A DNA stretch of 52,369 bases from Actinomycetes bacterium (GTDB taxonomy: Bacteria; Actinomycetota; Actinomycetes; S36-B12), in contig JBJSWO010000042.1 in the NCBI GenBank assembly GCA_046085905.1, positions 1 to 52,369 of the forward strand, read 5' to 3'. The notes under the pieces were generated by a model. That model worked only from the letters and a program-made list of their open reading frames with translations, ran no database searches and was not told the origin of the DNA. The position numbers and the translations under genes are program-made. Of the stretch, positions 1 to 52,369 are shown piece by piece. Positions within the stretch are counted from its first letter, which is position 1. The number at the start of each line of letters is the position of its first letter.

Positions 1-1223
1 GCGTCTACTCCGACGAGGACAAGATCGACGGACGAGGCAGCCACTTCGAGCTCTACTGCAAGCCCGACTTCTCCCCCGAGCTGCTGCTCACCCAGATGTA
101 CCTGTGCCACTTCACGATCTTCAAACGCGATCTCGTGAACAACGTGGGCGGACTGCGCACCGAGATGGACGGCGGCCAGGACTTCGACCTCGCCCTGCGA
201 CTGCTGCCGAGCCTCACGAACGTGATCCATATTCCTCAGCCGCTCTATCACTGGCGAGCGTGGAGCGAGTCGACTGCGCTCACCATTGATGCGAAGCCCT
301 GGGCGCAGGATGCCGCCGCACGCGCGCAGACCAGCCACATCGAGCGCACCTTCGGCGGTGGCACTGTCGCCCCGAGCCGCATTCAGGGCCTGAATGAGGT
401 GCACCCCCGGATCACGAAGCCAGCGAAGGTCTCGGTGATCATCCCGACCATCGGCACGATGAACGACAAGGGCAATGCCCGCTTCATCGACGACTGCGTC
501 GCCAGCCTGCGCAAGCACGAGGCCACCACTCAGTTGGAGATCGTCGTGGTCACCACCGGCACCATCGACCCGATCACCGCACTCACTGATGCCGATCGCA
601 CGGTGGTCTACGAGACGAGCGACTTCAACTTCGCCGAGGCCATCAACCTCGGTCGTGCCCATTCCAGCGGCGACTACCTCCTGATCCTCAACGACGACAC
701 CACCGTGGCCGAAGATGACCCGATCACCCGCATGCTCGAGATCGGCCAGATCGACGAGGTCGGCATCGTGGGCGCGAAGCTCACCTACCCCGATGGCCGA
801 CTGCAGCACGTGGGCATGGTCATGCTGCCCGGCGGGCCGACTCATTGCTGGATCGCCAAGCCGGGCAAGGAGCCCGGCTACTTCGGCTCAACTCTCACTC
901 CGCGCAACTACTCGGCCATCACTGCCGCGGCGATGCTGACCCGCACGAGTGTCTTCGACGAGCTCGGTGGCTTCGACACCGCCTTCGCCCGTGACTTCAA
1001 TGACGTCGACTACTGCTTCCGTGCCCGCAAGGCGGGGCATCGCGTCGCCTGGACTCCCTACGCCCACTTCACCCACTACGAGGGTGCGAGCATCGTGCGG
1101 AAGAAGGCCGACCCCGCCGAGAGCGCCCTGTTCCATCAGCGCTGGGATGCCGACTACCGCGTGGATCCCTTCTACTCACCCGCCCTGAACCAGAATCTGC
1201 TTCGTATCTACGAAGCGCTGTAG
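1..1223 (+). CDS. Two-domain family-2 (GT-A) glycosyltransferase, 5' end cut by window edge
   Basis: Frame 3 is open from nt 3 (VYSDEDKIDGRGSHFELYCKPDFSPELL..., the usual tail of a GT2 catalytic domain). A second GT2 domain follows (KVSVIIPT...GDYLLILNDDT...). Stop at 1221-1223. The listed ORF 96..1223 is only the part after the first in-frame Met. Confidence 0.8.
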   Translation, partial: VYSDEDKIDGRGSHFELYCKPDFSPELLLTQMYLCHFTIFKRDLVNNVGGLRTEMDGGQDFDLALRLLPSLTNVIHIPQPLYHWRAWSESTALTIDAKPWAQDAAARAQTSHIERTFGGGTVAPSRIQGLNEVHPRITKPAKVSVIIPTIGTMNDKGNARFIDDCVASLRKHEATTQLEIVVVTTGTIDPITALTDADRTVVYETSDFNFAEAINLGRAHSSGDYLLILNDDTTVAEDDPITRMLEIGQIDEVGIVGAKLTYPDGRLQHVGMVMLPGGPTHCWIAKPGKEPGYFGSTLTPRNYSAITAAAMLTRTSVFDELGGFDTAFARDFNDVDYCFRARKAGHRVAWTPYAHFTHYEGASIVRKKADPAESALFHQRWDADYRVDPFYSPALNQNLLRIYEAL

Positions 1224-1226
1224 GAG

Positions 1227-2915
1227 TTGAGCATGGAAACCTTCAAGTCGCCCCGCGGCCGCGTATTGCGCGCCTATGGCGACCTCAGCCTGCTCACGAT
1301 GGATCGCATGACGGTCTTCGGTGATCGCATCGACTCCGACCCGCGCATCGTCAGCCTGAGCCTCACGCCCAGCCCGACCACCGCGGGCAGCTGGTTGCGC
1401 TCGACGATGCCTGCTGGCTCCGTTATCGTGATCGCCCAGGATGCCTGCGATCTCGTCGGCGAGCCGAGTGATGACTCCGCCGAGGCATTGCAGGCCTGGT
1501 GCGCCAGCGCCGCCGAGCGCGGTCTCTGGCATGACTGGTATCTCACGAACCACAAGGACGTTCTCAAGGCCGCCCCGCTACTGACCCCGGCCGAGATGGA
1601 TTCCCGCGAGAACAATGACCCGAGCAGCGCTCACTTCTATGCGAAGAACGAGGCGCGCAAGGCCGGAGGCAAGCTGCGCATCGCTGTTGATGTCACCTGG
1701 CTGGGCCCCTACGAGACTGGCGCGCAGGTTCTCACCACCGCCGCGATCAATGCGCTGGCTCAGGACGATCGCGTCGGCGAGCTGATCCTCATCGGCCTGG
1801 CCGAGTTGCCCGGCTATGCCGAGTTCCTCGACACGTATACCCATGTGCGCATCACCGACAGTAGTGACGAGTCACTTCCCGCCGACATCGTCTGGTACCC
1901 CAACCAGATCGACGGGCGCAGCAACATCGCCGATGCCCGCCTGCTCGGTCGCCGCGTGGTCACCACCTATCTCGACCTCATCGCTTATGACATCCCGCGC
2001 TATCACGGCTCGAGCGAGGGCTGGGCGGCCTACCGCAGCCTGCAGCGAAAGATCGCGCTCAGTGTCGATGGAGTGACCACCATCAGTGCCGATGTCGCCG
2101 ATCAGCTGAAGCATGAGGTCCCTCTGCTCGAGGCCGAAAGAGTCCAGGCACTGCCCCTCGGCCTCGATCACATCACGGCTGCCCAGGCTCCCGAGCAGCC
2201 CGATGAGGATCTCGCCGATGTCGTGAAGGCGCTCGCGGGCAAGCGCTTCATCGCCGTGCTGGGCAATGACTTCGTGCACAAGAACCGCGACTTCGCGATT
2301 GCCGTCTGGCAGAAGGTGCTGCGCAACGGAGAGTCATGCGATCTCGTGCTGGCCGGCCTGCACGTGAAGAGCAGCAGCTCGAAGGAGCAGGAGTCAACGC
2401 TGCTCAAGAATCACACCGACCTGCGCGGCAGAGTTCATTCTGTTGGCCATGTGAGCAGCACTAGCCGTGCGTGGCTGCTCAATAACGCCGGCGTCGTGCT
2501 CTACCCGAGCAGTGCCGAGGGCTTCGGCTTCGTTCCCTACGAGGCTGCTGCTCTAGGGACTCCCAGCACCTTCACGAACTTCGGCCCGCTTAAGGAGATT
2601 GCCCAGCTCACCGATCTGCCGAAGACCTGGAGCATCGAGGCTCACGCCGTGGACGTCGCGAGACTCCTCACCGACGAAAACGCGGCCAACCAACGAGTCG
2701 CCGCCCTGGGCGAGGCCATCCGCTTCTACACCTGGCAGCGCTTCGCCGATGGCCTGGTCGAGTTCTTCCAGCGCATCGCGCAGGAGGCTCCGATCGCGAG
2801 CAGCGCGGTCGCCGGCAGCAACGACGCTGCAGCTCTTGCTGCGGTTCTCGGCAGTCGTTCCTACCGAGCCCTCGAGCCCGCGCGAAAGCTCGCAGGGAAG
2901 ATCCGCAGGAAGTAG
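1227..2915 (+). CDS. GT4-family (GT-B) glycosyltransferase with ~150-aa N-terminal extension of unknown function
   Basis: 562-aa ORF starting 4 nt after the previous stop. C-terminal retaining-GT motif LYPSSAEGFGFVPYEAAALGTPS. GT-B N-lobe begins around LRIAVDVTWLGPYETGAQ. The first ~150 aa have no motif I recognise. Confidence 0.7.
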   Translation: MSMETFKSPRGRVLRAYGDLSLLTMDRMTVFGDRIDSDPRIVSLSLTPSPTTAGSWLRSTMPAGSVIVIAQDACDLVGEPSDDSAEALQAWCASAAERGLWHDWYLTNHKDVLKAAPLLTPAEMDSRENNDPSSAHFYAKNEARKAGGKLRIAVDVTWLGPYETGAQVLTTAAINALAQDDRVGELILIGLAELPGYAEFLDTYTHVRITDSSDESLPADIVWYPNQIDGRSNIADARLLGRRVVTTYLDLIAYDIPRYHGSSEGWAAYRSLQRKIALSVDGVTTISADVADQLKHEVPLLEAERVQALPLGLDHITAAQAPEQPDEDLADVVKALAGKRFIAVLGNDFVHKNRDFAIAVWQKVLRNGESCDLVLAGLHVKSSSSKEQESTLLKNHTDLRGRVHSVGHVSSTSRAWLLNNAGVVLYPSSAEGFGFVPYEAAALGTPSTFTNFGPLKEIAQLTDLPKTWSIEAHAVDVARLLTDENAANQRVAALGEAIRFYTWQRFADGLVEFFQRIAQEAPIASSAVAGSNDAAALAAVLGSRSYRALEPARKLAGKIRRK

Positions 2916-2990
2916 AAGTATCTGCAGCAGCGACCAGGGTTGAAGGTTGCAGTGGGCGGCAAAGGCCGCAGCAGTAACACGTGAATGTAA

Positions 2991-3013
2991 TCGAAGCGCG
3001 ACTAGCGCTTCGA
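2991..3013. terminator. Candidate bidirectional hairpin between convergent genes
   Basis: Perfect 9-bp inverted repeat TCGAAGCGC-gacta-GCGCTTCGA. It lies between the + gene ending at 2915 and the - strand rmlA, and its loop is the rmlA stop codon (cta, 3002-3004). No clear U-tract. Confidence 0.3.
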
Positions 3014-3865
3014 CAGCGCCATCAAGTACTCGCCATATCCGCTCTTGAGCAGTGGCTCAGCCAGTGTCGCCAGTTCAGCCGAGGTAATCCAGCCATTGCG
3101 CCATGCGGCTTCCTCGCAGCAACCGACCTTTGTGCCGGTGCGATCCTCCATCACACGCACGAACTCGCCTGCATCCTGCAGTGAGCGGAACGTGCCGGTA
3201 TCGAGCCAGGCAGTGCCTCGCTCGAGCACGGTCACGGTGAGCTTGCCCTGCGAGAGGTAGTGATCGTTGACTGCGGTGATCTCGAGCTCACCGCGCGCTG
3301 ACGGCTTGATTGCTTTCGCCACCTCGACGACTGACGCGTCATAGAAGTAGAGACCGGGAACCGCGTAGTTGCTCTTCGGTGCCTTTGGCTTCTCCTCGAT
3401 TGAGATCGCAACGCCATTCGCGTCGAATTCGACAACGCCGTATTCGGTCGGATTCGCGACCTCGTAGGCGAAGACGTGCGCGCCATCCTGGTTCGTCAGG
3501 GCTGAGAGGTGCTTGCCCATCGAGGGGCCGTAGAACATGTTGTCGCCGAGAATGAGCGCTGCCTGATCACCGGCGAGAAATTCCTCGGCGATGATGAACG
3601 CCTGGGCCAGGCCCTCGGGCTTCGGCTGAACTGCGTACTGAAGTGTCATCCCCCATGCGGAACCGTCACCGAGCAGTCGCGAGAACGACTCGGAATCCTC
3701 GGGGGTCGTGATGAGCAGGATCTCGCGCAGCCCGGCGCTCATCAGCGTCTCGAGCGGGTAGTGGATCATCGGCTTGTCGTAGACAGGCAGCAACTGCTTG
3801 CTGACGCCCTTGGTGATCGGCCACAGACGACTGCCGGTTCCCCCGGCCAGGATGATCCCCTTCAT
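3002..3865 (-). CDS. rmlA: Glucose-1-phosphate thymidylyltransferase
   Basis: [38 protein letters not shown]... is the canonical RmlA/RfbA N-terminus, with full-length collinearity (...[23 protein letters not shown]...). I start at the internal ATG 3865 (Met25 of the 311-aa ORF), 10 nt after the upstream stop. This gives 287 aa. Confidence 0.9.
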
Positions 3866-3875
3866 TGGCCGAACG

Positions 3876-4748
3876 TTACCGACTGCCGCGGGGGAAGAGA
3901 CCGCGAACGCTGCCCTTGGCCTTCGCCCAGCGGTCATCCTCGACCGTGACGGCCAGGGCGGTATTCATCGCCAGGCGGCGCAAGGTGCGAAAAGCGTGGG
4001 TGGGTGACTCGGCCAACTCGCCGGGGGCGAGGCGTAGGCGATTGCGCACCATCGACTCGCGGCGCTCAGGGGAGTGACCGGTCGAGACCACCTCGCGGCC
4101 GAGAATCCTCACCGAACGAGCGTGGGTGCCCAGGGTGTGGGCCAGGCGCACATCGGGAGCCACGATCACGGAGTAACCCGCCTTGCGCAGGGCCAGGCAG
4201 GCCCCGGAGTCGACCCCATCGATGCCGAGGCGCTCATCGAAACCGCCGACCTCGGTCAAGGCCGCGACCGACCACAGTGACCCGGTCTGGAAGACCTCCT
4301 CGGTGACCGAAAAGCCCTGCTCAGAGCGGGTGGGATAGCCCAGATCGCCACTTCCGTCGCCGATCACGCCGGCCCCGATCACGCCCGGTCGCAGGGCCGA
4401 CGGATCGCTCCAGAGCCCCGATTCGGCCGGCGCAGCCGCCAGCAGGGCCTCCACGTAACCCGAGGGCAGAGCGGAGTCCTGATCCACTGTCAGCAGCCAA
4501 GTGGCACCTTGCTCCCGGGCGAAGGACAGGCCCTCGTTCAGCCCGCGGGCAATGCCGGCATTTCGAGGGTGCCGCACGACGGGAACTCCGCGGCTAACCA
4601 CCGAGCGAAGTACGTGGTCAGCGGTGCACGGGCTCGCATCATCGGTGACCAGCACCGGGATGCCGGCAGTGCTCAGGCTGTCGAGCAGGGCGAGCAGGGC
4701 TGACTCCTCCGGTCGGTAGACCGGGATCACTGCCGCGACGCTGCTCAC
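3876..4748 (-). CDS. Family-2 glycosyltransferase (rhamnosyltransferase-like)
   Basis: [21 protein letters not shown]...VLVTDDASP and ...LLTVDQDS... are GT2 DxD-type motifs. GTG start at 4748. Forms an operon with rmlA. Confidence 0.75.
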
Positions 4749-4838
4749 GCTCCCGAGTGTAGGGCGAGGGAGCGATAGGCTTCACCCGCAGTTATCCACA
4801 GGCGAGAAGAGCCGTGGATCGCGGATTCTGGAGGAAAA
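4749..4838. promoter_or_regulatory. Divergent intergenic region, presumed promoter zone for the long + strand operon (gmd onward) and for the GT2-rmlA pair
   Basis: 90-nt non-coding gap between divergent starts (4748 on -, 4839 on +). GGAGGA at 4830-4835 lies just upstream of the gmd GTG. No -10/-35 elements could be assigned with confidence. Confidence 0.3.
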
Positions 4839-5843
4839 GTGGCGGAGACGAAGCGCGCCTTCATCACCGGTGTCACCGGTCAGGACGGCTCGTACATGGC
4901 CGGCCAGCTGCTCGAGAAGGGCTACGAGGTCCACGGCCTCGTGCGCCGCTCCTCCACCTTCAACCGCAGCCGCATCGATCATCTGCACCACGACGAGCAC
5001 ATCCCGGGCCGCAACCTGCACCTGCACTACGGCGATGTCACCGACGCCGCTCGCATGCAGCAGCTGATCCGCGAGCTTCAGCCCCACGAGGTCTACAACC
5101 TGGCCGCCCAGTCGCACGTGCGCGTGAGCTTCGACGAGCCGCTGTACACCGCAGAGGCCACAGGCGTGAGCACCCTGAACCTGCTCGAGGCGATCCGCAC
5201 CACCGACACGAGCATCCGCTTCTACCAGGCCTCGACCTCCGAGATGTTCGGTGCGAGCCCGCCCCCGCAGAACGAGGAGACCCCGTTCTACCCGCGCAGC
5301 CCCTATGGTGCCGCGAAGGTCTACAGCTACTGGATCACCAAGAACTACCGCGAGGCATACGAAATGTTCGCGGTCAACGGTCAGCTCTTCAACCACGAGT
5401 CACCGCGTCGTGGCGAGACCTTCGTGACGCGCAAGATCACCCTCGCTGTGGCCAACATCGTCAAGGGCAATCAGAGCGAGCTCTGGATGGGCAACCTCGA
5501 TTCCATCCGCGACTGGGGCTACGCGCCCGAGTACACCGATGGCATGTGGCGCATGCTGCAGGCTGATGAGCCCGACGACTTCGTGCTCGCGACCGGCACG
5601 GCCTACACGATCAAGGACTTCCTCACTCTTGCCTTCGAGCATGCGGGCCTCGAGTGGGAGAAGTACGTGCGCTTTGATCCCAAGTTCCTGCGCCCCACCG
5701 AGGTTGACGAGCTCATTGGCGATGCCGGCAAGGCCAAGGCCAAGCTCGGCTGGGAAGCAAAGGTGCATCCGCCGGAGCTCGCACGCATCATGGTAGACGC
5801 CGACATCGCCCGTCTCGAGGGTGCAAAGGAAGGACAGTTCTAA
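4839..5843 (+). CDS. gmd: GDP-mannose 4,6-dehydratase
   Basis: [45 protein letters not shown], catalytic QASTSEMFG and SPYGAAKVY, and [19 protein letters not shown] are all Gmd hallmarks. Confidence 0.92.
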
Positions 5844-5859
5844 GGAACTGCAACGCCAT

Positions 5860-6840
5860 ATGACAACTGCTCTCATCACGGGCGCATCCGGCCAGGACGG
5901 CACGATCCTGTCTCGCATGCTCATTCGCGAGGGCGTCAGCGTGGTCGGACTAGTCAAGCCGGGTACTGATACGTCGCACCTGATTCGCTATGCACCCCAG
6001 ATCAAGATCGTGGAATGCGATCTGGGGGATTCCGCAGGTCTCACTCAGATCGCGATCGACGCGGCCCCCGATCTCATCTACAACCTCGGCGGATTCACTG
6101 CGCCGGGTGACTCCTGGGATCACCAGGATGAGGTTCGTCGCATCAACGTCGGCGCGGTTGAGGCATTGCTGAATGCGATGCGGAAGCTGCCGAAGCAGGC
6201 GCGAATGTTCCAGGCCTCTTCCGCGCTTGTCTTCGAAGGCGTCGATCGCTCGCCACAGACCGAGGCGATGGAAACCGGGCCGAAGAGCCCGTATGCAAAG
6301 TCCAAGGCGGATGCGATGGCACTCGTGCGCGAGGCACGCGAGAACGACGGGCTCTTCGCCGTCTCCGGTGTCTTCTACAACCACGAGTCGCCGCTGCGCG
6401 GCCCGAACTTCGTCACTCGCAAGATCAGCATGGCGGTGGCCAAGATTGCGGCAGGGCAGCAGAAGGTGCTCGAGCTCGGTGACATCGAGGTCGCACGCGA
6501 CTGGGGCTGGGCACCCGACTACGTCGCGGCCGCGAAGCTCATGCTCGAAGCCGACGAGCCGAGTGACTACCTGCTGGCGACCGGCATCTCGCACCGACTC
6601 TCGTACTTCATCACCAAGGCCTTCCAGGCAGCTGGTATTGCTGACTGGTCTGACCTCGTCGTGAGCACGAGCGACAACGCTCGCCAGGCCGACACCAACC
6701 TGCTAGTCGGCGAGAGCAAGAAGGCCTACACGAACCTCGGCTGGCGGCACACGGTCGACTTCGACTCGATGGCCCAGCGCATGGTCGAGTATGACATGGC
6801 ACTGTTGAAGGACCCCGAACTCCTCTGGCTGGATTTCTGA
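5860..6840 (+). CDS. rmd: Gmd paralogue lacking the dehydratase Glu; probable GDP-4-dehydro-6-deoxy-D-mannose reductase
   Basis: ALITGASGQDGTILSRML..., SPYAKSKAD (YxxxK) and FYNHESPLRGPNFVTRKIS show a Gmd-like SDR. The Gmd TSE catalytic triplet reads SAL (QASSALVFEG versus QASTSEMFG in the upstream gene). Start moved to ATG 5860 to avoid overlap with gmd. Confidence 0.6.
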   Translation: MTTALITGASGQDGTILSRMLIREGVSVVGLVKPGTDTSHLIRYAPQIKIVECDLGDSAGLTQIAIDAAPDLIYNLGGFTAPGDSWDHQDEVRRINVGAVEALLNAMRKLPKQARMFQASSALVFEGVDRSPQTEAMETGPKSPYAKSKADAMALVREARENDGLFAVSGVFYNHESPLRGPNFVTRKISMAVAKIAAGQQKVLELGDIEVARDWGWAPDYVAAAKLMLEADEPSDYLLATGISHRLSYFITKAFQAAGIADWSDLVVSTSDNARQADTNLLVGESKKAYTNLGWRHTVDFDSMAQRMVEYDMALLKDPELLWLDF

Positions 6841-6853
6841 GCCGGTCGCGCTG

Positions 6854-9800
6854 ATGACTTCCCCGACTCCCGCGCAGAACGACTCCGAGAGCCCCTCGCC
6901 GTCTACCCTGAATCCCGTGCAGCAGAAGGTCTCCTATGCCCAGAACGCGGAGGACATCCGCGTCTGGCGTGCCTTCCATGAGGGAATCCAGGAGTCTGCC
7001 GCCGATCGCCGACTTACCTATGTGGATGTCGGCGCCAATGAGCCGCGACACCTCTCGATCACCGCGAGCCTGTACGACCTCGGCTGGCGCGGTCTCTTGA
7101 TCGAGGCCGATCCGCAATTGGCGCATGAGCTTCGGCGCTTTCGCCCGCACGACATCGTCGTCGAGATGGCGGCGGCGAGCGGCCCGGGCGAGCTGACCTT
7201 CTACCGCGTGCCGGGCACGGGCCTCGGAACCCTCGATGCCGAGGAGGCCGGTGCCGCGCGCTCACGTGGGTTCGAGGTTCTCACTCACACAGTGCCCACC
7301 GACTCACTCGACTCGATCCTCGACAGGCACGAGATCGCGACCATTCACTTCATGTCGATCGACGTGGAGGGTGCCGAGGCGATCGTCCTGCAAGGTCTTT
7401 CGCTCGCCAAGCAGCGCCCGTGGGTGATCTGCATCGAGGCCGTGTATCCGGGCACGAGCGAGCCGAGTCACGGCGAATGGGAGCAGGCCTTCCTCGAGAA
7501 CGACTACCTCCTGGCGACCTTCGACGGCATCAACCGGTGGTACGTAGCCAAGGAGCACGCCGAACTGCTCGCCAAGGTGAGCCTCGGACTGAACACCCTC
7601 GACATCGGGGTTCATGGTTGGGTTCAGGAACCCGCGGCGCAGATGCAGCAGGCGAATGCTGCGGCTTACGCCAAGAACGCCTGGCAGCGTGAATTGATTC
7701 TCAACGACGTCAAGAACGCCGTGCCGACTGCCGAGTACGAGAAGCAGATCCACGAACTGCGCACCGCCCTGGCGAGCGTCGAGGGATCACGCAGCTGGAA
7801 GTACTCGCGCAAGGCCGGCAAGGCGGCGCGCATCGCCCAGCACAAGGCACGCGTAGCAGTCACGAAGATGCCCGGCCCGATCCAGAAGTCAGTGATTCGC
7901 TCGAGGCATCTCAAGCACGTCAACGCGAACATCGGTCAATTGATCGATCCGGCGTACCTTGGCAATGCGCCCGCAGAGTCGGTCGACTGGATCTCGCCCG
8001 AGAACATGCCGACGCTTCCTCCGGCAGGCTTGTCGCTCTCGGGCCTCACTCGCGAAGACCAGCAGCTGATGCGCGAGTGGCTCGCTGCCGGCCCTTACGA
8101 CACCGATGCGCTGCTCGAAAAGCGCACTGACAATCACGACGATGAGCTCGGCCGAGTCATTGCGGCTCTTCGCCTGCGTCTCGCTCTGGCCTCCAAGCCG
8201 AATGTTCCGGTCGTAGCGCCCGGTGCGAAGGTGCTCTTCGATGCGCGCAGTCTTCAGACGGCGGCCTTCGGCACTCGAGGCATCGGTCGTTTCGCGAGAA
8301 GTGCTCTCGAGGGCGCTCGGGCGACGCTTGGTGATGACAAGCTCGTGTTACTCGTCGACAACGCACTCGAAATCCTTCCGGCCGATCTCGCAGGTGCTTG
8401 CGAGCAGATCACCCGAGTGACCGAGAAGACCGCCCCGCAGTACTCGGTCCTCATTCAGCCGTCGCCGATGACGGCGCAGGCGACACCGCTCGTGCCCCTC
8501 TTGCACACCGATGCGCACAAGATCGCGATCGTCTTCGACTTCATCCCGATGCACTACCCGAGCGTGTACCTGCGTCATGCGGGAGCGCGCGCGGAGTACG
8601 CGGCAGCCCTTGATGCCCTTGCTCTGTATGACGAATTCGTCTGCATCTCGCACATGGTGAAGGCCGAGCTCGTGAAGGTCCTCGGTCGCACTCCGGCGCT
8701 CACCTCGGTCGCCTGGCCGGAGAGTGTCGGGCTCACCGGGAAGCCGCGCCCTGGTACCCCTGACGGCCCGATCGTGATCATGACCGGTGACGAAGGCCGC
8801 AAGAACACCTACGGTGCCCTGGCCGCGGTGGCTGTCGCGACGGCAGGAATCGACGACGACCGAAATGTGCTCGTGATCGGCATGGCCGGTCAGGAGACCC
8901 GCGTGCACCACTGGAGCATCCATGCCGCGATGCGCCCGGGCGAGGCCGTGACCGCGGGGCGCCTCACCGACCAGGAGATGACCGAGGCCCTGCGTACCGC
9001 CTCGGTCGTGCTGGTGCCGAGCTTCGACGAGGGACTCTCCCTGCCGGTGATCGAGGCCATTGCCGCCGGCGCGAATGTCGTGGCCTCGGATATTCCGGCT
9101 CACCGTGAGCTGATCGGGAGTGGCTCCCACCTTGTCGACCCGAAAAACCTGAAGTCCTTCGCCCGTACGATTCGCAAGTACGCCAGCACCAGGCGAGCGT
9201 TTCCCCAGCAATCGCAACGACTTCTCGCTCACCAGCACGAGTCGCTGGAAGCCACGATCGGGCGTAGTGCGCTCGCGCACCTCGGAAAGACAGCCGTGGG
9301 CATTCCCGATTCGCATGCCTACATTGCCCCGTCCTCCTTCTCCGTGGGCCTCGCGACCCCGTGGTCACCGCAGAAGTCAGGCATAGCTGACTTCAGCGCC
9401 ACTGTCGGTCGCGAACTCGCGAAGCTGTGTGACCTCACGGTCTACACGACCGCCGATGCGCGAGTCGATCAGCACATCAAGAGCGGCACCATCGATTCCG
9501 TGCTCGCAAGCGGGGCCGATCACGACTCCTTCGTCAGCGTCATCGGCAACAGTCATTTCCACGTACCGTTCATCGAGGTCATGAAGACCGTTGACTCGGT
9601 CGCCGTGGCGCATGACACGCGCATGATCGAGTTCTACGCAGCACTTCGCGGTCGGGGTGGTGTCGAGCAGTTGATGCTGCGCGGTCAGCGCCAGCGTGTG
9701 CTCTCGCCGAGTTTCGAGGAGCAGCTGGATGACATGCGCCTGCTGCAGAATGCCGGGCTCTGGGAGATCGCTCGCCAATCGAGAATGCTCATCATGCATT

Positions 9801-10492
9801 CGCCGAGCACGGCCGATCGCATCGCCGATCAGACCGGTGTCACCCCGCGACTGCTTCCCTTCGCTGCCTATCGCATTCCTGAAGTCGAGACCGTGACCCA
9901 GCAGATGCGTGACGATGCCCGTGCGCGTCTGGGATGGCAGCCGGGCACGAAGCACATCGCGACCTTCGGCTATGTCGATATCCGCACCAAGCTCGTCGAT
10001 GTCATCGTCGAGGCGGGTGCCTGGCTCAAGCAGTGGGGGCACGACGTGCACCTGCACCTCATCGGCGCTGCAACCCCGGGCGTGGCCGAGCAGCTGACGC
10101 GCCAGGCACGTGAGGCCGGCATGCAGAACTTCGAGATCACCGGCTTTACGAGCGACGAGCAATACCGCGATTGCATCCTGGGCGTCGATCTGGGAATCCA
10201 GCTGCGCGTGAGCCCCTTCCTGGGCGTGAGCGGCCCCCTGGCCGACATGGCGGCCTATGGCACCCCGGGAATGGGCAGCAATGGCCTGGCCATCGATGTC
10301 GACACTCCCGCCTTCATCGACCGCCTTCCCGATGAGGTGAGCCCGCTCATGGTGGCCGAGGCCATCGAGTACCGACTCTCGCGGCCTGTCTCGGCAGAGG
10401 ATCGCGAGCAGATGCGCCGCGAATACCTGGCCGCCAAGTCACCCCGGCGCTACGCCGAGCTCATGCTCGCGCTCCTGCGGGAGGCCTCATGA
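6854..10492 (+). CDS. Multidomain FkbM-type methyltransferase / helical linker / GT4 / GT4 fusion protein (1212 aa)
   Basis: aa ~40-230: YVDVGANEP...ELTFYRVPGTGLGTL...IHFMSIDVEGAE (FkbM / Methyltransf_21 pattern). aa ~255-335: Ala/Gln/Lys-rich helical stretch (AAQMQQANAAAYAKNAWQRE...EYEKQIHELRTALASVEGSRSWKYSRKAGK). aa ~455-790: GT4 with VLVPSFDEGLSLPVIEAIAAGANVVASD. aa ~815-1200: second GT-B module (SVGLATPWSPQKSGIADFS...GVSGPLADMAAYGTPGM). Confidence 0.8.
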   Translation: MTSPTPAQNDSESPSPSTLNPVQQKVSYAQNAEDIRVWRAFHEGIQESAADRRLTYVDVGANEPRHLSITASLYDLGWRGLLIEADPQLAHELRRFRPHDIVVEMAAASGPGELTFYRVPGTGLGTLDAEEAGAARSRGFEVLTHTVPTDSLDSILDRHEIATIHFMSIDVEGAEAIVLQGLSLAKQRPWVICIEAVYPGTSEPSHGEWEQAFLENDYLLATFDGINRWYVAKEHAELLAKVSLGLNTLDIGVHGWVQEPAAQMQQANAAAYAKNAWQRELILNDVKNAVPTAEYEKQIHELRTALASVEGSRSWKYSRKAGKAARIAQHKARVAVTKMPGPIQKSVIRSRHLKHVNANIGQLIDPAYLGNAPAESVDWISPENMPTLPPAGLSLSGLTREDQQLMREWLAAGPYDTDALLEKRTDNHDDELGRVIAALRLRLALASKPNVPVVAPGAKVLFDARSLQTAAFGTRGIGRFARSALEGARATLGDDKLVLLVDNALEILPADLAGACEQITRVTEKTAPQYSVLIQPSPMTAQATPLVPLLHTDAHKIAIVFDFIPMHYPSVYLRHAGARAEYAAALDALALYDEFVCISHMVKAELVKVLGRTPALTSVAWPESVGLTGKPRPGTPDGPIVIMTGDEGRKNTYGALAAVAVATAGIDDDRNVLVIGMAGQETRVHHWSIHAAMRPGEAVTAGRLTDQEMTEALRTASVVLVPSFDEGLSLPVIEAIAAGANVVASDIPAHRELIGSGSHLVDPKNLKSFARTIRKYASTRRAFPQQSQRLLAHQHESLEATIGRSALAHLGKTAVGIPDSHAYIAPSSFSVGLATPWSPQKSGIADFSATVGRELAKLCDLTVYTTADARVDQHIKSGTIDSVLASGADHDSFVSVIGNSHFHVPFIEVMKTVDSVAVAHDTRMIEFYAALRGRGGVEQLMLRGQRQRVLSPSFEEQLDDMRLLQNAGLWEIARQSRMLIMHSPSTADRIADQTGVTPRLLPFAAYRIPEVETVTQQMRDDARARLGWQPGTKHIATFGYVDIRTKLVDVIVEAGAWLKQWGHDVHLHLIGAATPGVAEQLTRQAREAGMQNFEITGFTSDEQYRDCILGVDLGIQLRVSPFLGVSGPLADMAAYGTPGMGSNGLAIDVDTPAFIDRLPDEVSPLMVAEAIEYRLSRPVSAEDREQMRREYLAAKSPRRYAELMLALLREAS

Positions 10493-11637
10493 CCCTCGGC
10501 ATCGACATCGAGCAGTTCGTCACCGATCCCTACGGCACGGGTATCCAGCGTGTTCTGCACCAGCTGGCGCTGAACTGGCCGGCGGACGTGCCGGCATCCT
10601 TCGTCGTGCCCTTCCACGGCGGATTCGGACTTCTCACGCCCGAGGAGGCCACGGGCCTGCTGGCCCTGCCCTTCGCTCCTCGCGACCCCGAGACCGATCT
10701 TCGCGACCTGGTCAACGCCTATCTCGCCGAGACAGTCACCGTGCGAGTTCAACTCGGCGACCTGCTCGCCGTGCATGACGGCTGGTTGCTGCCCGAGGTG
10801 TCATACCTGCCCAGCGTGCTCCAGCGCCTGGAGATCTTCGAGCGCTGCATGCCAACCGCGATGATCGGCTACGACGCCCTGCCGATGACCCAGCCCGGGA
10901 ACTACCGATTCGTGCCCGGAACGGCCTCGTGGGTGAGCGAGTACTTCCGCCATCTCACCCGTGTGGACTCTGTCATCTGCATCAGCGACTACGCGGCCGA
11001 TGAGATCACCGGTCGCCTGAGGCGTGATCTGCGCAAGACCACGATCGTGGCCCACCCCGGCGGCGATCACATCGCGATGAGAGCACCGAAGCCGCGCCAG
11101 CAAGGCGCTCCCGTTCGATTCCTGCGCTTGGGCACCCTCGAGGCGCGCAAGCAGCCCGTGGAGATCCTCGCGGGCTTCCGCCAGGCAATCGCCCAAGGAG
11201 CCAATGCCGAGCTCGTGTTCATCGGCAAGCCCTCGCCCTCCGACCAGGCGATCAACGACACCATCGCTGCGGCCATCGACGAGGGCCTGCCTGTCACCTG
11301 GATCACCCATGCCGATGACGCACTGGTCTATGACGAGCTGCATCGTGCCGATCTCTTCCTCTCGATCGGCATCGAGGGTTATGGCATCCCGGTGCTCGAG
11401 GCCATCCGCTTGGGTACCCCCGTACTTCACTCAGGCATTCAGCCCGCGGGTGATTTGATGGAGGGGAAGGGAGCGAGGGCCATCGAAGCGTCTAGCAGCG
11501 AGTCGCTCGGCGCCGCTTTCGTGCACTTCTCTGCCACGGAAGAGCGGGATCGACTTACCCAGGAGATCGGCGAGGCTCAGGTGCCGACCTGGAAGGCATT
11601 CGCCGATTCGGTGGCTCACCACTCGACGGGACGATGA
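10489..11637 (+). CDS. GT4-family glycosyltransferase
   Basis: ATGA start/stop overlap with the upstream gene. LFLSIGIEGYGIPVLEAIRLGTPVL motif. GT-B layout. Confidence 0.75.
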   Translation: MTLGIDIEQFVTDPYGTGIQRVLHQLALNWPADVPASFVVPFHGGFGLLTPEEATGLLALPFAPRDPETDLRDLVNAYLAETVTVRVQLGDLLAVHDGWLLPEVSYLPSVLQRLEIFERCMPTAMIGYDALPMTQPGNYRFVPGTASWVSEYFRHLTRVDSVICISDYAADEITGRLRRDLRKTTIVAHPGGDHIAMRAPKPRQQGAPVRFLRLGTLEARKQPVEILAGFRQAIAQGANAELVFIGKPSPSDQAINDTIAAAIDEGLPVTWITHADDALVYDELHRADLFLSIGIEGYGIPVLEAIRLGTPVLHSGIQPAGDLMEGKGARAIEASSSESLGAAFVHFSATEERDRLTQEIGEAQVPTWKAFADSVAHHSTGR

Positions 11638-12785
11638 GGATGTCGACCACTTCAACGTCGATGACGTCGACTACGACCGGCCTTGCGCCAACCACGCGTT
11701 GGCGAATCGTTGTGATCTGGCTCGTTACCCGCCTGATCGTGCTCGGCGCTGCCGCGGCCGGCAGTTGGGCCGCGATTACCGGTGACAGCCCCGTCGCCCA
11801 GTACTTCACCATCTGGCGCCAGTGGGACACCAAGTGGTTCGAATCAATTGCCGTGTATGGCTACGTGGGCCCCTACGTCGACTCCTTCCAGGACTTTCAC
11901 TACAACGTCGCCTTCTTCCCCGGCTACCCGGCGACGATGAAGCTCGGCATGCTCGCGGGTCTCTCTCCGACAGCCGCAGGCATGCTCGTCTCTCTGGTCG
12001 CGAGCCTGGTCGCCGGCTTCGCGCTCGCTCGGCTTACTCGTGACATCGGTGGCCGCCCCGAGCTCGGCGTGTTGGCCTTCCTCATCGCGCCGACCGCCGT
12101 GTTCCTCACCGGCGCCTACACCGAGGCCCTCTTCTGCGCCTTCGCCTTCTGGGCGTGGGTCTTCGCGCGCAATCACTCATGGATCTGGGCCGGGGTGCTT
12201 GCCGCCGGTGCTGCACTTGTGCGACCGAACGGGCTCTTCCTCGCGATCGGCCTGATCGTGATGTTCCTTCTCGCGAACCCGCGCAACTGGAAGCGCGGCA
12301 GCGCCTTGCTCCTCCCATTTGCTTCAACTTTCGGTTACTTCGCCTACCTGAAGGCGATCACCGGCAATTGGATGGCCTGGTCGGCCTCCCAGAGCGAGTA
12401 CTGGGAGCGGCATCTCGTCGACCCCGTCACGTCCTTGCTCAATACATACCGGCTCATCTTCACCTTCTCGCCGACCGGTGAGCCCTCCTCACGGCTCGTG
12501 ACCGAGATTGCCGCGATGGCACTCCTGGTCGCCTTCACGGTCGTGCTCTTTCGCAAGCGGATGTGGGCCGAGGCGACCTACGTGCTGGTCACCGTGCTCT
12601 CGCTCGGCACCAGCACGATGTACCACTCGATCCCCCGCACGATCGTGGTGGTCTTCCCCGCCTGGATGCTCCTGGGTGCGTGGATGACTAGACGGCGCTG
12701 GTTCCTCTGGGCCTACGTGGCCGTGAGTGCCCCGATCCTGATCCTGGTGACCATTCGGTTCACCCAGGGCCAGTGGATTTCCTAG
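11634..12785 (+). CDS. Polytopic membrane glycosyltransferase, PIG-V / GT-C-like (mannosyltransferase-like)
   Basis: ATGA overlap with the upstream gene. About 9-10 hydrophobic segments. First-loop motif WRQWDTKWFESIAVYGY...YNVAFFPGYPATMK resembles PIG-V-family integral membrane mannosyltransferases. Clear paralogue of 47189..48307. Confidence 0.6.
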   Translation: MRMSTTSTSMTSTTTGLAPTTRWRIVVIWLVTRLIVLGAAAAGSWAAITGDSPVAQYFTIWRQWDTKWFESIAVYGYVGPYVDSFQDFHYNVAFFPGYPATMKLGMLAGLSPTAAGMLVSLVASLVAGFALARLTRDIGGRPELGVLAFLIAPTAVFLTGAYTEALFCAFAFWAWVFARNHSWIWAGVLAAGAALVRPNGLFLAIGLIVMFLLANPRNWKRGSALLLPFASTFGYFAYLKAITGNWMAWSASQSEYWERHLVDPVTSLLNTYRLIFTFSPTGEPSSRLVTEIAAMALLVAFTVVLFRKRMWAEATYVLVTVLSLGTSTMYHSIPRTIVVVFPAWMLLGAWMTRRRWFLWAYVAVSAPILILVTIRFTQGQWIS

Positions 12786-12843
12786 GGGCTCGCTAGGGGT
12801 TGCGCCGCCCGATTCGTGAGGGGCGGTGGACTAACGTGGCCCC

Positions 12844-13569
12844 ATGACTTCGAGGCGGGTACTCATAGCTATCCCCGCCTGGAACGAGCAGGGCTCGATC
12901 GCCGAAGTCATCGCTAAGGTCAAGGAGCACCTCCCCGAGGCCGGCATTCTGGTGGTGAACGACGGATCGACCGACCGCACGGCTGAGGTGGCGGCCAAGG
13001 CTGGTGCCGCGGTGGTCTCCCTGCCCTTCAACGTGGGGGTTGGCGGGGCCATGCGCACTGCTTTCCTCTACGCCAAGCGCGAGGGCTACCAGGGCCTGGT
13101 CCAGGTGGACGCCGACGGCCAGCACGACCCGGCTGATCTCGATCGGCTTCTCGTGGGGCTCGATAACGCCGACATCGTGGTGGGCACCCGCTTCCACCCG
13201 GATTCCATGTACTTCGTGGGCGGGCCGCGCCGCTGGGCCATGGTGCTGCTTTCCAAGGCCCTGAGCCGCATGAACAAGGCCACGATCAGCGACCCGACTT
13301 CAGGTTTCCGCTCGGCCGGCCCCAGGGCCATTGACTTGTTCGCGGTGAACTACCCGGCTGAGTACCTCGGCGACACGGTGGGCTCGCTCTCGATCGCCAT
13401 CCGGCACGGTCTGACGATTCACGAGGCCCCGGTCACCATGTATTACCGAGCTATCGGGCGCCCGAGCAAGAACGCATTGTGGTCGGCCCTCTACTTGGGC
13501 CGAGCGAGCCTTGCCCTTGTTGCCACGGTGCTGAAGAAGCCCAACCAGAGCAGAGGAGACGAGGCCTGA
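12844..13569 (+). CDS. GT2 polyprenyl-phosphate sugar synthase-like enzyme (PpgS / Ppm1 / GtrB class)
   Basis: 241 aa. VLIAIPAWNEQGSIAEVI...ILVVNDGSTDRTAEVA...LVQVDADGQHDP is the pattern of polyprenyl-P glycosyl synthases. Stop overlaps the start of a DUF2304-type small membrane protein. Confidence 0.65.
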   Translation: MTSRRVLIAIPAWNEQGSIAEVIAKVKEHLPEAGILVVNDGSTDRTAEVAAKAGAAVVSLPFNVGVGGAMRTAFLYAKREGYQGLVQVDADGQHDPADLDRLLVGLDNADIVVGTRFHPDSMYFVGGPRRWAMVLLSKALSRMNKATISDPTSGFRSAGPRAIDLFAVNYPAEYLGDTVGSLSIAIRHGLTIHEAPVTMYYRAIGRPSKNALWSALYLGRASLALVATVLKKPNQSRGDEA

Positions 13570-13937
13570 TGGCACCCAACATCCTCGCGGCCCTTGCTGC
13601 GCTCGTTACCTTCATCTTCATCCTTGATCTGCTCCGTCGCGGCGTGCTCAAGGAGAAGTACGCGGTGCTATGGCTCTTCTTTGCCGGCGCTGCCCTTCTT
13701 CTCGCTCTCTTCCCGCAGGTGCTCGACTGGATCAGTTTCCGGCTCGGGGTCGCCCAGCCGGTCAATCTCCTCTTCTTCATCACCATCGTGCTGCTGGTGC
13801 TCGTGAGCGTGCAGCTCAGCTACGAGCTCAGCCGCCACGAGGCGCGCATCCGCCGACTTGCGGAAGAAGTCGCCTTGCTCGATCGACGAATTGCAGATGT
13901 CGAGCCCCGTGGCCAGGAGCAGCGTGACCCTGAATGA
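13569..13937 (+). CDS. Small membrane protein, DUF2304-like partner of the GT2
   Basis: ATG 13569 overlaps the upstream TGA (tgATGg). MAPNILAALAALVTFIFILDLLRRGVLKEKYAVLWLFFAGAALLLALFPQVLDWISFRLGV... has three hydrophobic helices plus a charged helical C-terminus (RIRRLAEEVALLDRR). The listed ORF start 13479 is an out-of-context extension. Confidence 0.65.
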   Translation: MAPNILAALAALVTFIFILDLLRRGVLKEKYAVLWLFFAGAALLLALFPQVLDWISFRLGVAQPVNLLFFITIVLLVLVSVQLSYELSRHEARIRRLAEEVALLDRRIADVEPRGQEQRDPE

Positions 13938-14844
13938 GCCCGTGCTGCTGGTCGCTTTCAACCGACCGGATCTCCTGAGGGGTCTGATAGATGCCCTCCG
14001 CGAGGTGGAGCCGCAGACCGTTTATCTCGCAGTTGACGGTCCGAGGGCTGATCGTCCCAGCGAGGCCGTTCGAGTCCAGGCCTGCCGTGATCTCGTGGCC
14101 GAGATCGACTGGACGACCGACATTCATACGAACTTCCAGCCGACCAACCTGGGCTGCGGCCCCGGTGTCACCGCCGCGGTCACCTGGTTCTTCGACAACG
14201 TCGAGCGCGGGATCATCTTGGAAGATGACATCCGACCGGATCCGAGCTTCTACGCCTACTGCACCACGATGCTCGATCGATACGAGAGTGATGACCGAGT
14301 TTTCGCCATCACCGGCTGCAATGTGGTCGATGACCCCACGAAGCTGGAGGCGCAGGATCTCTACCGCTTCTCTCAGTACATGCACGTCTGGGGCTGGGCC
14401 GGCTGGCGGCGTACTTGGCGCCAGCATGAGCTCGATGCCCGAGGCTGGTGGCACAAGATCTCTCCGTGGCGATTCGCTGATGCGTGCAGCTTCTCGCCCT
14501 CGGCAATCCTTTACTGGGCGGCCAATCTCGAGCTCACCGCCCGCGGCTATGTCGATACCTGGGACTGGCAGTTGAGCTTCGCGGCTATGCGTAGCAAGCA
14601 GCTTGTCGTGGTGCCCAATGGCAACTTGGTCTCGAATGTGGGATTCGGCGAGGGGGCCACCCACACGCATGAGGATGAGTCGGGTCTACCCGTGCAGGCG
14701 GCGATGCCGGCCGAGATCCCGGTCGTGGCAATCAAGCGCAATCGCGCCGCCGACTACTGGGAACTGCGTCACCACTATCGTGCAACTGTTATCGGTGGCC
14801 TTGATCGCTTCAGGGTCTACTTCCGTGACCGAAAGGGGCATTAA
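13897..14844 (+). CDS. GT-A fold glycosyltransferase (HlpA-like / GNT-I-like family)
   Basis: [41 protein letters not shown]...[35 protein letters not shown] matches a widespread GT-A family seen in polysaccharide loci. The start is uncertain (ATG 13897 or GTG 13924), and either overlaps the DUF2304 gene end. Confidence 0.55.
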
Positions 14845-15791
14845 TGTCGATCGCAGTGGGAAGGGTGCTGGTCACGGGTGGTTCGGGCTTCATCGGTTCG
14901 CATCTGTGCGAGCGGTTGCTCAATGACGGCTATGACGTGCTCTGCGTCGACAACTACTACTCGTCGACCAAGGACAATATCGCTCACCTGCTCGACAATC
15001 CGCGCTTCGAGGTCATTCGGCATGACGTAACCTTCCCGCTCTATGTCGAGGTCGACGAGATCTATCACCTGGCCTGCCCGGCCAGCCCGGTTCATTACCA
15101 GCGAGATCCCGTGCAGACCACGAAGACTGCGGTCCACGGCTCGATCAACATGCTCGGCTTGGCCAAGCGCACCGGGGCGAAGATCCTGCTCACCTCAACC
15201 TCGGAGGTCTACGGCGATCCACTGATCCACCCCCAGACCGAGGACTACTGGGGCAACGTGAACCCGATCGGGCCCCGTGCCTGCTACGACGAGGGCAAGC
15301 GTGCCGCTGAGACCCTTTTCTTCGACTACCACCGCCAGCACGACCTCAGGATCAAGGTGGTCCGCCTCTTCAACACGTACGGCCCGCGCATGCATCCCTA
15401 TGACGGGCGTGTCGTGTCGAACTTCGTCGTAAGCGCCCTCAAGGGAACTCCACTCACTGTCTACGGTGAGGGCCAGCAGACGCGCTCGTTCTGCTACGTC
15501 GACGACCTCATCGACGGTCTCATTGCCATGATGCGTTCGGGCGATGAGGTGACCGGCCCAATCAATCTCGGGAACCCCGGTGAGTTCACCATCGCGGAGC
15601 TCGCCGATCTGGTGATCGAGCAGACCGGCACCACCGCCGGCATCGAGCACCGCCCCTTGCCGCAGGATGATCCGGTGCGTCGCCAGCCCGACATCACGCG
15701 AGCGAAGAGCACCCTTGGCTGGGAGCCCACGATTCCCCTGGCTGAAGGGCTCGCTCGCACTATCGAGTTCTTCCGCGCAAGCCTGGTCTGA
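14844..15791 (+). CDS. UDP-glucuronate decarboxylase (UDP-xylose synthase)
   Basis: [88 protein letters not shown], plus YDEGKRAAE and NTYGPRM, are near-diagnostic of UXS-type SDRs. Confidence 0.88.
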
Positions 15792-15799
15792 GCTCACCC

Positions 15800-17545
15800 G
15801 TGGGAATCCTCGCCGGTTCCGGCCTCGTGCTCGTGACCTGGGTTCTCGTGGGCCTCGGGATCGTGTCGTTCGGCTTGCTTCCCGCGTCATTGGTGAGCCC
15901 GGCGGCCGGAAGATCTGGGCTGCTGCGACGAGCCCTGTGGTGGGGGCTGCTCATCGCCGCGATCGAGGTCTGCGCGATCTCGCTGCTTTTCCCACTGCAT
16001 TCGAGTTCCTCCGCAGTGATCCTCATCTGCTCGGTACTTGTCCTGGGAGTGCCTGGCTGGATTCGTTGGTCGAAAGCGGGTTCGACCGGCACGAAGTTGA
16101 CCAGGGCACAGTGGCTCGTTGTCGCGACTTTCGGACTTTCCCAGGTCTATCTCGCGGTCGCCGCCCTTGGCCCGGTTACCGGCTATGACTCGGGGCTGTA
16201 TCACCTGGGCGCCATCAAATACGCGAGCGAGTTCGGAATTGTGCCCGGCCTGGCCAATCTCTACGGACCACTCGCCTACGCCACCGCAGAGTTCCCGATG
16301 GCCGCCGTTCTCGGCAATGGTCCATGGGGAGGCGACGGCTTCAGGCTCCTCAACGGTCTCATCCTGGGCCTGGTGGCCATCGACCTTGTGCTGCGCACTC
16401 TCGTCCGTCGCGTCTCGCCCGGCTACTACGTGCTGCTGGCAGGCATGGTGGCGACATGGGTACCCATGGTGGCGCTCAGCGACTTCTGGGTCACGAGTCC
16501 CTCCCAGGACTCAGCGGTCCTTGCCTTGACGGTTGTCTGCACGGCGTACGTGACTGACGCCTGCCTCGGTCGCAAATTCGTCAGCAACTCAGCTGTTGCG
16601 GTGGCCATCGGAATCGCGCTCGTCTTGATTCGCAGCACCATGGCTGTCTACGTGATTGCGCTGCTGCTCGTTCTTGCTGTTCTGTTCGTTCGCCGACGTC
16701 GCCAGTACTCGATACGGCGATCGGGGTATGCGGGTCTGCTTCTCGCAGGCATCACCGTCCTCGCTGCCCTCACAATGACAATGCGCGACTATCTGCTCAG
16801 TGGATGGCTGCAGTATCCGCTCTCGACTCACCCCTTTGACGTGCCTTGGAGAGCCCCTGATCCGGAAGGGCTTCGCCTCGCGACTCTCGGCTTCGCTCGC
16901 GATCCCGCGCATACCTGGGACTCAGTCACCGGCTGGGGATGGGTGGGATCCTGGGTTTCCCGGCTGCCTCACGAGTGGGCCTTCGTGGAGTTCTGCGGTG
17001 TGTCGCTGATTGCCTTGGCTATCGGCGTAGTCGCGGTTCGCACTGGTGCCAACATGCGGCAGTGGCGCCCCATCGCACTGGCGACATTCCCGAGTGCAGT
17101 GGCAGTGCTCGTGTGGTGGGTTGCGTCACCGCCGGCCTTCCGATTCGCCTGGGGTCCTCTGTTCACGCTCGCCACAGTTCCGCTGGGCGGTGCGTTGTGG
17201 CTACTCACGCGAGACGAAGAACTTTCGAATGGCAGGGCCAAATTGTTGCTGGTCTGCGCTGCAGTGCCAGTGCTCGCTGTCACCATGTACTCGGGTGTCG
17301 CGCGGCTTGATCTGAGTGCCATCAACGCGGAGCGGGAGTGGAATGTGGCCGGATTGAGGATCCCTTATGCCGTCGCTCCGGTGATCAATGTGCCCGTGCA
17401 GAAGACCACTCTCGAAAGTGGACTCGTGCTCGTCGGCCCTACAGAATCCGATCAATGCTGGGATCACTACCCCCTCTGCACTCCGCAGCCGCTGCTCTCC
17501 TTGCGCCTGCGAGCAGACTCACTCGCGGGTGGATTCCTGCCCTAG
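15800..17545 (+). CDS. Polytopic membrane protein (~14 TM), candidate GT-C transferase or polymerase
   Basis: 581 aa, hydrophobic throughout. Loop motif GLYHLGAIKYASEFGIVPGLANLYGPLAY. Short soluble C-terminus. The family is not securely recognised. Confidence 0.55.
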   Translation: MGILAGSGLVLVTWVLVGLGIVSFGLLPASLVSPAAGRSGLLRRALWWGLLIAAIEVCAISLLFPLHSSSSAVILICSVLVLGVPGWIRWSKAGSTGTKLTRAQWLVVATFGLSQVYLAVAALGPVTGYDSGLYHLGAIKYASEFGIVPGLANLYGPLAYATAEFPMAAVLGNGPWGGDGFRLLNGLILGLVAIDLVLRTLVRRVSPGYYVLLAGMVATWVPMVALSDFWVTSPSQDSAVLALTVVCTAYVTDACLGRKFVSNSAVAVAIGIALVLIRSTMAVYVIALLLVLAVLFVRRRRQYSIRRSGYAGLLLAGITVLAALTMTMRDYLLSGWLQYPLSTHPFDVPWRAPDPEGLRLATLGFARDPAHTWDSVTGWGWVGSWVSRLPHEWAFVEFCGVSLIALAIGVVAVRTGANMRQWRPIALATFPSAVAVLVWWVASPPAFRFAWGPLFTLATVPLGGALWLLTRDEELSNGRAKLLLVCAAVPVLAVTMYSGVARLDLSAINAEREWNVAGLRIPYAVAPVINVPVQKTTLESGLVLVGPTESDQCWDHYPLCTPQPLLSLRLRADSLAGGFLP

Positions 17546-17588
17546 CCGCCTGCGAGGCGGGAGCTTGAGCGCGGTCTAGGCTGCTGAC

Positions 17589-18719
17589 GTGGCTGCTCCC
17601 AGGTTCTATGTCGCCTGCCCTCTGGGTGATCGCACGGGTGGCCCTGAGGCCCTGGCGCTTATGGTTCATTCGATTCGGCAGCGCGGCTACGAGGCCTTTC
17701 TCATCCCCATGCGCAACTTCAGGGGCAAGCTCCCCCATCCTGAGTACGACCACTTCGATTACGCGTTGGCCGACGCGATGCCGCGTGATGACAATGCGCA
17801 TCTTGTGCTGACGGAAGTGAGCCCGATCGAGAGCAAGCGCGAACTCGACTCGACCCCCGATGAGAACATCTGGATGTTCTGGCTGAGCGTGAACTTCTCC
17901 CCGATTCCCCGCGCCCGCTACTTCCGCGCGGATGAGAGCGTGTGCTCCTTCCTTCCTCCGGGCAGCGCGCCCTGGACTCAGCCGGCGAACCTGTGGCCGT
18001 ACGACGATGAGGTCATCGACACCGGCTCCTTCCGCACCGTGCGTGAGGCGGCGCGCCGGAAGGGCGGCTTGTCACTCAAGACACTGGCCCCGACGGCAAT
18101 CGAGTCGATCTCCATCCGCTACGCGGAGCACACAGTTGGGCGCAAGATCAACTTCGGCACCCAGTCGTTCTACGGGCAGGGCTTCGTGCGCACTCAGCTC
18201 GGTGCAGACGCCTTCCAGCTGACCGACTATCCGCGATTGCCCCAGGTACGACCCGAACCTCGTGAGCGGAATCTTGTTCTGTACAACGGCGCCAAGGGGA
18301 AATGGAAGATTCCGGATCTGCAAGCGCTGCTTCCCACGGTGAATTTCGTTCCTATTCAGGGAATGACCTTCGACGAGGTGTGCCAGCTGCTGTCGCGGGC
18401 CTCGCTCTATGTCGAGGTGGGCCATCTTCCGGGACGAGATCGGCTTGCCCGCGAGGCAGCGAACTACGGCACTCCCACTGTGCTCCTGGGTCGAGGAGCC
18501 GGTTACTGCTGGAACGATTTTCCCATCGGCGAGAAGTTCCGCATCCCGTATACGACGGATTGGGCCACTCACATGGCGCCGATTATCAACGAGGTGCTCG
18601 CTGATCCGAGTGAGATTCTCGCCGTGCAGGAACCCTTCCGCGAATGGGTCGCAGGCGAGCCAGCGCGATACGACCAAGCTCTGGATGGTTGGCTGGAGCG
18701 GGTTGTCGCACGTTCGTGA
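17589..18719 (+). CDS. Hypothetical protein, possibly a divergent GT-B fold enzyme
   Basis: 376 aa, GTG start. N-terminus FYVACPLGDRTGGPEALALMVHSIRQRGYEA resembles GT-B N-lobes. C-lobe-like YVEVGHLPGRDRLAREAANYGTPTVL. No canonical ExxxxxxxE motif. Confidence 0.45.
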   Translation: MAAPRFYVACPLGDRTGGPEALALMVHSIRQRGYEAFLIPMRNFRGKLPHPEYDHFDYALADAMPRDDNAHLVLTEVSPIESKRELDSTPDENIWMFWLSVNFSPIPRARYFRADESVCSFLPPGSAPWTQPANLWPYDDEVIDTGSFRTVREAARRKGGLSLKTLAPTAIESISIRYAEHTVGRKINFGTQSFYGQGFVRTQLGADAFQLTDYPRLPQVRPEPRERNLVLYNGAKGKWKIPDLQALLPTVNFVPIQGMTFDEVCQLLSRASLYVEVGHLPGRDRLAREAANYGTPTVLLGRGAGYCWNDFPIGEKFRIPYTTDWATHMAPIINEVLADPSEILAVQEPFREWVAGEPARYDQALDGWLERVVARS

Positions 18720-18746
18720 CTGATTCGTGCGCAATAGAATGTGGTC

Positions 18747-19835
18747 ATGCGTGTAGCCCTGGATGAGCAGATCTTTGCCATCCAGGCCTACGGAGGCATC
18801 TCTCGCATGTTCGCGGAGTTGGCACGGCAGTTCGTCGTGGGCAAGGCAAATGATGTGCAGATTCTTCCACTGAGCGCACCGGTGATCACGAGATACCTGC
18901 TGGATGACCCGGAGTTGCGGAAAGCGCTCGGCGTGCATGAGGCACGCAATGAATGGACTGCACTGGCCAGGTACTTCACGCGGCTTCGCATTCACCCCCG
19001 CAGCGAGATCGTGCACAACACCTTTTACTTGCCACATGGGCTCGCCCCGACTCGAGGTGCCAAGCGCATCGTCACGGTTCACGACATGATTCCCGAGCTG
19101 ATGCCCTACACGCGCAGACGGCTGGACCTGCTCACCTTGAAGCGCCGATACGTCGATACCGCCGATCACGTCATCTGCGTCTCCGAGGCAACCAAGCGCG
19201 ACCTGCTCGAGGTCTACGGGCCGATCAAGGCACCCATCTCGGTCGTGCATCACGGAGTCGATGCACGGTTCACCACGGGCGGCGCGCCCCTGCCGGGTTG
19301 GCCTGCTCGCTACGTGCTGATGGTGGGCAATCGATCGCAGTACAAGGATGCTGAAGTGCTCTTCCGCGCTTTCTCCCGCGTTGCTCTCGAGCACGGCGAT
19401 ATCCACTTGGTCTGCCTGGGCGGCGGAACGTTCACGGCAGAGGAGGTGTCTCAACTCGAAAGCCTGGGCATCGTTGATCGATGCCACCAGCACGGGCTGC
19501 CGGATGAGCAGATGCCGGCGGCGTACTCCAATGCCGAGGTATTCGTCTTCCCCTCGAGATTCGAGGGATTCGGCCTTCCCGCGCTCGAGGCCATGGCATG
19601 CGGCACGCCCACGGTTCTTGCCGACGCCACGTCCCTCCCGGAGGTAGGGGGCGATGCGGCTCTGTACTTCCCCGCAGGTGATGACTCGGCATTGGCCATG
19701 CAGATCTCCCGAATCCTCGTAGATCCTCAATTGGTCGCTGGGCTGCGCCTTCGCGGACTTGCACGAGCGGGCCAATTCACCTGGCCTGAGGCCGCAAATC
19801 GCACGGAAGCTGTCTACCGTTCAGCGCTCGCCTAG
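18747..19835 (+). CDS. GT4-family glycosyltransferase (mannosyltransferase-like)
   Basis: MRVALDEQIFAIQAYGGISR start typical of GT4. VFVFPSRFEGFGLPALEAMACGTPTVLAD motif. The upstream GTG 18741 is also possible. Confidence 0.8.
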   Translation: MRVALDEQIFAIQAYGGISRMFAELARQFVVGKANDVQILPLSAPVITRYLLDDPELRKALGVHEARNEWTALARYFTRLRIHPRSEIVHNTFYLPHGLAPTRGAKRIVTVHDMIPELMPYTRRRLDLLTLKRRYVDTADHVICVSEATKRDLLEVYGPIKAPISVVHHGVDARFTTGGAPLPGWPARYVLMVGNRSQYKDAEVLFRAFSRVALEHGDIHLVCLGGGTFTAEEVSQLESLGIVDRCHQHGLPDEQMPAAYSNAEVFVFPSRFEGFGLPALEAMACGTPTVLADATSLPEVGGDAALYFPAGDDSALAMQISRILVDPQLVAGLRLRGLARAGQFTWPEAANRTEAVYRSALA

Positions 19836-19875
19836 TGAATCAGGGGTATTCTGGGTCTCCCCATCCGAGGAGATC

Positions 19876-21405
19876 GTGAACACTTCGCAACGTCCGGCCG
19901 GCGTCAGAGCCGAGCATGACTCCCTTGAGGGTTACCTGACTGGTGTACTCAGCGATGAGAAGCTGGCTCGGCCCCTGATGGTCTCGTTCACTCAATGGGA
20001 TTTCGCGATTGGTGCGATCGCCGAGACGATTCTCACGCTCAAGGAGATGGGCTCGCAACCCTCGCTGGCTCTGTGGTCGGACCTGACTCCTGTCAGGGAC
20101 TTCGGCTGGCAGGTGGACCACCGAGTTGCGTCATTGTTGCGTTCTCCATCCATTGATCAACGACTTCGCCGGGCCTTGCGCAGCGCGGGCGTTCCTAAGC
20201 AGTGGTTTGTCGAGCCCCCCATCCGGCGATGGTCGCCTCAGGGTGAGTTGCCCGCGCCGACCGTGACGAACAGGACTTCACTGCGAGCGCTGGAGTATCG
20301 GAACTCCCCGCTGGGGCGGGCGCTATTGCAGGTTCACCCCGACAAGAACACGCCGATCACCGATGACCACCTCTGGCCCACGAAATACGTGAAGGCCGCG
20401 ATTGAGTCCTACGCCTTCGTTTTCGATCAAACCTGTGAACTGATCAAGAAGCGAGGCATCACCTCGGTGATCGTCTATAACGGTCGATTCCTCCATGACA
20501 GCGCCGTTGCCGCGGCAGCCGAGGCCGCGAGTCTGCCAATTCTCTATTACGACTTCGGGGGACTGGATACGGACTTCGACCTCACCATCGACGAAACCCA
20601 TGATTGGTCGGCGCTGCAAGGACGAATGCTTCGCATGTATGAGAACTGGCCGGCCGAGGAGCGTGATGAGCTCGGCAGCAGCTGGTTCGAAGGGCGCATC
20701 GGCCACACCGATCCGAACAATGCCCTTTACACCGGCACGCAGAGCATCGGCCTCGGCATTGAAAGTGTTGATGATCGGCCCATTGCTGTCTACTTCAGCT
20801 CCTCCGGTGATGAGATATCCGAACTTGACCTGGATTGGAGCGAGTACTTCTTCGGACAGCCGGAGGCCTTGATCGCCGTGTCCAAGGCTTGCAGGGCAGC
20901 GGGCTATACCTTCGTTGTGCGCAGCCATCCGCATAAGCGACTGAAGCCGAAACAGGATCTGCTCGACTGGCTCGATGCAGTGGCCGCCGCTGCTCCGGAT
21001 GTACACCTGGACCCTTACTCACCGGTGGATTCCTACACGCTCATGCGCCAGGCCGATGTGGTGATCACTTACGGTTCTACAACCGGCGTTGAAGCTGGCT
21101 TTCACGGTCGCCCGGTGATCGTCATGGGCCCATCGGCCTATGACGAACTCGGTTGCGCCACCCGTGTACGCACGGAGCAGGAATTGCTCGAAGCTTTGTC
21201 GGGCACCCTGGTTTCCTCCAAGCAAGGAGCGATTCCGTACGGCCTGATGATGCGTCGCCGTGGATTCGTCTACCGATTCGTGTCTCGTCTTCCCGATGGA
21301 TCGCGTACCTTGGCGGGGGTTCCGCTGGTAGAGGCCAAACCGATGGTCAGGCACATCAGTCACCGGCTTAATCGCATGCGGATGTCATCGCTCACACGCA
21401 ATTAG
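19876..21405 (+). CDS. Capsule-synthesis (KpsC/KpsS-like) family protein; alternative is a TagF-like phosphotransferase
   Basis: VVRSHPHKR and ADVVITYGSTTGVEAGFHGRPVIVMGPSAYDELG resemble the HP...R and S-T-x-G-x-E-A / GxxxY motifs of KpsS/KpsC-type enzymes. Start set at GTG 19876 (after GAGGAG), because the listed 19759 start overlaps the upstream gene by 77 nt. Confidence 0.4.
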   Translation: MNTSQRPAGVRAEHDSLEGYLTGVLSDEKLARPLMVSFTQWDFAIGAIAETILTLKEMGSQPSLALWSDLTPVRDFGWQVDHRVASLLRSPSIDQRLRRALRSAGVPKQWFVEPPIRRWSPQGELPAPTVTNRTSLRALEYRNSPLGRALLQVHPDKNTPITDDHLWPTKYVKAAIESYAFVFDQTCELIKKRGITSVIVYNGRFLHDSAVAAAAEAASLPILYYDFGGLDTDFDLTIDETHDWSALQGRMLRMYENWPAEERDELGSSWFEGRIGHTDPNNALYTGTQSIGLGIESVDDRPIAVYFSSSGDEISELDLDWSEYFFGQPEALIAVSKACRAAGYTFVVRSHPHKRLKPKQDLLDWLDAVAAAAPDVHLDPYSPVDSYTLMRQADVVITYGSTTGVEAGFHGRPVIVMGPSAYDELGCATRVRTEQELLEALSGTLVSSKQGAIPYGLMMRRRGFVYRFVSRLPDGSRTLAGVPLVEAKPMVRHISHRLNRMRMSSLTRN

Positions 21406-21445
21406 TACGAAGCACAAAGCACAAAGCTCGGTACGAGGGGAATTC

Positions 21446-22096
21446 ATGGCTGGCATCCGGGAGTCAATTCGGAGTCGGATCCCGTTCAGCACGGAGATCT
21501 ACGAGAGAATGTTCATGCGTCGCGGGATGGCACCTACGCAGGGCAGGGTCAAGGCCTTGATCGCGAGTGGGAATCCGATCAAGCTCGACATCGGGGGAGC
21601 CGATGCGGGTTCGAATGGCTGGACTACTCTCGACATCACTCGAGAGTGCGACCTCTTCTGGGACCTTCGGCGCGGGATTCCCTTCCCCGACTCCACCGTC
21701 GATGCGGTGTACTCGTCGCACTTCTTCGAGCACCTCTCCTATGCAGAGGGGCAGGAAATCCTGAGGGAGGGCCTCCGGGTACTGAAGCCCGGCGGGACCT
21801 TCTCCGTGTGCGTGCCCAATGCGCGGATGTACATCGAGGCTTACCTTGGCATCCGTGAGGTTCCGGACTCGTACTTTGCCTGGAAGCCGGCAATGAACCA
21901 GACGACCGCCATCGACGCGATCAACTACGTCGCCTACATGGGCGGCGAGCACAAGTACATGTTCGACATTGACAACCTCCTGCATCTCCTTGCTCAGGCA
22001 GGTTTCGTCGATGTTCAAGAGCGAGATTTCGAGCCCGGGTTGGATCGGGAGGAACGCGACTTCGAATCCATCTACGCGATCGGCGTGAAGCCCTGA
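21446..22096 (+). CDS. Class I SAM-dependent methyltransferase
   Basis: IKLDIGGADAGSNGWTTLDI, VDAVYSSHFFEHL and LREGLRVLKPGGTFSVCVPN are Methyltransf_11/23-like motifs. Confidence 0.7.
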   Translation: MAGIRESIRSRIPFSTEIYERMFMRRGMAPTQGRVKALIASGNPIKLDIGGADAGSNGWTTLDITRECDLFWDLRRGIPFPDSTVDAVYSSHFFEHLSYAEGQEILREGLRVLKPGGTFSVCVPNARMYIEAYLGIREVPDSYFAWKPAMNQTTAIDAINYVAYMGGEHKYMFDIDNLLHLLAQAGFVDVQERDFEPGLDREERDFESIYAIGVKP

Positions 22097-22100
22097 GCCA

Positions 22101-23120
22101 TTAGCTCAGCACCGAGTTGGCGTAGCGCTGAAGAACCCAGGGCATCGCGGCATAGCGCCGCTGCGTCCTTTCGGTGGGAACGAAGGCCGGTCGCTCGTAG
22201 TCCATGCCGAAGAGCGAGGTCGAGAACTCGTTCTCCAGGGCCAGTCGATCTGCGGTGATCGGTGTCTTGCCCTTGTGCAGGCCGATCGTGTCGACGGCCA
22301 TGATGGTGCCGGCAGGGCCGGTGAGTTCGTTGACATTTCCCCAGAGACCGGCTTCGTGCACTGCCTCGTCGGTCATCCTGCCATCGGGGCGCAGTGACCA
22401 GGGGATGCTTCGATGAGATTCGCGGAGGTAGATGTGGGGCCCGGTATCCGCGGTCACATCGGTGAGGTACATGAAGAACTTCAGGAACGAGAGTCGATCG
22501 CGATCCTGGTGGAACATCTGGGCGTTGAGATTGGCATCCTCTGCACGCTTGTTCGTTGTCCACCAGAAGGCAACCTCATCCATGATCACGGGCTGGTTCA
22601 GGTACTTCTGAGCGATCAAGGCGAGGGCCGGGTCGGTAGCGAAATCCTGGACCTCGGCGCAACCCAGGGCTTCGGTCTCCTCGATGTCGTAGCGTCCGAC
22701 CTGCGGTGCCGATCGCGGGTAGATCTCGGGAGCAGTGCCGGCTCCGCGGGCCACGCAGGGCACCTGCTCGGCGTAGGCGCGGATCGCATCCGTGATCGCG
22801 GTATCGGCCACTCGGTTGAAGACGTAGTAGCCATTCGCCCGCACTCCCGCCACGGCGGCATCGATTTCCGCCGGATCGATGAACGAACTCGTTGTGACAT
22901 CGGCGATCTGCCAGGCCAGCGGGTTGCGCTCGCGGATCGAGATGCGGGAGACCACCTTGCCGATGCGCGGGTCGAGGCTCATGCCCGAGCGCATGTTGAA
23001 CTGGCTCTGACCCTCGGTCTGATCGGGAGTGACTCGGGCCCGGGAGAACTTGCGGGCGGCGACAACCGTCTTCGCGAGCCGAGTCGCATTGAGGGCATTC
23101 TCGACAATTGCGTGGGCCAC
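22101..23120 (-). CDS. PhyH-family Fe(II)/2-oxoglutarate-dependent dioxygenase
   Basis: MFHQDRDRLSFLKFFMYLTDVTADTGPHIYLRESH contains the HxD iron ligands. The distal His lies in AVDTIGLHKGKTP. Length and spacing fit phytanoyl-CoA-dioxygenase-like proteins. Confidence 0.55.
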   Translation of the reverse strand: MAHAIVENALNATRLAKTVVAARKFSRARVTPDQTEGQSQFNMRSGMSLDPRIGKVVSRISIRERNPLAWQIADVTTSSFIDPAEIDAAVAGVRANGYYVFNRVADTAITDAIRAYAEQVPCVARGAGTAPEIYPRSAPQVGRYDIEETEALGCAEVQDFATDPALALIAQKYLNQPVIMDEVAFWWTTNKRAEDANLNAQMFHQDRDRLSFLKFFMYLTDVTADTGPHIYLRESHRSIPWSLRPDGRMTDEAVHEAGLWGNVNELTGPAGTIMAVDTIGLHKGKTPITADRLALENEFSTSLFGMDYERPAFVPTERTQRRYAAMPWVLQRYANSVLS

Positions 23121-23153
23121 GGCTACTCCTTGCTGCAGATGACAGAATTCTAA

Positions 23154-24089
23154 TCAGCGCGAGCGCTTGAAGCGGCGTCGGAAGGTATCCGCCGCTTTCG
23201 CACCGATGATCTGCGTGACCTCTCCGTAGGAGAGATAGGGCGCGAGAGCCTGGGGCTTGGGTGCATCAGCGGGGAGTACGCCCATTCCGCGTGAGTAGTT
23301 CGAGTTGACCACGACGGCCAGGTATCCGCGTGCGATGTCAGCCTCGGTGACTCCTCGCAGGATGTACTCGAAGTGCTGATTCTCGTGATGGAAGACCTTC
23401 ACGAGTTCCTCGCGAGAGTGGACGGGGATGACCCCCGACTTTTGCAGCCAGAAGTTGTACCAAGTGAATTCGTAGGGGGCCTCGGCGAGCGCATCCCGAT
23501 AGGTCCATTCGCGTGGCGCGAGGAAGTCGGAGACGAATGACCGCAGCACCGTGGTCGAGAACACCTGGTGCCCGTGGCAGGTCAGCATCACCGAATCGGG
23601 CAGGCCGATGATCTCGGCAATGCGAAGCAGTGCTCCTTCTCGAGACTCCCAGTACTGCGCGTAATAGCGGGGTTCGACCTTGAGCTCATTGCTCTCGACG
23701 AGAACGCTGTACGGGAAACCATCGGGTGCGAGGAAGTCGGAGGCATGGAGATCGCGGATGATGACCGCGTCGGAGTCGATGCAGAAGTAGTTCTCGGCGA
23801 GACCGAGCTCGTGGAAGGCGAGCTTGACGATCTCCTGGTTGATGTAACCGGGGCGAGTGCCGTTGAGCTCCTCAGTGACGAAGTACCCCTCCAAGGGTGA
23901 CTCATCCATCACCACGACGTGCTCGGAAGCGAGCGTTCCGAACATTGGCAAGTCATCGTTCGGCACCACGCAGAAGAGGGTCAGGCCTTCGGGATTGTGC
24001 CACGTGAAACTCTCCACCAGTCGCTGTGCGAATGCGAAGTCGCCGGAGTACGACTTCAGCATCAGCGCTATGGGGAGGCTCTCGGTCAT
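23154..24089 (-). CDS. Uncharacterised protein, DUF6492-like putative GT-A nucleotide-sugar transferase
   Basis: 311 aa. PGYINQEIVKLAFHELGLAENYFCIDSDAVII (DxD-like DSD) resembles the DUF6492 / GT8-like pattern. The assignment is from memory of the family only. Confidence 0.35.
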   Translation of the reverse strand: MTESLPIALMLKSYSGDFAFAQRLVESFTWHNPEGLTLFCVVPNDDLPMFGTLASEHVVVMDESPLEGYFVTEELNGTRPGYINQEIVKLAFHELGLAENYFCIDSDAVIIRDLHASDFLAPDGFPYSVLVESNELKVEPRYYAQYWESREGALLRIAEIIGLPDSVMLTCHGHQVFSTTVLRSFVSDFLAPREWTYRDALAEAPYEFTWYNFWLQKSGVIPVHSREELVKVFHHENQHFEYILRGVTEADIARGYLAVVVNSNYSRGMGVLPADAPKPQALAPYLSYGEVTQIIGAKAADTFRRRFKRSR

Positions 24090-24967
24090 GCAGGCTTCTT
24101 CACTGCCTCGATGAGCCCGGCCGAGCAGAGGAACATTCCTCGCCAGGTGCCTTCATGCTCGAGTGCCACCTGGGCCTTGCGGTACTCCATCGGATCGATC
24201 TGCCCGGCGAGCATTGGGTAGGCGGGGTGGTAGTTGTACCAGTGGAACTCGAGGTCGCTGTAGCCGTGAGCCTTAACGAGTTCGGCGAGCTCGAAGGGGT
24301 TGTGGAAGCGCGACAGGATCTCGTCGTATCCATCGCCGGTCGGTCGGGTGCGCAGCGGAGGCTTGTCGACTGCGAGCCGGGCATCGAGGTCGGTAGCGAC
24401 GACATCACGAATGGCGTCCGGCACGTCGACGAGCAACTCGTCGAGGATGAACTCCTTGGTGAGTCGATTGAACGTGAACATCGAGAACATCGAGTTGCGG
24501 AACTGCAATAGCAACTTTCCGCCGGGGCGAAGGAAGGAATCCATCGCCGAGACGAAAGCCGAGTCGTCGCTGACGTGCGGAATTACGCCCAGGGCCATCA
24601 CCGCGTCGAACTCGCCGACTCGTTCGCGCTCTGCGGCCATAGCCCCCGAATCCTGTGCGTCCACGTGGGTGATCGCCTCAGGATCGAGACCTCGCGCTTC
24701 CATGTTCGCCCGAGCGACCCTGACCATCTCGGGGGAGAGATCATTTCCGGCTACGCGAATGCCCGCGGCTCCGATCGCGCACAGCGGGCTCGCATCGCCG
24801 ACTCCAAGCTCGTAGACCGATGACGACCCCGCCTTGGCGAGAAGGCGCTGCACGAGCTGAAGCCTGAAGAGATTGGCCGGGTACTCCGGGTTGGTCCACA
24901 GTTGAGTCTCGTCGTACTGATCTCCGTACGTCGAGGCGCTGCCGTCGTAGTGGGATGCGACGCTCAT
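24086..24967 (-). CDS. Class I SAM-dependent methyltransferase
   Basis: SVYELGVGDASPL (motif I), FDAVMALGVIPHV and LRPGGKLLLQFRN. 4-nt overlaps with both neighbours (24086-24089 and 24964-24967). Confidence 0.75.
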   Translation of the reverse strand: MSVASHYDGSASTYGDQYDETQLWTNPEYPANLFRLQLVQRLLAKAGSSSVYELGVGDASPLCAIGAAGIRVAGNDLSPEMVRVARANMEARGLDPEAITHVDAQDSGAMAAERERVGEFDAVMALGVIPHVSDDSAFVSAMDSFLRPGGKLLLQFRNSMFSMFTFNRLTKEFILDELLVDVPDAIRDVVATDLDARLAVDKPPLRTRPTGDGYDEILSRFHNPFELAELVKAHGYSDLEFHWYNYHPAYPMLAGQIDPMEYRKAQVALEHEGTWRGMFLCSAGLIEAVKKPA

Positions 24968-26292
24968 GCGGTCACCTTTCGTGGTGCGGTCACTTCGAGC
25001 AGTCCGTGCTCGAGAAGTTCGTCGATGATCAGTTGGACATCGTCAAGTGGAACTCCGAAGAGCTCTGACATGTCCTCGGCCGAGTGCGAGCCATCAGCGT
25101 AGGCGAGAACGTTGGTGCGCAGGATGATGACATCGGACACCGTTCGCGCGTGCATCGAGTGGTAGAGACCGCGGCGCCCGAGCTGGGGCTCGCCGAGCAC
25201 AGTGGCCTGGTAGTAGGTGGCACCCTCGAATGCGAGCACGCAGTCGCGCACCAGGTCGAGGCCGCCTTGAAGACCCGTGGGAGTCACGATCGCGAGGTCA
25301 TCGAGGTGGGTGTGGTACTGGGGATAGGCCCCGTATTTCGTGCGCATGAGCGAGATCATGGGCAGATCGACACCCGGCATCCCGTACTGGCGCTCGTCGC
25401 TTCCGCGATCGAGATATGAATACACGACGGGTTGCGGCGTTCGGGCGATCAGGCGGCGAGCGATGCGGTCAAGCGGATGATTGGCCAGTCGAGAGGCCAT
25501 GTAGGAGTAGTCGCCATCGTCACCGATGCAGGTCAGGTTGTAGGCGGCAACGACATTGGCACGCAGGTGCTCGAGGTTGCGCGAGATGTAGGTGATCGCG
25601 CCGATCGTCTCCGGAGCGAAGACGAAGCGGTAGGTGTACCGACGCGATGGAAGTGACATCAGCCATTGCGCGAGGCCGACGGAGACCATCGGTCCCGAGA
25701 GCTCGTTGTTGGCCAGCGACGGGTGGCAGATATACGTCGTGATCAGCACCTCATCGGTGGTATCGCCGGGTATGACCAGTTCGCCATACGTGAGACTGCC
25801 CGCTTCGAGCGTGCTGTCGATCACCGCGTGATACTCGCCGTCGACCAATGACTCGCGTTGCTCCGCTGTCAGGCAGAAGCCCCAGGTGCGGTTGTAGTAG
25901 CTCGTCACGTAGGGGATCGCGTTGCGATGCTCGGAATCCACATGCAGATGCGGTGCAAGTTCGTCGAGGCTGAGTCGAAGGTCCACGGGAATGGAATAGC
26001 CGACCACGTGGATGTTCGAATTCGCGAAGTCGATGACTCGCGAGCCATCCGGGCCCTCCAGGTAGGCGCCCTCGATATTCCACTCGTCGGGCACGGTCCA
26101 GTCGAGCACCTGGGTGCCGCTGGGCACCTCGGTCACCCTCAACCCGGGCAGCTCCTCCTGGAGGATGGCGAAAGTCTCCCGAACCCCGTTGCCGGTCAGG
26201 CTCCGGCAGATGGGGAAGAGCCGAGTGGCGAGGTCGTGAAGGCGCTGGCCCTCGGCGGGCGGCGTCAGCGCGTCGTCGATGGAGGCGGGCAC
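24964..26292 (-). CDS. DUF4910 / aminopeptidase-like (COG4310-type) protein with C-terminal winged-helix-like tail
   Basis: LATRLFPICRSLTGNGVRETFAILQEE...VPSGTQVLDWTVPDEWNI...ICHPSLANNELSGPMV is the pattern of the uncharacterised aminopeptidase-like family found in polysaccharide loci. Start placed at GTG 26292 (442 aa). The 532-aa listed ORF extends into the divergent GT2 gene. Confidence 0.6.
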   Translation of the reverse strand: MPASIDDALTPPAEGQRLHDLATRLFPICRSLTGNGVRETFAILQEELPGLRVTEVPSGTQVLDWTVPDEWNIEGAYLEGPDGSRVIDFANSNIHVVGYSIPVDLRLSLDELAPHLHVDSEHRNAIPYVTSYYNRTWGFCLTAEQRESLVDGEYHAVIDSTLEAGSLTYGELVIPGDTTDEVLITTYICHPSLANNELSGPMVSVGLAQWLMSLPSRRYTYRFVFAPETIGAITYISRNLEHLRANVVAAYNLTCIGDDGDYSYMASRLANHPLDRIARRLIARTPQPVVYSYLDRGSDERQYGMPGVDLPMISLMRTKYGAYPQYHTHLDDLAIVTPTGLQGGLDLVRDCVLAFEGATYYQATVLGEPQLGRRGLYHSMHARTVSDVIILRTNVLAYADGSHSAEDMSELFGVPLDDVQLIIDELLEHGLLEVTAPRKVTA

Positions 26293-26310
26293 GTTGCCTA
26301 CGATAACGGC

Positions 26311-27105
26311 GTGACATCTGAGTCGGCCGAAGCCGAGGTCCTGTTGATCGTGGCCACACTGGGCCGTCGGCCCGAGTACCTTCGCCAGACCCTCCAGTCG
26401 ATCCGCTCCCAGTCGGTCCCCGCCGACATCCTCATGGTCGCCCCCGTCGACGCACCGGGTCTGGCCGAGACGGCGGCCGAATTCGGCGTTCGCCTCCTGC
26501 CCGACCCAGGGAGCCTCCCCAAGGCCATCAATCTCGGGGCCCAGGAGGGCCTGAGGGCCCATAAATACCTCAACTGGCTCAATGACGACGATCTGCTCGA
26601 ACCGGGCTCCCTGGAGGCCACAAAAGCCGCCCTGGAGGCCGATTCCGGGGCCGTGGTCGCCTTCGGCGCCTGCCAGTACATCGACGGCCAGGGGCGACCC
26701 CTGTGGGTCAGCAAGGCCGGAAGCTGGGCCCCCCGCGTGCTCTCCTGGGGCCCTGACCTGATTCCGCAGCCGGGGATGCTCGTGCGGGCCGAGGCCTGGC
26801 GGCAGGTGGGCGGCCTCGACGCCAGCTACTCGCTGGCCTTCGATCTCGACCTGCTACTCCGCCTTAAGAAGCTCGGTCGACTGGTCGCTACCGGCACCAC
26901 GGTCTCCAGTTTCCGCTGGCATGCCGACTCCCTGACGGTCGATGACCGCACCACGAACCTGGTGGAGTCAGAGCGGGCCAAGCGAGCATCGCTCGGCCCC
27001 GCGGCCGTTCGCCTGGCCTGGTTGTGGGAGCCGCCAGTGAGGTTCGCGATTCGCCGAGCGGCCAATGCCGTTCAGCGACGTGCGCGCAAGATGAGTTCCT
27101 TGTAG
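26311..27105 (+). CDS. Family-2 glycosyltransferase
   Basis: VLLIVATLGRRPEYLRQTLQSIRSQS...YLNWLNDDDLLEPG...GMLVRAEAWRQVGGLD. Only the C-terminal 264 aa of the listed 415-aa ORF look like protein. GTG 26311 is the first plausible start clear of the opposite-strand gene. Confidence 0.7.
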   Translation: MTSESAEAEVLLIVATLGRRPEYLRQTLQSIRSQSVPADILMVAPVDAPGLAETAAEFGVRLLPDPGSLPKAINLGAQEGLRAHKYLNWLNDDDLLEPGSLEATKAALEADSGAVVAFGACQYIDGQGRPLWVSKAGSWAPRVLSWGPDLIPQPGMLVRAEAWRQVGGLDASYSLAFDLDLLLRLKKLGRLVATGTTVSSFRWHADSLTVDDRTTNLVESERAKRASLGPAAVRLAWLWEPPVRFAIRRAANAVQRRARKMSSL

Positions 27106-27851
27106 GCGAACACCTTCGCGAAGTGAATGCGAGTGTCGACCTGCTCGCGCAGCGCTGCAGTACCGGTAGGTCGGAGAATCTCGCGTCGGGCACGATGGAA
27201 CTCGCGAAAGGATTCCTGCCACTTCACTGATGAGACTCCGCCTTCCTCGAACTTCGCGATGACGAAGTCCACGACGAGGGGATCCGAGACTTTCGACAAT
27301 TCGAGGAATGCCGCATAGTCCGCAGCGATTCGATAAGAGGTGTCGAATCCTCCTATCGACGACAGCAGTTCACGCCGAGCGAGAGTCCCCTGATGCGGTG
27401 GGAAGTGCCCGCGGCCGAAGAGTGCACGCTTCTCGGCCGCGTAATCCCACGGCGGAGTGGTGACAGCTGACCCATCGGCACTCACGATGTCGACCGGACC
27501 GAAGAGCCATGACGGCGAATTCGTCTCAATTGCTACACGCAAGCGTGCGAGCACATCGCTGGATGCGAGAACATCTCCTGCATTCAGGAAATAGACGAAC
27601 TCTCCTGAAGCCTCTGCGATGCCGGCGTTCATTGCCGGATAGATGCCCGCGGGTGCCGTCCATGAATAGGAGTGAACAAGCCCAGCCGCATTTGCAATTG
27701 CACTCTCGATGACTGACGAATCACGTGAACTGTCGATGACGCAGAGCTCGACACCGAGAAGCTCCTGCGTGCGGATCGAATTGAGAGTCCTGATGAATCC
27801 ATCGGGATCATCCTTGACGACAGTGACGATGCTGAGCCAGGTATCGCTCAT
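27072..27851 (-). CDS. Family-2 glycosyltransferase
   Basis: WLSIVTVVKDDPDGFIRTLNSIRTQ...CVIDSSRDSS...YPAMNAGIAEASGEFVYFLNAGD. Start at ATG 27851, 1 nt after the upstream stop. The 3' end overlaps the convergent GT2 by 34 nt. Confidence 0.7.
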   Translation of the reverse strand: MSDTWLSIVTVVKDDPDGFIRTLNSIRTQELLGVELCVIDSSRDSSVIESAIANAAGLVHSYSWTAPAGIYPAMNAGIAEASGEFVYFLNAGDVLASSDVLARLRVAIETNSPSWLFGPVDIVSADGSAVTTPPWDYAAEKRALFGRGHFPPHQGTLARRELLSSIGGFDTSYRIAADYAAFLELSKVSDPLVVDFVIAKFEEGGVSSVKWQESFREFHRARREILRPTGTAALREQVDTRIHFAKVFAYKELILRARR

Positions 27852-27852
27852 C

Positions 27853-28704
27853 TCAGGCTCGCATCGACATCTGGTCGATAGGGGCCGGTTCAACCAGAAG
27901 GCACGAACCGTCGCGTAGGCGGCCGGATTCGAAGAGATCCATGAGTGCGATATTCAGTTTCCAGTCGATCGGCACGACAGGCGTCATCGGCAGTGCATCC
28001 ATTTCCTCCACAAGCACCGAGAGGAATTCACGGCGATAAAGAATCGCGCAGACCGTGTTCGTCACCGGGCGTGAAGCCGAGAGCACACTGCGCCGCACTG
28101 ATCCATCCCAGGCCGGCGCGATCACGGAACTCAGCAGATGCTCGATGCCGAGTTCGGCATTCGTGAACGATTGCGAGACATTCACGTAGCCAATGTTCGC
28201 GGGGCAATCGCGCATCAGCGCGACAAGGCCCCGAGCACAGTCATCGAGGTCGGGAGCGAAGGCATCGTCCTCGAGAATCAGCACCCACTCCGCGCCACTC
28301 GCGAGTCCGCCTCGCATCAGATCGAGATGCGAGAGCTCAATATTGACCAGTCGCCGAACGGATGCAGGCGAGGGAGAGCGGAATCGACGGGTCGCACGCC
28401 GAACGGTGCGAACCAGGGACCGTGCCGCATCGACAATGGAGGGGCTTCCTCCTGCCCGCAGGTAGGAGGCCCATTCGCCCTGCAGTCTCAGCTCTGCACT
28501 CAGGGTCTCCTGGACCACCGAGGCATCGATAGGCAACGAGTCTGGATCGTGAAGATTCCGCGTATTCACCTGCACGAGCGACCCGATGCCCGACCCCTGA
28601 AAGCGCTCGCGGAGGAAGGCGGCGAGTCCTTGTGGCCCTTGGCTTATGGCGAACCGCGAGCCCTCGTGGCTCACGACTCCGATGAAGCAGTCCACCTCAC
28701 TCAC
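27853..28704 (-). CDS. Hypothetical protein, GT25-like putative glycosyltransferase
   Basis: NIELSHLDLMRGGLASGAEWVLILEDDAFAPDLDD resembles the GT25 (LPS glycosyltransferase) SH...ILEDD pattern. The rest is unrecognised. Confidence 0.35.
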   Translation of the reverse strand: MSEVDCFIGVVSHEGSRFAISQGPQGLAAFLRERFQGSGIGSLVQVNTRNLHDPDSLPIDASVVQETLSAELRLQGEWASYLRAGGSPSIVDAARSLVRTVRRATRRFRSPSPASVRRLVNIELSHLDLMRGGLASGAEWVLILEDDAFAPDLDDCARGLVALMRDCPANIGYVNVSQSFTNAELGIEHLLSSVIAPAWDGSVRRSVLSASRPVTNTVCAILYRREFLSVLVEEMDALPMTPVVPIDWKLNIALMDLFESGRLRDGSCLLVEPAPIDQMSMRA

Positions 28705-28721
28705 CTCGGTAGGCTATCGGG

Positions 28722-30647
28722 GTGACCGACTCCGACCTCGACATGCGCGAGCCGGACGACGCGTCGGGGAGCCTGAACCACCTCGATTTCGGGCAGCCGA
28801 AGATCAGCTGGGCAGTCCGCAAGTCGATCAGCATGCTGCCCGAGGGCAAGCGACGCACCCTGATCTTCGCCGCGTGCATCCAGGTCGCACTGGGCCTCCT
28901 CGATCTCATCGGCATCGCGCTCATCGGGCTTGTGGCTGCAGTCGCCGTCTCGGGCCTCGGCGCCTCGAGCATCCCCCCGTGGGCAAGCGCGATGCTCGAC
29001 AAGATCGGGCTCGGCGGCTTGAGCATCTCGCAGCTCAGCGTGGTCCTCGCACTCTCGGCAGTGCTCGTTCTCGTGGCCAAGACGGTGCTGAGTGCCTTCA
29101 TGACCCGCCTCATCACCCGCTTCCTTGCCCACCGGCAAGCCGACCTGTCGGTCACGCTCGCGCGCGAGTTCCTGCGTCGGCCACTCGCCGAGGTTCAGAG
29201 GTGGACGACCTCGGAAGCCGTATATGCACTGGGCAATGGCGCCCAAGCTGCCACGGTGGTGCTGCTGGGTTCTGCGATCACGATTGCGTCTGAGACGTTC
29301 CTCTTCGCAATCATCGGCATCTCGCTCCTGGCTTACGACCCGATGATCACGATCGCTAGCGCGCTCTTCTTCGGGGTCATCGTCTTCATCCTTCATAACT
29401 TGCTGTCTCGATGGTCATCACGCAAGGCAGAGGTGATCAAGGAGACCAATATCGAGACGCTGAATGCCGTCTCCGAGGCTCTGTCGACCTATCGCGAGGC
29501 GAGCGTTCTCAATCGCCGTGACCTCTATGTCTCGCGGTACGAGGGAGTCGTGAATCGCTACGCCTCGGCGAGTGCTTCCATGTCGTTCATCGCCGAGGTG
29601 CCGAAGTATGTGCTCGAAGCTGCCCTATACGTGGGCTTGCTCTTCCTCGCCGTTCTCCAGTTCCTCACCAAGAACTGGGGTGCCGCTGCCTCGACCGTCG
29701 CTCTCTTCCTGGCCGCCGGTTCCCGAGTCATACCCTCCGTGCTCAGGCTGCAGGGCGCCGGAATCTCGATCCGAAATGCCTCCGTGATGGCCCAGCCCAC
29801 CTTCTTCATGTTCGACTACCTGCGCCGCCCCCTCGCACGGGGCTCGAAGGACTCCAGCGACCGAGTTACAGCGGATGTCATCCGTGAGCACATCGCGCGG
29901 GGCTACGGGGAGTTCAATGCCTCGGTCGAGGTGGTCGGAGTCTCGCTGACCTACCCGGAGGCCCCGGAACCTGCTTTGAACGACATCACGTTCACTGTGG
30001 CTCCGGGCGAATCGGTGGCCTTCGTCGGTTCAACGGGGGCGGGAAAGTCGACGCTGGCCGACGTCGTTCTCGGAGTGCTAAGCCCTGACTCCGGATCCGT
30101 CCTGATCGGTGGACTTGACCCCCGCGAGGCGATCAACACGTGGTCAGGAGCCGTCGCCTACGTGCCCCAGGCTGTCGCCCTAGTCGACGGCACGGTGCGC
30201 CAGAACGTCGCTCTCGGCATGCCCGACGAGGCGATCGACGATGAGCTCGTGTGGGATGCCCTTCGGCGGGCGCACCTCGCTCATTACCTCGATGACGAGC
30301 GCGAGGGTCTCGACACCTGGGTGGGCGAACGAGGCTTCAAACTGTCGGGCGGCCAACGTCAGCGGCTGGGTATCGCGCGTGCGCTCTACACCCGCCCCAA
30401 GCTCCTTATCCTCGACGAGGCAACGAGCGCCCTCGATGCCGAGACTGAACAGGCAATCGTGCAGACCCTTGCCGAGCTCGAAGGCGAGGTAACGACGATC
30501 ACGGTGGCCCATCGACTTGCCACTGTGCGCAACTGCGATCAGTTGCTTCTGCTCGAGAACGGCGTGGTGACTGCGCGCGGAACCTTCGATGAGCTTCGAG
30601 CAAAGTCCGATGAGTTCGATAACCAAGCCAATCTTCTGGGTCTCTAG
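28722..30647 (+). CDS. Fused TMD-NBD ABC exporter (MsbA / PglK-type half transporter)
   Basis: Six N-terminal hydrophobic helices. Walker A GSTGAGKST, signature LSGGQRQRLGIARAL, Walker B LLILDEATSALD, H-loop TVAHRL. GTG 28722 or ATG 28743 start. Confidence 0.85.
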   Translation: MTDSDLDMREPDDASGSLNHLDFGQPKISWAVRKSISMLPEGKRRTLIFAACIQVALGLLDLIGIALIGLVAAVAVSGLGASSIPPWASAMLDKIGLGGLSISQLSVVLALSAVLVLVAKTVLSAFMTRLITRFLAHRQADLSVTLAREFLRRPLAEVQRWTTSEAVYALGNGAQAATVVLLGSAITIASETFLFAIIGISLLAYDPMITIASALFFGVIVFILHNLLSRWSSRKAEVIKETNIETLNAVSEALSTYREASVLNRRDLYVSRYEGVVNRYASASASMSFIAEVPKYVLEAALYVGLLFLAVLQFLTKNWGAAASTVALFLAAGSRVIPSVLRLQGAGISIRNASVMAQPTFFMFDYLRRPLARGSKDSSDRVTADVIREHIARGYGEFNASVEVVGVSLTYPEAPEPALNDITFTVAPGESVAFVGSTGAGKSTLADVVLGVLSPDSGSVLIGGLDPREAINTWSGAVAYVPQAVALVDGTVRQNVALGMPDEAIDDELVWDALRRAHLAHYLDDEREGLDTWVGERGFKLSGGQRQRLGIARALYTRPKLLILDEATSALDAETEQAIVQTLAELEGEVTTITVAHRLATVRNCDQLLLLENGVVTARGTFDELRAKSDEFDNQANLLGL

Positions 30648-31490
30648 ATGACGGGCTTTTCCTCTGCAGACGTTTCCGCTGTGGTCTGCACGATGAATTC
30701 GATAAGCGGTGTTGAAAGCTGTCTGACCAGCCTGCGTGCTGCCGGTGTCGGTCAACTTGTTGTGGTCGATGCAAACTCCCACGATGGCACCAGGCAGGTT
30801 GCCGAGCGACTAGCCGACGTCGTGTTGAGCGATCCCGGCATAGGCCTGGGGATGGCCCGCAATGTGGGCATCGCGGTCTCCACGGAGCCACTCATTTTGA
30901 ACATGGGCTCCGACAATGTGATGCCTCCCGGTCAATTGCAACGCATGATCGACTACAAGTCTCGTGGCAAATTTGATGGAGTCAGTGCACAGACCCTGAT
31001 CGTAGGCGGCGACTATCTGTCTCAGAGCCTTAACTCGTGGCGCAAGGGCAGGTTCCGTCCGGGAAGGGCCGCCGTCATCGGAACCCCGACCCTCTTCAGC
31101 GGAGACTTGCTACGTCAGCACCCTTACGACCCGACACGTCGCTTCTCCGATGACTCCGAGCTCTGCGAGCGGTGGGAGAGAGATCTTGATGCAACTTTTG
31201 CAATCTCAGATGCTTATGTTGAGGAGATCGGCAAGACCTCGTGGAATGAGCTGGTAGTCAGGTGCCGTATGTACGGCATTTCCGACAAGGAAGTTTTCAC
31301 ACAGGGGCGTTCGAGCGGCTGGTCAGTTCAAAGACAACTGAAGTCACTCGCGCATCCGATGCGAGCCGACTTCATCGACCCTATAACGCACCTAAGTCCG
31401 CTGGAGGCCGCCAAGTCCGCGCCGTTCTTGGTTGCCTTCGCTGGTATGCGGTATGCGTTCTGGATCGCTAAGGTACTCGGGAGTCGCTAA
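30648..31490 (+). CDS. Family-2 glycosyltransferase
   Basis: Starts immediately after the ABC gene stop (TAGATG). VSAVVCTMNSISGVESCLTSL...LVVVDANSHDGTRQVAE...GMARNVG. Confidence 0.7.
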   Translation: MTGFSSADVSAVVCTMNSISGVESCLTSLRAAGVGQLVVVDANSHDGTRQVAERLADVVLSDPGIGLGMARNVGIAVSTEPLILNMGSDNVMPPGQLQRMIDYKSRGKFDGVSAQTLIVGGDYLSQSLNSWRKGRFRPGRAAVIGTPTLFSGDLLRQHPYDPTRRFSDDSELCERWERDLDATFAISDAYVEEIGKTSWNELVVRCRMYGISDKEVFTQGRSSGWSVQRQLKSLAHPMRADFIDPITHLSPLEAAKSAPFLVAFAGMRYAFWIAKVLGSR

Positions 31491-31548
31491 CTCGATCGTC
31501 GCGCCCAGTTCGGAAAAGCATAGCGAGGTTGCTTCAAGAGCTTGAACT

Positions 31549-31566
31549 ATCTCAGCCGCCTGAGAT
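31549..31566. terminator. Candidate hairpin between convergent genes
   Basis: ATCTCAG-ccgc-CTGAGAT (7-bp stem) in the 109-nt gap between the GT2 (+) and pseB (-). A second small GC hairpin GGGCC-caga-GGCCC lies at 31583-31596. Confidence 0.3.
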
Positions 31567-31599
31567 GCGCCTCCACATCAGAGGGCCCAGAGGCCCAAT

Positions 31600-32586
31600 T
31601 CATATTCGAAGTTTAGTGAGCAAGTCTCGAATCTGATCCACGTTGAGCCAGAGGTCATTTGCATCGGAGGTGTAAGAGAATCCATCTTCAACAGGGTCTC
31701 CGGCAGGAGAATTGAACCCCCAGTCAGCGAGCGTGGGAAGAACTACATATCGGTCTGCTTGCCGCAGAGTTCGGCGGGAATCCTCCGCAGAGATCATTTC
31801 CTCGTGCAGCTTCTCGCCCGGACGAATTCCGACCTCGACAAGTTCCGCGTCCGGCGCAACCGCTCGAGCCAAATCAACGACCTTCATGCTCGGAATGCGC
31901 GGGACGTAAAGTTCACCACCGGCCATGTCGCCAAACGAGCTCATCACGAACTCGACCGCTTGGGGCAGGGTGATCCAGAATCGGGTCATGCGCATGTCTG
32001 TAATAGGCAGCGGCTGACCGGATTCTGCGAGACGACGGAAGAAGGGGATGACTGATCCTCGGCTACCCATCACATTGCCGTACCGAACTACGGAAAAGTG
32101 TGTGTCGTAACCATTTGAGTAGTGGTTGCTTGAGATAAAGAGTTTGTCAGCCGTCAGCTTAGTTGCGCCGTACAGGTTGACCGGAGACGATGCCTTGTCA
32201 GTCGACAGTGCTACGACCTTCTTGACGCCTGCTTCTATGGAAGCTTGCATGACGTTCTCGGAACCCAATATGTTTGTTTTCACGTATTCCATTGGGTTGT
32301 ATTCAGCCGTGTCGACTTGCTTGAGGGCAGCGGCGTGGACCACAAGATCAACCCCATGCAAAGCCATCTTAAGACGGTCTCGGTCGCGTATATCTCCCAA
32401 GAAGAAGCGAACACGCGGGTCATCACCCCACTGCTGTCGCAATTCGTACTGCTTGAGTTCGTCTCGAGAGAAGACCGCCACTCGACGAGGATTATGTGAC
32501 GTAAGCGCCGACTCAAGAAAGGCCTTACCGAATGATCCGGTGCCGCCAGTAAGTAGAACCGATGCATTGTCGAGGTGATCGACCAT
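31600..32586 (-). CDS. pseB: UDP-N-acetylglucosamine 4,6-dehydratase (inverting), PseB/FlaA1 type
   Basis: VLLTGGTGSFGKAFLE...VFSRDELKQYELRQQW...RVRFFLGDIRDRDRL...HAAALKQVDTAEYNPMEYVKTNILGSENV...LSTDKASSPVNLYGATKL...FSVVRYGNVMGSRGSVIPFF...ITDMRMTRFWITL...GIRPGEKLHEEM is collinear with PseB/FlaA1. Start at internal ATG 32586 (MVDHLDNASVLLTGG). Confidence 0.85.
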   Translation of the reverse strand: MVDHLDNASVLLTGGTGSFGKAFLESALTSHNPRRVAVFSRDELKQYELRQQWGDDPRVRFFLGDIRDRDRLKMALHGVDLVVHAAALKQVDTAEYNPMEYVKTNILGSENVMQASIEAGVKKVVALSTDKASSPVNLYGATKLTADKLFISSNHYSNGYDTHFSVVRYGNVMGSRGSVIPFFRRLAESGQPLPITDMRMTRFWITLPQAVEFVMSSFGDMAGGELYVPRIPSMKVVDLARAVAPDAELVEVGIRPGEKLHEEMISAEDSRRTLRQADRYVVLPTLADWGFNSPAGDPVEDGFSYTSDANDLWLNVDQIRDLLTKLRI

Positions 32587-32612
32587 TGGTACTCCTGCCA
32601 GATTTGAGCAAC

Positions 32613-33455
32613 TCAGAGCAAAGATAGATGCACCATTGCGCACCCAGTAGCGTAGGGTCGAAGCGCACTAGACTGGTGTGTTAGTGCGGAGAAACTCTCG
32701 ACCTCCAACCAACCCAATTCTGGGTCGTAGGTGTAGAAAGCTTCGTTTCGAACCTGGAATCTGGGGTCAGAAGTAAGCGTTACCCAAGACGTCTCATCAT
32801 ATTCGAACTGGTGAGTGAAAAGTCCGAGGGAATCCTCATGGAGGATCGGGAGCCCCTTGCCAGCAGGGACTGAGATGAAGAGCGAGCCACCGGAGACGAG
32901 TAGGCGCGCCGCAGCATCCAGGAAAAGTTGATCCGTTTGAGGATCCCGAATTGCGACAGCACCTTCAGGCGTTCTGGATCTAACGAAAGCAGAACTCGAG
33001 TCAGATTCGGGTGAAGCGACATCAAAGCCAATATGTTCCAAAGTAGAAACGCAGGTGATTGCGTCGTAACGTCCGTCCGACGGCTGAGCGAGGAGGAAAT
33101 CCTCTACGCGCACAGGGGTCGAGAGCACCCGGTCGACTAGATCCGTGGGGTAACGAGTTTTTACCCTTGAAGGGTTGATGATGTCAATCCCCGTGAGAAG
33201 AGTGCCGCGATCCGCCACGGCGAACAGAACACCGAGCCATTCCGGCGGTGACATGGCCCATCCCACGTCGAGAAGTCGGTTAACACCTCCGAGTTGCCCC
33301 GCTACCCAAGGAACTTCTACGCATCGCTCCGAGAAGTCGCGGGTGTCAGGCCCGCGGAGTGGAGCCAGGACTCCAGCTTGCAGGCTCGCAAGACCTGCCT
33401 TCAAGACAACTTCAGATTCTGTGTTCGAACTCGAGTTCATTTGGACCCCCTCCAT
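32613..33455 (-). CDS. Hypothetical protein with class I methyltransferase-like fold
   Basis: RLLDVGWAMSP (degenerate motif I), YDAITCVSTLEHIGFD and LLVSGGSLFISVP. The assignment is weak. Confidence 0.4.
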   Translation of the reverse strand: MEGVQMNSSSNTESEVVLKAGLASLQAGVLAPLRGPDTRDFSERCVEVPWVAGQLGGVNRLLDVGWAMSPPEWLGVLFAVADRGTLLTGIDIINPSRVKTRYPTDLVDRVLSTPVRVEDFLLAQPSDGRYDAITCVSTLEHIGFDVASPESDSSSAFVRSRTPEGAVAIRDPQTDQLFLDAAARLLVSGGSLFISVPAGKGLPILHEDSLGLFTHQFEYDETSWVTLTSDPRFQVRNEAFYTYDPELGWLEVESFSALTHQSSALRPYATGCAMVHLSLL

Positions 33456-33498
33456 ATCCGTGAAGCCTCCAACCTACCGTGCATGGCACCATTGACCT

Positions 33499-34332
33499 AT
33501 GGCGACGTTATGTCTAGGCACTGCCCAATTGGGCTCGGCTTACGGCGTGACAAATTCGCGGGGCCGATTAGGTGATGCCGATTTGGACGGGATCATTCAA
33601 ATGGCTCATGTGCATGGCATAGTTTCGATAGATACGGCCCCGGCATATGGGAACTCTCAAACGAGACTCGCTCCTTATTGCCGTGATCTCGTAATCACGA
33701 CCAAGGTGAAAGCCAATTCGCACTCACCCATGCTCGATCAGGTTCGTGCGAGTTTGAGCCAGCTCGGCGTCTCATCGGTGAGAACTCTGCTGATTCATGA
33801 CTGGTTCATGCTCGATTCGACCCGCGCGGCAGCGGCTGCTAAGGAGCTCTCAGAAATCCGAGAACTTGGACTCGTCAGCGAAATCGGAGTTTCTGGCTAC
33901 GAGCCGGCTGATATTGAGAGAGCCCTGAAAGAGTTCGACCGCCTTGATGCGGTTCAATTTCCGGCGAGTGCCCTCGACTCAAGACTCAATCAACATTCCG
34001 TTTTGGCTGATCTCAAAACGGAAGGAACTCGAATTCAGGCTCGGAGCGTATTCCTGCAGGGTCTTTTGGCCGCCGAATGCACCGTCGCACTAGGCCAGCA
34101 CGCCGATGTTGTGCGCTTCCATGCAGAGTGTCGGGAGGCAGGAATTTCATCCCTGGAAGGTGCATTGGCGGTGGTCCGGGCTCTACCTTGGGTGTCGGAG
34201 ATCATCGTCGGCGTGACGTCGGGACAAGAGCTCGGAGAGATTTTCTGTGCTTGGGATTCTCCTTTGCCAGAATTCATGAATTTCACGGCATCACAAGATC
34301 TCGCGCTTATTGATCCCCGAAACTGGGCATAA
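33499..34332 (+). CDS. Aldo/keto reductase family oxidoreductase
   Basis: LCLGTAQLGSAYG N-terminus and IDTAPAYGNSQ (the AKR Asp/Tyr signature). 277 aa. Confidence 0.7.
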   Translation: MATLCLGTAQLGSAYGVTNSRGRLGDADLDGIIQMAHVHGIVSIDTAPAYGNSQTRLAPYCRDLVITTKVKANSHSPMLDQVRASLSQLGVSSVRTLLIHDWFMLDSTRAAAAAKELSEIRELGLVSEIGVSGYEPADIERALKEFDRLDAVQFPASALDSRLNQHSVLADLKTEGTRIQARSVFLQGLLAAECTVALGQHADVVRFHAECREAGISSLEGALAVVRALPWVSEIIVGVTSGQELGEIFCAWDSPLPEFMNFTASQDLALIDPRNWA

Positions 34333-34358
34333 ATAGATCGTTCTGTGAGACTTGTCTT

Positions 34359-35135
34359 GTGACCATTCTTGCCATCGTACAAGCCCGCATGACGTCGACC
34401 CGATTCCCAGGAAAGGTACTCTCGCCTCTTCTGGGCGAGCCGATGATACTGCGCCAGCTAGAAAGGGTTTGCCGCGCAAGACACCTAGAGAGTCTCATTA
34501 TTGCCACCTCAACAGATCCGAGTGATGACCCGCTGGTTGAAGTTCTCGAAACGGCGGGCTACTCGGTTTTCCGTGGGCCCCTAGATGACGTTCTCGCCCG
34601 CTTCATTGGCGCTATCGACGACTTCCAAAGCAGGACCGGCTGCATGGTCGACGTCGTGGTCAGGTTGACAGCGGACTGCCCTTTGGCTTCCCCCGAAGTG
34701 ATCGACGAGGTCATTGATGTATTCCAATCTTCAGCGGCCGACTATGTCTCGAATACGATGACACCGACCTTTCCAGATGGCCTCGATGTGGAGGTAATCA
34801 AGGTCGAAGTGCTCCGTGAAGTTGCATCGGTGGCAATCGATCCTCCTGAGCGCGAGCATGTGACACTGGGTGTGTACAGGAGAAATAGGACGTACGCGAT
34901 CGGCAACTACAGCGATTCACGAAACAACTCCGATCTGCGTTGGACGGTGGACACGCCCGAGGACCTGGCCTTCGTTTCTCAAGTGTACGAAGCTCTATAT
35001 CCGAATGATTGTGAATTTGAATATCAGGATGTCCTGGACTACCTCCAGAATTATCCAGAAAGAAGTAGGACTATTCGGGATGCTGCCAGGAACGCAGCAC
35101 TCAAGGAAATCGACACTGGAGCCATGAATGCCTAG
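34359..35135 (+). CDS. SpsF-type cytidylyltransferase (COG1861-like, CMP-/CDP-sugar forming)
   Basis: MTILAIVQARMTSTRFPGKVLSPLLGEPMILRQLERV is the typical N-terminus of SpsF-like acylneuraminate-cytidylyltransferase-fold proteins. GTG start. Confidence 0.7.
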   Translation: MTILAIVQARMTSTRFPGKVLSPLLGEPMILRQLERVCRARHLESLIIATSTDPSDDPLVEVLETAGYSVFRGPLDDVLARFIGAIDDFQSRTGCMVDVVVRLTADCPLASPEVIDEVIDVFQSSAADYVSNTMTPTFPDGLDVEVIKVEVLREVASVAIDPPEREHVTLGVYRRNRTYAIGNYSDSRNNSDLRWTVDTPEDLAFVSQVYEALYPNDCEFEYQDVLDYLQNYPERSRTIRDAARNAALKEIDTGAMNA

Positions 35136-35145
35136 ATGGAACGGC

Positions 35146-35173
35146 AACGGGTCGGCGATTCGCCACCGTTTTT
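35146..35173 (+). terminator. Candidate rho-independent terminator or attenuator
   Basis: AACGG-gtc-GGCG-att-CGCC-a-CCGTT imperfect stem followed by a T run (35169-35173, ccgTTTTTg), 11 nt after the cytidylyltransferase stop and 11 nt before the next start. Confidence 0.3.
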
Positions 35174-35183
35174 GTGAGAGCAC

Positions 35184-36764
35184 ATGAGATCAGTGTTCGC
35201 GCAAGTTCGAAATCATTGGTTCCCAATCTCAGCGGGGCTCCTCTGCTTTGGATGGGCGCTTCTAGCCTGGCTGACTGTGATTCCAAATCAGGATCTGCTC
35301 GCGGACGGAATTCAGGTGCAAAGCTTGATTCACGATCCGCGCATCGTGCTCTCATTTCCGGGCCAAAAGCACGGAGGCACGCTCGAATACCCATTCAGCG
35401 TCTTGGCCGAGATGGTTTCTCCTGGCAACTATTTTCTCGAGTCATCCATTAGACCGGTTTTTGCTTTCCTGACGGGGTTCTTCGCCGCCTGTCTGTATAG
35501 GACGTATTTCGCGAGAGCCCCTCGCTGGTCCTTCCTCTTGGCTGTAGGAGTAGGACCAACAGTGCTTCAGGGGTTGGCCGGTCCGGTAGAAAATCCAGTA
35601 GGAGTTTGGTGGCTCAATGCTAACTACGACATTGCATGGCTTCTGGTAATCATTGGATTTTGGCTACTCGCCCGCGAAGTGACATCAACTTCTATGCATC
35701 GAGCTCGTGCGCCTCGGGTGTGGATGTTCATCCTCACAGGCTTGGTGGTTGGTCTTGGCTTTTATCAGCAGCCCACCTCCATCCTGCTGATTCTCCCCAT
35801 GGCGGTGCTCTTTCTACTTCGTTTCCGAATAAGCCTCAGACAACTCTCGATACTTCTGCTTGGAGGCCTCATCGGAATCTTTCCCGCGATATTGAGCTAC
35901 TTTCTTGCACCGATCACGACCTGGAATCCCTCTCATTTCCCTGTTTTTCGACCAGACTTGGCTTTGGCTTCTCTTGGCCTTGACGGAGTCCCGAACTACG
36001 CGATCGCGCTCCTCCCGAGCGCTCTAGGATTTGCACCTGCAACCACGATCGCAATCGCGCGTCTCCAAACCATAGTCTCAGCTCTCTTCCTTCTCTCGAT
36101 GTTGATCTTTGCGCTGGTGGGAACCGTTCATGCACTTCGTCGGCGAAGCCGAGTGTCCGAGGGGACTGCTATATCGGTTTGCTGGATTGCAGTGGCCGGA
36201 TCGATCGTCTTTTTCGGCATCTTTGTCGACCCGGTGTGGTTCTATTCGGCCCATCTCTCGATTGTCCTGTGGATGAGCATCGGAATACTTCCTCAACTAA
36301 TCAGGGTTAAATGGATTAGCCGCGCTGCACCTGTGTGCATCTGCCTCGTGGTGGCTCTCAGCACCTTGGCACAGAACGGAACGGGGGTTGTTAACCTGAA
36401 AGAGAGATTTTCGGAAAAGCGTGAGTATCTCTCGACGTTGAATGCGTACGCCTCTGAGATGAGGAAGCTTGACAGTAGGTTTCTGTACGGTTCGTACTAC
36501 GACGTACTGCCGATCGCGTATGGATCCGCTGGCTCGTTGCATCCAGTGTCAAGCACCTATAACCGATTTCCATTGCCTGACTCTGCGCTGACTGGCTTGG
36601 AAGTGGTGAAGGTTGGAATCCGAATTGATCCCACTGACGAGTGGGGGATAACAAGCCTTAGCGAGGTAAGAGAATTGTGTTCAGCTAACGCTAGATTTGT
36701 GAACGGTCAATTGGGAAGATTTCAAGTGTTCGACTGCCCAGTCTCAATACTCGGAAAACGGTAA
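35184..36764 (+). CDS. Polytopic membrane protein (~12 TM) with ~130-aa C-terminal soluble domain; candidate GT-C
   Basis: 526 aa, hydrophobic to ~aa 395, then soluble (NLKERFSEKREYLSTLNAYASEMRK...). Low-GC codon usage. No family recognised. Confidence 0.5.
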   Translation: MRSVFAQVRNHWFPISAGLLCFGWALLAWLTVIPNQDLLADGIQVQSLIHDPRIVLSFPGQKHGGTLEYPFSVLAEMVSPGNYFLESSIRPVFAFLTGFFAACLYRTYFARAPRWSFLLAVGVGPTVLQGLAGPVENPVGVWWLNANYDIAWLLVIIGFWLLAREVTSTSMHRARAPRVWMFILTGLVVGLGFYQQPTSILLILPMAVLFLLRFRISLRQLSILLLGGLIGIFPAILSYFLAPITTWNPSHFPVFRPDLALASLGLDGVPNYAIALLPSALGFAPATTIAIARLQTIVSALFLLSMLIFALVGTVHALRRRSRVSEGTAISVCWIAVAGSIVFFGIFVDPVWFYSAHLSIVLWMSIGILPQLIRVKWISRAAPVCICLVVALSTLAQNGTGVVNLKERFSEKREYLSTLNAYASEMRKLDSRFLYGSYYDVLPIAYGSAGSLHPVSSTYNRFPLPDSALTGLEVVKVGIRIDPTDEWGITSLSEVRELCSANARFVNGQLGRFQVFDCPVSILGKR

Positions 36765-36822
36765 TTCGCGTGCATTCATGCGATGCGCATTTTGAACTTG
36801 GCACATTCCCCAAGTCAAGGAG

Positions 36823-38568
36823 GTGAATGTGAAGGGTAGTTTTCAGTTGAAACGCTTTCTTGCACCATTTTTTCTCGGCGTACTCACAACTGCTTACTTC
36901 TTTCTTCCAGCGCATTACGATCCTGAGCCCTATCACGATGGATCCCAATTTGCAGGTGCGTTAGGCCTAACGGAAGGTCTGGCAACGCACGCTGAGGTCT
37001 TCAGTGCCTACGGTTTCCTAACTACCTGGATCCAGGGTGCTGCAGTTGCCATTCTCGGACCCTCGTTGCTTTCAATCCGCATTTTGACGATTCTTACTAT
37101 CCTCATTGCGGTACTTCTCACGTATTCACTCTTGAACAGTGTGCTTCGAAAGCCTTGGCTGTCAGTTCTGGCGTGCTCCGCCTGGGTTGTCATGTGGCCC
37201 GGAATCTCGGTCAATTGGGGAACCCCTCTACTGCCTTGGCCATCCCTGGTGTACTTAGATTTTCAGCTCGCCTGCGTGGTGTTGATTCTGAAGATCATTG
37301 ATGGCGTTTCGCACCCGCGGATGTACCTCTTCTTTGCGGCCTTCTTTGGTTCGTTAGCGCTTCTAACCCGCATCAATTACGGCCTCTTCTTCTGCCTTTT
37401 CATGTTGTTCGCGTTGGTTGCATTTCGTCGACACATCGGATTGAATCACGAACATTTCGCTCCTGGAATTATTGGATTTCTAAGTCCTCTAATAGTTTCT
37501 GGAGTCGTACTTCTGGCCACAAGCTCCTTGCGAGACTATGTGGAACAGTCAATTACGGGACCATTGAACGGTGCAGTAAAGACTTCAGCGACTGACTTAC
37601 TTTTCCTGGAAAACGCGTACCTACGTGCTTCGCTACCAATCTTCATCGCCCTGGGGTTTGTGTTATGGCTAAGCCGACGGTGGGATTGCGGAAGTCTAGT
37701 CTTTGGAGTGGTCATCGCTGCGGTTACGGGTGTCCTCACCGCGATAAGTACAACCGCGATTTTGGAATCACCTCTTCGAGACGCAATACTCACGCGACTT
37801 ACGTGGGCCCCAGGACTTGACACGCAGGCGATGCAAGCATGTTTTGTGTTTGCGATTGTGACGATTGCTGCAACGCTGGGCATGATCGTGGTATTGCTAG
37901 TTCGAAAGCTTGCATCTTCTCCTCGGTTTCTGAGCAAGAAGTCTTTGCCGTGGAATGGAAGCCCGATGACCTTCTATCTTCTGCTCTTGGCTGCACTCTC
38001 GTCGCTCGTGCAACTCTTTCCTATCGCGGACCCTAACCACTTGTGGTGGGCAGTCCCGCTGCCACTCGCGTTTACCTGTTTCATATTGTGTTACTCAGCA
38101 AGTAGCCGAACCACCGCGGCAGTTGCGTGTGTTCTCTTCGCACCGATGTTGCTAATTGCCCCTTTCACCGGATTTCGGTACTACGAGGTTCCTAGGTCGG
38201 AAGCCAACTCTCCTTCGCTTGCAGGAATGTATGTAAAGACCAGCCTCGCATCCGACTTTGCAAAGGTAGACGATTTTCTTGCATCCTTGGAGCCAAGGAG
38301 CACGAAGTTCCTGTGTCACGGTGGATTGTTTGCAACATGGACGGGTGAATATTTGGCGTCGGACGCCGACTATGTTGATTATGCGTATGGGACCGACCAG
38401 AGGAGTCTGGATCTTGATCCGGACTCCGTGGTTTACTGCGAAGAGAGGGGCGCTGAAGGTGCTGCTGCAGAGTACGCTGAGACGCACGGACTCCGCGTGG
38501 TCGATGAGACAGGTCCGATTTCGTTGTCCTATTTCGCTCAGGTAAACCTGGTGCGTCTCGCTCGTTAG
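36823..38568 (+). CDS. Polytopic membrane protein (~13 TM) with ~140-aa C-terminal soluble domain; candidate GT-C
   Basis: 581 aa. Strong AAGGAGG at 36817-36823, so GTG 36829 may be the true start. First loop PAHYDPEPYHDGSQFAG contains acidic residues, as in GT-C first loops. Lowest GC of the window. Confidence 0.5.
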   Translation: MNVKGSFQLKRFLAPFFLGVLTTAYFFLPAHYDPEPYHDGSQFAGALGLTEGLATHAEVFSAYGFLTTWIQGAAVAILGPSLLSIRILTILTILIAVLLTYSLLNSVLRKPWLSVLACSAWVVMWPGISVNWGTPLLPWPSLVYLDFQLACVVLILKIIDGVSHPRMYLFFAAFFGSLALLTRINYGLFFCLFMLFALVAFRRHIGLNHEHFAPGIIGFLSPLIVSGVVLLATSSLRDYVEQSITGPLNGAVKTSATDLLFLENAYLRASLPIFIALGFVLWLSRRWDCGSLVFGVVIAAVTGVLTAISTTAILESPLRDAILTRLTWAPGLDTQAMQACFVFAIVTIAATLGMIVVLLVRKLASSPRFLSKKSLPWNGSPMTFYLLLLAALSSLVQLFPIADPNHLWWAVPLPLAFTCFILCYSASSRTTAAVACVLFAPMLLIAPFTGFRYYEVPRSEANSPSLAGMYVKTSLASDFAKVDDFLASLEPRSTKFLCHGGLFATWTGEYLASDADYVDYAYGTDQRSLDLDPDSVVYCEERGAEGAAAEYAETHGLRVVDETGPISLSYFAQVNLVRLAR

Positions 38569-38590
38569 AAATCAACCACTTGGTGCGTTG

Positions 38591-39442
38591 TTATCGTGCC
38601 TTAGTCCATGTCGCGAAGATGCTGGAACCAAACGGAAGTCGAATCTGTTTCGCGAGAGCTGATTCCGTGGCGAGGATCTTGCGAAGCACTGACTGCACTA
38701 AGGGAGATGGATTGAGTTGCTTCAGCATCTGATTTCGAACTTGCGCTTCGGAGCGACGAATGCCGAGTCGATATGGCACAGTTCGAGACATAAGCGCGGC
38801 GATGGCCAGTGATCCGAACAAGAATTCACTCGTGACCTCTCTAAACCCGGTGTTGAAGGCAAGCCGCGACAGTTTGTCTCTCGTGTAGCGAAGTTCATGC
38901 CCAGCAAACTCATCCTCCTCAGACCAGAGAATCGGTAAGGCCGGCACCGTGATTAGCAGCCGACCGTGGGGAGCAAGAACCCTATGAACTTCCGCTAAGA
39001 GTGTCGCCGGTTCACGCAAGTGCTCCAGCACATCAAACAGGCCAATCGCGTTTAGGCTTCCCGTTGGGAACTTCATTTGTTCCAATGTGCCGGCGAAGGC
39101 GACTAGCCCGTTTTCCCGCATGGAGACGGTTGCCCGCAAATCAGGCTCGACACACAAGACTTCGAATCCCAACTCATTCAGTCGACTGGCATTTGCTCCA
39201 AGACCCGCTCCAATATCCCAAAGGGTTTGATCGCCACTCTCTCGAAGTGCCGTAGCGATACGCTCGGACCGGTGATCGAACCAGTACCCCGAAACGTCGC
39301 CAGCAAGAAGCACATCAAAGCCCATCTCGGGATAGGTTCCGTCGCCTCTTACTGCCGGAACCGAATTGCCCGCCAGTGTGTAAGAGAAGTCCTGCTCTGG
39401 CAGAAGCCAACCTTGCTCGCGAAGGCGATCCAACTCAGTCAC
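38591..39442 (-). CDS. Class I SAM-dependent methyltransferase
   Basis: TLWDIGAGLGANASRLNELGFEVLCVEPD (motif I plus acidic loop), LNAIGLFDVLEHL and LAPHGRLLITVPA. Confidence 0.7.
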   Translation of the reverse strand: MTELDRLREQGWLLPEQDFSYTLAGNSVPAVRGDGTYPEMGFDVLLAGDVSGYWFDHRSERIATALRESGDQTLWDIGAGLGANASRLNELGFEVLCVEPDLRATVSMRENGLVAFAGTLEQMKFPTGSLNAIGLFDVLEHLREPATLLAEVHRVLAPHGRLLITVPALPILWSEEDEFAGHELRYTRDKLSRLAFNTGFREVTSEFLFGSLAIAALMSRTVPYRLGIRRSEAQVRNQMLKQLNPSPLVQSVLRKILATESALAKQIRLPFGSSIFATWTKAR

Positions 39443-39546
39443 AACGCTAGACTAGCCAGAGCGATTTCATTTTGCGGGAAGACATTTCAACTAGACTGTT
39501 CGCGGATAAGTGGAACTCAACTTTGGGGCCTAGTTTGAACGACAAG

Positions 39547-40536
39547 ATGAGCGAAATGGTTGCGCGAAAAATGCCCCTGTCTGCAGGAACATCGATTGTC
39601 GTGCCTGTTTTCCAAAGTTCAACTTCTCTCGAGATCTTGAAGGAAAGAGTCGTCTCCGCACTTTGTGGCAGGAACTTCGAAGTTTTGCTAGTGGACGACG
39701 GGAGTGATGAGACGACCTGGGCGAGTGTCAAAGCGGTCGTCTCGTCAGACGCGAGGTTTCGCGGCATTAGGTTGTCTAGAAACTTCGGCCAGCACAGCGC
39801 CCTTGTAGCCGGCGTACGCGCTGCCCGATTTGAAACCACGGTCACGATTGATGATGATCTTCAAAATCCTCCTGAAGAGATCACCAAACTTCTTGAGCGA
39901 CTAGATACCAGTCAAGCCGATGTCGTATATGGAGTGTCACCGCTCGTGCGTCAAAGTCTTGGACGAAGAATCGCAGGCAGGATCACTCGCCGAACGCTAA
40001 AGAGCGGTCTCGGAATTGCATCTGCGCCGCAAATGAGTTCATTTCGAGCGTTCCGGACTGAACTCCGCGAAGGATTTGCGGGTGAAATCGGAACCAATGT
40101 CTCCCTTGACGCGTTGTTGACGTGGGCGGCATCCCGCTACGACCACGTCAACGTTCGCCATGATCCTCGCGAATTTGGCTCATCCACTTACAGCATGAAA
40201 AAGCTTGTGCGATTTGCGATCGACAGCATGACTGGGTACAGCACCCTTCCGCTGCAGATAGCAAGCTTGCTGGGGCTAGCGACGGCACTCTTTGGCGTCA
40301 TCGTGCTTCTCTTCGTCACACTGCGCCCCCTGATTCAGGGTGCGTCCATCCCAGGTTTTCCATTTCTAGCATCGACAGTTGCAATCTTTTCAGGGGTTCA
40401 GTTACTAACTCTAGGAGTAATTGGCGAGTATCTGGCGCGCATGCATTTTCGAATTATGAACAAACCCACGTATGTGATTTCAGAGATGGCTATCCCGAAC
40501 CACCAGGCGTATCGCCAGGATTGCACGGATGTGTAG
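39547..40536 (+). CDS. ArnC/GtrB-type GT2: polyprenyl-phosphate sugar transferase with two C-terminal TM helices
   Basis: TSIVVPVFQSSTSLEIL...FEVLLVDDGSDETTW...RGIRLSRNFGQHSALVAGVRAARFETTVTIDDDLQNPPEEI, then TM helices LPLQIASLLGLATALFGVIVLLFV and FLASTVAIFSGVQLLTLGVIGEYLARM. This is the ArnC/GtrB architecture. Start at ATG 39547. Confidence 0.75.
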   Translation: MSEMVARKMPLSAGTSIVVPVFQSSTSLEILKERVVSALCGRNFEVLLVDDGSDETTWASVKAVVSSDARFRGIRLSRNFGQHSALVAGVRAARFETTVTIDDDLQNPPEEITKLLERLDTSQADVVYGVSPLVRQSLGRRIAGRITRRTLKSGLGIASAPQMSSFRAFRTELREGFAGEIGTNVSLDALLTWAASRYDHVNVRHDPREFGSSTYSMKKLVRFAIDSMTGYSTLPLQIASLLGLATALFGVIVLLFVTLRPLIQGASIPGFPFLASTVAIFSGVQLLTLGVIGEYLARMHFRIMNKPTYVISEMAIPNHQAYRQDCTDV

Positions 40537-40542
40537 TTTCAG

Positions 40543-41670
40543 ATGATTCCCTTCAATCGTGCTCAACTCTTCGGCGCAGAACTTGCCCACATGCAGAGAG
40601 CGCTCGCGAATGGCCATATTTCAGGAGGAGGTCCGTTCAATGAGATGGCGGAAGACATTCTGGGCACCTACATGCGGGGGTCACGGGCACTTCTAACAAC
40701 TTCATGCACTCATGCCCTTGAGTTGGCCAGTCGTGTTTTGGAGTTGGGGAAAGGTGACGAGGTGATTGTTCCGGCATTCACTTTCGTCTCCACGGCATCT
40801 GCCTTCGCACTCAGCGGAGCTACGCCCGTCTTCGCCGATGTTTCAGACCGGACATTAGGACTCACCCTTGACGCCATTAAGGGGTCTTTTACGCCGAGAA
40901 CTAGGGCCGTTTGTGTCGTTCATTACGCGGGCGTACCAACGGAGCTTGAAGAGATAAGTGCATGGTGCCAAGACCAGGGAGTCACCCTTATCGAAGACAA
41001 TGCGCATGGACTCGGATCGACTCTTAACGGACGACCGCTAGGAACCTTCGGGAGTCTCTCCACGTTGAGTTTCCATGAGACAAAAAACATCACGTGCGGC
41101 GAGGGTGGCGCGTTGGTCGTAAACCACAAACCATTGATTCCCCAGGCTGAGATCCTTCGCGAGAAGGGTACTGACCGAAGCCAGTTCATCCGCGGCCAAA
41201 TAGATAAGTACACCTGGCAAGCCGCGGGGTCTAGTTGGGTGCTATCAGACATGCTTGCCGCTTTCTTGGTCGGTCAACTTGAGATGTTCGAAGACATTCA
41301 AATGACTCGAAAGTCGATATGGAATTTTTACGAAGCTAGTCTGGGCACGTGGGCTCAAGAGAACGGAGTGCGTACGCCGACGGTGCCTGATCAGGTTGAT
41401 CACTCAGCTCACATGTATTTCCTGAGACTCCCTGATCACGAATCGCGGTCTCGATTTATCGATCACATGTCTTCGCGTGGGGTCATGACGGTGTTTCACT
41501 ACCAGGCACTGAATGCGTCGCCGATGGGGATCAAGCTTGGAGGGATTTCGGGCTCATGCCCGGTGGCCGAAGAACTGAGCGGGACCCTGGTACGGCTGCC
41601 GCTGTTCGCGACATTGACACCATTTGAGCAGCAGAGTGTGGTGCATGCCGCCATTGATTTCAAGGTCTAA
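40543..41670 (+). CDS. wecE: WecE-like NDP-4-keto-6-deoxyhexose 4-aminotransferase (DegT/DnrJ/EryC1 family)
   Basis: MIPFNRAQLFGAELAHMQRAL...ISGGGPF, SFHETKNITCGEGGAL (PLP lysine), REKGTDRSQFIRGQIDKYTW, AHMYFLRL, VFHY and LVRLPLF are collinear with E. coli WecE as I remember it. 6-nt gap to the upstream gene. Confidence 0.85.
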   Translation: MIPFNRAQLFGAELAHMQRALANGHISGGGPFNEMAEDILGTYMRGSRALLTTSCTHALELASRVLELGKGDEVIVPAFTFVSTASAFALSGATPVFADVSDRTLGLTLDAIKGSFTPRTRAVCVVHYAGVPTELEEISAWCQDQGVTLIEDNAHGLGSTLNGRPLGTFGSLSTLSFHETKNITCGEGGALVVNHKPLIPQAEILREKGTDRSQFIRGQIDKYTWQAAGSSWVLSDMLAAFLVGQLEMFEDIQMTRKSIWNFYEASLGTWAQENGVRTPTVPDQVDHSAHMYFLRLPDHESRSRFIDHMSSRGVMTVFHYQALNASPMGIKLGGISGSCPVAEELSGTLVRLPLFATLTPFEQQSVVHAAIDFKV

Positions 41671-41676
41671 TTCGAC

Positions 41677-42327
41677 ATGAATTTGGCAGATTACATCGCC
41701 GCCGAGAATCACTCGGTTGAGGCTGCTCGGGCTGATGAATTCGCGAGCAACCCGGAAATCGGGATTCGAATGATTCGAATCTCGGAGTGGATTCTTAAGG
41801 AACCTGACCTTCTAGAAATTTTCGTCACTTGGCGCCGACACTCTCGAGAAAAGTTCTTTGCTCGATTTGCTGAATCTAGACCAAGCATGGAGAGATACCT
41901 GAGGGGAGTATGCCAAGATCCATTTCGCGTTCTCTTCCTGATTGAGGACCAGAACCTGCTGCCTTTAGGGCACATCGGGCTAAAGGCTTTGGACTCCAGT
42001 ACCCCTGAGATTGATGCCGTGATGGTGAATCCGAATGCTCGGGCAAAAGGAGTTATGTCTTGGGCTCTAGAGCAATGCGTTCTAAGCCTAGGGTCGCTTG
42101 CGCATGTGTCCAATGTGAAGCTTGACGTACTTTCAAACAATGAACAAGCCATCTCCTTGTACCGCAAATGTGGATTTGTACACGCCTCCAGTCGGAGTCT
42201 GCGGTTAGTCCAAGGTGAGGGTTTCGAAGTTCTCACGCCCTGCGATCCAGAGGACAGCGACATCAGTATCCGAGCCGTGACAATGACGAGGGAGTTAGAA
42301 CATGCTTCCAAGCAGGTCGTCGATTGA
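41677..42327 (+). CDS. GNAT-family N-acetyltransferase (WecD / PseH-like role)
   Basis: 216 aa. GHIGLKALDSSTPEIDAVMVNPNARAKGVMSWALEQCV...NEQAISLYRKCGFV is a GNAT acetyl-CoA motif A region. 6-nt gap after the aminotransferase. Confidence 0.6.
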   Translation: MNLADYIAAENHSVEAARADEFASNPEIGIRMIRISEWILKEPDLLEIFVTWRRHSREKFFARFAESRPSMERYLRGVCQDPFRVLFLIEDQNLLPLGHIGLKALDSSTPEIDAVMVNPNARAKGVMSWALEQCVLSLGSLAHVSNVKLDVLSNNEQAISLYRKCGFVHASSRSLRLVQGEGFEVLTPCDPEDSDISIRAVTMTRELEHASKQVVD

Positions 42328-42501
42328 TTCCGGTTGTCTCCGTTGTGAGAAATGCGGAGCGCTCCGAGCTAGACGGCCTACAGGGCCTTTTCCGAAAGCG
42401 CCAATTTAGCTGGAAATCTCTCTAGGCGACGAATCCCGCCTTCATCTCCAGACGAGGTCGTCAAGGCATCACCCATTCTTCGGCACTCGCCACCTGTAGA
42501 A

Positions 42502-44760
42502 TTGACGATGATGTCAGTTGTTGGGAATCTCGAGCGCGTCGCCAAGAGCCGACGTTGGCCTCGAGCGACACTTCCACTTGTCGTGGCGACCTTCTCCGCC
42601 ATCTTTCTCGTTGCCAATGGCGTGACAATTCGGACTGTGGTTGGCGTCATGCTGGCCGTGAGTTTCCAGGCCCTTGGCGGTGCACTCGTCTGGCGAAAGC
42701 TTCGGCCTTCGGCTGACCTCCTCGAGAGTTCCGGGATGGGCATCGCCCTGGGCACCGGGCTCTCCGTGATCTCGGGGCTGCTCATTCGCGTTCTCTTCGA
42801 TGCCGCATGGGGCTGGCTGGTTCCATCCGTGGCGGTGTTGATCTCATGGCTCGCAGGTCGGCTGAGGGCGAAGCGTGCTTCCCGTGCCTCGCGAACGCCG
42901 ACTCTCGACAGGGCAACTCTGATCGCGCTCGTCGTCGGAGCCGTGGTCGGAGTGACCTCCCTGGTCGGGAATATCCGGCACTACCCGCTCGTGTGGCGGG
43001 GAACTTGGAGCGGGTATCACACGGACATGCCGTTCTTCGAAGCGTTGTCGACCTCCCTCGCCAAGTTCGGCCCCCTTGACAGCATCTTTCTTCCGGGCGC
43101 AGAAGTCAGATACCACTGGCTCGTCTACGCATGGTCAGGGCAGGTGAGCCAGGCTGTCGGAGCCGAGGGCTTCGTCATGCTCACCCGAGGGCTGCAAGTT
43201 ACCGCGGTTCTTGCGAGCTCCCTGTTGGTCGTCTCGTGGACGAGACGCCTCACCCGACGAATGCTCACTCCCACCCTCGCGGTATTGCTTCTGCTCACCG
43301 GTGGATACATCGGTGTCACCTACGGGGGCATCCTCAATTTCGATTCCCCATCGCAGTCCATGGGTGTCGCATGGCTCCTGGCTGCCTCATTGGCCTTGAT
43401 GGAATTCGTCCGATCCTCCGAAGAGAGATCGCGGCGGGCGCAGGTGGCATGGTTGAGCGTGATCGCCGCCCTCGGATTCATAACCACTGGCGGAAAGATC
43501 AGCGCGGCAGCACCGTTACTTGTCGGTGCGGTATTGATGACCGGCTTCGGCTTGCTCATGCGTGCCGATTGGCGGCGGCGTGCCCTCCAGGGCACCGTGG
43601 CGCTCTGTTGCGGCTCACTGCTTGCCTACGTGCTGATCATCTCGGGAGCGAATGGCGGGGGCGGACTCGCGCTTGGCGCTCTCATCGATCGCACGTCGAG
43701 TCAGCAGGGCATTAACCCGATCGAGGGCACCCTGGGCATCATTCTTGGCACGTGCATCCTCGTGCTGGCCGTCGCGATGCGCTGGTCAGGACTCTTTTGG
43801 CTCGCAACGCGAGGTGAGAGTCGCAGCCGCCCCGATGTGATCTTCGCCCTCGGCATGGCGGTGACAGGCCTTGGCGCGATCATCCTGTTCAACGGATTCA
43901 ATGAGATTTGGTTCGCAGCAGCGGCGAGCGCGCCGCTGGCGGTATTCACGGCAGAGGGCTTCGAGTCGGCCCTTGACCGACTGACGGAGGTTGGTCGCAG
44001 ATCGCTCCGAAGCGTGCTGGTCGCAGCGATCGTGGCGGCAGTCGTGATCTTCGCGATCGTATGGATCGTGTGGGCCACCGGACCTTCGGGTGGCAGTTAC
44101 TGGCGCGGCACCTGGCGGTGGTCGGGTCCGATCGTCGCCTTTCTGCTCGGAATCGCCGCAGGGTGGACGATCTCCCGATTCGCGGGTTCTCCGTACTCAC
44201 GAACAAGGGTGCTGGCCGCAACGACGCTTGTTCTCGTCCTCGTCGCCCTGCCGAGCCGATTGCTCGGTATCGGCACGGGTCAGGTGGGCGTACCCGCTGG
44301 ATTGAGACCCGATCTCTTCAGCATGGGAATCGCCCCGACTGTTCGTGGCCATGACGAGCTGTTGATCAGCGACATCCCCTGGGGCTACATGGAAGCCGCA
44401 GCATGGCTTCGTGGTCACGCGAGTGCAACTGATGTCGTGGCCACGAATCTGACGTTTGGCCCGCTAATTCCTGCGATTACCGGCCTTCAGACCTTCGTCT
44501 CGGGAATCCAGTACCAAGCGCCCTACGGTCGGCCTGCGGCAGCGGCAGAGGTGCTCAAGCGCGACGATGAGATCTGGAAATTCGTCAATTCCCCTTCAGC
44601 CGAGACGCTCGCTCCGTTGTGCGCCTCGGGGGTGACGTGGATTTGGGTCAACCCAGAGGCCGCCTCTCTGACCTCATGGCTGCCGTATGCCACTGTCGCA
44701 TTCACGAACGCTGACGCGACGATTCTGGGCCTCGCCCCCGAGAACTGCCCAGCCAGTTGA
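42502..44760 (+). CDS. Large polytopic membrane protein (~16 TM, 752 aa) with ~170-aa C-terminal soluble domain; ArnT/YfhO-like candidate GT-C
   Basis: Hydrophobic to ~aa 585. Loop YHTDMPFFEALSTSLAKFGPLDSIFLPGAEVRYHWLVYAWSG. C-terminal soluble domain (LISDIPWGYMEAAAWLRGH...). TTG 42502 or ATG 42508 start. Confidence 0.55.
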   Translation: MTMMSVVGNLERVAKSRRWPRATLPLVVATFSAIFLVANGVTIRTVVGVMLAVSFQALGGALVWRKLRPSADLLESSGMGIALGTGLSVISGLLIRVLFDAAWGWLVPSVAVLISWLAGRLRAKRASRASRTPTLDRATLIALVVGAVVGVTSLVGNIRHYPLVWRGTWSGYHTDMPFFEALSTSLAKFGPLDSIFLPGAEVRYHWLVYAWSGQVSQAVGAEGFVMLTRGLQVTAVLASSLLVVSWTRRLTRRMLTPTLAVLLLLTGGYIGVTYGGILNFDSPSQSMGVAWLLAASLALMEFVRSSEERSRRAQVAWLSVIAALGFITTGGKISAAAPLLVGAVLMTGFGLLMRADWRRRALQGTVALCCGSLLAYVLIISGANGGGGLALGALIDRTSSQQGINPIEGTLGIILGTCILVLAVAMRWSGLFWLATRGESRSRPDVIFALGMAVTGLGAIILFNGFNEIWFAAAASAPLAVFTAEGFESALDRLTEVGRRSLRSVLVAAIVAAVVIFAIVWIVWATGPSGGSYWRGTWRWSGPIVAFLLGIAAGWTISRFAGSPYSRTRVLAATTLVLVLVALPSRLLGIGTGQVGVPAGLRPDLFSMGIAPTVRGHDELLISDIPWGYMEAAAWLRGHASATDVVATNLTFGPLIPAITGLQTFVSGIQYQAPYGRPAAAAEVLKRDDEIWKFVNSPSAETLAPLCASGVTWIWVNPEAASLTSWLPYATVAFTNADATILGLAPENCPAS

Positions 44761-44772
44761 TTGCCTCGACCC

Positions 44773-45972
44773 CTAATTCATGACACGCGTTGCTGCTGAG
44801 TGAGACTGAATCGACTTCCAGAGCACGACCGCCAGGCCGGGAGCGATGAGCAGCAGCATGAGGTCAGAGAGGTACTCAGCGGCACCAATGAAGGTGGAGT
44901 AGCTGAGGAGCATCTGCAGCAGGACTGCAATCGCTGCGAGACGCGCGAGTGAGGTGCCTACGCGGGCCAGACCAGAAATAAGTGGGATAAGAGTGATGAG
45001 GCGGTAGTCGAAGCTCGGGCCGATCATGTAGGCGACCAGGAACGAGCCGCCACCGGCCAGCACCATCGCTGTCGCCACCAAATTGGCAGAGAGTTGATCC
45101 GCAAGAGTCGACAGTCGCAAGTGATCGCGCTTTCCTCGGCTGACCATCAACATCGCGATGGTGACCGCGGCGAAGAATCCGATGCCCAGCGCCTTCGCGA
45201 GCGCAGCCTGCCCCGGCAGCCCGGCATGGTTCAGTGCGAGAAGTGGAAGGACGGCGGAGCCGAATGAGGCGCCGTCGAGGGCCGGGGTCCGGGTGTAGAT
45301 GATCGGTAGGTCACGCACGACGAGGAGAAGACCGACGGTGGTAGTGATTGCGTAGGTGATGAGTGTCGAAGTCTTGCGACGGGTCGCCGTCAGGAGCATC
45401 AAGATACTGCCGACTGGGAATAACTTCAAGAAGGTTGCGAGGCCGAGCACGACGGCAGAAGACCGCTGCCGACTCGTCACGAAGAGCAGAATCGAGACCG
45501 CGGTGAGCGTGAAGATCACGAGATCAATATTCCCGCGTTCGAAGGCCAGGAGAACGGGTGGTGAAACAGCGGCTAGGGACATGAGGAGTGTCGGGAACCA
45601 CGAATTTCCGCTTGTCAGGCTTAGGAAGGTCAGTGCGCTCACGGCGAGTGCAAAGAGAATGATGAAGAAGAAAGCAACAGCGGAAGCCGAATCCGCGGTG
45701 ATGCCGAGAATCGCGAAGAGCCTTGCCCAGAGCGAGGGGTAGTTGTAGATCGCCATGCCCGGATTGCACGCGGTGCTAGCGGTTGACCAATCCGACTCGT
45801 GCTGGGCGCACTCGGAGGCCAGGAGGATCACCCTCAGATCACCGAAATGCGCGCCGGTGGTGGGAACTCCAAGGCTCGTCCATAGCGCCGAGCGCACGAG
45901 AATCGCACCTAGAGCGAGGGCGAGGACTCCGGGAATGGCGGCCAGCCCTACGCGTCGAGCGTGAATCTCCAT
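44773..45972 (-). CDS. Polytopic membrane protein, DUF2029 / GT87-like glycosyltransferase
   Basis: 399 aa, ~11 TM. FERGNIDLVIFTL and the loop-1 segment MAIYNYPSLWARLF resemble polyprenyl-P-mannose-dependent GT87 enzymes. Confidence 0.45.
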   Translation of the reverse strand: MEIHARRVGLAAIPGVLALALGAILVRSALWTSLGVPTTGAHFGDLRVILLASECAQHESDWSTASTACNPGMAIYNYPSLWARLFAILGITADSASAVAFFFIILFALAVSALTFLSLTSGNSWFPTLLMSLAAVSPPVLLAFERGNIDLVIFTLTAVSILLFVTSRQRSSAVVLGLATFLKLFPVGSILMLLTATRRKTSTLITYAITTTVGLLLVVRDLPIIYTRTPALDGASFGSAVLPLLALNHAGLPGQAALAKALGIGFFAAVTIAMLMVSRGKRDHLRLSTLADQLSANLVATAMVLAGGGSFLVAYMIGPSFDYRLITLIPLISGLARVGTSLARLAAIAVLLQMLLSYSTFIGAAEYLSDLMLLLIAPGLAVVLWKSIQSHSAATRVMN

Positions 45973-46028
45973 CTGCCTGTCTCCCCCGTAGCCCGCTCGG
46001 AAATATATCGGCCTGACATGATTCGGGA

Positions 46029-47192
46029 GTGCGACGCACTTGGAAGCTTCCGGTGCTCCTTCTGGGAGTGTGGGTGCTCACGCGCGCACTGAGCGTGCTC
46101 TCCTTGGTGAAGCTGCCCTGGGTGCCCTTCGACGTGGTGATCTACTCGCAGTGGGCTGACGGCCTGCGAGCCGGTTCCTTCCCCATGGGAGATGAGCGCT
46201 GGCAGTACCCGGATTTCATGGCCGTCGTGCTTCTGGTCCCGAGTTACTTGCATGTCTCTTACATCACTAGTTTCGTGGCAATCTCACTTTGCGCGGATCT
46301 GGCGATCATGCTCGCCGTAATTGCGGCCTGGCGCAGGAGGAATGGCCAGGTGATGGGCCCATGGGTCTGGGCTCTTGCCGGAATCTGGATCGGCTCAGTG
46401 CTTCTCGTGCGCCTTGACCTCTTCGTGACGCTCTTCGCTGTGCTGGCTCTGGTGACGATGGGCCGGCCGGTGCTCTCCGCGGCCTTCTCGGCCCTCGGTA
46501 CGGGGCTGAAGGTGTGGCCTGCGGTGGGCCTTCTAGGGCTCCGCAGAGGTCGGCTGCTCCGCGCATTCGGCATGTTCGTCGGCGTGCTCGTGCTCGCAGA
46601 GCTCCTGGTTCGGCTCATGCTTCCGTCGGGGGATTCATTCCTGGGTGCCCAGGCTGGTAGAGGCCTGCATGCGGAGTCGCTCGGGGTCTTCCCCTATCTG
46701 ATTCGCGGCATCGGGGGGTATCCGCCGACCTTCAGCGAGACTCACGGCACCCTCGAGCTGGTGAGCCCCTGGGCCAGCACCATCGGCCTCCTTCTCACAT
46801 TGGTAGGCCTGTTTGTCATTGCCGTGCTTGCCTGGCTGAACTGGTCAGGCCGGCTTGCCGGACTACTGCCCGCCGACCTCGTGACGATCTGTGTCTTGGT
46901 ACTCGTCGTGACGGGACGGGTCTTCTCGCCGCAGTTCTACATCTGGCTCGCCGGCCTGTGCGCAGTCGCCCTCATCAATCGACGAACCATCCTGCGCCTG
47001 CCAACGCTGCTCATCATCGCCTCTGCGGTGTGCGCGATGTACGTATACCCCTTTGACAATGGCTGGCGCGTTGGCGAGACAGATGCGCTGATTGCGCAAC
47101 TAATCAGGCTCGTGCTCGTCGTAGCGGCGCTCATCGTTGCCCTTGCTCGGGTGAATCGAATCCGAGTCTCAGCCCCGACTGGAGCGCGTTAG
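46029..47192 (+). CDS. Polytopic membrane protein, DUF2029 / GT87-like glycosyltransferase
   Basis: 387 aa, ~10 TM. The N-terminal loop FDVVIYSQWADGLRAGSFPMGDERWQYPDF is typical of the DUF2029 family (D..Y......G..PY......YPP pattern). Confidence 0.5.
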   Translation: MRRTWKLPVLLLGVWVLTRALSVLSLVKLPWVPFDVVIYSQWADGLRAGSFPMGDERWQYPDFMAVVLLVPSYLHVSYITSFVAISLCADLAIMLAVIAAWRRRNGQVMGPWVWALAGIWIGSVLLVRLDLFVTLFAVLALVTMGRPVLSAAFSALGTGLKVWPAVGLLGLRRGRLLRAFGMFVGVLVLAELLVRLMLPSGDSFLGAQAGRGLHAESLGVFPYLIRGIGGYPPTFSETHGTLELVSPWASTIGLLLTLVGLFVIAVLAWLNWSGRLAGLLPADLVTICVLVLVVTGRVFSPQFYIWLAGLCAVALINRRTILRLPTLLIIASAVCAMYVYPFDNGWRVGETDALIAQLIRLVLVVAALIVALARVNRIRVSAPTGAR

Positions 47193-48307
47193 GCGATCCA
47201 CTGCGCATTCACGTACTTGATGGTGATGAAGGCGAGTGCCGGAATGGCGATGGCGAAGTAAGTCCACTTGAACCATCGATGCTTCGTAGCCCAGAGTCCC
47301 ACGATGATCCAGATAGGGAAGAGGATCAAGGTGGCACGCGGAGTCGACTGGAAGAACTCTCCTGTCATGAATGACCAGAGAGTCAAGAATACGTAAGCGG
47401 TCTCCGCCCACCAGCGCTTGAACAGCAGCACGACGCCAAGCCCCAGGGCGATGAAGGTATTCGCGAACTCGGCAACAAATCTCGATGCCGAGAAGCCGGT
47501 CGATCCCGCGTCCATGGCCATGCGGATCGTGTTGATCGACGAAGTCACCGGGTCAGTGAATTGCCGGTTCCAGGTCTGTGTCTGGATATCGAACCAGTGC
47601 GTCCAACTGCCGGTGATCGCGTGCAGATAGGCGAAGTAGCCGAACACCACGAGGAAGGGGAGAAGCAGTGCGAGACCCTTGAGCCATGGCCTGTTCTTCG
47701 TGAGCAGGAACATCAGGATCAGCGCTACGCCGAGGAAGAGCGCATTGCTGCGTGTCGTCGCAGCGAATCCGGCGAGGATGCCGGCGGTGATCCACTTACC
47801 TCGGCGGGCGTAGAGCCAGGCCCAGAATGAGAACGCCGCGAAGAGCGCCTCGGTGTAAGGAGCGAAGAGGAACACGGCCATCGGGGCGAACATCCAGATC
47901 GCCACGGTGAGGTCGCCCTTGGCTCCGAAGCTCTCTGCCAGTCGAGCCAGTGCGAAGCCGGCGAAGAGGGAGGCGATCAGGGAGACGAGGAGCCCCGATG
48001 CGCTGGCGGATAGCCCGACATGCGCGCCAACCCACATCAGGCCGGGCAGGGCGGGGAAGAAGGCGGTGTTGTACGTGCATCGATCAGAGCCGAGATAGCC
48101 ATACTGCGCCACGCTTTCGTAGCAGTAGGTATCGAACTGGTGCCATGAGGTCGTGAATCCGGCGAGGGGCCCCAGAGCACTCACGGTTGCAGCGGCAGCC
48201 AGCAAGCCGAAGATCGCGATGTAGACGTGTGATCCGAGCCAGACGAGCGCGATATTGCGCGCACTGGATCTCTGCTGTGTCACAACCCCGGCGGTGAGCT
48301 GGCTCAA
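47189..48307 (-). CDS. Polytopic membrane glycosyltransferase, PIG-V / GT-C-like; paralogue of 11634..12785
   Basis: WHQFDTYCYESVAQYGY...YNTAFFPALPGLMW, LVSLIASLFAGFALARL, PYTEALFAAFSFWAW, FGYFAYLHAITGSW and DPVTSSINT align residue by residue with the 11634..12785 product. Confidence 0.6.
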   Translation of the reverse strand: MSQLTAGVVTQQRSSARNIALVWLGSHVYIAIFGLLAAAATVSALGPLAGFTTSWHQFDTYCYESVAQYGYLGSDRCTYNTAFFPALPGLMWVGAHVGLSASASGLLVSLIASLFAGFALARLAESFGAKGDLTVAIWMFAPMAVFLFAPYTEALFAAFSFWAWLYARRGKWITAGILAGFAATTRSNALFLGVALILMFLLTKNRPWLKGLALLLPFLVVFGYFAYLHAITGSWTHWFDIQTQTWNRQFTDPVTSSINTIRMAMDAGSTGFSASRFVAEFANTFIALGLGVVLLFKRWWAETAYVFLTLWSFMTGEFFQSTPRATLILFPIWIIVGLWATKHRWFKWTYFAIAIPALAFITIKYVNAQWIA

Positions 48308-48419
48308 TTCGATTCCCCTCGTGCCTCATGGTCCTGGGAAGGCCCTGCTGAGACTGATTCAGCAGACGCGGGAGCGCGCGAGCGCACTCCTGCCTTTGCC
48401 TAGATCGTATTGTTGGCTC

Positions 48420-49439
48420 GTGAGATACCTGGTAACCGGACACACGGGATTCAAGGGAGCCTGGCTCGCCATGCTCCTGAATCGTGCCGGTCACGAGGTG
48501 GTCGGAATCGCCCTTGACCCGGTACCCGGGTCACTCTTCGAGCAGGCACATGTGGGTGAACTGTTTGCTGCTGATGTGCGCTGCGATATTCGCGATGCGG
48601 CGACCACTCGGACTGCGATCAGGGATCTCTCACCGGATGTCGTCATCCACATGGCCGCTCAGCCGCTCGTGCGTGCGTCCTACTCCGATCCCCGTTGGAC
48701 CATGGAGACCAACGTCATGGGCACGCTCTCAGTGCTCGAGGGTGTATCTGAGACGCCGTCAGTTAAGGGGCTCGTGGCCGTCACGACAGACAAGGTCTAT
48801 CGAAACGTGGGCCAGGTTGAGGGCTATGTCGAAAGCGATGCTCTCGGAGGCCAAGATCCGTACTCGGCTTCCAAGGCCATGTCGGACATCCTGATCACCT
48901 CCTGGACTGACTCCTTCGGGCCCTGCCCGACCACCATCGCTCGCGCGGGCAACGTGATCGGCGGCGGTGACGTGTCGGCTGATCGCCTCTTCCCGGATCT
49001 CATCGATTCGTTCGCGGCAGGGCGTCCCGCGAAACTCCGCTACCCCGAGGCCGTGAGGCCCTGGCAGCACGTATTGGACTGCTTGGCAGGTTATGTGGCG
49101 CTTGCCGAGGCTACCGTTGCAGGGAACGCGACGGGGGCCTGGAATTTCGGCCCCGACCCCGATGCCTTTCGCACCGTGGGCGAAGCGGCCACGGTCGCTG
49201 CTGCCTACTGGGGCGAAGGTGCATCTTGGACTTCGCAGCCTGGCAAGCATCTTCATGAAGCCGCGATGCTCACCCTGGATTCCTCCCGTGCCCACCGATG
49301 GCTGCACTGGCACGATGCACTTGATTTCGACTCCGCGGTTCGCTGGACGATTGAATGGGCAAGGCAGGTGCGCGCCGGCGGCTCGGCCCGGAATGTCTGT
49401 TTCGAGCAGATCGATGCACACGCGGCGCGTGGTCGTTGA
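48420..49439 (+). CDS. rfbG: CDP-glucose 4,6-dehydratase
   Basis: YLVTGHTGFKGAWLAMLLNRAGHEVVGIALDP...DIRDAATTRTAIRDLSPDVVIHMAAQPLVRASYSDPRWTMETNVMGTLSVLE and DPYSASKA are RfbG/DdhB hallmarks. Start set to GTG 48420. The listed 48255 start would overlap the divergent gene. Confidence 0.85.
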   Translation: MRYLVTGHTGFKGAWLAMLLNRAGHEVVGIALDPVPGSLFEQAHVGELFAADVRCDIRDAATTRTAIRDLSPDVVIHMAAQPLVRASYSDPRWTMETNVMGTLSVLEGVSETPSVKGLVAVTTDKVYRNVGQVEGYVESDALGGQDPYSASKAMSDILITSWTDSFGPCPTTIARAGNVIGGGDVSADRLFPDLIDSFAAGRPAKLRYPEAVRPWQHVLDCLAGYVALAEATVAGNATGAWNFGPDPDAFRTVGEAATVAAAYWGEGASWTSQPGKHLHEAAMLTLDSSRAHRWLHWHDALDFDSAVRWTIEWARQVRAGGSARNVCFEQIDAHAARGR

Positions 49440-49530
49440 CCGGCCTGGGATTCCGGGCCGCAGCTTCGCGCAGGCATGAACTTTCCTGATTCACTTTGAT
49501 CAAACTTCAAGACAGTTGGGGACGGAAGCA

Positions 49531-50256
49531 ATGGAGCATCACGAAATTCATCAATCTGCAGGGTTCGTGAAGGAGTCCGAGCGTTTCGTCTCCACTCATC
49601 TCGGGGATTACCCCAGCGCCCCTGCATGGCTGCTGGATCCCCCTGCACTGGCCGTTTCCTCGATCTCCTCCGTTCTCGACGTGGGATGCGGGCCCGCCAC
49701 CTTCTTGCAGAGTGTGGTGAACCATTTCGGAGCAAACACAGGCGCGGGAGTGGAGCCCTCGCCCGAGGCCGTCAGGCTGCTCGACGAGCACTACGCGGGT
49801 GATCCTCGACTGAGCTTCCACTCAGGTCTTGCGCACTCCCTCCCGTTCGAGACCGACCAGTTCGATCTCGTCGTCTGCTGGTCTGTGCTGCACTGGGTCG
49901 GCAGGAATGAGTACTTGCAGGCCGTAGGCGAGCTGATTCGAGTCACTGGCAAGCATCTCGTGATCATGGACTTCGTCGCCGGCGAGGACTACCGCGTGGA
50001 GTATCACCACGATTCCCGCTTCTTCACCTACAAGATGGATTTCACGCGACCGGTGCTGGCCAGCGGCGTCATGAGCCTGGTCGCGGATCGCCGGTGGTGG
50101 GAGGGCGCAGACGGAGTCTCACCCGAAATCCTCGATCCGAGCAGGCTGACCCCCTTCGCCGCGAATCCGCTGAGCTACGTAGCGCGTCGGGCATGCGTCT
50201 TCGACAAGGACTACGAGACGCTGCCTCTGTTGACTGCGGGAGACTTCGCCGGCTGA
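49531..50256 (+). CDS. Class I SAM-dependent methyltransferase
   Basis: VLDVGCGPATFL (motif I), FDLVVCWSVLHWV and GKHLVIMDF. ATG 49531 (TTG 49516 is possible). Confidence 0.65.
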   Translation: MEHHEIHQSAGFVKESERFVSTHLGDYPSAPAWLLDPPALAVSSISSVLDVGCGPATFLQSVVNHFGANTGAGVEPSPEAVRLLDEHYAGDPRLSFHSGLAHSLPFETDQFDLVVCWSVLHWVGRNEYLQAVGELIRVTGKHLVIMDFVAGEDYRVEYHHDSRFFTYKMDFTRPVLASGVMSLVADRRWWEGADGVSPEILDPSRLTPFAANPLSYVARRACVFDKDYETLPLLTAGDFAG

Positions 50257-50304
50257 TTCGGCACCGTTTCTCACGCTGTCCGTGAGTCTCAGTAGGCTGA
50301 TTAC

Positions 50305-51066
50305 GTGAAGGCGGTGCTGCTGGCGGGCGGACTCGGTACGCGCATGCGCGAGGAGACTGAGTACCGGCCCAAGCCGATGGTCGAGATCGGCGGGCAGCCG
50401 ATTCTGTGGCACATCATGCGCAACCTCGCGCGCCACGAAATCAAGGATTTCGTGATTGCCTCGGGATACAAGAGCGAAGTCATCGACTCGTACTTCCTTG
50501 ACCATGCCGAATGGGAGCAGATCCCCAATCCCGATGGCGCAGCTCTTCGCTTTCAGGGCACAGGTGAGCAGGGCGACTGGCAGGTCACCGTGGCGTTCAC
50601 AGGCGATACGACGGGTACTGGGGGGAGAGTGTTCCGCTGTTCGGAGTACCTCGGAAGTGAGCCGTTCTTCGTCACCTATGGCGATGGTCTTGCTGACGTG
50701 AACGTGTCGGAACTTGTTGACTTTCACTCGGCTGGTAACTCGCTTGCAACCCTCACCGCGGTTCAGCCCACGAGCCGCTTTGGCCTCATGGATATCGATG
50801 GCTCGGGGCGGGTGACGCATTTCCGCGAAAAGCCGAAGATGAAGGACTGGGTAAGCATCGGGTACTTCATCTTCGAGCCGGAGGTGCTCGGATATCTCAA
50901 TGACGATGGAGGGCTTGAGGAAGACGGCCTCACTCGTCTCGCCGCCGGTCAGCAGCTCAATGCCTTCCGCCATGAGGGCTTCTGGCAGCCGATGGATACC
51001 TTCCGCGAGTACATGATGCTCTCCGAGCTCTGGGATTCCGGAGCGGCTCCGTGGAAGACGTGGTGA
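50305..51066 (+). CDS. rfbF: Glucose-1-phosphate cytidylyltransferase
   Basis: KAVLLAGGLGTRMREETEYRPKPMVEIGGQPILWHIMRNLARHEIKDFVIASGYKSEVIDSYF and ...GFWQPMDTFRE are canonical RfbF/DdhA. GTG start. Confidence 0.9.
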   Translation: MKAVLLAGGLGTRMREETEYRPKPMVEIGGQPILWHIMRNLARHEIKDFVIASGYKSEVIDSYFLDHAEWEQIPNPDGAALRFQGTGEQGDWQVTVAFTGDTTGTGGRVFRCSEYLGSEPFFVTYGDGLADVNVSELVDFHSAGNSLATLTAVQPTSRFGLMDIDGSGRVTHFREKPKMKDWVSIGYFIFEPEVLGYLNDDGGLEEDGLTRLAAGQQLNAFRHEGFWQPMDTFREYMMLSELWDSGAAPWKTW

Positions 51067-51070
51067 CGCG

Positions 51071-51616
51071 ATGCAGGTGACCTGGACCGAACTGGCCGTT
51101 CCCGGGCTGCTGCTGTCGGGCGGTGCATCCGTAGTCGATCAACGCGGGGCATTCACCAAGGTGCTCTCGGGTGATGATCCGGTTCTCGGGAGTTTCGAAG
51201 GCAACGAACTCTACTGGACTCGCTCTGCGGCCGGAGTCGTGCGCGGCCTTCACTTTCAGTTGCCACCTGAGGCGACTCGCAAGCTGGTCTACGTGGTTAA
51301 CGGGGCCATTCGCGATTTCATCGTCGATCTCCGGGTCGGCAGCCCGACGGAACGGCAGCTCTTCGAGATCGAGCTGAATCCGTCAGTCGGCGGCCTGCTC
51401 GTTCCTGTGGGATGCGCACATGCCTATGAGGCGCTGGAAGACGACACCATCGTCTGCTACGCGCAGGACATTCCGTTCGGTGATCCCGCAACCTATGCGG
51501 GGATCCTGTGCACGTCGGCAGGAATCGTGCCGCGGGCGGCCGCTCCGATCGTGATGCCGCGTGATCTCGAGTTCCCGGAACTCGCCGATTTCAAGTCGCC
51601 GTTCGTCTTCGGCTAG
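51071..51616 (+). CDS. RmlC-family cupin NDP-4-keto-6-deoxyhexose 3,5- (or 5-/3-) epimerase
   Basis: VVDQRGAFTKV, VVRGLHFQLPPEATRKLVYVVNGAIRDFIVDLRVGSPT, VPVGCAHAYE and IVCYAQD match the RmlC His/Lys/Tyr motif order. Located directly after rfbF. Confidence 0.8.
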   Translation: MQVTWTELAVPGLLLSGGASVVDQRGAFTKVLSGDDPVLGSFEGNELYWTRSAAGVVRGLHFQLPPEATRKLVYVVNGAIRDFIVDLRVGSPTERQLFEIELNPSVGGLLVPVGCAHAYEALEDDTIVCYAQDIPFGDPATYAGILCTSAGIVPRAAAPIVMPRDLEFPELADFKSPFVFG

Positions 51617-52369
51617 GGAGCGACGTTCGCGCGAAAGCGCCAGTCCTCCTGGGGCAGTGAGCCGCGCTTTGTCAGAACCTTGAGGTAGCCCAGGGCGACT
51701 TTCGCTGCCGCGCGCGACGACGGAATCGCGGCGCCGGGATGGTGCGCGACATAGTTGGCGAGCCAAGCGGCCATGTGACGATCATCCTTGCGAGCGACTT
51801 TGGCGTACTTCGTGCGATCTGAGACCTTGCACGTGTACGTAATGATCACCGGCTCCGTGAATTCCTGAACTACGAGGTTCCGGGGCGCGGCAGCCGTGGC
51901 CATCTCGATGCGCATGCCCCCAGGCTTCGCGATGGGGAACTGACGCAGTTGTTGGAAACTGCCGAGCTGGGTGATGCAACCGCTCATGTTGATGTAAGTG
52001 GGTTGCTCGAGCTGCTGGGCGATCCACTCGCCCACGGGCAGCCGCAGCGGGCCATTCAGCGGGAAGCTCGTCCACGATTCGACCTCGGTGTCACGCGGGC
52101 CGTCATAGAGACTGTCGGGCTCGTCGTATCGCATACCCCAGGGGCCGAGGTAGATCGTGCCGTGCTCTAGAGGCCAATTGCCGTGATCGTCGATGAGATT
52201 CGCGATGCCGCTCGGCTTGATCTCGTCGTCATGGGCGAACCAGTAGACCCAGTCATCAGCCTTCAGGCCGGTGGACTCAAGATAGTCGAGCCAGAAATAC
52301 TGGTGGGCCATCCAGGGCAGCTCGATGCCGGACTGGATGACCTCGATCTTCGTGTCGCCATGTGCTCGG
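51613..52369 (-). CDS. Hypothetical protein (putative glycosyltransferase-like), 5' end beyond window edge
   Basis: The frame stays open upstream of the listed Met 52311 to the window end (...RAHGDTKIEVIQSGIELPW-MAHQYFWLDY...). WFAHDDEIKP could be a DxD motif. The stop overlaps the convergent epimerase stop. Confidence 0.4.
   Translation of the reverse strand, partial: RAHGDTKIEVIQSGIELPWMAHQYFWLDYLESTGLKADDWVYWFAHDDEIKPSGIANLIDDHGNWPLEHGTIYLGPWGMRYDEPDSLYDGPRDTEVESWTSFPLNGPLRLPVGEWIAQQLEQPTYINMSGCITQLGSFQQLRQFPIAKPGGMRIEMATAAAPRNLVVQEFTEPVIITYTCKVSDRTKYAKVARKDDRHMAAWLANYVAHHPGAAIPSSRAAAKVALGYLKVLTKRGSLPQEDWRFRANVAP

Follow-up and report, generated by a model that had tools for sequence, protein, structure and literature searches.

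Introduction

The link between DUF4910 proteins and sugar modification is already documented in Campylobacter, where Cj1295, a DUF2172/M28-like protein, is genetically required for the presence of Pse5(2,3-di-O-methylglyceroyl)7Ac on flagellin, as established by a combination of knock-out, knock-in and mass spectrometry (PMC3068675). Loss of the gene alters the glycan carried by flagellin but leaves the polypeptide unchanged, and the authors proposed that Cj1295 cleaves the C5 acetamido group of pseudaminic acid (PMC3068675). A second member of the family, CA_C2195, has lost the catalytic Asp and Glu of M28 enzymes (Ser191 and Pro225 take their place), retains a single zinc site formed by His189, Asp195 and His324, and sits in sugar operons alongside methylases (PMC4000134). 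A neighbourhood prediction published in 2014 linked the DUF4910 family to operons for modified polysaccharides (PMC4000134).

Phage adsorption, grazing and immune recognition all depend on the decorations carried by surface glycans, and the actinobacteria of fresh water rank among the most abundant bacteria of lakes. Here we describe a block of four genes from an uncultured freshwater actinobacterium of the Nanopelagicales/acSTL type with a small genome of ~2-2.6 Mb (Actinomycetes bacterium, S36-B12; assembly GCA_046085905.1, contig JBJSWO010000042.1, positions 1-52,369, the whole of which is referred to below as the window). The block unites three families without a demonstrated reaction, namely DUF4910, DUF6492 and a subfamily of PhyH. 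An initial annotation of this DNA had credited none of the families with an established role in the assembly of glycans, a statement that is wrong for DUF4910 in view of the Cj1295 genetics (PMC3068675) and the neighbourhood prediction (PMC4000134).

Results

The block lies on the minus strand and opens with gene A (24964-26292), which encodes 442 amino acids from a GTG codon and whose frame stays open on to 26562. It is followed by gene B (24086-24967; 293 amino acids, ATG start), gene C (23154-24089; 311 amino acids, ATG start) and gene D (22101-23120; 339 amino acids, GTG start). Direct reading of the sequence reveals an ATGA stop/start overlap at both the A/B and B/C junctions, and a Shine-Dalgarno-like AAGGAG (minus strand, 23126-23131) in the 33-nt spacer between C and D, 5 nt upstream of the GTG of D. 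The junctions thus agree with the series of 4-nt overlaps and one 33-nt gap that had been described for these genes, and the four family assignments made at the same time all pass Pfam's own cut-offs. Since orthologues of A-D are collinear in related genomes, at protein identities of 49-83%, the four are, on the strength of this conservation, genuine genes and not chance ORFs.

The block is flanked by genes on the plus strand. Divergent from A, and 18 nt from its GTG, is a putative GT2 glycosyltransferase gene (26311-27105), which, in surveys with tblastn and phmmer, consistently accompanied the block in relatives and also adjoined the D-like/C-like arrangement in more distant ones. At the other end, two genes converge with D: a second SAM methyltransferase (21446-22096, assigned by Pfam), whose end lies 4 nt away from the D stop codon and which comes and goes independently of the block among relatives, and a KpsC/KpsS-like putative ulosonic-acid transferase (19876-21405; Pfam Capsule_synth, 2.8e-5; matches to NCBIfam TIGR04396 and TIGR04326 under the cut-offs), whose gene accompanies D in relatives more constantly than any other.

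Pfam scans, which took in nearly all large ORFs of the window (the exceptions being 26311-27105 and the small frame 13479-13937), revealed more than 15 glycosyltransferases, many of them GT2 and GT4, together with sugar genes for Gmd, a fucose-synthase-like protein, RmlA/RmlC-like proteins, PseB, DegT, a GNAT and a cytidylyltransferase. GT-C membrane transferases (GT87, PIG-V-like), a polymerase-like LIC_10190 membrane protein and a fused ABC exporter are also present, and a NeuB+SAF synthase is encoded on another contig (C68) of the same genome. The earlier placement of the block in a polysaccharide locus is well supported by the glycosyltransferase and nucleotide-sugar genes across the window. 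The same scans gave no match in the 52-kb window to a carrier protein, an adenylating ligase, an FkbH-like or an AAC(3)-type enzyme, and the window is fully packed, with no gap in its ORF map big enough for an ACP gene. A cassette of the Cj1295-Cj1302 type, in which an ACP, an acyl-loading enzyme and an N-acyltransferase stand beside the DUF4910 gene, is therefore not found here and, as the carrier-protein, ligase and acyltransferase partners are not in the window, the Campylobacter mechanism is not wholly transferable to A.

Gene A matches DUF4910 (1.7e-94), DUF2172 (5.1e-35) and HTH_47 (3.5e-17) in an architecture in which DUF2172 is inserted into the M28-like DUF4910 domain and a winged helix (HTH_47) forms the C-terminus. 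Residues 15-428 align with CA_C2195 (PDB 3k9t, E=1.5e-100), so that H190, S192, P227 and H327 of A correspond to H189, S191, P225 and H324. The catalytic Asp and Glu of M28 enzymes are thus replaced by S192 and P227; among the homologues of A, 37 of 38 have Ser at the first of these positions and all 38 have Pro at the second. At the zinc site H190 and H327 are conserved, and the ligand Asp195 of CA_C2195 becomes N196, followed by E197. This Asn-then-Glu pair is found in 24 of the 38 homologues, which make up the whole subclade of A, while the other 14 have D-N, D-G or D-S. Because of this substitution, metal binding by A is an assumption.

The M28-like fold of A and the zinc site of its homologue 3K9T could also be taken to mean that A is a true peptidase or otherwise acts on protein, for instance in the processing or anchoring of a glycoprotein, the sugar genes being nearby because the target is glycosylated. 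We consider this highly unlikely: both residues essential to M28 catalysis are changed to Ser and Pro, as in CA_C2195, the four-gene block holds no candidate gene for a target protein, and it is the glycan, not the polypeptide, that changes in the Cj1295 knock-out (PMC3068675).

The product of gene B is a class I SAM-dependent methyltransferase with a Rossmann-fold SAM-binding domain, as indicated by matches to Methyltransf_11 (1.9e-11) and to Methyltransf_12, 25 and 23, all over their cut-offs; its closest solved sequences are weak matches (MitM at 1.2e-6, CmoM, StiD and UbiG). Gene C matches DUF6492 (PF20102) with 30.5 bits against a cut-off of 22.9, over profile positions 8-156 of 291 only, and its close homologues bear precomputed PF20102 labels. 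The AlphaFold2 model of C (pLDDT 91.2, pTM 0.88) finds as its best Foldseek match CpsY (8j2n, E=2.5e-9), followed by GNPTAB and GT8 enzymes, with a probability of 1.00 and TM-scores of ~0.45-0.6. A DxD motif is formed by D105-S106-D107; across 30 bacterial and archaeal sequences, D105 is invariant, and S106 and D107 reach 90% conservation or more. Neither the Stealth regions (CR1-CR4) nor Glyco_transf_8 gave a Pfam match at E<=0.01, and a profile of the 30 sequences had no match at E<=10 among PDB sequences. On its predicted structure, C is placed among GT-A-fold enzymes, nearest to the Stealth phosphotransferase CpsY and to GT8. The usual partners of DUF6492 genes are methyltransferases directly after exporter genes.

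Gene D matches PhyH (PF05721) with 27.9 bits against a cut-off of 22. The intact HxD...H triad attributed to it earlier is confirmed: H204, D206 and H282 are invariant, together with R292, in a 20-sequence alignment that includes paralogues only 24-28% identical, and across 150 representatives the corresponding residues show conservation of 90% or more. R292 is the putative basic residue for the C5 carboxylate of 2OG. The AlphaFold2 model (pLDDT 82) has a double-stranded beta-helix fold preceded by an additional helical region of ~80 residues at the N-terminus, and yields 393 Foldseek matches at E<=0.001, led by PhyH-type enzymes. The best of these are SnoN (1e-12), HygX, KanJ, AviO1, SnoK, proline hydroxylases and EctD, and HygX is also the best PDB sequence match of the D profile (0.0022). 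The modelled fold of D is therefore placed nearest to the sugar-acting SnoN, HygX and KanJ; amino-acid hydroxylases trail by a narrow margin (6e-11, compared with 1e-12) and, as proline hydroxylases and EctD score nearly as well, a sugar substrate is no more than suggested.

The nearest structural relatives of D, namely SnoN, SnoK, HygX, AviO1, EvdMO1 and KanJ, all tailor actinomycete antibiotics, and the closest solved sequence to B, MitM, comes from mitomycin biosynthesis. One might thus suppose that the block tailors a diffusible secondary metabolite of aminoglycoside- or orthosomycin-like type and not an envelope glycan. The surroundings make this very improbable, given that no scaffold-forming biosynthetic enzymes were found in the 52-kb window, that the window is rich in GT2/GT4 and GT-C transferases and nucleotide-sugar genes and has the polymerase-like LIC_10190 protein, and that the genome is small.

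A different role for D is raised by its wider subfamily. Among the top 150 representatives are 22 long proteins, seven of which carry an N-terminal GSCFA domain, which we take to be a member of the SGNH-hydrolase clan, and one a Methyltransf_11 domain. In one relative (G012), C-like and D-like genes adjoin a CTP_transf_3-PseB-PseC series and an Acyl_transf_3 gene, and it is the D-like gene that abuts the latter. As Fe/2OG enzymes are classic demethylases, D might be an oxidative eraser or regulator (an O- or N-demethylase, or a helper in de-acylation) that opposes B or an O-acyltransferase, instead of a biosynthetic hydroxylase. We regard this as improbable, however, because the fused proteins are merely 34-40% identical to D, D stands alone in the window with the KpsC-like transferase as its most constant neighbour, and B is found without D and D without B.

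The distribution of the genes bears on whether they work as a unit. The full ABCD block occurs in 5 of the 25 genomes of the host family and partial combinations in 8 of the 25 (A-B-C, A-C-D, A-B apart from D, C alone and B alone), whereas none of the four genes turned up in the order's other families (0/16 genomes). Within the lineage, the fully assessable loci anchored on C (n=18) comprise 10 ABCD, 3 ABC, 2 with C only, 1 AC, 1 BC and 1 ACD, counts that do not represent independent events since the relatives share ancestry. Loci with B-C or A-B-C but no D (L065, L075, L084, L086, L091 and G006) are accompanied by loci with A-C-D and no B (L092, L094 and G017), with B-C and no A (L078) and with C alone (G024, L080 and L088). 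The most persistent part of the block is the A-B adjacency, kept in 8 of the 10 host-family genomes that have A and seen also in a genome of another family (G102). In a further genome (G014) A and B are adjacent yet diverged, in reversed order and 22 kb from C-like and D-like genes. Outside the lineage each gene has different neighbours: C or D is present at 0 of 19 other actinobacterial DUF4910 loci, and A, B or D at 0 of 27 DUF6492 loci. The co-conservation of the four genes, which had been singled out for a neighbourhood survey, therefore holds within one freshwater actinobacterial family, with frequent loss of single genes, and does not extend beyond it.

This pattern weighs on the single four-step pathway implied by the initial annotation, in which A-D would act in sequence to build one hydroxylated, methylated (amino)acyl substituent and would all be needed together. 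Tight translational coupling at the junctions, a gene order that recurs in at least 10 species-level genomes and the chemically sensible succession of hydroxylation and O-methylation, for which di-O-methylglyceroyl-Pse offers a precedent, speak in its favour. Nevertheless, the pathway is not borne out and seems to us unlikely, because each gene occurs without the others, both in relatives (the ABC, ACD, BC and C-only loci) and, as the 0/19 and 0/27 counts indicate, outside the lineage. Judged by gene content, the block is a set of separately exchangeable parts that come together only in the host lineage, and not an obligate four-part system.

Discussion

We propose, with a probability of roughly 60%, that the four genes form a modular accessory decorating cassette, predicted to be co-transcribed, in the variable core of a large cell-envelope glycan locus; what the block decorates is probably a sugar chain. 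Gene structure, family and fold membership, the conservation of catalytic residues and the modular distribution are what the analysis shows, while all substrates and reactions in the scheme that follows are inferred.

In this decorating cassette, A would be a single-zinc, amidohydrolase-looking enzyme of the Cj1295/CA_C2195 type that opens or exchanges an N-acyl (acetamido) group of an amino sugar, a likely substrate being the diamino-deoxy sugar derived through PseB, PseC and the GNAT, or a nonulosonic acid into which that sugar is converted. B would then methylate the product of A and, since genes for a carrier protein, a ligase and an N-acyltransferase are all missing from the window, the net change may be deacetylation plus methylation, not re-acylation. 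C, as a Stealth/GT8-related GT-A enzyme with a DxD motif, could add a side residue, which may be a sugar (with release of UDP) or a sugar-1-phosphate (with release of UMP). D would oxidise a C-H bond of a sugar or sugar substituent by hydroxylation, epimerisation or oxidative removal, its target probably being the residue handled by the neighbouring KpsC-like transferase.

More tentatively, and as a joint proposal that we consider doubtful, the subfamily of D (~200 clusters) could consist of SnoN/HygX-like C-H oxidisers of envelope glycans, and DUF6492 could be a new, cross-domain family of sugar or sugar-phosphate transferases that decorate or cap chains. To our knowledge, SnoN/HygX-like C-H oxidation of sugars has so far been documented only for antibiotics and KdoO. 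Acting on a surface sugar, members of the subfamily might hydroxylate or epimerise it or introduce an oxidative linkage.

Natural 'knock-out' variants exist within the lineage (ABCD, ABC, ACD, AC, BC and C alone) and, combined with comparative glycan mass spectrometry, could allow one mass change to be assigned per gene with no genetics in an uncultured organism. Gene A, as a DUF4910 copy without carrier-protein partners, also provides a clean test of N-deacylation as the core DUF4910 reaction, as proposed in 2010 for Cj1295. The practical gain would lie in the annotation of families found repeatedly across hundreds of glycan loci, and not in a new principle.

Compared with known systems, the components of the block show different degrees of likeness. 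C shares its GT-A fold and DxD motif with Stealth hexose-1-phosphate transferases (M. tuberculosis CpsY, PDB 8J2N; GNPTAB) and with the retaining GT8 glycosyltransferases that are among its top Foldseek matches (glycogenin, XXYLT1, UGGT, WbbM and LARGE1); this resemblance is one of fold, a sequence-level match to either group being absent from both the Pfam and PDB-profile searches. D has the double-stranded beta-helix of the oxygenases of the nogalamycin (SnoN, SnoK), orthosomycin (HygX, AviO1, EvdMO1) and kanamycin (KanJ) pathways, with the metal-binding residues and the Arg intact as in these enzymes, at a sequence identity of 15-19%. Unlike them, it carries the ~80-residue helical N-terminal extra and belongs to an envelope-glycan locus instead of an antibiotic cluster. 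A parallel in concept is KdoO, reportedly described by Chung and Raetz in 2011 as an Fe(II)/2OG enzyme that hydroxylates Kdo at position 3 in the LPS of Burkholderia and Yersinia: a 2OG oxygenase modifies an ulosonic acid in an envelope glycan, and D adjoins a putative ulosonic-acid transferase. As D matches PhyH and not the Kdo-hydroxylase family of KdoO, the likeness is a functional analogy only.

The closest counterparts are those of A. CA_C2195 (PDB 3K9T; Das et al. 2014, PMC4000134) is a full-length homologue with the same three domains, has the same Ser and Pro in place of the M28 catalytic residues, and keeps similar genomic company of sugar epimerases, methylases and glycosyltransferases. 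The two differ in the zinc-site motif (CHPSLANNE in A, CHPSMCNDN in CA_C2195) and in their partners, since the Clostridium acetobutylicum operon has NeuB, an ATP-grasp ligase, an ACP and N-acetyltransferases adjoining CA_C2195 (PMC4000134), which the block of A does not. Cj1295, likened to A through shared Pfam families and statements in three papers and not by direct alignment, has its setting in a flagellin O-glycan, whereas A is found in a polymer locus rich in GT-C enzymes. Both, however, belong to sugar-modification clusters, that of Cj1295 adjoining pseB and pseC, and both have an aminopeptidase-like domain, which in Cj1295 affects the glycan and not the peptide. The end product that depends on Cj1295 is methylated, and the block of A likewise has a methyltransferase, B. 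The idea first suggested for these genes, the trimming or attachment of an acyl substituent followed by methylation, matches the sole experimental precedent for DUF4910.

The four-gene block lies within a glycan supercluster

Four minus-strand genes, A to D, were assigned by Pfam to DUF4910, DUF2172 and HTH_47 (A, 24964-26292), to the class I SAM methyltransferases (B, 24086-24967), to DUF6492 (C, 23154-24089; 30.5 bits against a cut-off of 22.9, over the N-terminal half of the model only) and to PhyH (D, 22101-23120; 27.9 bits against a cut-off of 22). All four matches exceed the curated cut-offs, bearing out the family calls of the initial annotation. An NCBIfam search returned nothing for A, C or D. 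The junctions, read directly from the sequence, also reproduce the series of overlaps and one 33-nt gap described there: an ATGA stop/start overlap joins both A to B and B to C, and the 33-nt spacer between C and D carries an AAGGAG motif 5 bases upstream of the GTG start of D. The open frame of A extends to 26562, beyond the GTG at 26292 that had been taken as its start; since the orthologues of A align from approximately residue 10 of the 442-residue version onward and the divergent GT2 gene (26311-27105, plus strand) starts at 26311, this choice is reasonable. At the other end of the block, D converges with a methyltransferase gene (21446-22096), the two stop codons lying 4 nt apart. Both stops lie inside an inverted repeat that is short and imperfect (GCTGAGC TAATG GCTCAGG, within 22090-22115) and could form a hairpin shared by the convergent genes.

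Contig C42, which constitutes the window, belongs to a metagenome-assembled genome of 1.98 Mb and 76% completeness. Among the source names of close homologues are "Candidatus Nanopelagicales bacterium", "acSTL" and "freshwater metagenome". An ORF and Pfam survey showed that the entire 52 kb is a gap-free glycan supercluster, in agreement with the polysaccharide setting proposed initially. It encodes many GT2 and GT4 glycosyltransferases, GT87 and PIG-V-like GT-C enzymes, a LIC_10190-family membrane protein, one fused MsbA-type ABC exporter, nucleotide-sugar enzymes (Gmd, fucose-synthase-like and RmlA/RmlC-like), Pse-type proteins (PseB, DegT, GNAT and a CTP_transf_3 cytidylyltransferase), several methyltransferases and a KpsC/KpsS-like Capsule_synth protein (19876-21405, plus strand). 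This content contradicts the reading that the block tailors a secondary metabolite. In the same Pfam survey, which covered nearly every large ORF of the 52-kb window, carrier proteins, adenylating ligases and AAC(3)-type acyltransferases were all without a match.

A recent foreign origin of the block was considered and rejected, its G+C content of 0.61-0.62 being the same as that of its flanks. Unlike the block, an island at 32000-42000 falls from approximately 0.62 to 0.51-0.54; it contains PseB, the cytidylyltransferase, two polytopic proteins, a methyltransferase, a GT2, DegT and GNAT. A nonulosonic-acid synthase (NeuB+SAF) is absent from the window but present elsewhere in the genome, on contig C68 (L142:1834-2994), so that completion of a pseudaminic- or legionaminic-type sugar is probably within the organism's reach; the synthase-less PseB/aminotransferase/GNAT/cytidylyltransferase set of the window may thus be completed in trans. 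The C68 synthase belongs to a second, small glycan cluster comprising GT2, RmlD-like, NeuB and GT2 genes followed by epimerases.

Gene A belongs to a family with a genetic link to glycan modification

The initial annotation had held that none of the four families has an established role in glycan assembly, a statement that fails for DUF4910. A matches the structure of CA_C2195 (PDB 3K9T) at E=1.5e-100. In that protein a single zinc is held by His189, Asp195 and His324, and Ser191 and Pro225 replace the two essential M28 catalytic residues. Its homologues are found in operons for modified carbohydrates, alongside epimerases, nucleotidyltransferases, N-acetyltransferases and SAM methylases. Das et al. 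(2014) proposed transacylation or amide hydrolysis on a sugar (PMC4000134). Genetic evidence comes from Cj1295 of Campylobacter jejuni, a DUF2172, M28-like protein to which A is linked through shared Pfam families and published descriptions: knock-out and knock-in strains analysed by mass spectrometry showed that flagellin 5-N-(2,3-di-O-methylglyceroyl) pseudaminic acid requires Cj1295, and the authors' working hypothesis is that the C5 acetamido group is cleaved (PMC3068675). A 2026 survey of 16,130 genomes reported a very strong correlation of cj1295 with pse genes. A literature search for COG4310 found no paper.

The active site of A resembles that of CA_C2195 in keeping H190, S192, P227 and H327, but differs at the position of Asp195, which is occupied by Asn196 and followed by Glu197. 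Comparison of this motif (25690-25725, residues 189-200) with homologues in loci L044-L094 separates two subtypes: CHPSxxNDN, with the zinc-binding Asp of CA_C2195, and CHPSxxNNE, with Asn at that position and Glu one position on. The Asp is present in 14 of 38 homologues, mostly as NDN, while the NNE subtype is common to all members of the window's lineage and to three other actinobacterial loci (L049, L051 and L052). In two of these three loci a B-like methyltransferase adjoins the DUF4910 gene. That A might act as a true peptidase is contradicted both by the loss of the catalytic residues and by the Cj1295 phenotype.

Gene C is a predicted GT-A enzyme in a new context

The model of C is of high confidence (pLDDT 91, pTM 0.88), and its best solved neighbour is the Mycobacterium tuberculosis Stealth phosphotransferase CpsY (8J2N, E=2.5e-9), with GNPTAB and the GT8 enzymes glycogenin, XXYLT1, UGGT, WbbM and LARGE1 as further neighbours. 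An alignment of 30 sequences from actinobacteria, candidate-phyla bacteria, methanogens, Firmicutes and Proteobacteria revealed a D105-S-D107 motif in which D105 never varies and conservation of S106 and D107 reaches at least 90%. On the basis of the predicted fold neighbours and this motif, C is, at the level of the model, a GT-A enzyme. Sequence profiles gave no link to Stealth or GT8, the profile of C found nothing among PDB sequences, and a literature search found no paper mentioning DUF6492.

At 39-48% identity, C has homologues in candidate-phyla bacteria, methanogens, Thermoplasmatales, Spirochaetia, Gammaproteobacteria, Desulfovibrio and Clostridia. Elsewhere they recur in a cross-domain cassette (approximately 8-14 kb in each of L107-L109, L111-L113, L116, L117, L121, L134 and L140) that runs from Wzm-Wzt or Wzx through C to an FkbM methyltransferase or an unknown 294-residue protein, and ends with a Methyltransf_13/14 protein of the sugar C-methyltransferase type and an unknown protein of about 390 residues. 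The C-methyltransferase-type gene is clear in 13 of 27 DUF6492 loci outside the lineage, with weaker matches in L122. None of these partners was found when the window was examined for the C-methyltransferase and "unk387", indicating that the context to which C was recruited here is a new one; a methyltransferase beside C is nonetheless a common theme that the window keeps. Two orthologues in relatives were reported with in-frame stops, one TAA in C of G004 (G004:C6:25993-26904) and one TAG in the KpsC-like gene of G002 (G002:C58:51416-52915); these could be pseudogenes or alignment-edge effects.

Gene D resembles sugar-acting oxygenases

The model of D (pLDDT 82) is closest to SnoN (1e-12), HygX, KanJ, AviO1, SnoK and EvdMO1, all sugar-acting oxygenases from antibiotic pathways, with proline hydroxylases and EctD ranking close behind. 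HygX likewise leads the PDB sequence matches of the profile (E=0.0022); phmmer against PDB sequences gave chance matches only, leaving the profile and fold searches as the informative ones. The HxD...H triad noted initially is indeed intact: H204, D206 and H282 are invariant, as is R292.

The wider subfamily of D comprises 206 representative clusters at E<=1e-30. Among the 22 long members scanned with Pfam within the top 150 representatives, seven (P0294, P0339, P0333, P0346, P0372, P0290 and P0331) carry an N-terminal GSCFA domain (PF08885, uncharacterised) fused to the PhyH domain, and one carries a Methyltransf_11 domain instead. Apparent fusions in G014 (stop-to-stop frames of 611-627 residues) were dismissed as high-GC open frames. 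The distant fusions are the sole support for a possible role of D as an "eraser". Together with the neighbours in the relative G012, where a D-like gene abuts an Acyl_transf_3 gene and a C-like gene lies beside CTP_transf_3-PseB-PseC, they suggest some form of substituent chemistry acting on Pse-type or diamino sugars.

Distant relatives show a second arrangement without A-B (L018, i.e. G012:C7, 6269-8521 and 12125-17153; also L095, L097, L099, L115, L118, L119 and L130). It consists, in order, of an ABC exporter, a 713-residue protein, Acyl_transf_3, a D-like oxygenase (24-32% identity by alignment or search), an orthologue of the GT2 gene at 26311, two unknown proteins, a C-like gene, a GT and CTP_transf_3-PseB-PseC, often with another C paralogue approximately 6 kb away.

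The four genes travel together only in one lineage

Each block protein was searched against 25 genomes of the host's taxonomic family, including the incomplete host genome itself (G000); these relatives share ancestry and are not independent samples. The complete A-B-C-D series occurs in five of the 25 (G000, G003, G004, G018 and G020). Others hold partial sets: in G006, A-B-C runs straight into the KpsC-like gene and D is missing; G017 has A-C-D together and B on a different contig; in G002 two genes separate A-B from D/KpsC-like, and C lies at a distance of 20 kb; in G014 a B-A pair, diverged in sequence, is 22 kb from genes resembling C and D; in G015 an A-like gene (37% identity) and a C gene occupy different contigs; G024 has only C, beside the KpsC-like gene; and in G012 and G005, which lack A, the only relatives of the block are C-like and D-like paralogues. 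A, C and D are all missing from 12 of the 25, where G010 retains a B orthologue (64% identity) and G007, G008 and G022 only weak B-like methyltransferase matches (34-40%); eight family genomes gave no match to any block protein, and the same was true of all 16 genomes searched from the order's other families. A-B is the adjacency that persists best, being present in 8 of 10 genomes with A, and D remains with the KpsC-like gene where the block is split (G002 and L071).

With C as the anchor, a scan of 185,579 species genomes yielded 77 loci, of which 18 from the lineage had enough flanking sequence: 10 contain ABCD, three ABC, two C alone, and one each AC, BC and ACD. Beyond the lineage, DUF4910 is present in 22 of 301 sampled Actinomycetota, and narrow HMMs (homologues at least 60% identical) detected C or D in none of 19 fetched loci. 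The DUF4910 genes of these loci have SDR, DegT or NeuB genes as neighbours, and a B-like methyltransferase in two loci. Because these HMMs were narrow, the test was repeated at the Pfam and protein level in 300 other genomes of the phylum, with no DUF6492 and no member of the D subfamily in any of them. The co-conservation by which the initial annotation had proposed to judge the block thus holds within this lineage and in none of the loci and genomes sampled outside it, and even within the lineage each gene is individually dispensable. A strict pathway in which A, B, C and D perform four successive steps is contradicted by these single-gene losses.

A putative accessory decoration cassette

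We favour, at a probability of roughly 60%, the reading that the block is an accessory decoration cassette of separable, putatively co-transcribed modules, and place less confidence in each individual reaction. By analogy with Cj1295 and CA_C2195, A would open or exchange the N-acyl group of an amino sugar, and B would methylate the product. Since acyl-carrier machinery is absent, the outcome may be an amine, either free or methylated, or else a methylated hydroxyl, with no new acyl group. C would add a side sugar or sugar-phosphate, and D would oxidise a C-H bond of a sugar or substituent, probably on the residue that the neighbouring KpsC-like transferase adds.

Systems of this kind, in which a surface-glycan locus carries variable tailoring genes that include a DUF4910-methyltransferase pair, are known from the literature. 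Three features are new here: that pair is combined with a DUF6492 transferase and a PhyH-type oxygenase, carrier-protein partners are missing, and gene-loss variants form a natural series.

Follow-up and report, generated by a model that had tools for sequence, protein, structure and literature searches.

Variable surface-glycan loci of aquatic prokaryotes have been described as replacement flexible genomic islands, or 'glycotype' islands (Lopez-Perez, Martin-Cuadrado and Rodriguez-Valera 2014; PMC4033161). In these, the same chromosomal slot of related lineages holds genes for surface-glycan synthesis, the gene sets are functionally equivalent but unrelated between strains, marks of illegitimate or site-specific recombination are missing, and exchange by homologous recombination in the conserved borders was inferred. 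The locus described here resembles them in all these respects. A second parallel is provided by the O-antigen (rfb) and capsule clusters of enterobacteria, with their low, stepped G+C, as in the galactose-initiated serogroups of Salmonella (PMC3715488). These clusters, like the present locus, consist of segments of differing G+C that all lie under the genome value, with the type-specific genes lowest, and are read as imports from lower-GC sources reassorted by recombination.

The window analysed here, 52,369 nucleotides long, is a contig of the genome G000, a fragmented MAG of an uncultured actinobacterium (1.98 Mb, 64.9% GC, 234 contigs, 76% complete). It holds a cell-wall glycan locus of about 50 kb, the exchangeable middle of which is a low-GC block of ~11.9 kb (about 30,581-42,531), with 53% G+C compared with 62-63% in the rest of the contig. 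The block is best read as a replacement-type flexible genomic island and not as an inserted mobile element, and we give a probability of roughly three in four to its being a cassette replacement, by recombination from a lower-GC relative, in a hypervariable glycan slot. It is a mosaic of two units that differ in their history. Module A, made up of GT2, PseB, methyltransferase-like protein, AKR and cytidylyltransferase, is found beside the ABC exporter of many relatives in the form of divergent alleles, while module B (526-aa polytopic protein, GT-C, methyltransferase, ArnC-like GT2, WecE-like aminotransferase and GNAT) is rare and portable. The features are:

28722-30647, + strand: ABC exporter, fused TMD-NBD, 641 aa (Pfam ABC_tran, ABC_membrane)
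30581-30700: left breakpoint (GC change point 30,581 and identity collapse to the relative L198)
30648-31490, + strand: GT2a glycosyltransferase, 280 aa, first cassette gene (Pfam Glycos_transf_2)
31600-32643, - strand: PseB-type UDP-GlcNAc 4,6-dehydratase (inverting) (NCBIfam TIGR03589, 480 bits, cut-off 408)
32613-33455, - strand: SAM-methyltransferase-like protein, 280 aa (weak Methyltransf_23, E = 0.0013)
33499-34332, + strand: aldo/keto reductase (Pfam Aldo_ket_red, 6.8e-23)
34359-35135, + strand: CTP_transf_3 cytidylyltransferase (Pfam PF02348, 4.9e-25)
34750-35850: internal seam between sub-modules (synonymous identity to scaffold L107 at saturated baseline)
35184-36764, + strand: polytopic membrane protein, 526 aa (family not assigned by Pfam/NCBIfam)
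36823-38568, + strand: GT-C-fold glycosyltransferase, 581 aa (AF2 model, Foldseek)
38591-39442, - strand: SAM-dependent methyltransferase (Pfam Methyltransf_11, Methyltransf_23)
39472-40536, + strand: ArnC/PgfS-like GT2, predicted polyprenyl-phosphate sugar synthase (full-length match to NF007986, ArnC)
40543-41670, + strand: WecE-type dTDP-4-keto-6-deoxyhexose 4-aminotransferase (NF008687, 462 bits, cut-off 375)
41677-42327, + strand: GNAT N-acetyltransferase (Pfam Acetyltransf_1)
42328-42531: right breakpoint (intergenic region and first codons of the next gene; GC change point 42,531)
42502-44760, + strand: 752-aa protein (without Pfam family; GC3 0.72, host-like)

In the sliding-window profile, G+C of 0.60-0.65 gives way to 0.50-0.57 from about 30.6 to 42.5 kb, and a two-mean likelihood sets the change points at 30,581 and 42,531, within about 80 nt of the limits given in a preliminary description of this DNA. 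The hand counts offered there (21-25/60 inside, 43-45/60 in the flanks) had the drop right but not its typical size: 60-nt lines average 32.1/60 in the block and 37.6/60 outside (Mann-Whitney p = 2e-59), so that those counts come from the tails of both distributions and the true contrast is about 53% versus 63%. The shift towards A/T at third positions was also real, since GC3 is 0.53-0.60 in the block genes, with an intermediate value of about 0.66 (0.655) in GT2a, compared with 0.69-0.87 in neighbouring genes and a genome median of 0.79. The GNAT gene has the lowest GC of all (0.505), and GT2a, next to the conserved flank, plays the part that rml plays in the stepped clusters of enterobacteria, although the contrast is milder here (53% vs 65%). 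The block contains 11 ORFs, and not 12 genes as first counted; domain and profile matches left the initial gene identities essentially unchanged. It is the strongest compositional outlier of the assembly, in agreement with the earlier view that it is foreign to its own genome: inside it lie the 10-kb windows with the lowest GC in all 1.98 Mb of the assembly, 11 of the 21 2-kb windows under 57% GC and, among 5-kb windows, the three that deviate most in tetranucleotide usage (z = 5.5-6.3). Its tetranucleotide profile correlates with that of non-homologous variable cassettes of relatives at r = 0.90-0.92 and with that of its own genome at r = 0.59. The variable cassettes of the clade are all low-GC with a common signature, which could instead reflect a locus-specific process and not donor composition.

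The slot was compared with that of related lineages. In the closest relative found (L198/L199), the left flank is 0.86-0.98 identical, with dS of 0.25-0.36. Identity to L198 stays at 0.94-0.95 up to 30.62 kb, then drops to 0.73 and 0.65 and is noise after 31.4 kb. This collapse, at 30.62-30.70 kb, is located exactly at the boundary between the ABC exporter and GT2a, at the stop of the one and the start of the other (TAGATG at 30645-30650), and beyond it this relative has unrelated glycan genes over at least 27 kb, with 0.46-0.59 GC. On its left, the variable slot is anchored by the conserved ABC exporter: the GC3 of this gene (0.79) equals the genome median, and its product is 98% identical to that of L198 at the amino acid level (dS 0.36) and 92-93% identical in L107, L195 and a JGI contig with other cassettes. 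GT2a is only 68.6% identical (aa) to its L198 counterpart, with dS 1.72, though the adjoining ABC gene is at 98%. At least five different gene sets occupy this slot, four of them next to an ABC exporter of at least 92% identity, namely the G000/L107 set, that of L198, that of the L195 type (Wzy_C, Bac_transf, DegT) and that of the 79-kb JGI contig (Wzy_C, epimerase, methyltransferase, DegT, FdtA); the fifth, also low-GC, is found in the congener G003, with an exporter only 65% identical. Close relatives thus lack the block or have a different one, and at the DNA level it is absent from the eight congeners and from 173 family genomes.

In the metagenome scaffold L107, all 11 genes recur together with both flanks, in unchanged order and at a uniform 54% GC (range 0.50-0.61); the scaffold could in turn be a low-GC island of greater width within a GC-rich genome. 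Synonymous divergence between G000 and L107 is unsaturated in the block and saturated in both flanks, with pS of 0.34-0.56 for 9 of the 11 block genes, 0.62 for the cytidylyltransferase and 0.65 for GT2a, and 0.67-0.74 (saturated) for the flank genes ABC, 27853 and 752-aa. The lowest value of the block is that of the methyltransferase-like gene at 32613-33455 (0.34); the aldo/keto reductase has 0.35, and PseB, with 94% amino acid identity, has 0.53. Where residues are conserved, the share of codons that are identical reaches 0.66-0.81 at 32.1-34.4 kb and 0.55-0.79 at 35.9-42.3 kb, and falls to 0.35-0.47 at the seam between the two modules. Gene trees are incongruent with strong support: G000 groups with L198 in the ABC tree (99/99), inside a clade with L107 and L195, with L107 in the PseB tree (100/98), and with L107, G003 and G004 in the GT2a and CTP trees (100/99), L198 and L195 being excluded.

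These data bear on the idea that the block was inherited vertically, without transfer, its low GC having been made or kept locally through, for example, AT-biased mutation, selection that favours AT-rich DNA or, where expression is weak, relaxed selection on codon usage. Each variable cassette seen at this locus is indeed low-GC whatever the GC of its flanks (G003, L198-L202, L109), the cassettes share a tetranucleotide signature, and O-antigen processing genes have been reported as systematically lowest in GC, a fact that 'needs explanation' (PMC3715488). Still, we consider such an origin unlikely, and largely refuted by the incongruent trees; the entirely different slot genes and sharp breakpoint of the closest relative, the lower divergence to L107 inside the block than outside and the absence of the block at the DNA level from congeners and family genomes also argue against it. 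The block genes are intact, and their dN/dS relative to L107 (0.04-0.24) indicates purifying selection, which is a further point against an origin in place.

Composition and synonymous-site history instead point to a lower-GC source, as had been suggested. A non-actinobacterial donor, mentioned as a possibility in the preliminary description, is not supported, since the best matches of every gene tested were in actinobacterial MAGs. The term 'recent' used there applies to one part of the history: the block has a GC3 of 0.55 in G000 and of 0.57 in L107, although pS is about 0.45, so that there has been no drift toward the host value, and what would be recent is residence in this GC-rich genome. 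It does not extend to separation from the nearest copy, as a search for a near-identical donor found none and the DNA of L107, which has the best copy, reaches only about 80% identity. Because the composition is still that of the low-GC relative, residence has probably been short relative to that divergence.

Under cassette replacement, a lower-GC member of this actinobacterial clade would have supplied the DNA that replaced the prior content of the slot. One crossover would lie within the highly conserved ABC-exporter gene or at its end, and the other between genes, just before the 752-aa gene. The right joint could have formed by a homologous crossover or by illegitimate end-joining anchored by one-sided homology. 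At this side, synonymous identity to L107 falls from 0.70-0.79 to 0.33-0.40, and the flanking gene lacks a close relative; with 55-70% nucleotide identity to L107, homology at the right crossover is only putative. The high-GC flanks had been taken as resident, and this holds less well for the right one: despite its host-like composition, the 752-aa gene is a rare, variable allele and not conserved core, 67.6% identical (aa) to that of L107, 59.5% to those of the L198 lineage and G002, 40% to those of G003/G004 and 48-49% to its best JGI metagenome relatives. In this the locus departs from the published replacement islands, where the right border would be a conserved core gene. Those islands were compared among strains of one species, some being identical in divergent backgrounds (PMC4033161), while comparisons here are between species and the nearest copy is about 80% identical; nor is there a clear peak of synonymous changes in the border genes relative to L198, unlike the synonymous-SNP peak of the published cases.

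Given its sharp compositional limits, its size of about 12 kb and its absence from relatives, the block could also be a classical mobile genomic island, of the integrase/tRNA-associated or ICE type, whose site-specific recombinase or transposase has been lost or lies beyond the contig; with only 52 kb of contig, distant mobile elements would go unseen. We find this hardly plausible. In agreement with what was first noticed, searches gave no tRNA at the block, only chance-level repeats at its borders, with no direct or inverted flanking repeats, and neither an integrase nor a transposase domain in any block ORF or beside the block. Its borders fall where genes end within an operon-like array, and relatives hold homologous or alternative glycan genes at this position. 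Hence there is no empty site, the earlier picture of a cassette grafted into a resident locus by insertion is not supported, and replacement also accounts for the missing integrase, tRNA and repeats.

Since the genome is a fragmented MAG of 234 contigs and 76% completeness, the contig might be a chimera in which a GC-rich strain was joined, at conserved sequences, to a co-occurring relative of lower GC. The Logan contig L205 stops at 42,456, 129 nt past the GNAT stop and exactly in the right junction, which thus has no independent spanning contig, and no other record has the exact 752-aa or ABC protein of the window. On the other hand, a second assembler gave the independent Logan contig L204, identical at 100% to positions 29210-34687 and spanning the left junction; L107 independently has the same gene adjacency over both junctions, the bin holds no second copy of flank or block genes, and a double switch placed exactly around the low-GC part would need near-identical stretches at both ends, when known relatives offer only 80% and 55-70%. 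An assembly artefact is therefore very unlikely.

As to gene function, the true start of PseB is possibly internal, because its relatives are called at 328 aa. Many homologues of the methyltransferase-like protein next to it carry PF13489, and the cytidylyltransferase is distantly related to KdsB, PseF and SpsF, with scores under the cut-offs of the NCBIfam KdsB and PseF models. Module B recalls the lipid-carrier glycosylation modules ArnC/ArnT (lipid A), GtrA/GtrB/GtrC (O-antigen conversion), PpgS/Rv3779 (mycobacterial arabinogalactan) and PgfS/PgfM (Streptococcus mutans). Like the three-component modules, it has a full-length ArnC/PgfS-like GT2, a GT-C-fold enzyme with ArnT as best structural match and dedicated sugar-nucleotide tailoring enzymes alongside. 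The GT2, unlike those of the ArnC/PgfS modules, scores far under both equivalog cut-offs (159 bits to NF007986, 135 bits to PgfS), and the block has no gene for a small flippase of the GtrA or ArnE/F type. The AF2 model of the GT-C protein is good (pLDDT 87.7, pTM 0.90), and its best Foldseek matches are ArnT (5f15/5ezm), followed by DPY19, EmbB and PglB; 12 of its 26 homologues match PMT_2, and near the N-terminus D33, P34, P36, H38 and D39 are invariant and E35 near-invariant. Only two close relatives (79% and 58%) were found among 5.8 billion proteins. The enzyme is predicted to use a polyprenyl-phosphate sugar donor. The 526-aa protein has no Pfam or NCBIfam match (TMEM260-like only at E = 0.11), its AF2 model is poor (pLDDT 60), and hhalign aligns it with the 581-aa family at 48% probability over 71 columns; either a second GT-C or a flippase is a possible identity. 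The WecE-type aminotransferase gives 406 bits with TIGR02379, under the 434.85 cut-off, and the GNAT gene adjoins it, as WecD does next to WecE. Module B would thus make a dTDP-4-acetamido-4,6-dideoxyhexose, a predicted sugar other than L-Ara4N, glucose or GalNAc, and load 4-acetamido-4,6-dideoxyhexose onto polyprenyl phosphate, from which the GT-C enzyme would transfer it to a wall glycan on the membrane's outer face.

This locus differs from rfb clusters in that it serves an actinobacterial wall glycan of Gram-positive type and has an ABC exporter and GT87 and GT-C enzymes in place of a Wzx/Wzy O-unit pathway. The block is a natural unit of surface-glycan variation, as had been anticipated, and it may have a role in phage or serotype switching. 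The replacement would be a familiar kind of event, seen here with well-mapped borders.

The window is the longest contig of G000, the metagenome-assembled genome (MAG) of the source actinobacterium (234 contigs, 1.98 Mb, 64.9% GC, 76% complete), and all of it is one large wall-glycan locus, with RmlA, Gmd-type dehydratases, GT4 and GT2 enzymes, two GT87 proteins and an ABC exporter. Within this locus, sliding-window G+C falls from 0.60-0.65 to 0.50-0.57 between approximately 30.6 and 42.5 kb, and a two-mean likelihood scan placed the steps at 30,581 and 42,531. The lowest-GC 10-kb windows of the whole assembly lie inside this block, as do 11 of its 21 2-kb windows below 57% GC and its three most deviant tetranucleotide windows (z = 5.5-6.3). 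GC3 is 0.53-0.60 in ten of the island genes and 0.655 in the first GT2, versus 0.69-0.87 in neighbouring genes; the median for G000 is around 0.79, an approximate figure from greedily called ORFs, some of them shadow ORFs. Sliding G+C, change points, GC3 and tetranucleotide windows thus confirm the low-GC island proposed in the preliminary description. The line counts given there reflect a real contrast (mean 32.1/60 inside the block versus 37.6/60 outside, p = 2e-59), although the quoted values of 21-25 and 43-45 per 60 are extremes and not typical lines.

Two other compositional features were observed. A second, milder GC dip (0.56-0.58, GC3 0.64) lies in the left flank, over a GT2 gene at 27072-28200; since it is also present, at equal GC and with 85-93% identity, in L198, a contig of the closest relative, it is older and resident, outside the swapped block. 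Smaller low-GC, tetranucleotide-deviant stretches (z = 3.4-4.4) are found elsewhere in the MAG, in contigs C8 (7.7 kb, 57% GC, with an ORF of around 1,106 aa at 56% GC), C139 (5.3 kb, 56%), C116, C233 (7000-9000) and C11 (5000-7000), and may represent additional flexible islands, or contigs binned in error.

The functional calls made previously for the island genes hold, with eleven ORFs found instead of the twelve counted. They are listed below with their synonymous differences (pS, Nei-Gojobori) from L107, a 16.2-kb metagenome scaffold (ENA, ERZ19569877) of uniform GC (0.50-0.61) on which the eleven island genes are collinear with those of the window, preceded by the hypothetical gene and the ABC exporter and followed by a homologue of the 752-aa gene.

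Genes of the low-GC block and its flanks, with pS between G000 and L107.
27853, left flank, hypothetical protein; pS 0.72
28722-30647, left flank, ABC exporter; pS 0.67
30648-31490, first island gene, GT2 (GT2a), module A; pS 0.65
Island, PseB (TIGR03589, 480 bits, cut-off 408), module A; pS 0.53
Island, methyltransferase-like protein (PF13489 carried by homologues), module A; pS 0.34
Island, aldo/keto reductase (AKR), module A; pS 0.35
Island, cytidylyltransferase (CTP_transf_3), module A; pS 0.62
Island, 526-aa polytopic protein, family unassigned, module B; pS 0.56
Island, 581-aa polytopic protein, GT-C fold by structural model, module B; pS 0.50
Island, SAM methyltransferase, module B; pS 0.43
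Island, ArnC/PgfS-like GT2 (full-length alignment to the ArnC and PgfS models), module B; pS 0.45
Island, WecE-type aminotransferase (NF008687, 462 bits, cut-off 375), module B; pS 0.45
Island, GNAT, module B; pS 0.42
42502-44760, right flank, 752-aa protein; pS 0.74

The comparison with L107 separates the history of the block from that of its surroundings. In nine of the eleven island genes pS is 0.34-0.56, versus 0.67-0.74 in the flanks, where it has reached saturation even though identity between the ABC proteins is 93%. At conserved residues, codon identity rises from a flank baseline of 0.33-0.47 to 0.66-0.81 at 32.1-34.4 kb, returns to baseline at 34.75-35.85 kb and then stands at 0.55-0.79 up to 42.3 kb, with an immediate drop after that point. 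GC is equal in both sequences within the block, while the flanks are 5-10 points higher in G000. Taken together, these data indicate a more recent common ancestor with L107 for the block than for the flanks, and a block whose composition fits the L107 surroundings. Maximum likelihood trees are in line with this: the ABC exporter groups G000 with L198 (99/99) within a clade that includes L107 and L195, a relative with another cassette (100/100), while PseB groups G000 with L107 (100/98), and GT2a and the cytidylyltransferase place G000 with L107 and the congener genomes G003 and G004 (100/99), excluding L198 and L195. The ABC topology conflicts with the other three, at support of at least 98%. 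Synonymous comparisons with G003, G004, G002, G018, L019 and L020 were saturated throughout.

The left breakpoint coincides with a gene boundary. Identity to L198 across the left flank is 0.86-0.98, with equal GC3 and dS of 0.25-0.36 (0.36 in the ABC gene, 0.25-0.33 in the genes upstream). Identity is 0.94-0.95 at 30.0-30.6 kb, the last 600 nt before the border being 94-95% identical, then drops to 0.73 and 0.65 within GT2a (dS 1.72, 68.6% at the protein level) and becomes noise past 31.4 kb. The break therefore falls where the ABC stop codon meets the GT2 start (TAGATG), coincident with the GC change point. The right break is set by the GC step and the comparison with L107. Beyond it, the 752-aa gene has host-like composition; a metagenome scan with its product returned only relatives at 48-49% identity, and exact look-ups of this protein and of the ABC exporter gave no match. 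The absence of any close relative of the 752-aa gene indicates that the region variable at the population level is wider than the low-GC block. Independent Logan assembly, with contigs identical to the window in run SRR29270189, reproduces window positions 29,210-34,687 exactly, spanning the left junction, and the matching contig on the right stops at 42,456, inside the right junction. L107 shows the same gene order on both sides of this second junction, and we consider a chimera there unlikely. The end of L204, one of the Logan contigs matching the window, does not align to it because its last 23 nt are Illumina adapter sequence (AGATCGGAAGAGCACACGTCTGA).

What occupies the same slot in relatives was established from the same-genus genomes G003 and G004 and from the contigs of the 30 members of the 90%-identity cluster of the ABC exporter. 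Conservation and synteny of the left anchor, formed by the exporter and the genes upstream of it, extend to L198, L195, L107, a JGI contig, G003, G004, G018 and L020; conservation of the right side is only partial. ABC exporters that are at least 92% identical are followed by four types of cassette, and a fifth is found in the congener G003, all of them encoding glycan genes. Those differing from the block are as follows.

Alternative occupants of the slot.
G003/G004: DUF4910, GT2, hypothetical, ABC exporter, GT2 (85% at the protein level), PseB (90%), AKR (65%) and cytidylyltransferase (79%), then around 10 kb of other genes at 0.53-0.57 GC between flanks at 0.60-0.63 (Aminotran_3, FAD oxidoreductase, PMT_2-like GT-C, three unassigned large proteins, DegT, GT2)
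L195 (311-kb scaffold, ERZ19547693): ABC, GT2, PseB (75%), AKR (43%), cytidylyltransferase (54%), then Wzy_C, Bac_transf and DegT
JGI contig (79 kb): ABC, GT2, Wzy_C, epimerase, methyltransferase, DegT, FdtA
L198/L199/L200/L202 (closest relative, SRR31724214-16, ABC 98% at the protein level): ABC and GT2, followed by 27 kb or more of unrelated glycan genes (0.46-0.59 GC), and beyond these an inverted PseB-AKR-cytidylyltransferase triad, WecG and a 748-aa homologue (59.5%) of the 752-aa gene

The inverted triad, at the far end of the variable region of the closest relative, indicates that the slot has been rearranged as well as replaced; in L202 (a Logan SRR31724215 contig, reverse-complemented, 13100-15750) it adjoins Wzy_C and Bac_transf. 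Two overlapping ORFs (255 and 188 aa; L009:7375-8533, equivalent to G003:C45:37375-38533) take the place of an intact DegT aminotransferase in the slot of G003, one matching the N-terminal and the other the C-terminal half of the Pfam model, likely a frameshift or pseudogene.

Domain, tRNA and repeat searches of the 52-kb contig bore out the earlier remark that no mobility elements are visible: there is no integrase or transposase domain and no tRNA, and repeats at the borders are at chance level, none being significant. An integrase-mediated genomic island or ICE is thus disfavoured, with no recombinase, transposase, tRNA/att target or direct repeats in the contig. Given this lack of marks and the homologous or alternative genes held by relatives in the same slot, the most parsimonious mechanism would be replacement through recombination, which would also account for the missing integrase and repeats; the same slot contents argue against a cassette grafted by insertion into a resident locus, as had been proposed. 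Ample homology would have been available for the left crossover, since the ABC proteins of the clade are 92-98% identical. The right joint is intergenic, in a region where known homologues are only 55-70% identical, and may have formed by crossover, the donor being one not yet sampled, or by illegitimate joining facilitated by homology. This pattern is that described for replacement flexible genomic islands (PMC4033161), with which the block shares a common position, non-homologous but equivalent gene sets, lack of mobile marks and exchange between backgrounds; the peak of mostly synonymous border substitutions expected for such islands is not clearly visible in the border genes versus L198. 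O-antigen clusters offer a second parallel: their GC is likewise low, changes in steps and is intermediate beside the conserved flank (PMC3715488). Overall, our data partly support the original interpretation: the block is foreign, from a lower-GC but actinobacterial source, and behaves as an exchangeable unit; it is, however, a mosaic, and arrived by replacement rather than insertion.

With respect to timing, GC3 of the island in G000 (0.55) is equal to or slightly below that in L107 (0.57), and sites with A/T in one sequence and G/C in the other are symmetric (109 versus 106), with no net GC3 shift. Only this net symmetry was used, since polarising with the outgroup L109, a locus with module B elsewhere, gave an excess of S>W changes on both branches that is a product of outgroup saturation. 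A two-state calculation, as a rough inference, predicts GC3 near 0.68 if the block had spent its half of the divergence under the host regime (equilibrium GC3 around 0.79). The observed value thus suggests that most divergence accrued in a low-GC background and that residence in G000 has been comparatively short, which fits with the different cassette held by L198, at a dS of only around 0.3 from G000. The recent acquisition from a lower-GC donor proposed initially stands as to origin and short residence, with the donor placed among actinobacteria.

As for function, the AlphaFold2 (AF2) model of the 581-aa protein (pLDDT 87.7) has a GT-C fold: Foldseek retrieved ArnT first (5f15/5ezm, probability 1.00), followed by DPY19, EmbB and PglB, and PMT_2 is matched by 12 of 26 homologues. 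The assignment comes from the fold search, its sequence profile giving no match in the PDB, and a search of 5.8 billion proteins yielded just two close relatives of it (79% and 58%). For the 526-aa protein, the profile gave no credible PDB match (one at E = 0.23), the AF2 model was poor and an hhalign link was weak. The ArnC-like GT2 aligns at full length with the ArnC model, at 159 bits versus a cut-off of 529 (135 versus 500 for PgfS), a family-level resemblance only. In module B, a dTDP-4-acetamido-4,6-dideoxyhexose, expected to be dTDP-Fuc4NAc or dTDP-Qui4NAc, may be made by the WecE-type aminotransferase together with the GNAT; the ArnC-like GT2 would load it on polyprenyl phosphate and the GT-C protein, perhaps with the 526-aa protein, would transfer it to the wall glycan outside the membrane. 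Compared with the ArnC/ArnT three-component system, the GT-C-fold transferase is present but the small flippase is absent: the island has no GtrA- or ArnE/F-type protein, and its intergenic gaps are 110 nt or less, with no small membrane ORF present.

Module A combines PseB with a reductase, the methyltransferase-like protein, a cytidylyltransferase and a GT2. A nonulosonic (pseudaminic/legionaminic) acid pathway in the island was considered and rejected, since only PseB passes its equivalog cut-off and the PseB/PseC/PseH/PseG/PseI/PseF set is incomplete; the cytidylyltransferase scores 20 bits against the PseF model (cut-off 206), the aminotransferase is WecE-type and not PseC, and there is no NeuB in the window. 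The sole NeuB-family gene of G000, encoding a nonulosonic-acid synthase (G000:C68:2044-2769, locus L203), belongs to another glycan cluster, whose GC is normal (0.64), with GT2-like and epimerase-like ORFs as neighbours, and might complement the PseB and cytidylyltransferase genes of the island. An internal duplication was likewise discarded: ORF sizes at 15800-22096 (581, 376 and 216 aa) mirror those at 36823-42327 (581, 375 and 216 aa), but all-against-all BLASTP revealed no paralogy, so that the likeness is a coincidence between unrelated proteins.

The tetranucleotide profile of the block correlates with that of its own genome at r = 0.59, versus 0.90-0.92 with the non-homologous variable cassettes of L199 and L200 and 0.85 with the low-GC part of G003. 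Module B is also found on L109 in a different context (55-75% identity at the protein level), at 0.52-0.57 GC between flanks at 0.59-0.64; a DNA search of 173 family genomes gave only fragments at 65-73%, with no donor found. One rather improbable reading of these data would be that the variable cassettes of the clade form one shared pool (0.46-0.57 GC, with a common tetranucleotide signature), exchanged across species of around 58-65% GC with their composition kept, and that module B is a self-contained portable cassette that uses a new GT-C family to add a 4-acetamido-4,6-dideoxyhexose to actinobacterial wall glycan. If so, either turnover would outpace amelioration, or AT-richer glycan DNA would have a vehicle or a selective regime so far unrecognised. 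A search of the MAG for Lsr2 gave no match, which is uninformative at 76% completeness; rpoB is missing from it as well, and among the matches listed for the rpoB of a congener, Streptomyces and Actinomadura stand at 81% and Nanopelagicaceae at 79%, which places the lineage at class level only.

The kind of event described here is textbook. This work nevertheless provides a clean, well-bounded case in which an uncultured, GC-rich lineage of actinobacteria has had a surface-glycan cassette replaced, with one breakpoint placed at the junction of two genes, several other cassettes known for the same slot, and different histories for block and flanks at synonymous sites, besides identifying a rare, portable GT-C-based decoration module. 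A role of the block in phage-receptor or serotype switching, as initially suggested, is plausible by analogy. Slots of this type are thought to set phage susceptibility and thereby maintain strain diversity, and this one may do the same.

Follow-up and report, generated by a model that had tools for sequence, protein, structure and literature searches.

Gene Organization of the Cassette

The window, i.e., the whole stretch of 52,369 nucleotides of an actinomycete MAG that was analyzed, carries genes for a GT2 glycosyltransferase, a sugar aminotransferase and a GNAT acetyltransferase, followed by one for a polytopic membrane protein of 752 aa (Table 1). In agreement with an earlier note on this DNA, the open reading frame coordinates place the first three genes exactly 6 nt apart (TAG-tttcag-ATG and TAA-ttcgac-ATG). 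This arrangement is not a product of chance, as it recurs in dozens of unrelated genomes. The trio lies on a low-GC island of about 31.1–42.4 kb (GC 0.49–0.58 vs. 0.60–0.65 on either side), and the 752-aa gene has the host-like GC content that had been ascribed to it.

Table 1. Features of the window relevant to the cassette.
Feature	Position	Strand	Length	Basis
ArnC/GtrB-architecture GT2	39547–40536	+	329 aa	Pfam, NCBIfam and PDB matches
WecE-family PLP-dependent sugar 4-aminotransferase	40543–41670	+	375 aa	NF008687, PDB
GNAT N-acetyltransferase	41677–42327	+	216 aa	Pfam Acetyltransf_1
Predicted GT-C-fold membrane glycosyltransferase	42502–44760	+	752 aa	AF2/Foldseek
Predicted ArnT/PMT_2-like GT-C glycosyltransferase	36823–38568	+	581 aa	PF13231 in homologues, AF2/Foldseek
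Polytopic membrane protein, rare family	35184–36764	+	526 aa	Hydropathy, synteny
Class I SAM methyltransferase	38591–39442	−		Pfam Methyltransf_11/23
CTP_transf_3 cytidylyltransferase (SpsF/KdsB-like), on island	34359–35135			
PseB-type UDP-GlcNAc 4,6-dehydratase	31600–32643	−		TIGR03589
MsbA/PglK-like fused ABC exporter	28722–30647	+		Homologues near GT2 elsewhere
RmlA glucose-1-phosphate thymidylyltransferase	3002–3937	−		TIGR01207
PIG-V-like GT-C, short GT2 and DUF2304 protein (trio)	11634–13937			

The Three Cassette Enzymes

The GT2 matches Pfam Glycos_transf_2 (E = 1.7e-24), aligns end to end with the NCBIfam models of ArnC (positions 8–311 of 316) and PgfS, and matches the solved structures of ArnC (E = 1.7e-42) and GtrB (E = 1.2e-36) over its full length. 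Together with two C-terminal TM segments (residues 241–259 and 271–289, by hydropathy) these alignments bear out the proposed ArnC/GtrB architecture, and the protein is predicted to be a polyprenyl-phosphate glycosyltransferase. The catalytic loop reads DDDLQNPPEEI vs. DADLQNPPEEI in ArnC, and ArnC residues D48, N77, R205, and S210 all have counterparts. ArnC is the most similar characterized enzyme, followed by GtrB and then DPMS, so that the grouping with Glc/Man enzymes, which the earlier note had named as a test, is not seen. The GT2 is nevertheless not an ArnC orthologue since it scores 159 bits against an equivalog cut-off of 529, and it also falls below the cut-offs for PgfS and PpgS (31 vs. 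370 bits for the latter). Identity is 45–61% within its own subfamily across at least 10 phyla, 33% to ArnC and 28% to GtrB. Judged from sequence, it is the founder of a distinct subfamily, an orthologous group of its own, with the signature motifs DDDLQNPP and HFR[IV]MxKPT and an invariant DXD motif, N79, R140, R208, and S213.

The aminotransferase belongs to Pfam DegT_DnrJ_EryC1 (E = 1.2e-82), carries the lysine motif SFHETK in its translation and scores 462 bits on NF008687 (dTDP-4-amino-4,6-dideoxygalactose transaminase), above the equivalog cut-off of 375. Its best PDB match is WecE (4piw, E = 2e-95), ahead of ArnB (about 1e-42) and PseC (3e-27). The WecE-like assignment made earlier thus stands, and the enzyme can be classed as WecE-type.

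The third protein matches Acetyltransf_1 (E = 3.4e-11), as expected of a GNAT N-acetyltransferase. Its profile found AAC(6′), SpeG and PseH-type amine acetyltransferases in the PDB, the longest matched stretch being with Campylobacter jejuni PseH (E = 1.8e-5), and WecD was absent from the matches. Orthologues adjoin the GT2 at five other loci (L002, L004, L005, L008, L012). The GNAT fills the N-acylation slot of the cassette without being WecD-type, and therefore only its position points to its substrate. In most lineages this slot is occupied by a WecD-type acetyltransferase, whose best PDB match is the E. coli TDP-fucosamine acetyltransferase (E = 3.4e-26, full length), and sometimes by a formyltransferase. 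The latter lies within 5 kb of the GT2 at 3 of 56 loci with full flanks (4 of 80 loci), none of which has a WecD-type gene there, a parallel to ArnA.

Conservation across Phyla

The GT2 subfamily has at least 593 matches among GTDB species genomes, and members come from Actinomycetota, Chloroflexota, Dormibacterota, Acidobacteriota, Myxococcota, Burkholderiales, Planctomycetota, Verrucomicrobiota, Gemmatimonadota, and Bacteroidota. Cultured carriers of the GT2 include Roseateles saccharophilus DSM 654 and Ramlibacter pallidus HM2. A census covered the 56 GTDB loci at which the GT2 has 3 kb or more of sequence to either side. In 44 of them a WecE-like aminotransferase was found no more than 5 kb away, on the same strand and downstream in all but one of these (43), and in 42 an N-acyltransferase at such a distance (37 WecD-like, 3 formyltransferases and 2 GNATs of the type in the window). 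Both were present at 36 loci and at least one of the two at 50. Methyltransferase homologues occurred within 5 kb at 23 loci and RmlB within 10 kb at 14. The cassette is often a compact operon of three to four genes with few other glycosyltransferases close by. It is thus a widespread cross-phylum module and not peculiar to the source MAG, and the strong co-conservation of the GT2 with aminotransferase and N-acyltransferase in at least 10 phyla supports the Arn-like gene logic that the earlier note had proposed. Three Dormibacterota loci combine the GT2 with RmlB and the methyltransferase but lack an aminotransferase gene, so that non-amino 6-deoxyhexoses may be further substrates of the subfamily.

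Membrane Glycosyltransferase Candidates and Neighboring Genes

The 752-aa protein (750 aa in the NCBI annotation) has 12 TM segments by hydropathy, and its AF2 model (pLDDT 90.3) retrieved only GT-C enzymes among the top 19 Foldseek matches in the PDB, including ArnT, DPY19, STT3, and AftA. Its family is homologous to GT2-flanking proteins of eight Dormibacterota loci (hhalign 99.7%, E = 8e-26). Homologues are also found with no cassette nearby. The gene is part of the conserved host backbone and borders the variable cassette. The 581-aa protein gave a comparable model (pLDDT 91), for which the top 15 Foldseek matches were all GT-C, with a TM-score of 0.45–0.49 to ArnT; PF13231 is detected in 9 of 39 homologues and the sequence D33-P-E-P-Y-H-D39-G, immediately after TM1, is invariant. 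Homologues lie beside the subfamily GT2 and a WecE-like aminotransferase at L004, L005, L012, L089, and L090, whereas at L091 another GT2 and another DegT stand in for these.

According to the predicted models both proteins adopt a GT-C fold, ArnT being one of the best matches in either case, and each is a candidate user of the lipid-linked sugar. The suspicion that the cognate GT-C resides on the island is thus borne out insofar as the 581-aa protein there is ArnT/PMT_2-like. The partner is, however, ambiguous because the 752-aa protein is also GT-C in fold and, in Dormibacterota, members of its family are found next to this GT2 subfamily. Differing GT-C families adjoin this subfamily in different phyla.

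The 526-aa protein has nine TM segments, matched no Pfam family and belongs to a rare family, with 51 representatives in a set of 1.84 billion proteins. It invariably accompanies the 581-aa GT-C, in synteny at L004, L005, L012, and L089–L091, and is possibly GT-C-like itself, consistent with a weak profile similarity (82–84% probability) between the two families. The methyltransferase, transcribed divergently from the GT2, may serve in sugar methylation. No flippase gene of the GtrA, ArnE/F, MATE or SMR type was found in the cassette. The ABC exporter, with homologues (46–93% identity) near the GT2 at L001, L002, L004, L006, L008, and L089–L091, is the sole candidate for a flippase in the vicinity, and this role is speculative.

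Source and Fate of the Sugar

Two sources of a 4-keto sugar have to be considered. RmlA passes TIGR01207 (450 bits vs. a cut-off of 361), and as noted earlier there is no RmlB in the window, the sole candidate (14844–15791) reaching 130 bits where 365 are required; the rmlA gene spans 3002–3937 on the minus strand. PseB passes TIGR03589 (480 vs. 408 bits) and, with the GC profile, is confirmed to lie on the same low-GC island as the cassette. Of the two, dTDP-4-keto-6-deoxyglucose is favored over the PseB product. A UDP-2-acetamido sugar is possible because, in this actinobacterial clade, the 526/581-aa pair has a conserved PseB as neighbor (77–78% identity at L089–L091, 93% at L004) with no RmlB near the cassette-bearing loci L004, L089, and L090. 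The same lipid-carrier logic would then serve a 2,4-diacetamido-2,4,6-trideoxyhexose, made by PseB from UDP-GlcNAc with the WecE-like enzyme acting as PseC and the GNAT as PseH, and moved by the GT2 from UDP to polyprenyl phosphate. Every gene needed for this is in the window, and the PseH match of the GNAT speaks for it. We consider it the less probable route, though one to be taken seriously. The aminotransferase scores 323 bits with WecE vs. 99 with PseC, and outside the actinobacterial clade it is RmlB, never PseB, that accompanies the GT2 subfamily. At L089 and L090 the acetyltransferase found with PseB is WecD-like, which means that PseB does not follow the acyltransferase switch, and L091 keeps PseB and the 526/581-aa pair beside a different GT2 and DegT. 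Finally, the PseB-linked GT2 and aminotransferase proteins are no more diverged from the WecD/RmlB-linked ones (52–58% vs. 53–54% identity).

The remaining explanations dispense with the lipid carrier or change the end product. In E. coli the cytoplasmic enzyme WecF incorporates Fuc4NAc during ECA synthesis, and by this precedent the aminotransferase and GNAT might make a soluble nucleotide sugar for cytoplasmic repeat-unit glycosyltransferases, for which the many other GT2 and GT4 genes crowding the window could qualify, while the GT2 would be an unrelated Glc/Man/GlcNAc polyprenyl-phosphate transferase adjacent by accident. This is improbable in view of the 6-nt gaps, the recurrence of the same-strand adjacency in at least 10 phyla, often in compact operons poor in other glycosyltransferases, and the scores of the GT2, below the GtrB-like PgfS and PpgS cut-offs and far below DPMS-type similarity. 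Still less probable is a degenerate or partial pseudaminic/legionaminic-type nonulosonic acid pathway, although PseB, a DegT aminotransferase, a GNAT, and the cytidylyltransferase all lie on the island: the aminotransferase is WecE-type, neither a NeuB/PseI synthase nor PseG was found among the window ORFs scanned with Pfam or NCBIfam, and the cytidylyltransferase and an aldo-keto reductase are missing from L089–L091, where the rest of the arrangement is kept, and accompany PseB on a contig without the GT2 cassette. A true Arn pathway leading to undecaprenyl-P-Ara4FN or Ara4NAc can practically be dismissed. Among characterized enzymes the GT2 is closest to ArnC, and for the aminotransferase ArnB ranks second among the families, yet the aminotransferase reaches only 178 of the 631 bits required for ArnB and the GT2 only 159 of the 529 required for ArnC, the cassette has no ArnA-type decarboxylase next to it, and the organism is an actinomycete, without lipid A.

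Relation to Known Systems

The Gram-negative Arn system (ArnB, ArnA formyltransferase, ArnC, ArnE/F, ArnT) shares with the cassette the order of 4-amination, N-acylation, GT2 transfer to polyprenyl phosphate and use by an outside GT-C. The resemblance extends to the DxDLQNPPEEI loop of the GT2, to ArnT as a top structural match of both GT-C candidates and to the formyltransferase variants. In contrast to Arn, the cassette would act on a 6-deoxyhexose and not a pentose, probably as a dTDP- and not a UDP-sugar, with a WecE-type instead of an ArnB-type aminotransferase and acetyl (in the window) instead of formyl, and it has no deacylase (ArnD) and no ArnE/F. With the ECA Fuc4NAc route (RmlA/RmlB, WecE, WecD, WecF) it shares the WecE-family aminotransferase and, in other lineages, mostly a WecD-like acetyltransferase and at times a nearby RmlB, although the acetyltransferase of the window is not WecD-type. 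WecF, however, uses dTDP-Fuc4NAc directly on an Und-PP-linked disaccharide, where the cassette has a polyprenyl-phosphate GT2. In one survey, Gammaproteobacteria were the sole group reported to have the Fuc4NAc pathway (PMC7725333).

Three-component periplasmic glycosylation systems (GtrA/GtrB/GtrV, CsbB/GtcA/YfhO, PgfS), of which pentofuranose systems are further examples (PMC11127046), likewise place a polyprenyl-phosphate sugar synthase beside a lineage-variable GT-C. They differ in that the cassette has no GtrA-, MATE- or SMR-type flippase gene and that its donor needs a dedicated amination and acylation branch in the same operon. The mycobacterial polyprenyl-P-GalNAc route (PpgS (Rv3631)/Rv3632/Rv3779), to which the earlier note had likened the cassette, is also an actinobacterial lipid-carrier route in which a wall polymer receives an N-acetylated amino sugar via a GT-C. 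The GT2 has a low PpgS score, and the better architectural match to PpgS/Rv3632 in the window is the trio at 11634–13937.

Proposed Pathway

Taken together, the cassette probably encodes an Arn-like lipid-carrier pathway for an N-acetylated 4-amino-4,6-dideoxyhexose. The analysis establishes the domain identities, the gene order, the cross-phylum co-conservation and, as predicted models, the GT-C folds; substrate, lipid product, flipping step and acceptor are inferred. A nucleotide-4-keto-6-deoxyhexose, most likely dTDP-4-keto-6-deoxy-D-glucose made by RmlA and an RmlB encoded outside the window, would be aminated at C4 by the WecE-family enzyme and then N-acetylated by the GNAT. The GT2 would transfer the sugar to polyprenyl phosphate at the cytoplasmic face, giving polyprenyl-P-Fuc4NAc or polyprenyl-P-Qui4NAc, and after flipping at least one of the adjacent GT-C proteins (752 aa downstream, 581 aa upstream) would pass it to a cell-envelope glycan or protein. 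A literature search found no published description of this cassette or of a polyprenyl-phosphate donor of this sugar class, in line with the earlier note, which knew of none. If the proposal is correct, these organisms would decorate their surface with an acetamido-dideoxy sugar by way of a lipid carrier and outer-face enzymes.

The cassette and its glycosyltransferase

The cassette consists of three forward-strand genes, for a GT2 glycosyltransferase, a WecE-like aminotransferase and a GNAT acetyltransferase, and the coordinates and features that an earlier note had read for them from the sequence are correct (see the table). The intergenic gaps are exactly 6 nt each (TAG tttcag ATG and TAA ttcgac ATG). 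The cassette closes a low-GC stretch (the island), which has a GC content of 0.49-0.58 over about 31.1-42.4 kb as opposed to 0.60-0.65 outside, and the adjoining gene for a 752-aa membrane protein is already at host GC, as had been remarked. Scans for tRNA genes, promoters and terminators defined no island or operon boundary.

Features of the window discussed in the text, in order of position
Feature	Position	Strand	Assignment
RmlA	3002-3937	-	above equivalog cut-off
GDP-mannose dehydratase gene set	4839-10492		GDP-mannose 4,6-dehydratase, GMD-like reductase, then 1212-aa FkbM methyltransferase + GT4 protein
PIG-V-like GT-C	11634-12785		
Short GT2	12844-13569		241 aa
Small membrane protein	13479-13937		DUF2304; sole small multi-TM ORF of the window (ORF span 13362-13934)
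SDR	14844-15791		generic UXS/LegB-like SDR
Dense GT-C-type and related membrane proteins	15800-17545 and 44773-48307		two GT87-like, one weakly PMT_2-like, one LIC_10190-family
DUF4910/DUF2172/HTH_47 protein	24964-26562	-	embedded in glycan locus
ABC exporter	28722-30647		MsbA/PglK-like
GT2b	30648-31490		GT2, paired with the ABC exporter
Low-GC block	31100-42400		swappable slot
PseB	31600-32643	-	TIGR03589, UDP-GlcNAc 4,6-dehydratase (inverting), 480 bits vs cut-off 408
Sub-module	32613-35135		weakly methyltransferase-like 280-aa protein, aldo-keto reductase, SpsF/KdsB-like cytidylyltransferase
526-aa membrane protein	35184-36764		
581-aa membrane protein	36823-38568		predicted GT-C fold
Island GT2	39547-40536	+	PF00535, E 1.7e-24; N-terminal GT-A domain with DXD motif
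Aminotransferase	40543-41670	+	NCBIfam NF008687, 462 bits vs cut-off 375, residues 1-373 of 375
GNAT	41677-42327	+	Pfam family match
752-aa membrane protein	42502-44760	+	about 12 TM segments; predicted GT-C fold
Second membrane protein downstream	47189-48307		
CDP-hexose branch	48255-51616		CDP-glucose 4,6-dehydratase (370 bits vs 278), methyltransferase, RmlC-like epimerase, glucose-1-phosphate cytidylyltransferase-like protein (278 bits vs 300)

The island GT2 has full-length alignments with the NCBIfam models of ArnC and PgfS and with solved ArnC (E 1.7e-42; ArnC residues 10-322) and GtrB (E 1.2e-36). Hydropathy gives two C-terminal TM segments (residues 241-259 and 271-289), and the predicted layout fits the architecture of a polyprenyl-phosphate glycosyltransferase, i.e., two TM helices after juxtamembrane helices, followed by a C-terminal beta-hairpin. 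The metal/nucleotide loop reads DDDLQNPPEEI against DADLQNPPEEI in ArnC, with D102-D103-D104-L-Q-N at the place of ArnC 100-DADLQN-105, and a residue alignment read against published work on ArnC (10.1101/2025.01.29.634835) provides counterparts of ArnC D48, N77, R205 and S210. R140 is a conserved arginine of the juxtamembrane segment, in which R128 and R137 of ArnC touch undecaprenyl phosphate (10.1101/2025.01.29.634835). All of these positions, from the DXD loop to R140, are invariant across the subfamily alignment. We infer that the island GT2 would move a sugar from a nucleotide sugar onto polyprenyl monophosphate.

Homologues of this GT2 number in the thousands, and the subfamily was delimited by scanning one genome per GTDB species for the motifs DDDLQNPP and HFR[IV]MxKPT, which gave at least 593 confirmed relatives; the best 80 of these are 45-61% identical to the window GT2. 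By comparison the identity is 33% to ArnC of S. enterica and 28% to GtrB, and the protein falls below the cut-offs of the models for ArnC (NF007986, 159 bits vs 529), PgfS (NF047588, 135 bits vs 500) and PpgS (NF058614, 31 bits vs 370). By these measures it therefore belongs to a separate orthologous group inside the polyprenyl-phosphate glycosyltransferase superfamily.

Spread of the subfamily and its gene neighbourhood

The hosts of the best 80 relatives belong to Actinomycetota, Chloroflexota, Dormibacterota, Acidobacteriota, Myxococcota, Burkholderiales, Planctomycetota, Verrucomicrobiota, Gemmatimonadota, Bacteroidota and others. Two cultured carriers, Roseateles saccharophilus DSM 654 (locus L018, GT2 at 1501-2499) and Ramlibacter pallidus HM2 (L050), have the module intact, with an adjacent membrane protein of 637 or 720 aa. 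A Thauera MAG (L080) has a relative, whereas the plasmid collection yielded no member of the subfamily.

To count neighbours, ORFs around the relatives were clustered and HMMs built from them, and the census was taken over the 56 of the best 80 loci that are flanked by 3 kb or more on either side. A WecE-like aminotransferase lies within 5 kb of the GT2 in 44 of the 56 loci (on the same strand and downstream in 43) and an N-acyltransferase within the same distance in 42; both are found in 36 loci and at least one of the two in 50. A bona fide RmlB is present within 10 kb in 14 of the 56 (409 bits for a representative; cut-off 365), and the window's methyltransferase gene, which runs divergently from the GT2, has a homologue in 23; only 3 loci have none of these. 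The earlier note had named a lack of co-conservation between the GT2 and the aminotransferase and acetyltransferase, together with a clustering of the GT2 with Glc/Man-specific enzymes, as grounds for giving up its proposal, and the tie survived this census. Because the adjacency recurs across so many phyla, it argues for a shared pathway and not for chance.

The aminotransferase is slightly under the cut-off of TIGR02379 (406 bits vs 435), and its nearest solved structure in a PDB search is WecE (4piw, E 2e-95), followed at a distance by ArnB (about 1e-42) and PseC (3e-27); the WecE assignment is one of family membership. The usual acyltransferase of the cassettes is WecD-like and aligns with the dTDP-Fuc4N acyltransferase model from end to end, and a profile of ten members has E. 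coli TDP-fucosamine acetyltransferase as its best PDB match (E 3.4e-26; next GNAT 6.5e-15). The window GNAT matches neither the WecD models (NF008212, TIGR02382) nor WecD in the PDB, and is thus not of the WecD type. In a PDB profile search it resembles SpeG, AAC(6') and PseH-type amine acetyltransferases, and among the loci compared it is limited to a Nanopelagicales-like group (the window, L002, L004, L005, L008 and L012). In 4 of the 80 loci, 3 of them with full flanks, the GT2 has an Fmt/ArnA-N-type formyltransferase within 5 kb, in all cases without a WecD-type gene, which parallels formylation in the Arn pathway. The N-acylation slot thus appears to be filled by interchangeable enzymes, with the same orthologous GT2 and aminotransferase throughout.

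Variant loci were also seen. L013, L057, L077 and L086 (and L070) combine the GT2 with an Fmt/ArnA-N-like formyltransferase and a WecE-like aminotransferase, and would imply an N-formyl 4-amino-4,6-dideoxyhexose on the lipid carrier. The Dormibacterota loci L021, L028 and L034 have the GT2 followed by RmlB and the methyltransferase but lack an aminotransferase over 10 kb around it, and the subfamily may therefore also carry non-amino, possibly O-methylated, 6-deoxyhexoses.

Which sugar may be carried

For the subfamily overall the partner genes point to dTDP-4-keto-6-deoxyglucose as the precursor and to Fuc4NAc or Qui4NAc as the probable product, since the partners are of WecE and WecD type and RmlB is adjacent in a quarter of the loci; this adjacency lends indirect support to a dTDP donor for the WecE-type aminotransferase. 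For the window's actinobacterial clade the matter is less simple. The earlier note had stated that no RmlB is encoded in the window, which is a complete 52,369-bp contig of an actinomycete MAG, and NCBIfam scoring agrees. The SDR at 14844-15791 reached 250 bits on an RmlB HMM built here, but with NCBIfam only 130 bits (cut-off 365), and was rejected as RmlB. In the window's clade a UDP route could instead run from PseB through the aminotransferase and the GNAT to the GT2, and would require no gene from outside the window. PseB, at 77-93% identity, is conserved next to the 526/581-aa membrane protein pair in L004, L089, L090 and L091, with no RmlB found nearby in these four loci. Against this, PseB stands together with a WecD-like acetyltransferase in L089 and L090, divergence of the aminotransferase and the GT2 is no greater in PseB-linked loci than in loci linked to WecD or RmlB, and L091 retains PseB and both membrane proteins alongside a different GT2 and a different DegT. 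Among the census loci PseB was not found beside the GT2 subfamily outside the window's actinobacterial clade. We consider the dTDP route roughly twice as likely as the UDP route.

A joint swap of RmlB for PseB and of WecD for the window-type GNAT would have argued for a switch of substrate, and is ruled out by the PseB and WecD-like enzymes of L089 and L090. PseB could also belong to a nonulosonic-acid (pseudaminic-type) pathway, which is unlikely because no NeuB/PseI and no PseG domain was found in the scanned ORFs of the window.

Candidate GT-C partners and flippase

The 581-aa protein has no Pfam match itself, while 9 of 39 database homologues have PMT_2, and its family carries an invariant D-P-E-P-Y-H-D-G, including D33 and D39, right behind TM1, a position consistent with the acidic residues that GT-C enzymes conserve in the first extracytoplasmic loop. 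Its AlphaFold model (pLDDT 91, pTM 0.92) has GT-C proteins as all of its top 15 PDB fold matches, among them AglB, ArnT (TM-score 0.45-0.49), DPY19, EmbB, ALG12, Pmt4 and PglB. The 526/581-aa pair adjoins a subfamily GT2 and a WecE-like aminotransferase in L004, L005, L012, L089 and L090. At L091 (9906-11946) the pair is kept together with PseB, the DegT and GT2 being of other subfamilies (GT2 27% identical), and an ATP-grasp enzyme is found downstream where the acetyltransferase would be.

The model of the 752-aa protein (pLDDT 90.3) likewise has GT-C proteins as all of its top 19 PDB fold matches (ArnT, DPY19, STT3, AftA, PglB), and its family has an invariant H173/D175 behind the fifth helix. 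Both proteins are thus predicted to have the GT-C fold of the ArnT/PMT_2-like class. In two contigs with 752-aa homologues (L088 and a JGI contig) the genes downstream keep the synteny of the window, in the order GT87-like gene, second membrane-protein gene, methyltransferase, nucleotidyltransferase and RmlC-like genes, whereas the upstream cassette is wholly different and without the GT2 module; in L088, the one of the two in which DNA was compared, the second membrane-protein gene is 86% identical to 47189-48307. Because the downstream synteny is kept while the upstream cassette differs, the 752-aa protein belongs to a conserved backbone that borders a swappable slot. Its family is also homologous to the 741-765-aa proteins that directly flank the GT2 subfamily in 8 Dormibacterota loci (hhalign 99.7%, E 8e-26, 689 columns). 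The earlier caveat, that the cognate GT-C may be an island protein and not the 752-aa protein, therefore holds as far as the predicted fold of the 581-aa protein goes, but the 752-aa protein is also GT-C by fold and has a link to the GT2 across genomes. The user of the lipid-linked sugar in the window may be the 581-aa protein, the 752-aa protein, or both.

Some 752-aa homologues (P0199, P0208, P0220 and others) are N-terminal GT2 fusions of 961-969 aa, in which the fused GT2 is by BLAST unlike both GT2b and the island GT2. A partnership of the 752-aa protein with the upstream GT2b is unsupported, as the GT2 of the fused homologues has no BLAST similarity to it.

In other lineages the gene beside the cassette again encodes a large polytopic protein, of a different family: PMT_2-like in L089 and L090, and a Pfam-less family in Roseateles, Ramlibacter and two Nanopelagicales loci. 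Searched against Pfam, 66 GT2-adjacent polytopic proteins gave PMT_2 in 7, GT87 in 3 and no match in most, and all-against-all phmmer divided them into many small families. Sequence and profile searches of the PDB with three polytopic families gave no match, and the fold search alone was informative. Lineage-specific GT-C families beside one GT2 are the pattern expected if one lipid-linked donor serves them all.

No dedicated small flippase (GtrA, ArnE/F, GtcA or MATE) was found in the window, its sole small multi-TM ORF, the DUF2304 protein, being far from the island, and no conserved small membrane protein came out of the clustering of 85 loci. Related actinobacterial loci also carry the ABC exporter close to the GT2, and it is tempting to speculate that this sole candidate serves as the flippase.

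Other glycan genes of the window

The slot upstream of the 752-aa gene holds other cassettes in L088 and in the JGI contig, the latter with a bacillosamine-like PglD/DegT/Bac_transf set together with PseB, an aldo-keto reductase and CTP_transf_3, and without the GT2 cassette. L004 and L089-L091 likewise have the ABC exporter and GT2b as a pair upstream of the cassette. The sub-module behind PseB is absent from L089-L091, and its aldo-keto reductase and cytidylyltransferase recur, with PseB, in the JGI contig.

The trio at 11634-13937 (PIG-V-like GT-C, short GT2 and DUF2304 protein) resembles the mycobacterial PpgS/Rv3632 arrangement and appears to be a further lipid-carrier glycosylation system, distinct from the cassette. 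The CDP-hexose branch, syntenic with the host backbone in L088, is a possible third source of a 4-keto-6-deoxy sugar. The 1212-aa FkbM/GT4 protein recalls enzymes that terminate or polymerise the chains of ABC-transporter-dependent glycans. The unusual density of GT-C-type proteins suggests that much of the window's glycan is built outside the membrane.

Relation to known pathways and implications

In its overall logic the cassette follows the Arn pathway and the three-component Gtr-type systems, and its sugar branch, with WecE/WecD chemistry, is like that of enterobacterial common antigen. The known polyprenyl-monophosphate sugar donors are few, i.e., Glc, GlcNAc, Gal, Man, GalNAc, GalA, Ara4FN, GalN/GlcN and pentofuranoses. 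The earlier note knew of no described polyprenyl-phosphate donor of this sugar class, and likewise a full-text literature search of incomplete coverage found no description of a polyprenyl-phosphate Fuc4NAc/Qui4NAc donor or of the cassette, nor of WecE/WecD chemistry combined with a polyprenyl-phosphate GT2 and a GT-C. A polyprenyl-phosphate glycosyltransferase that uses dTDP sugars would, to our knowledge, be the first shown.

Taken together, comparative genomics and predicted folds, on which the whole account rests, suggest an unrecognised multi-phylum pathway, in which a dedicated GT2 subfamily would use dTDP-sugar donors to make polyprenyl-phosphate-linked sugars of the Fuc4NAc/Qui4NAc type (N-acetyl, N-formyl, possibly O-methyl) that feed several unrelated GT-C families, some without a Pfam model; we give this reading in full slightly less than an even chance. 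As the module is intact in cultured R. saccharophilus DSM 654 and R. pallidus HM2, it is directly testable.

If true, a 4-acylamido-4,6-dideoxyhexose donor would be a new chemical class among the polyprenyl-monophosphate donors, and dTDP probably a new nucleotide class of substrate. One genome survey found the Fuc4NAc pathway in Gammaproteobacteria only (PMC7725333); 4-acylamido-4,6-dideoxyhexoses would then reach beyond these to Actinomycetota, Chloroflexota, Dormibacterota, Acidobacteriota, Myxococcota and others. A function would be provided for a conserved GT2 subfamily of at least 593 species-level genomes that sources label just generic GT2 or ArnC, and a role for at least three large membrane-protein families with little or no Pfam coverage, two of them GT-C by predicted fold and the third being the family termed famB (L018 4493-6655, L050 7264-9177). 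The cassette, in its low-GC swappable slot flanked by conserved backbone genes, also bears on surface variation of uncultured freshwater actinobacteria, and envelope glycans are a plausible target of phages and grazers.
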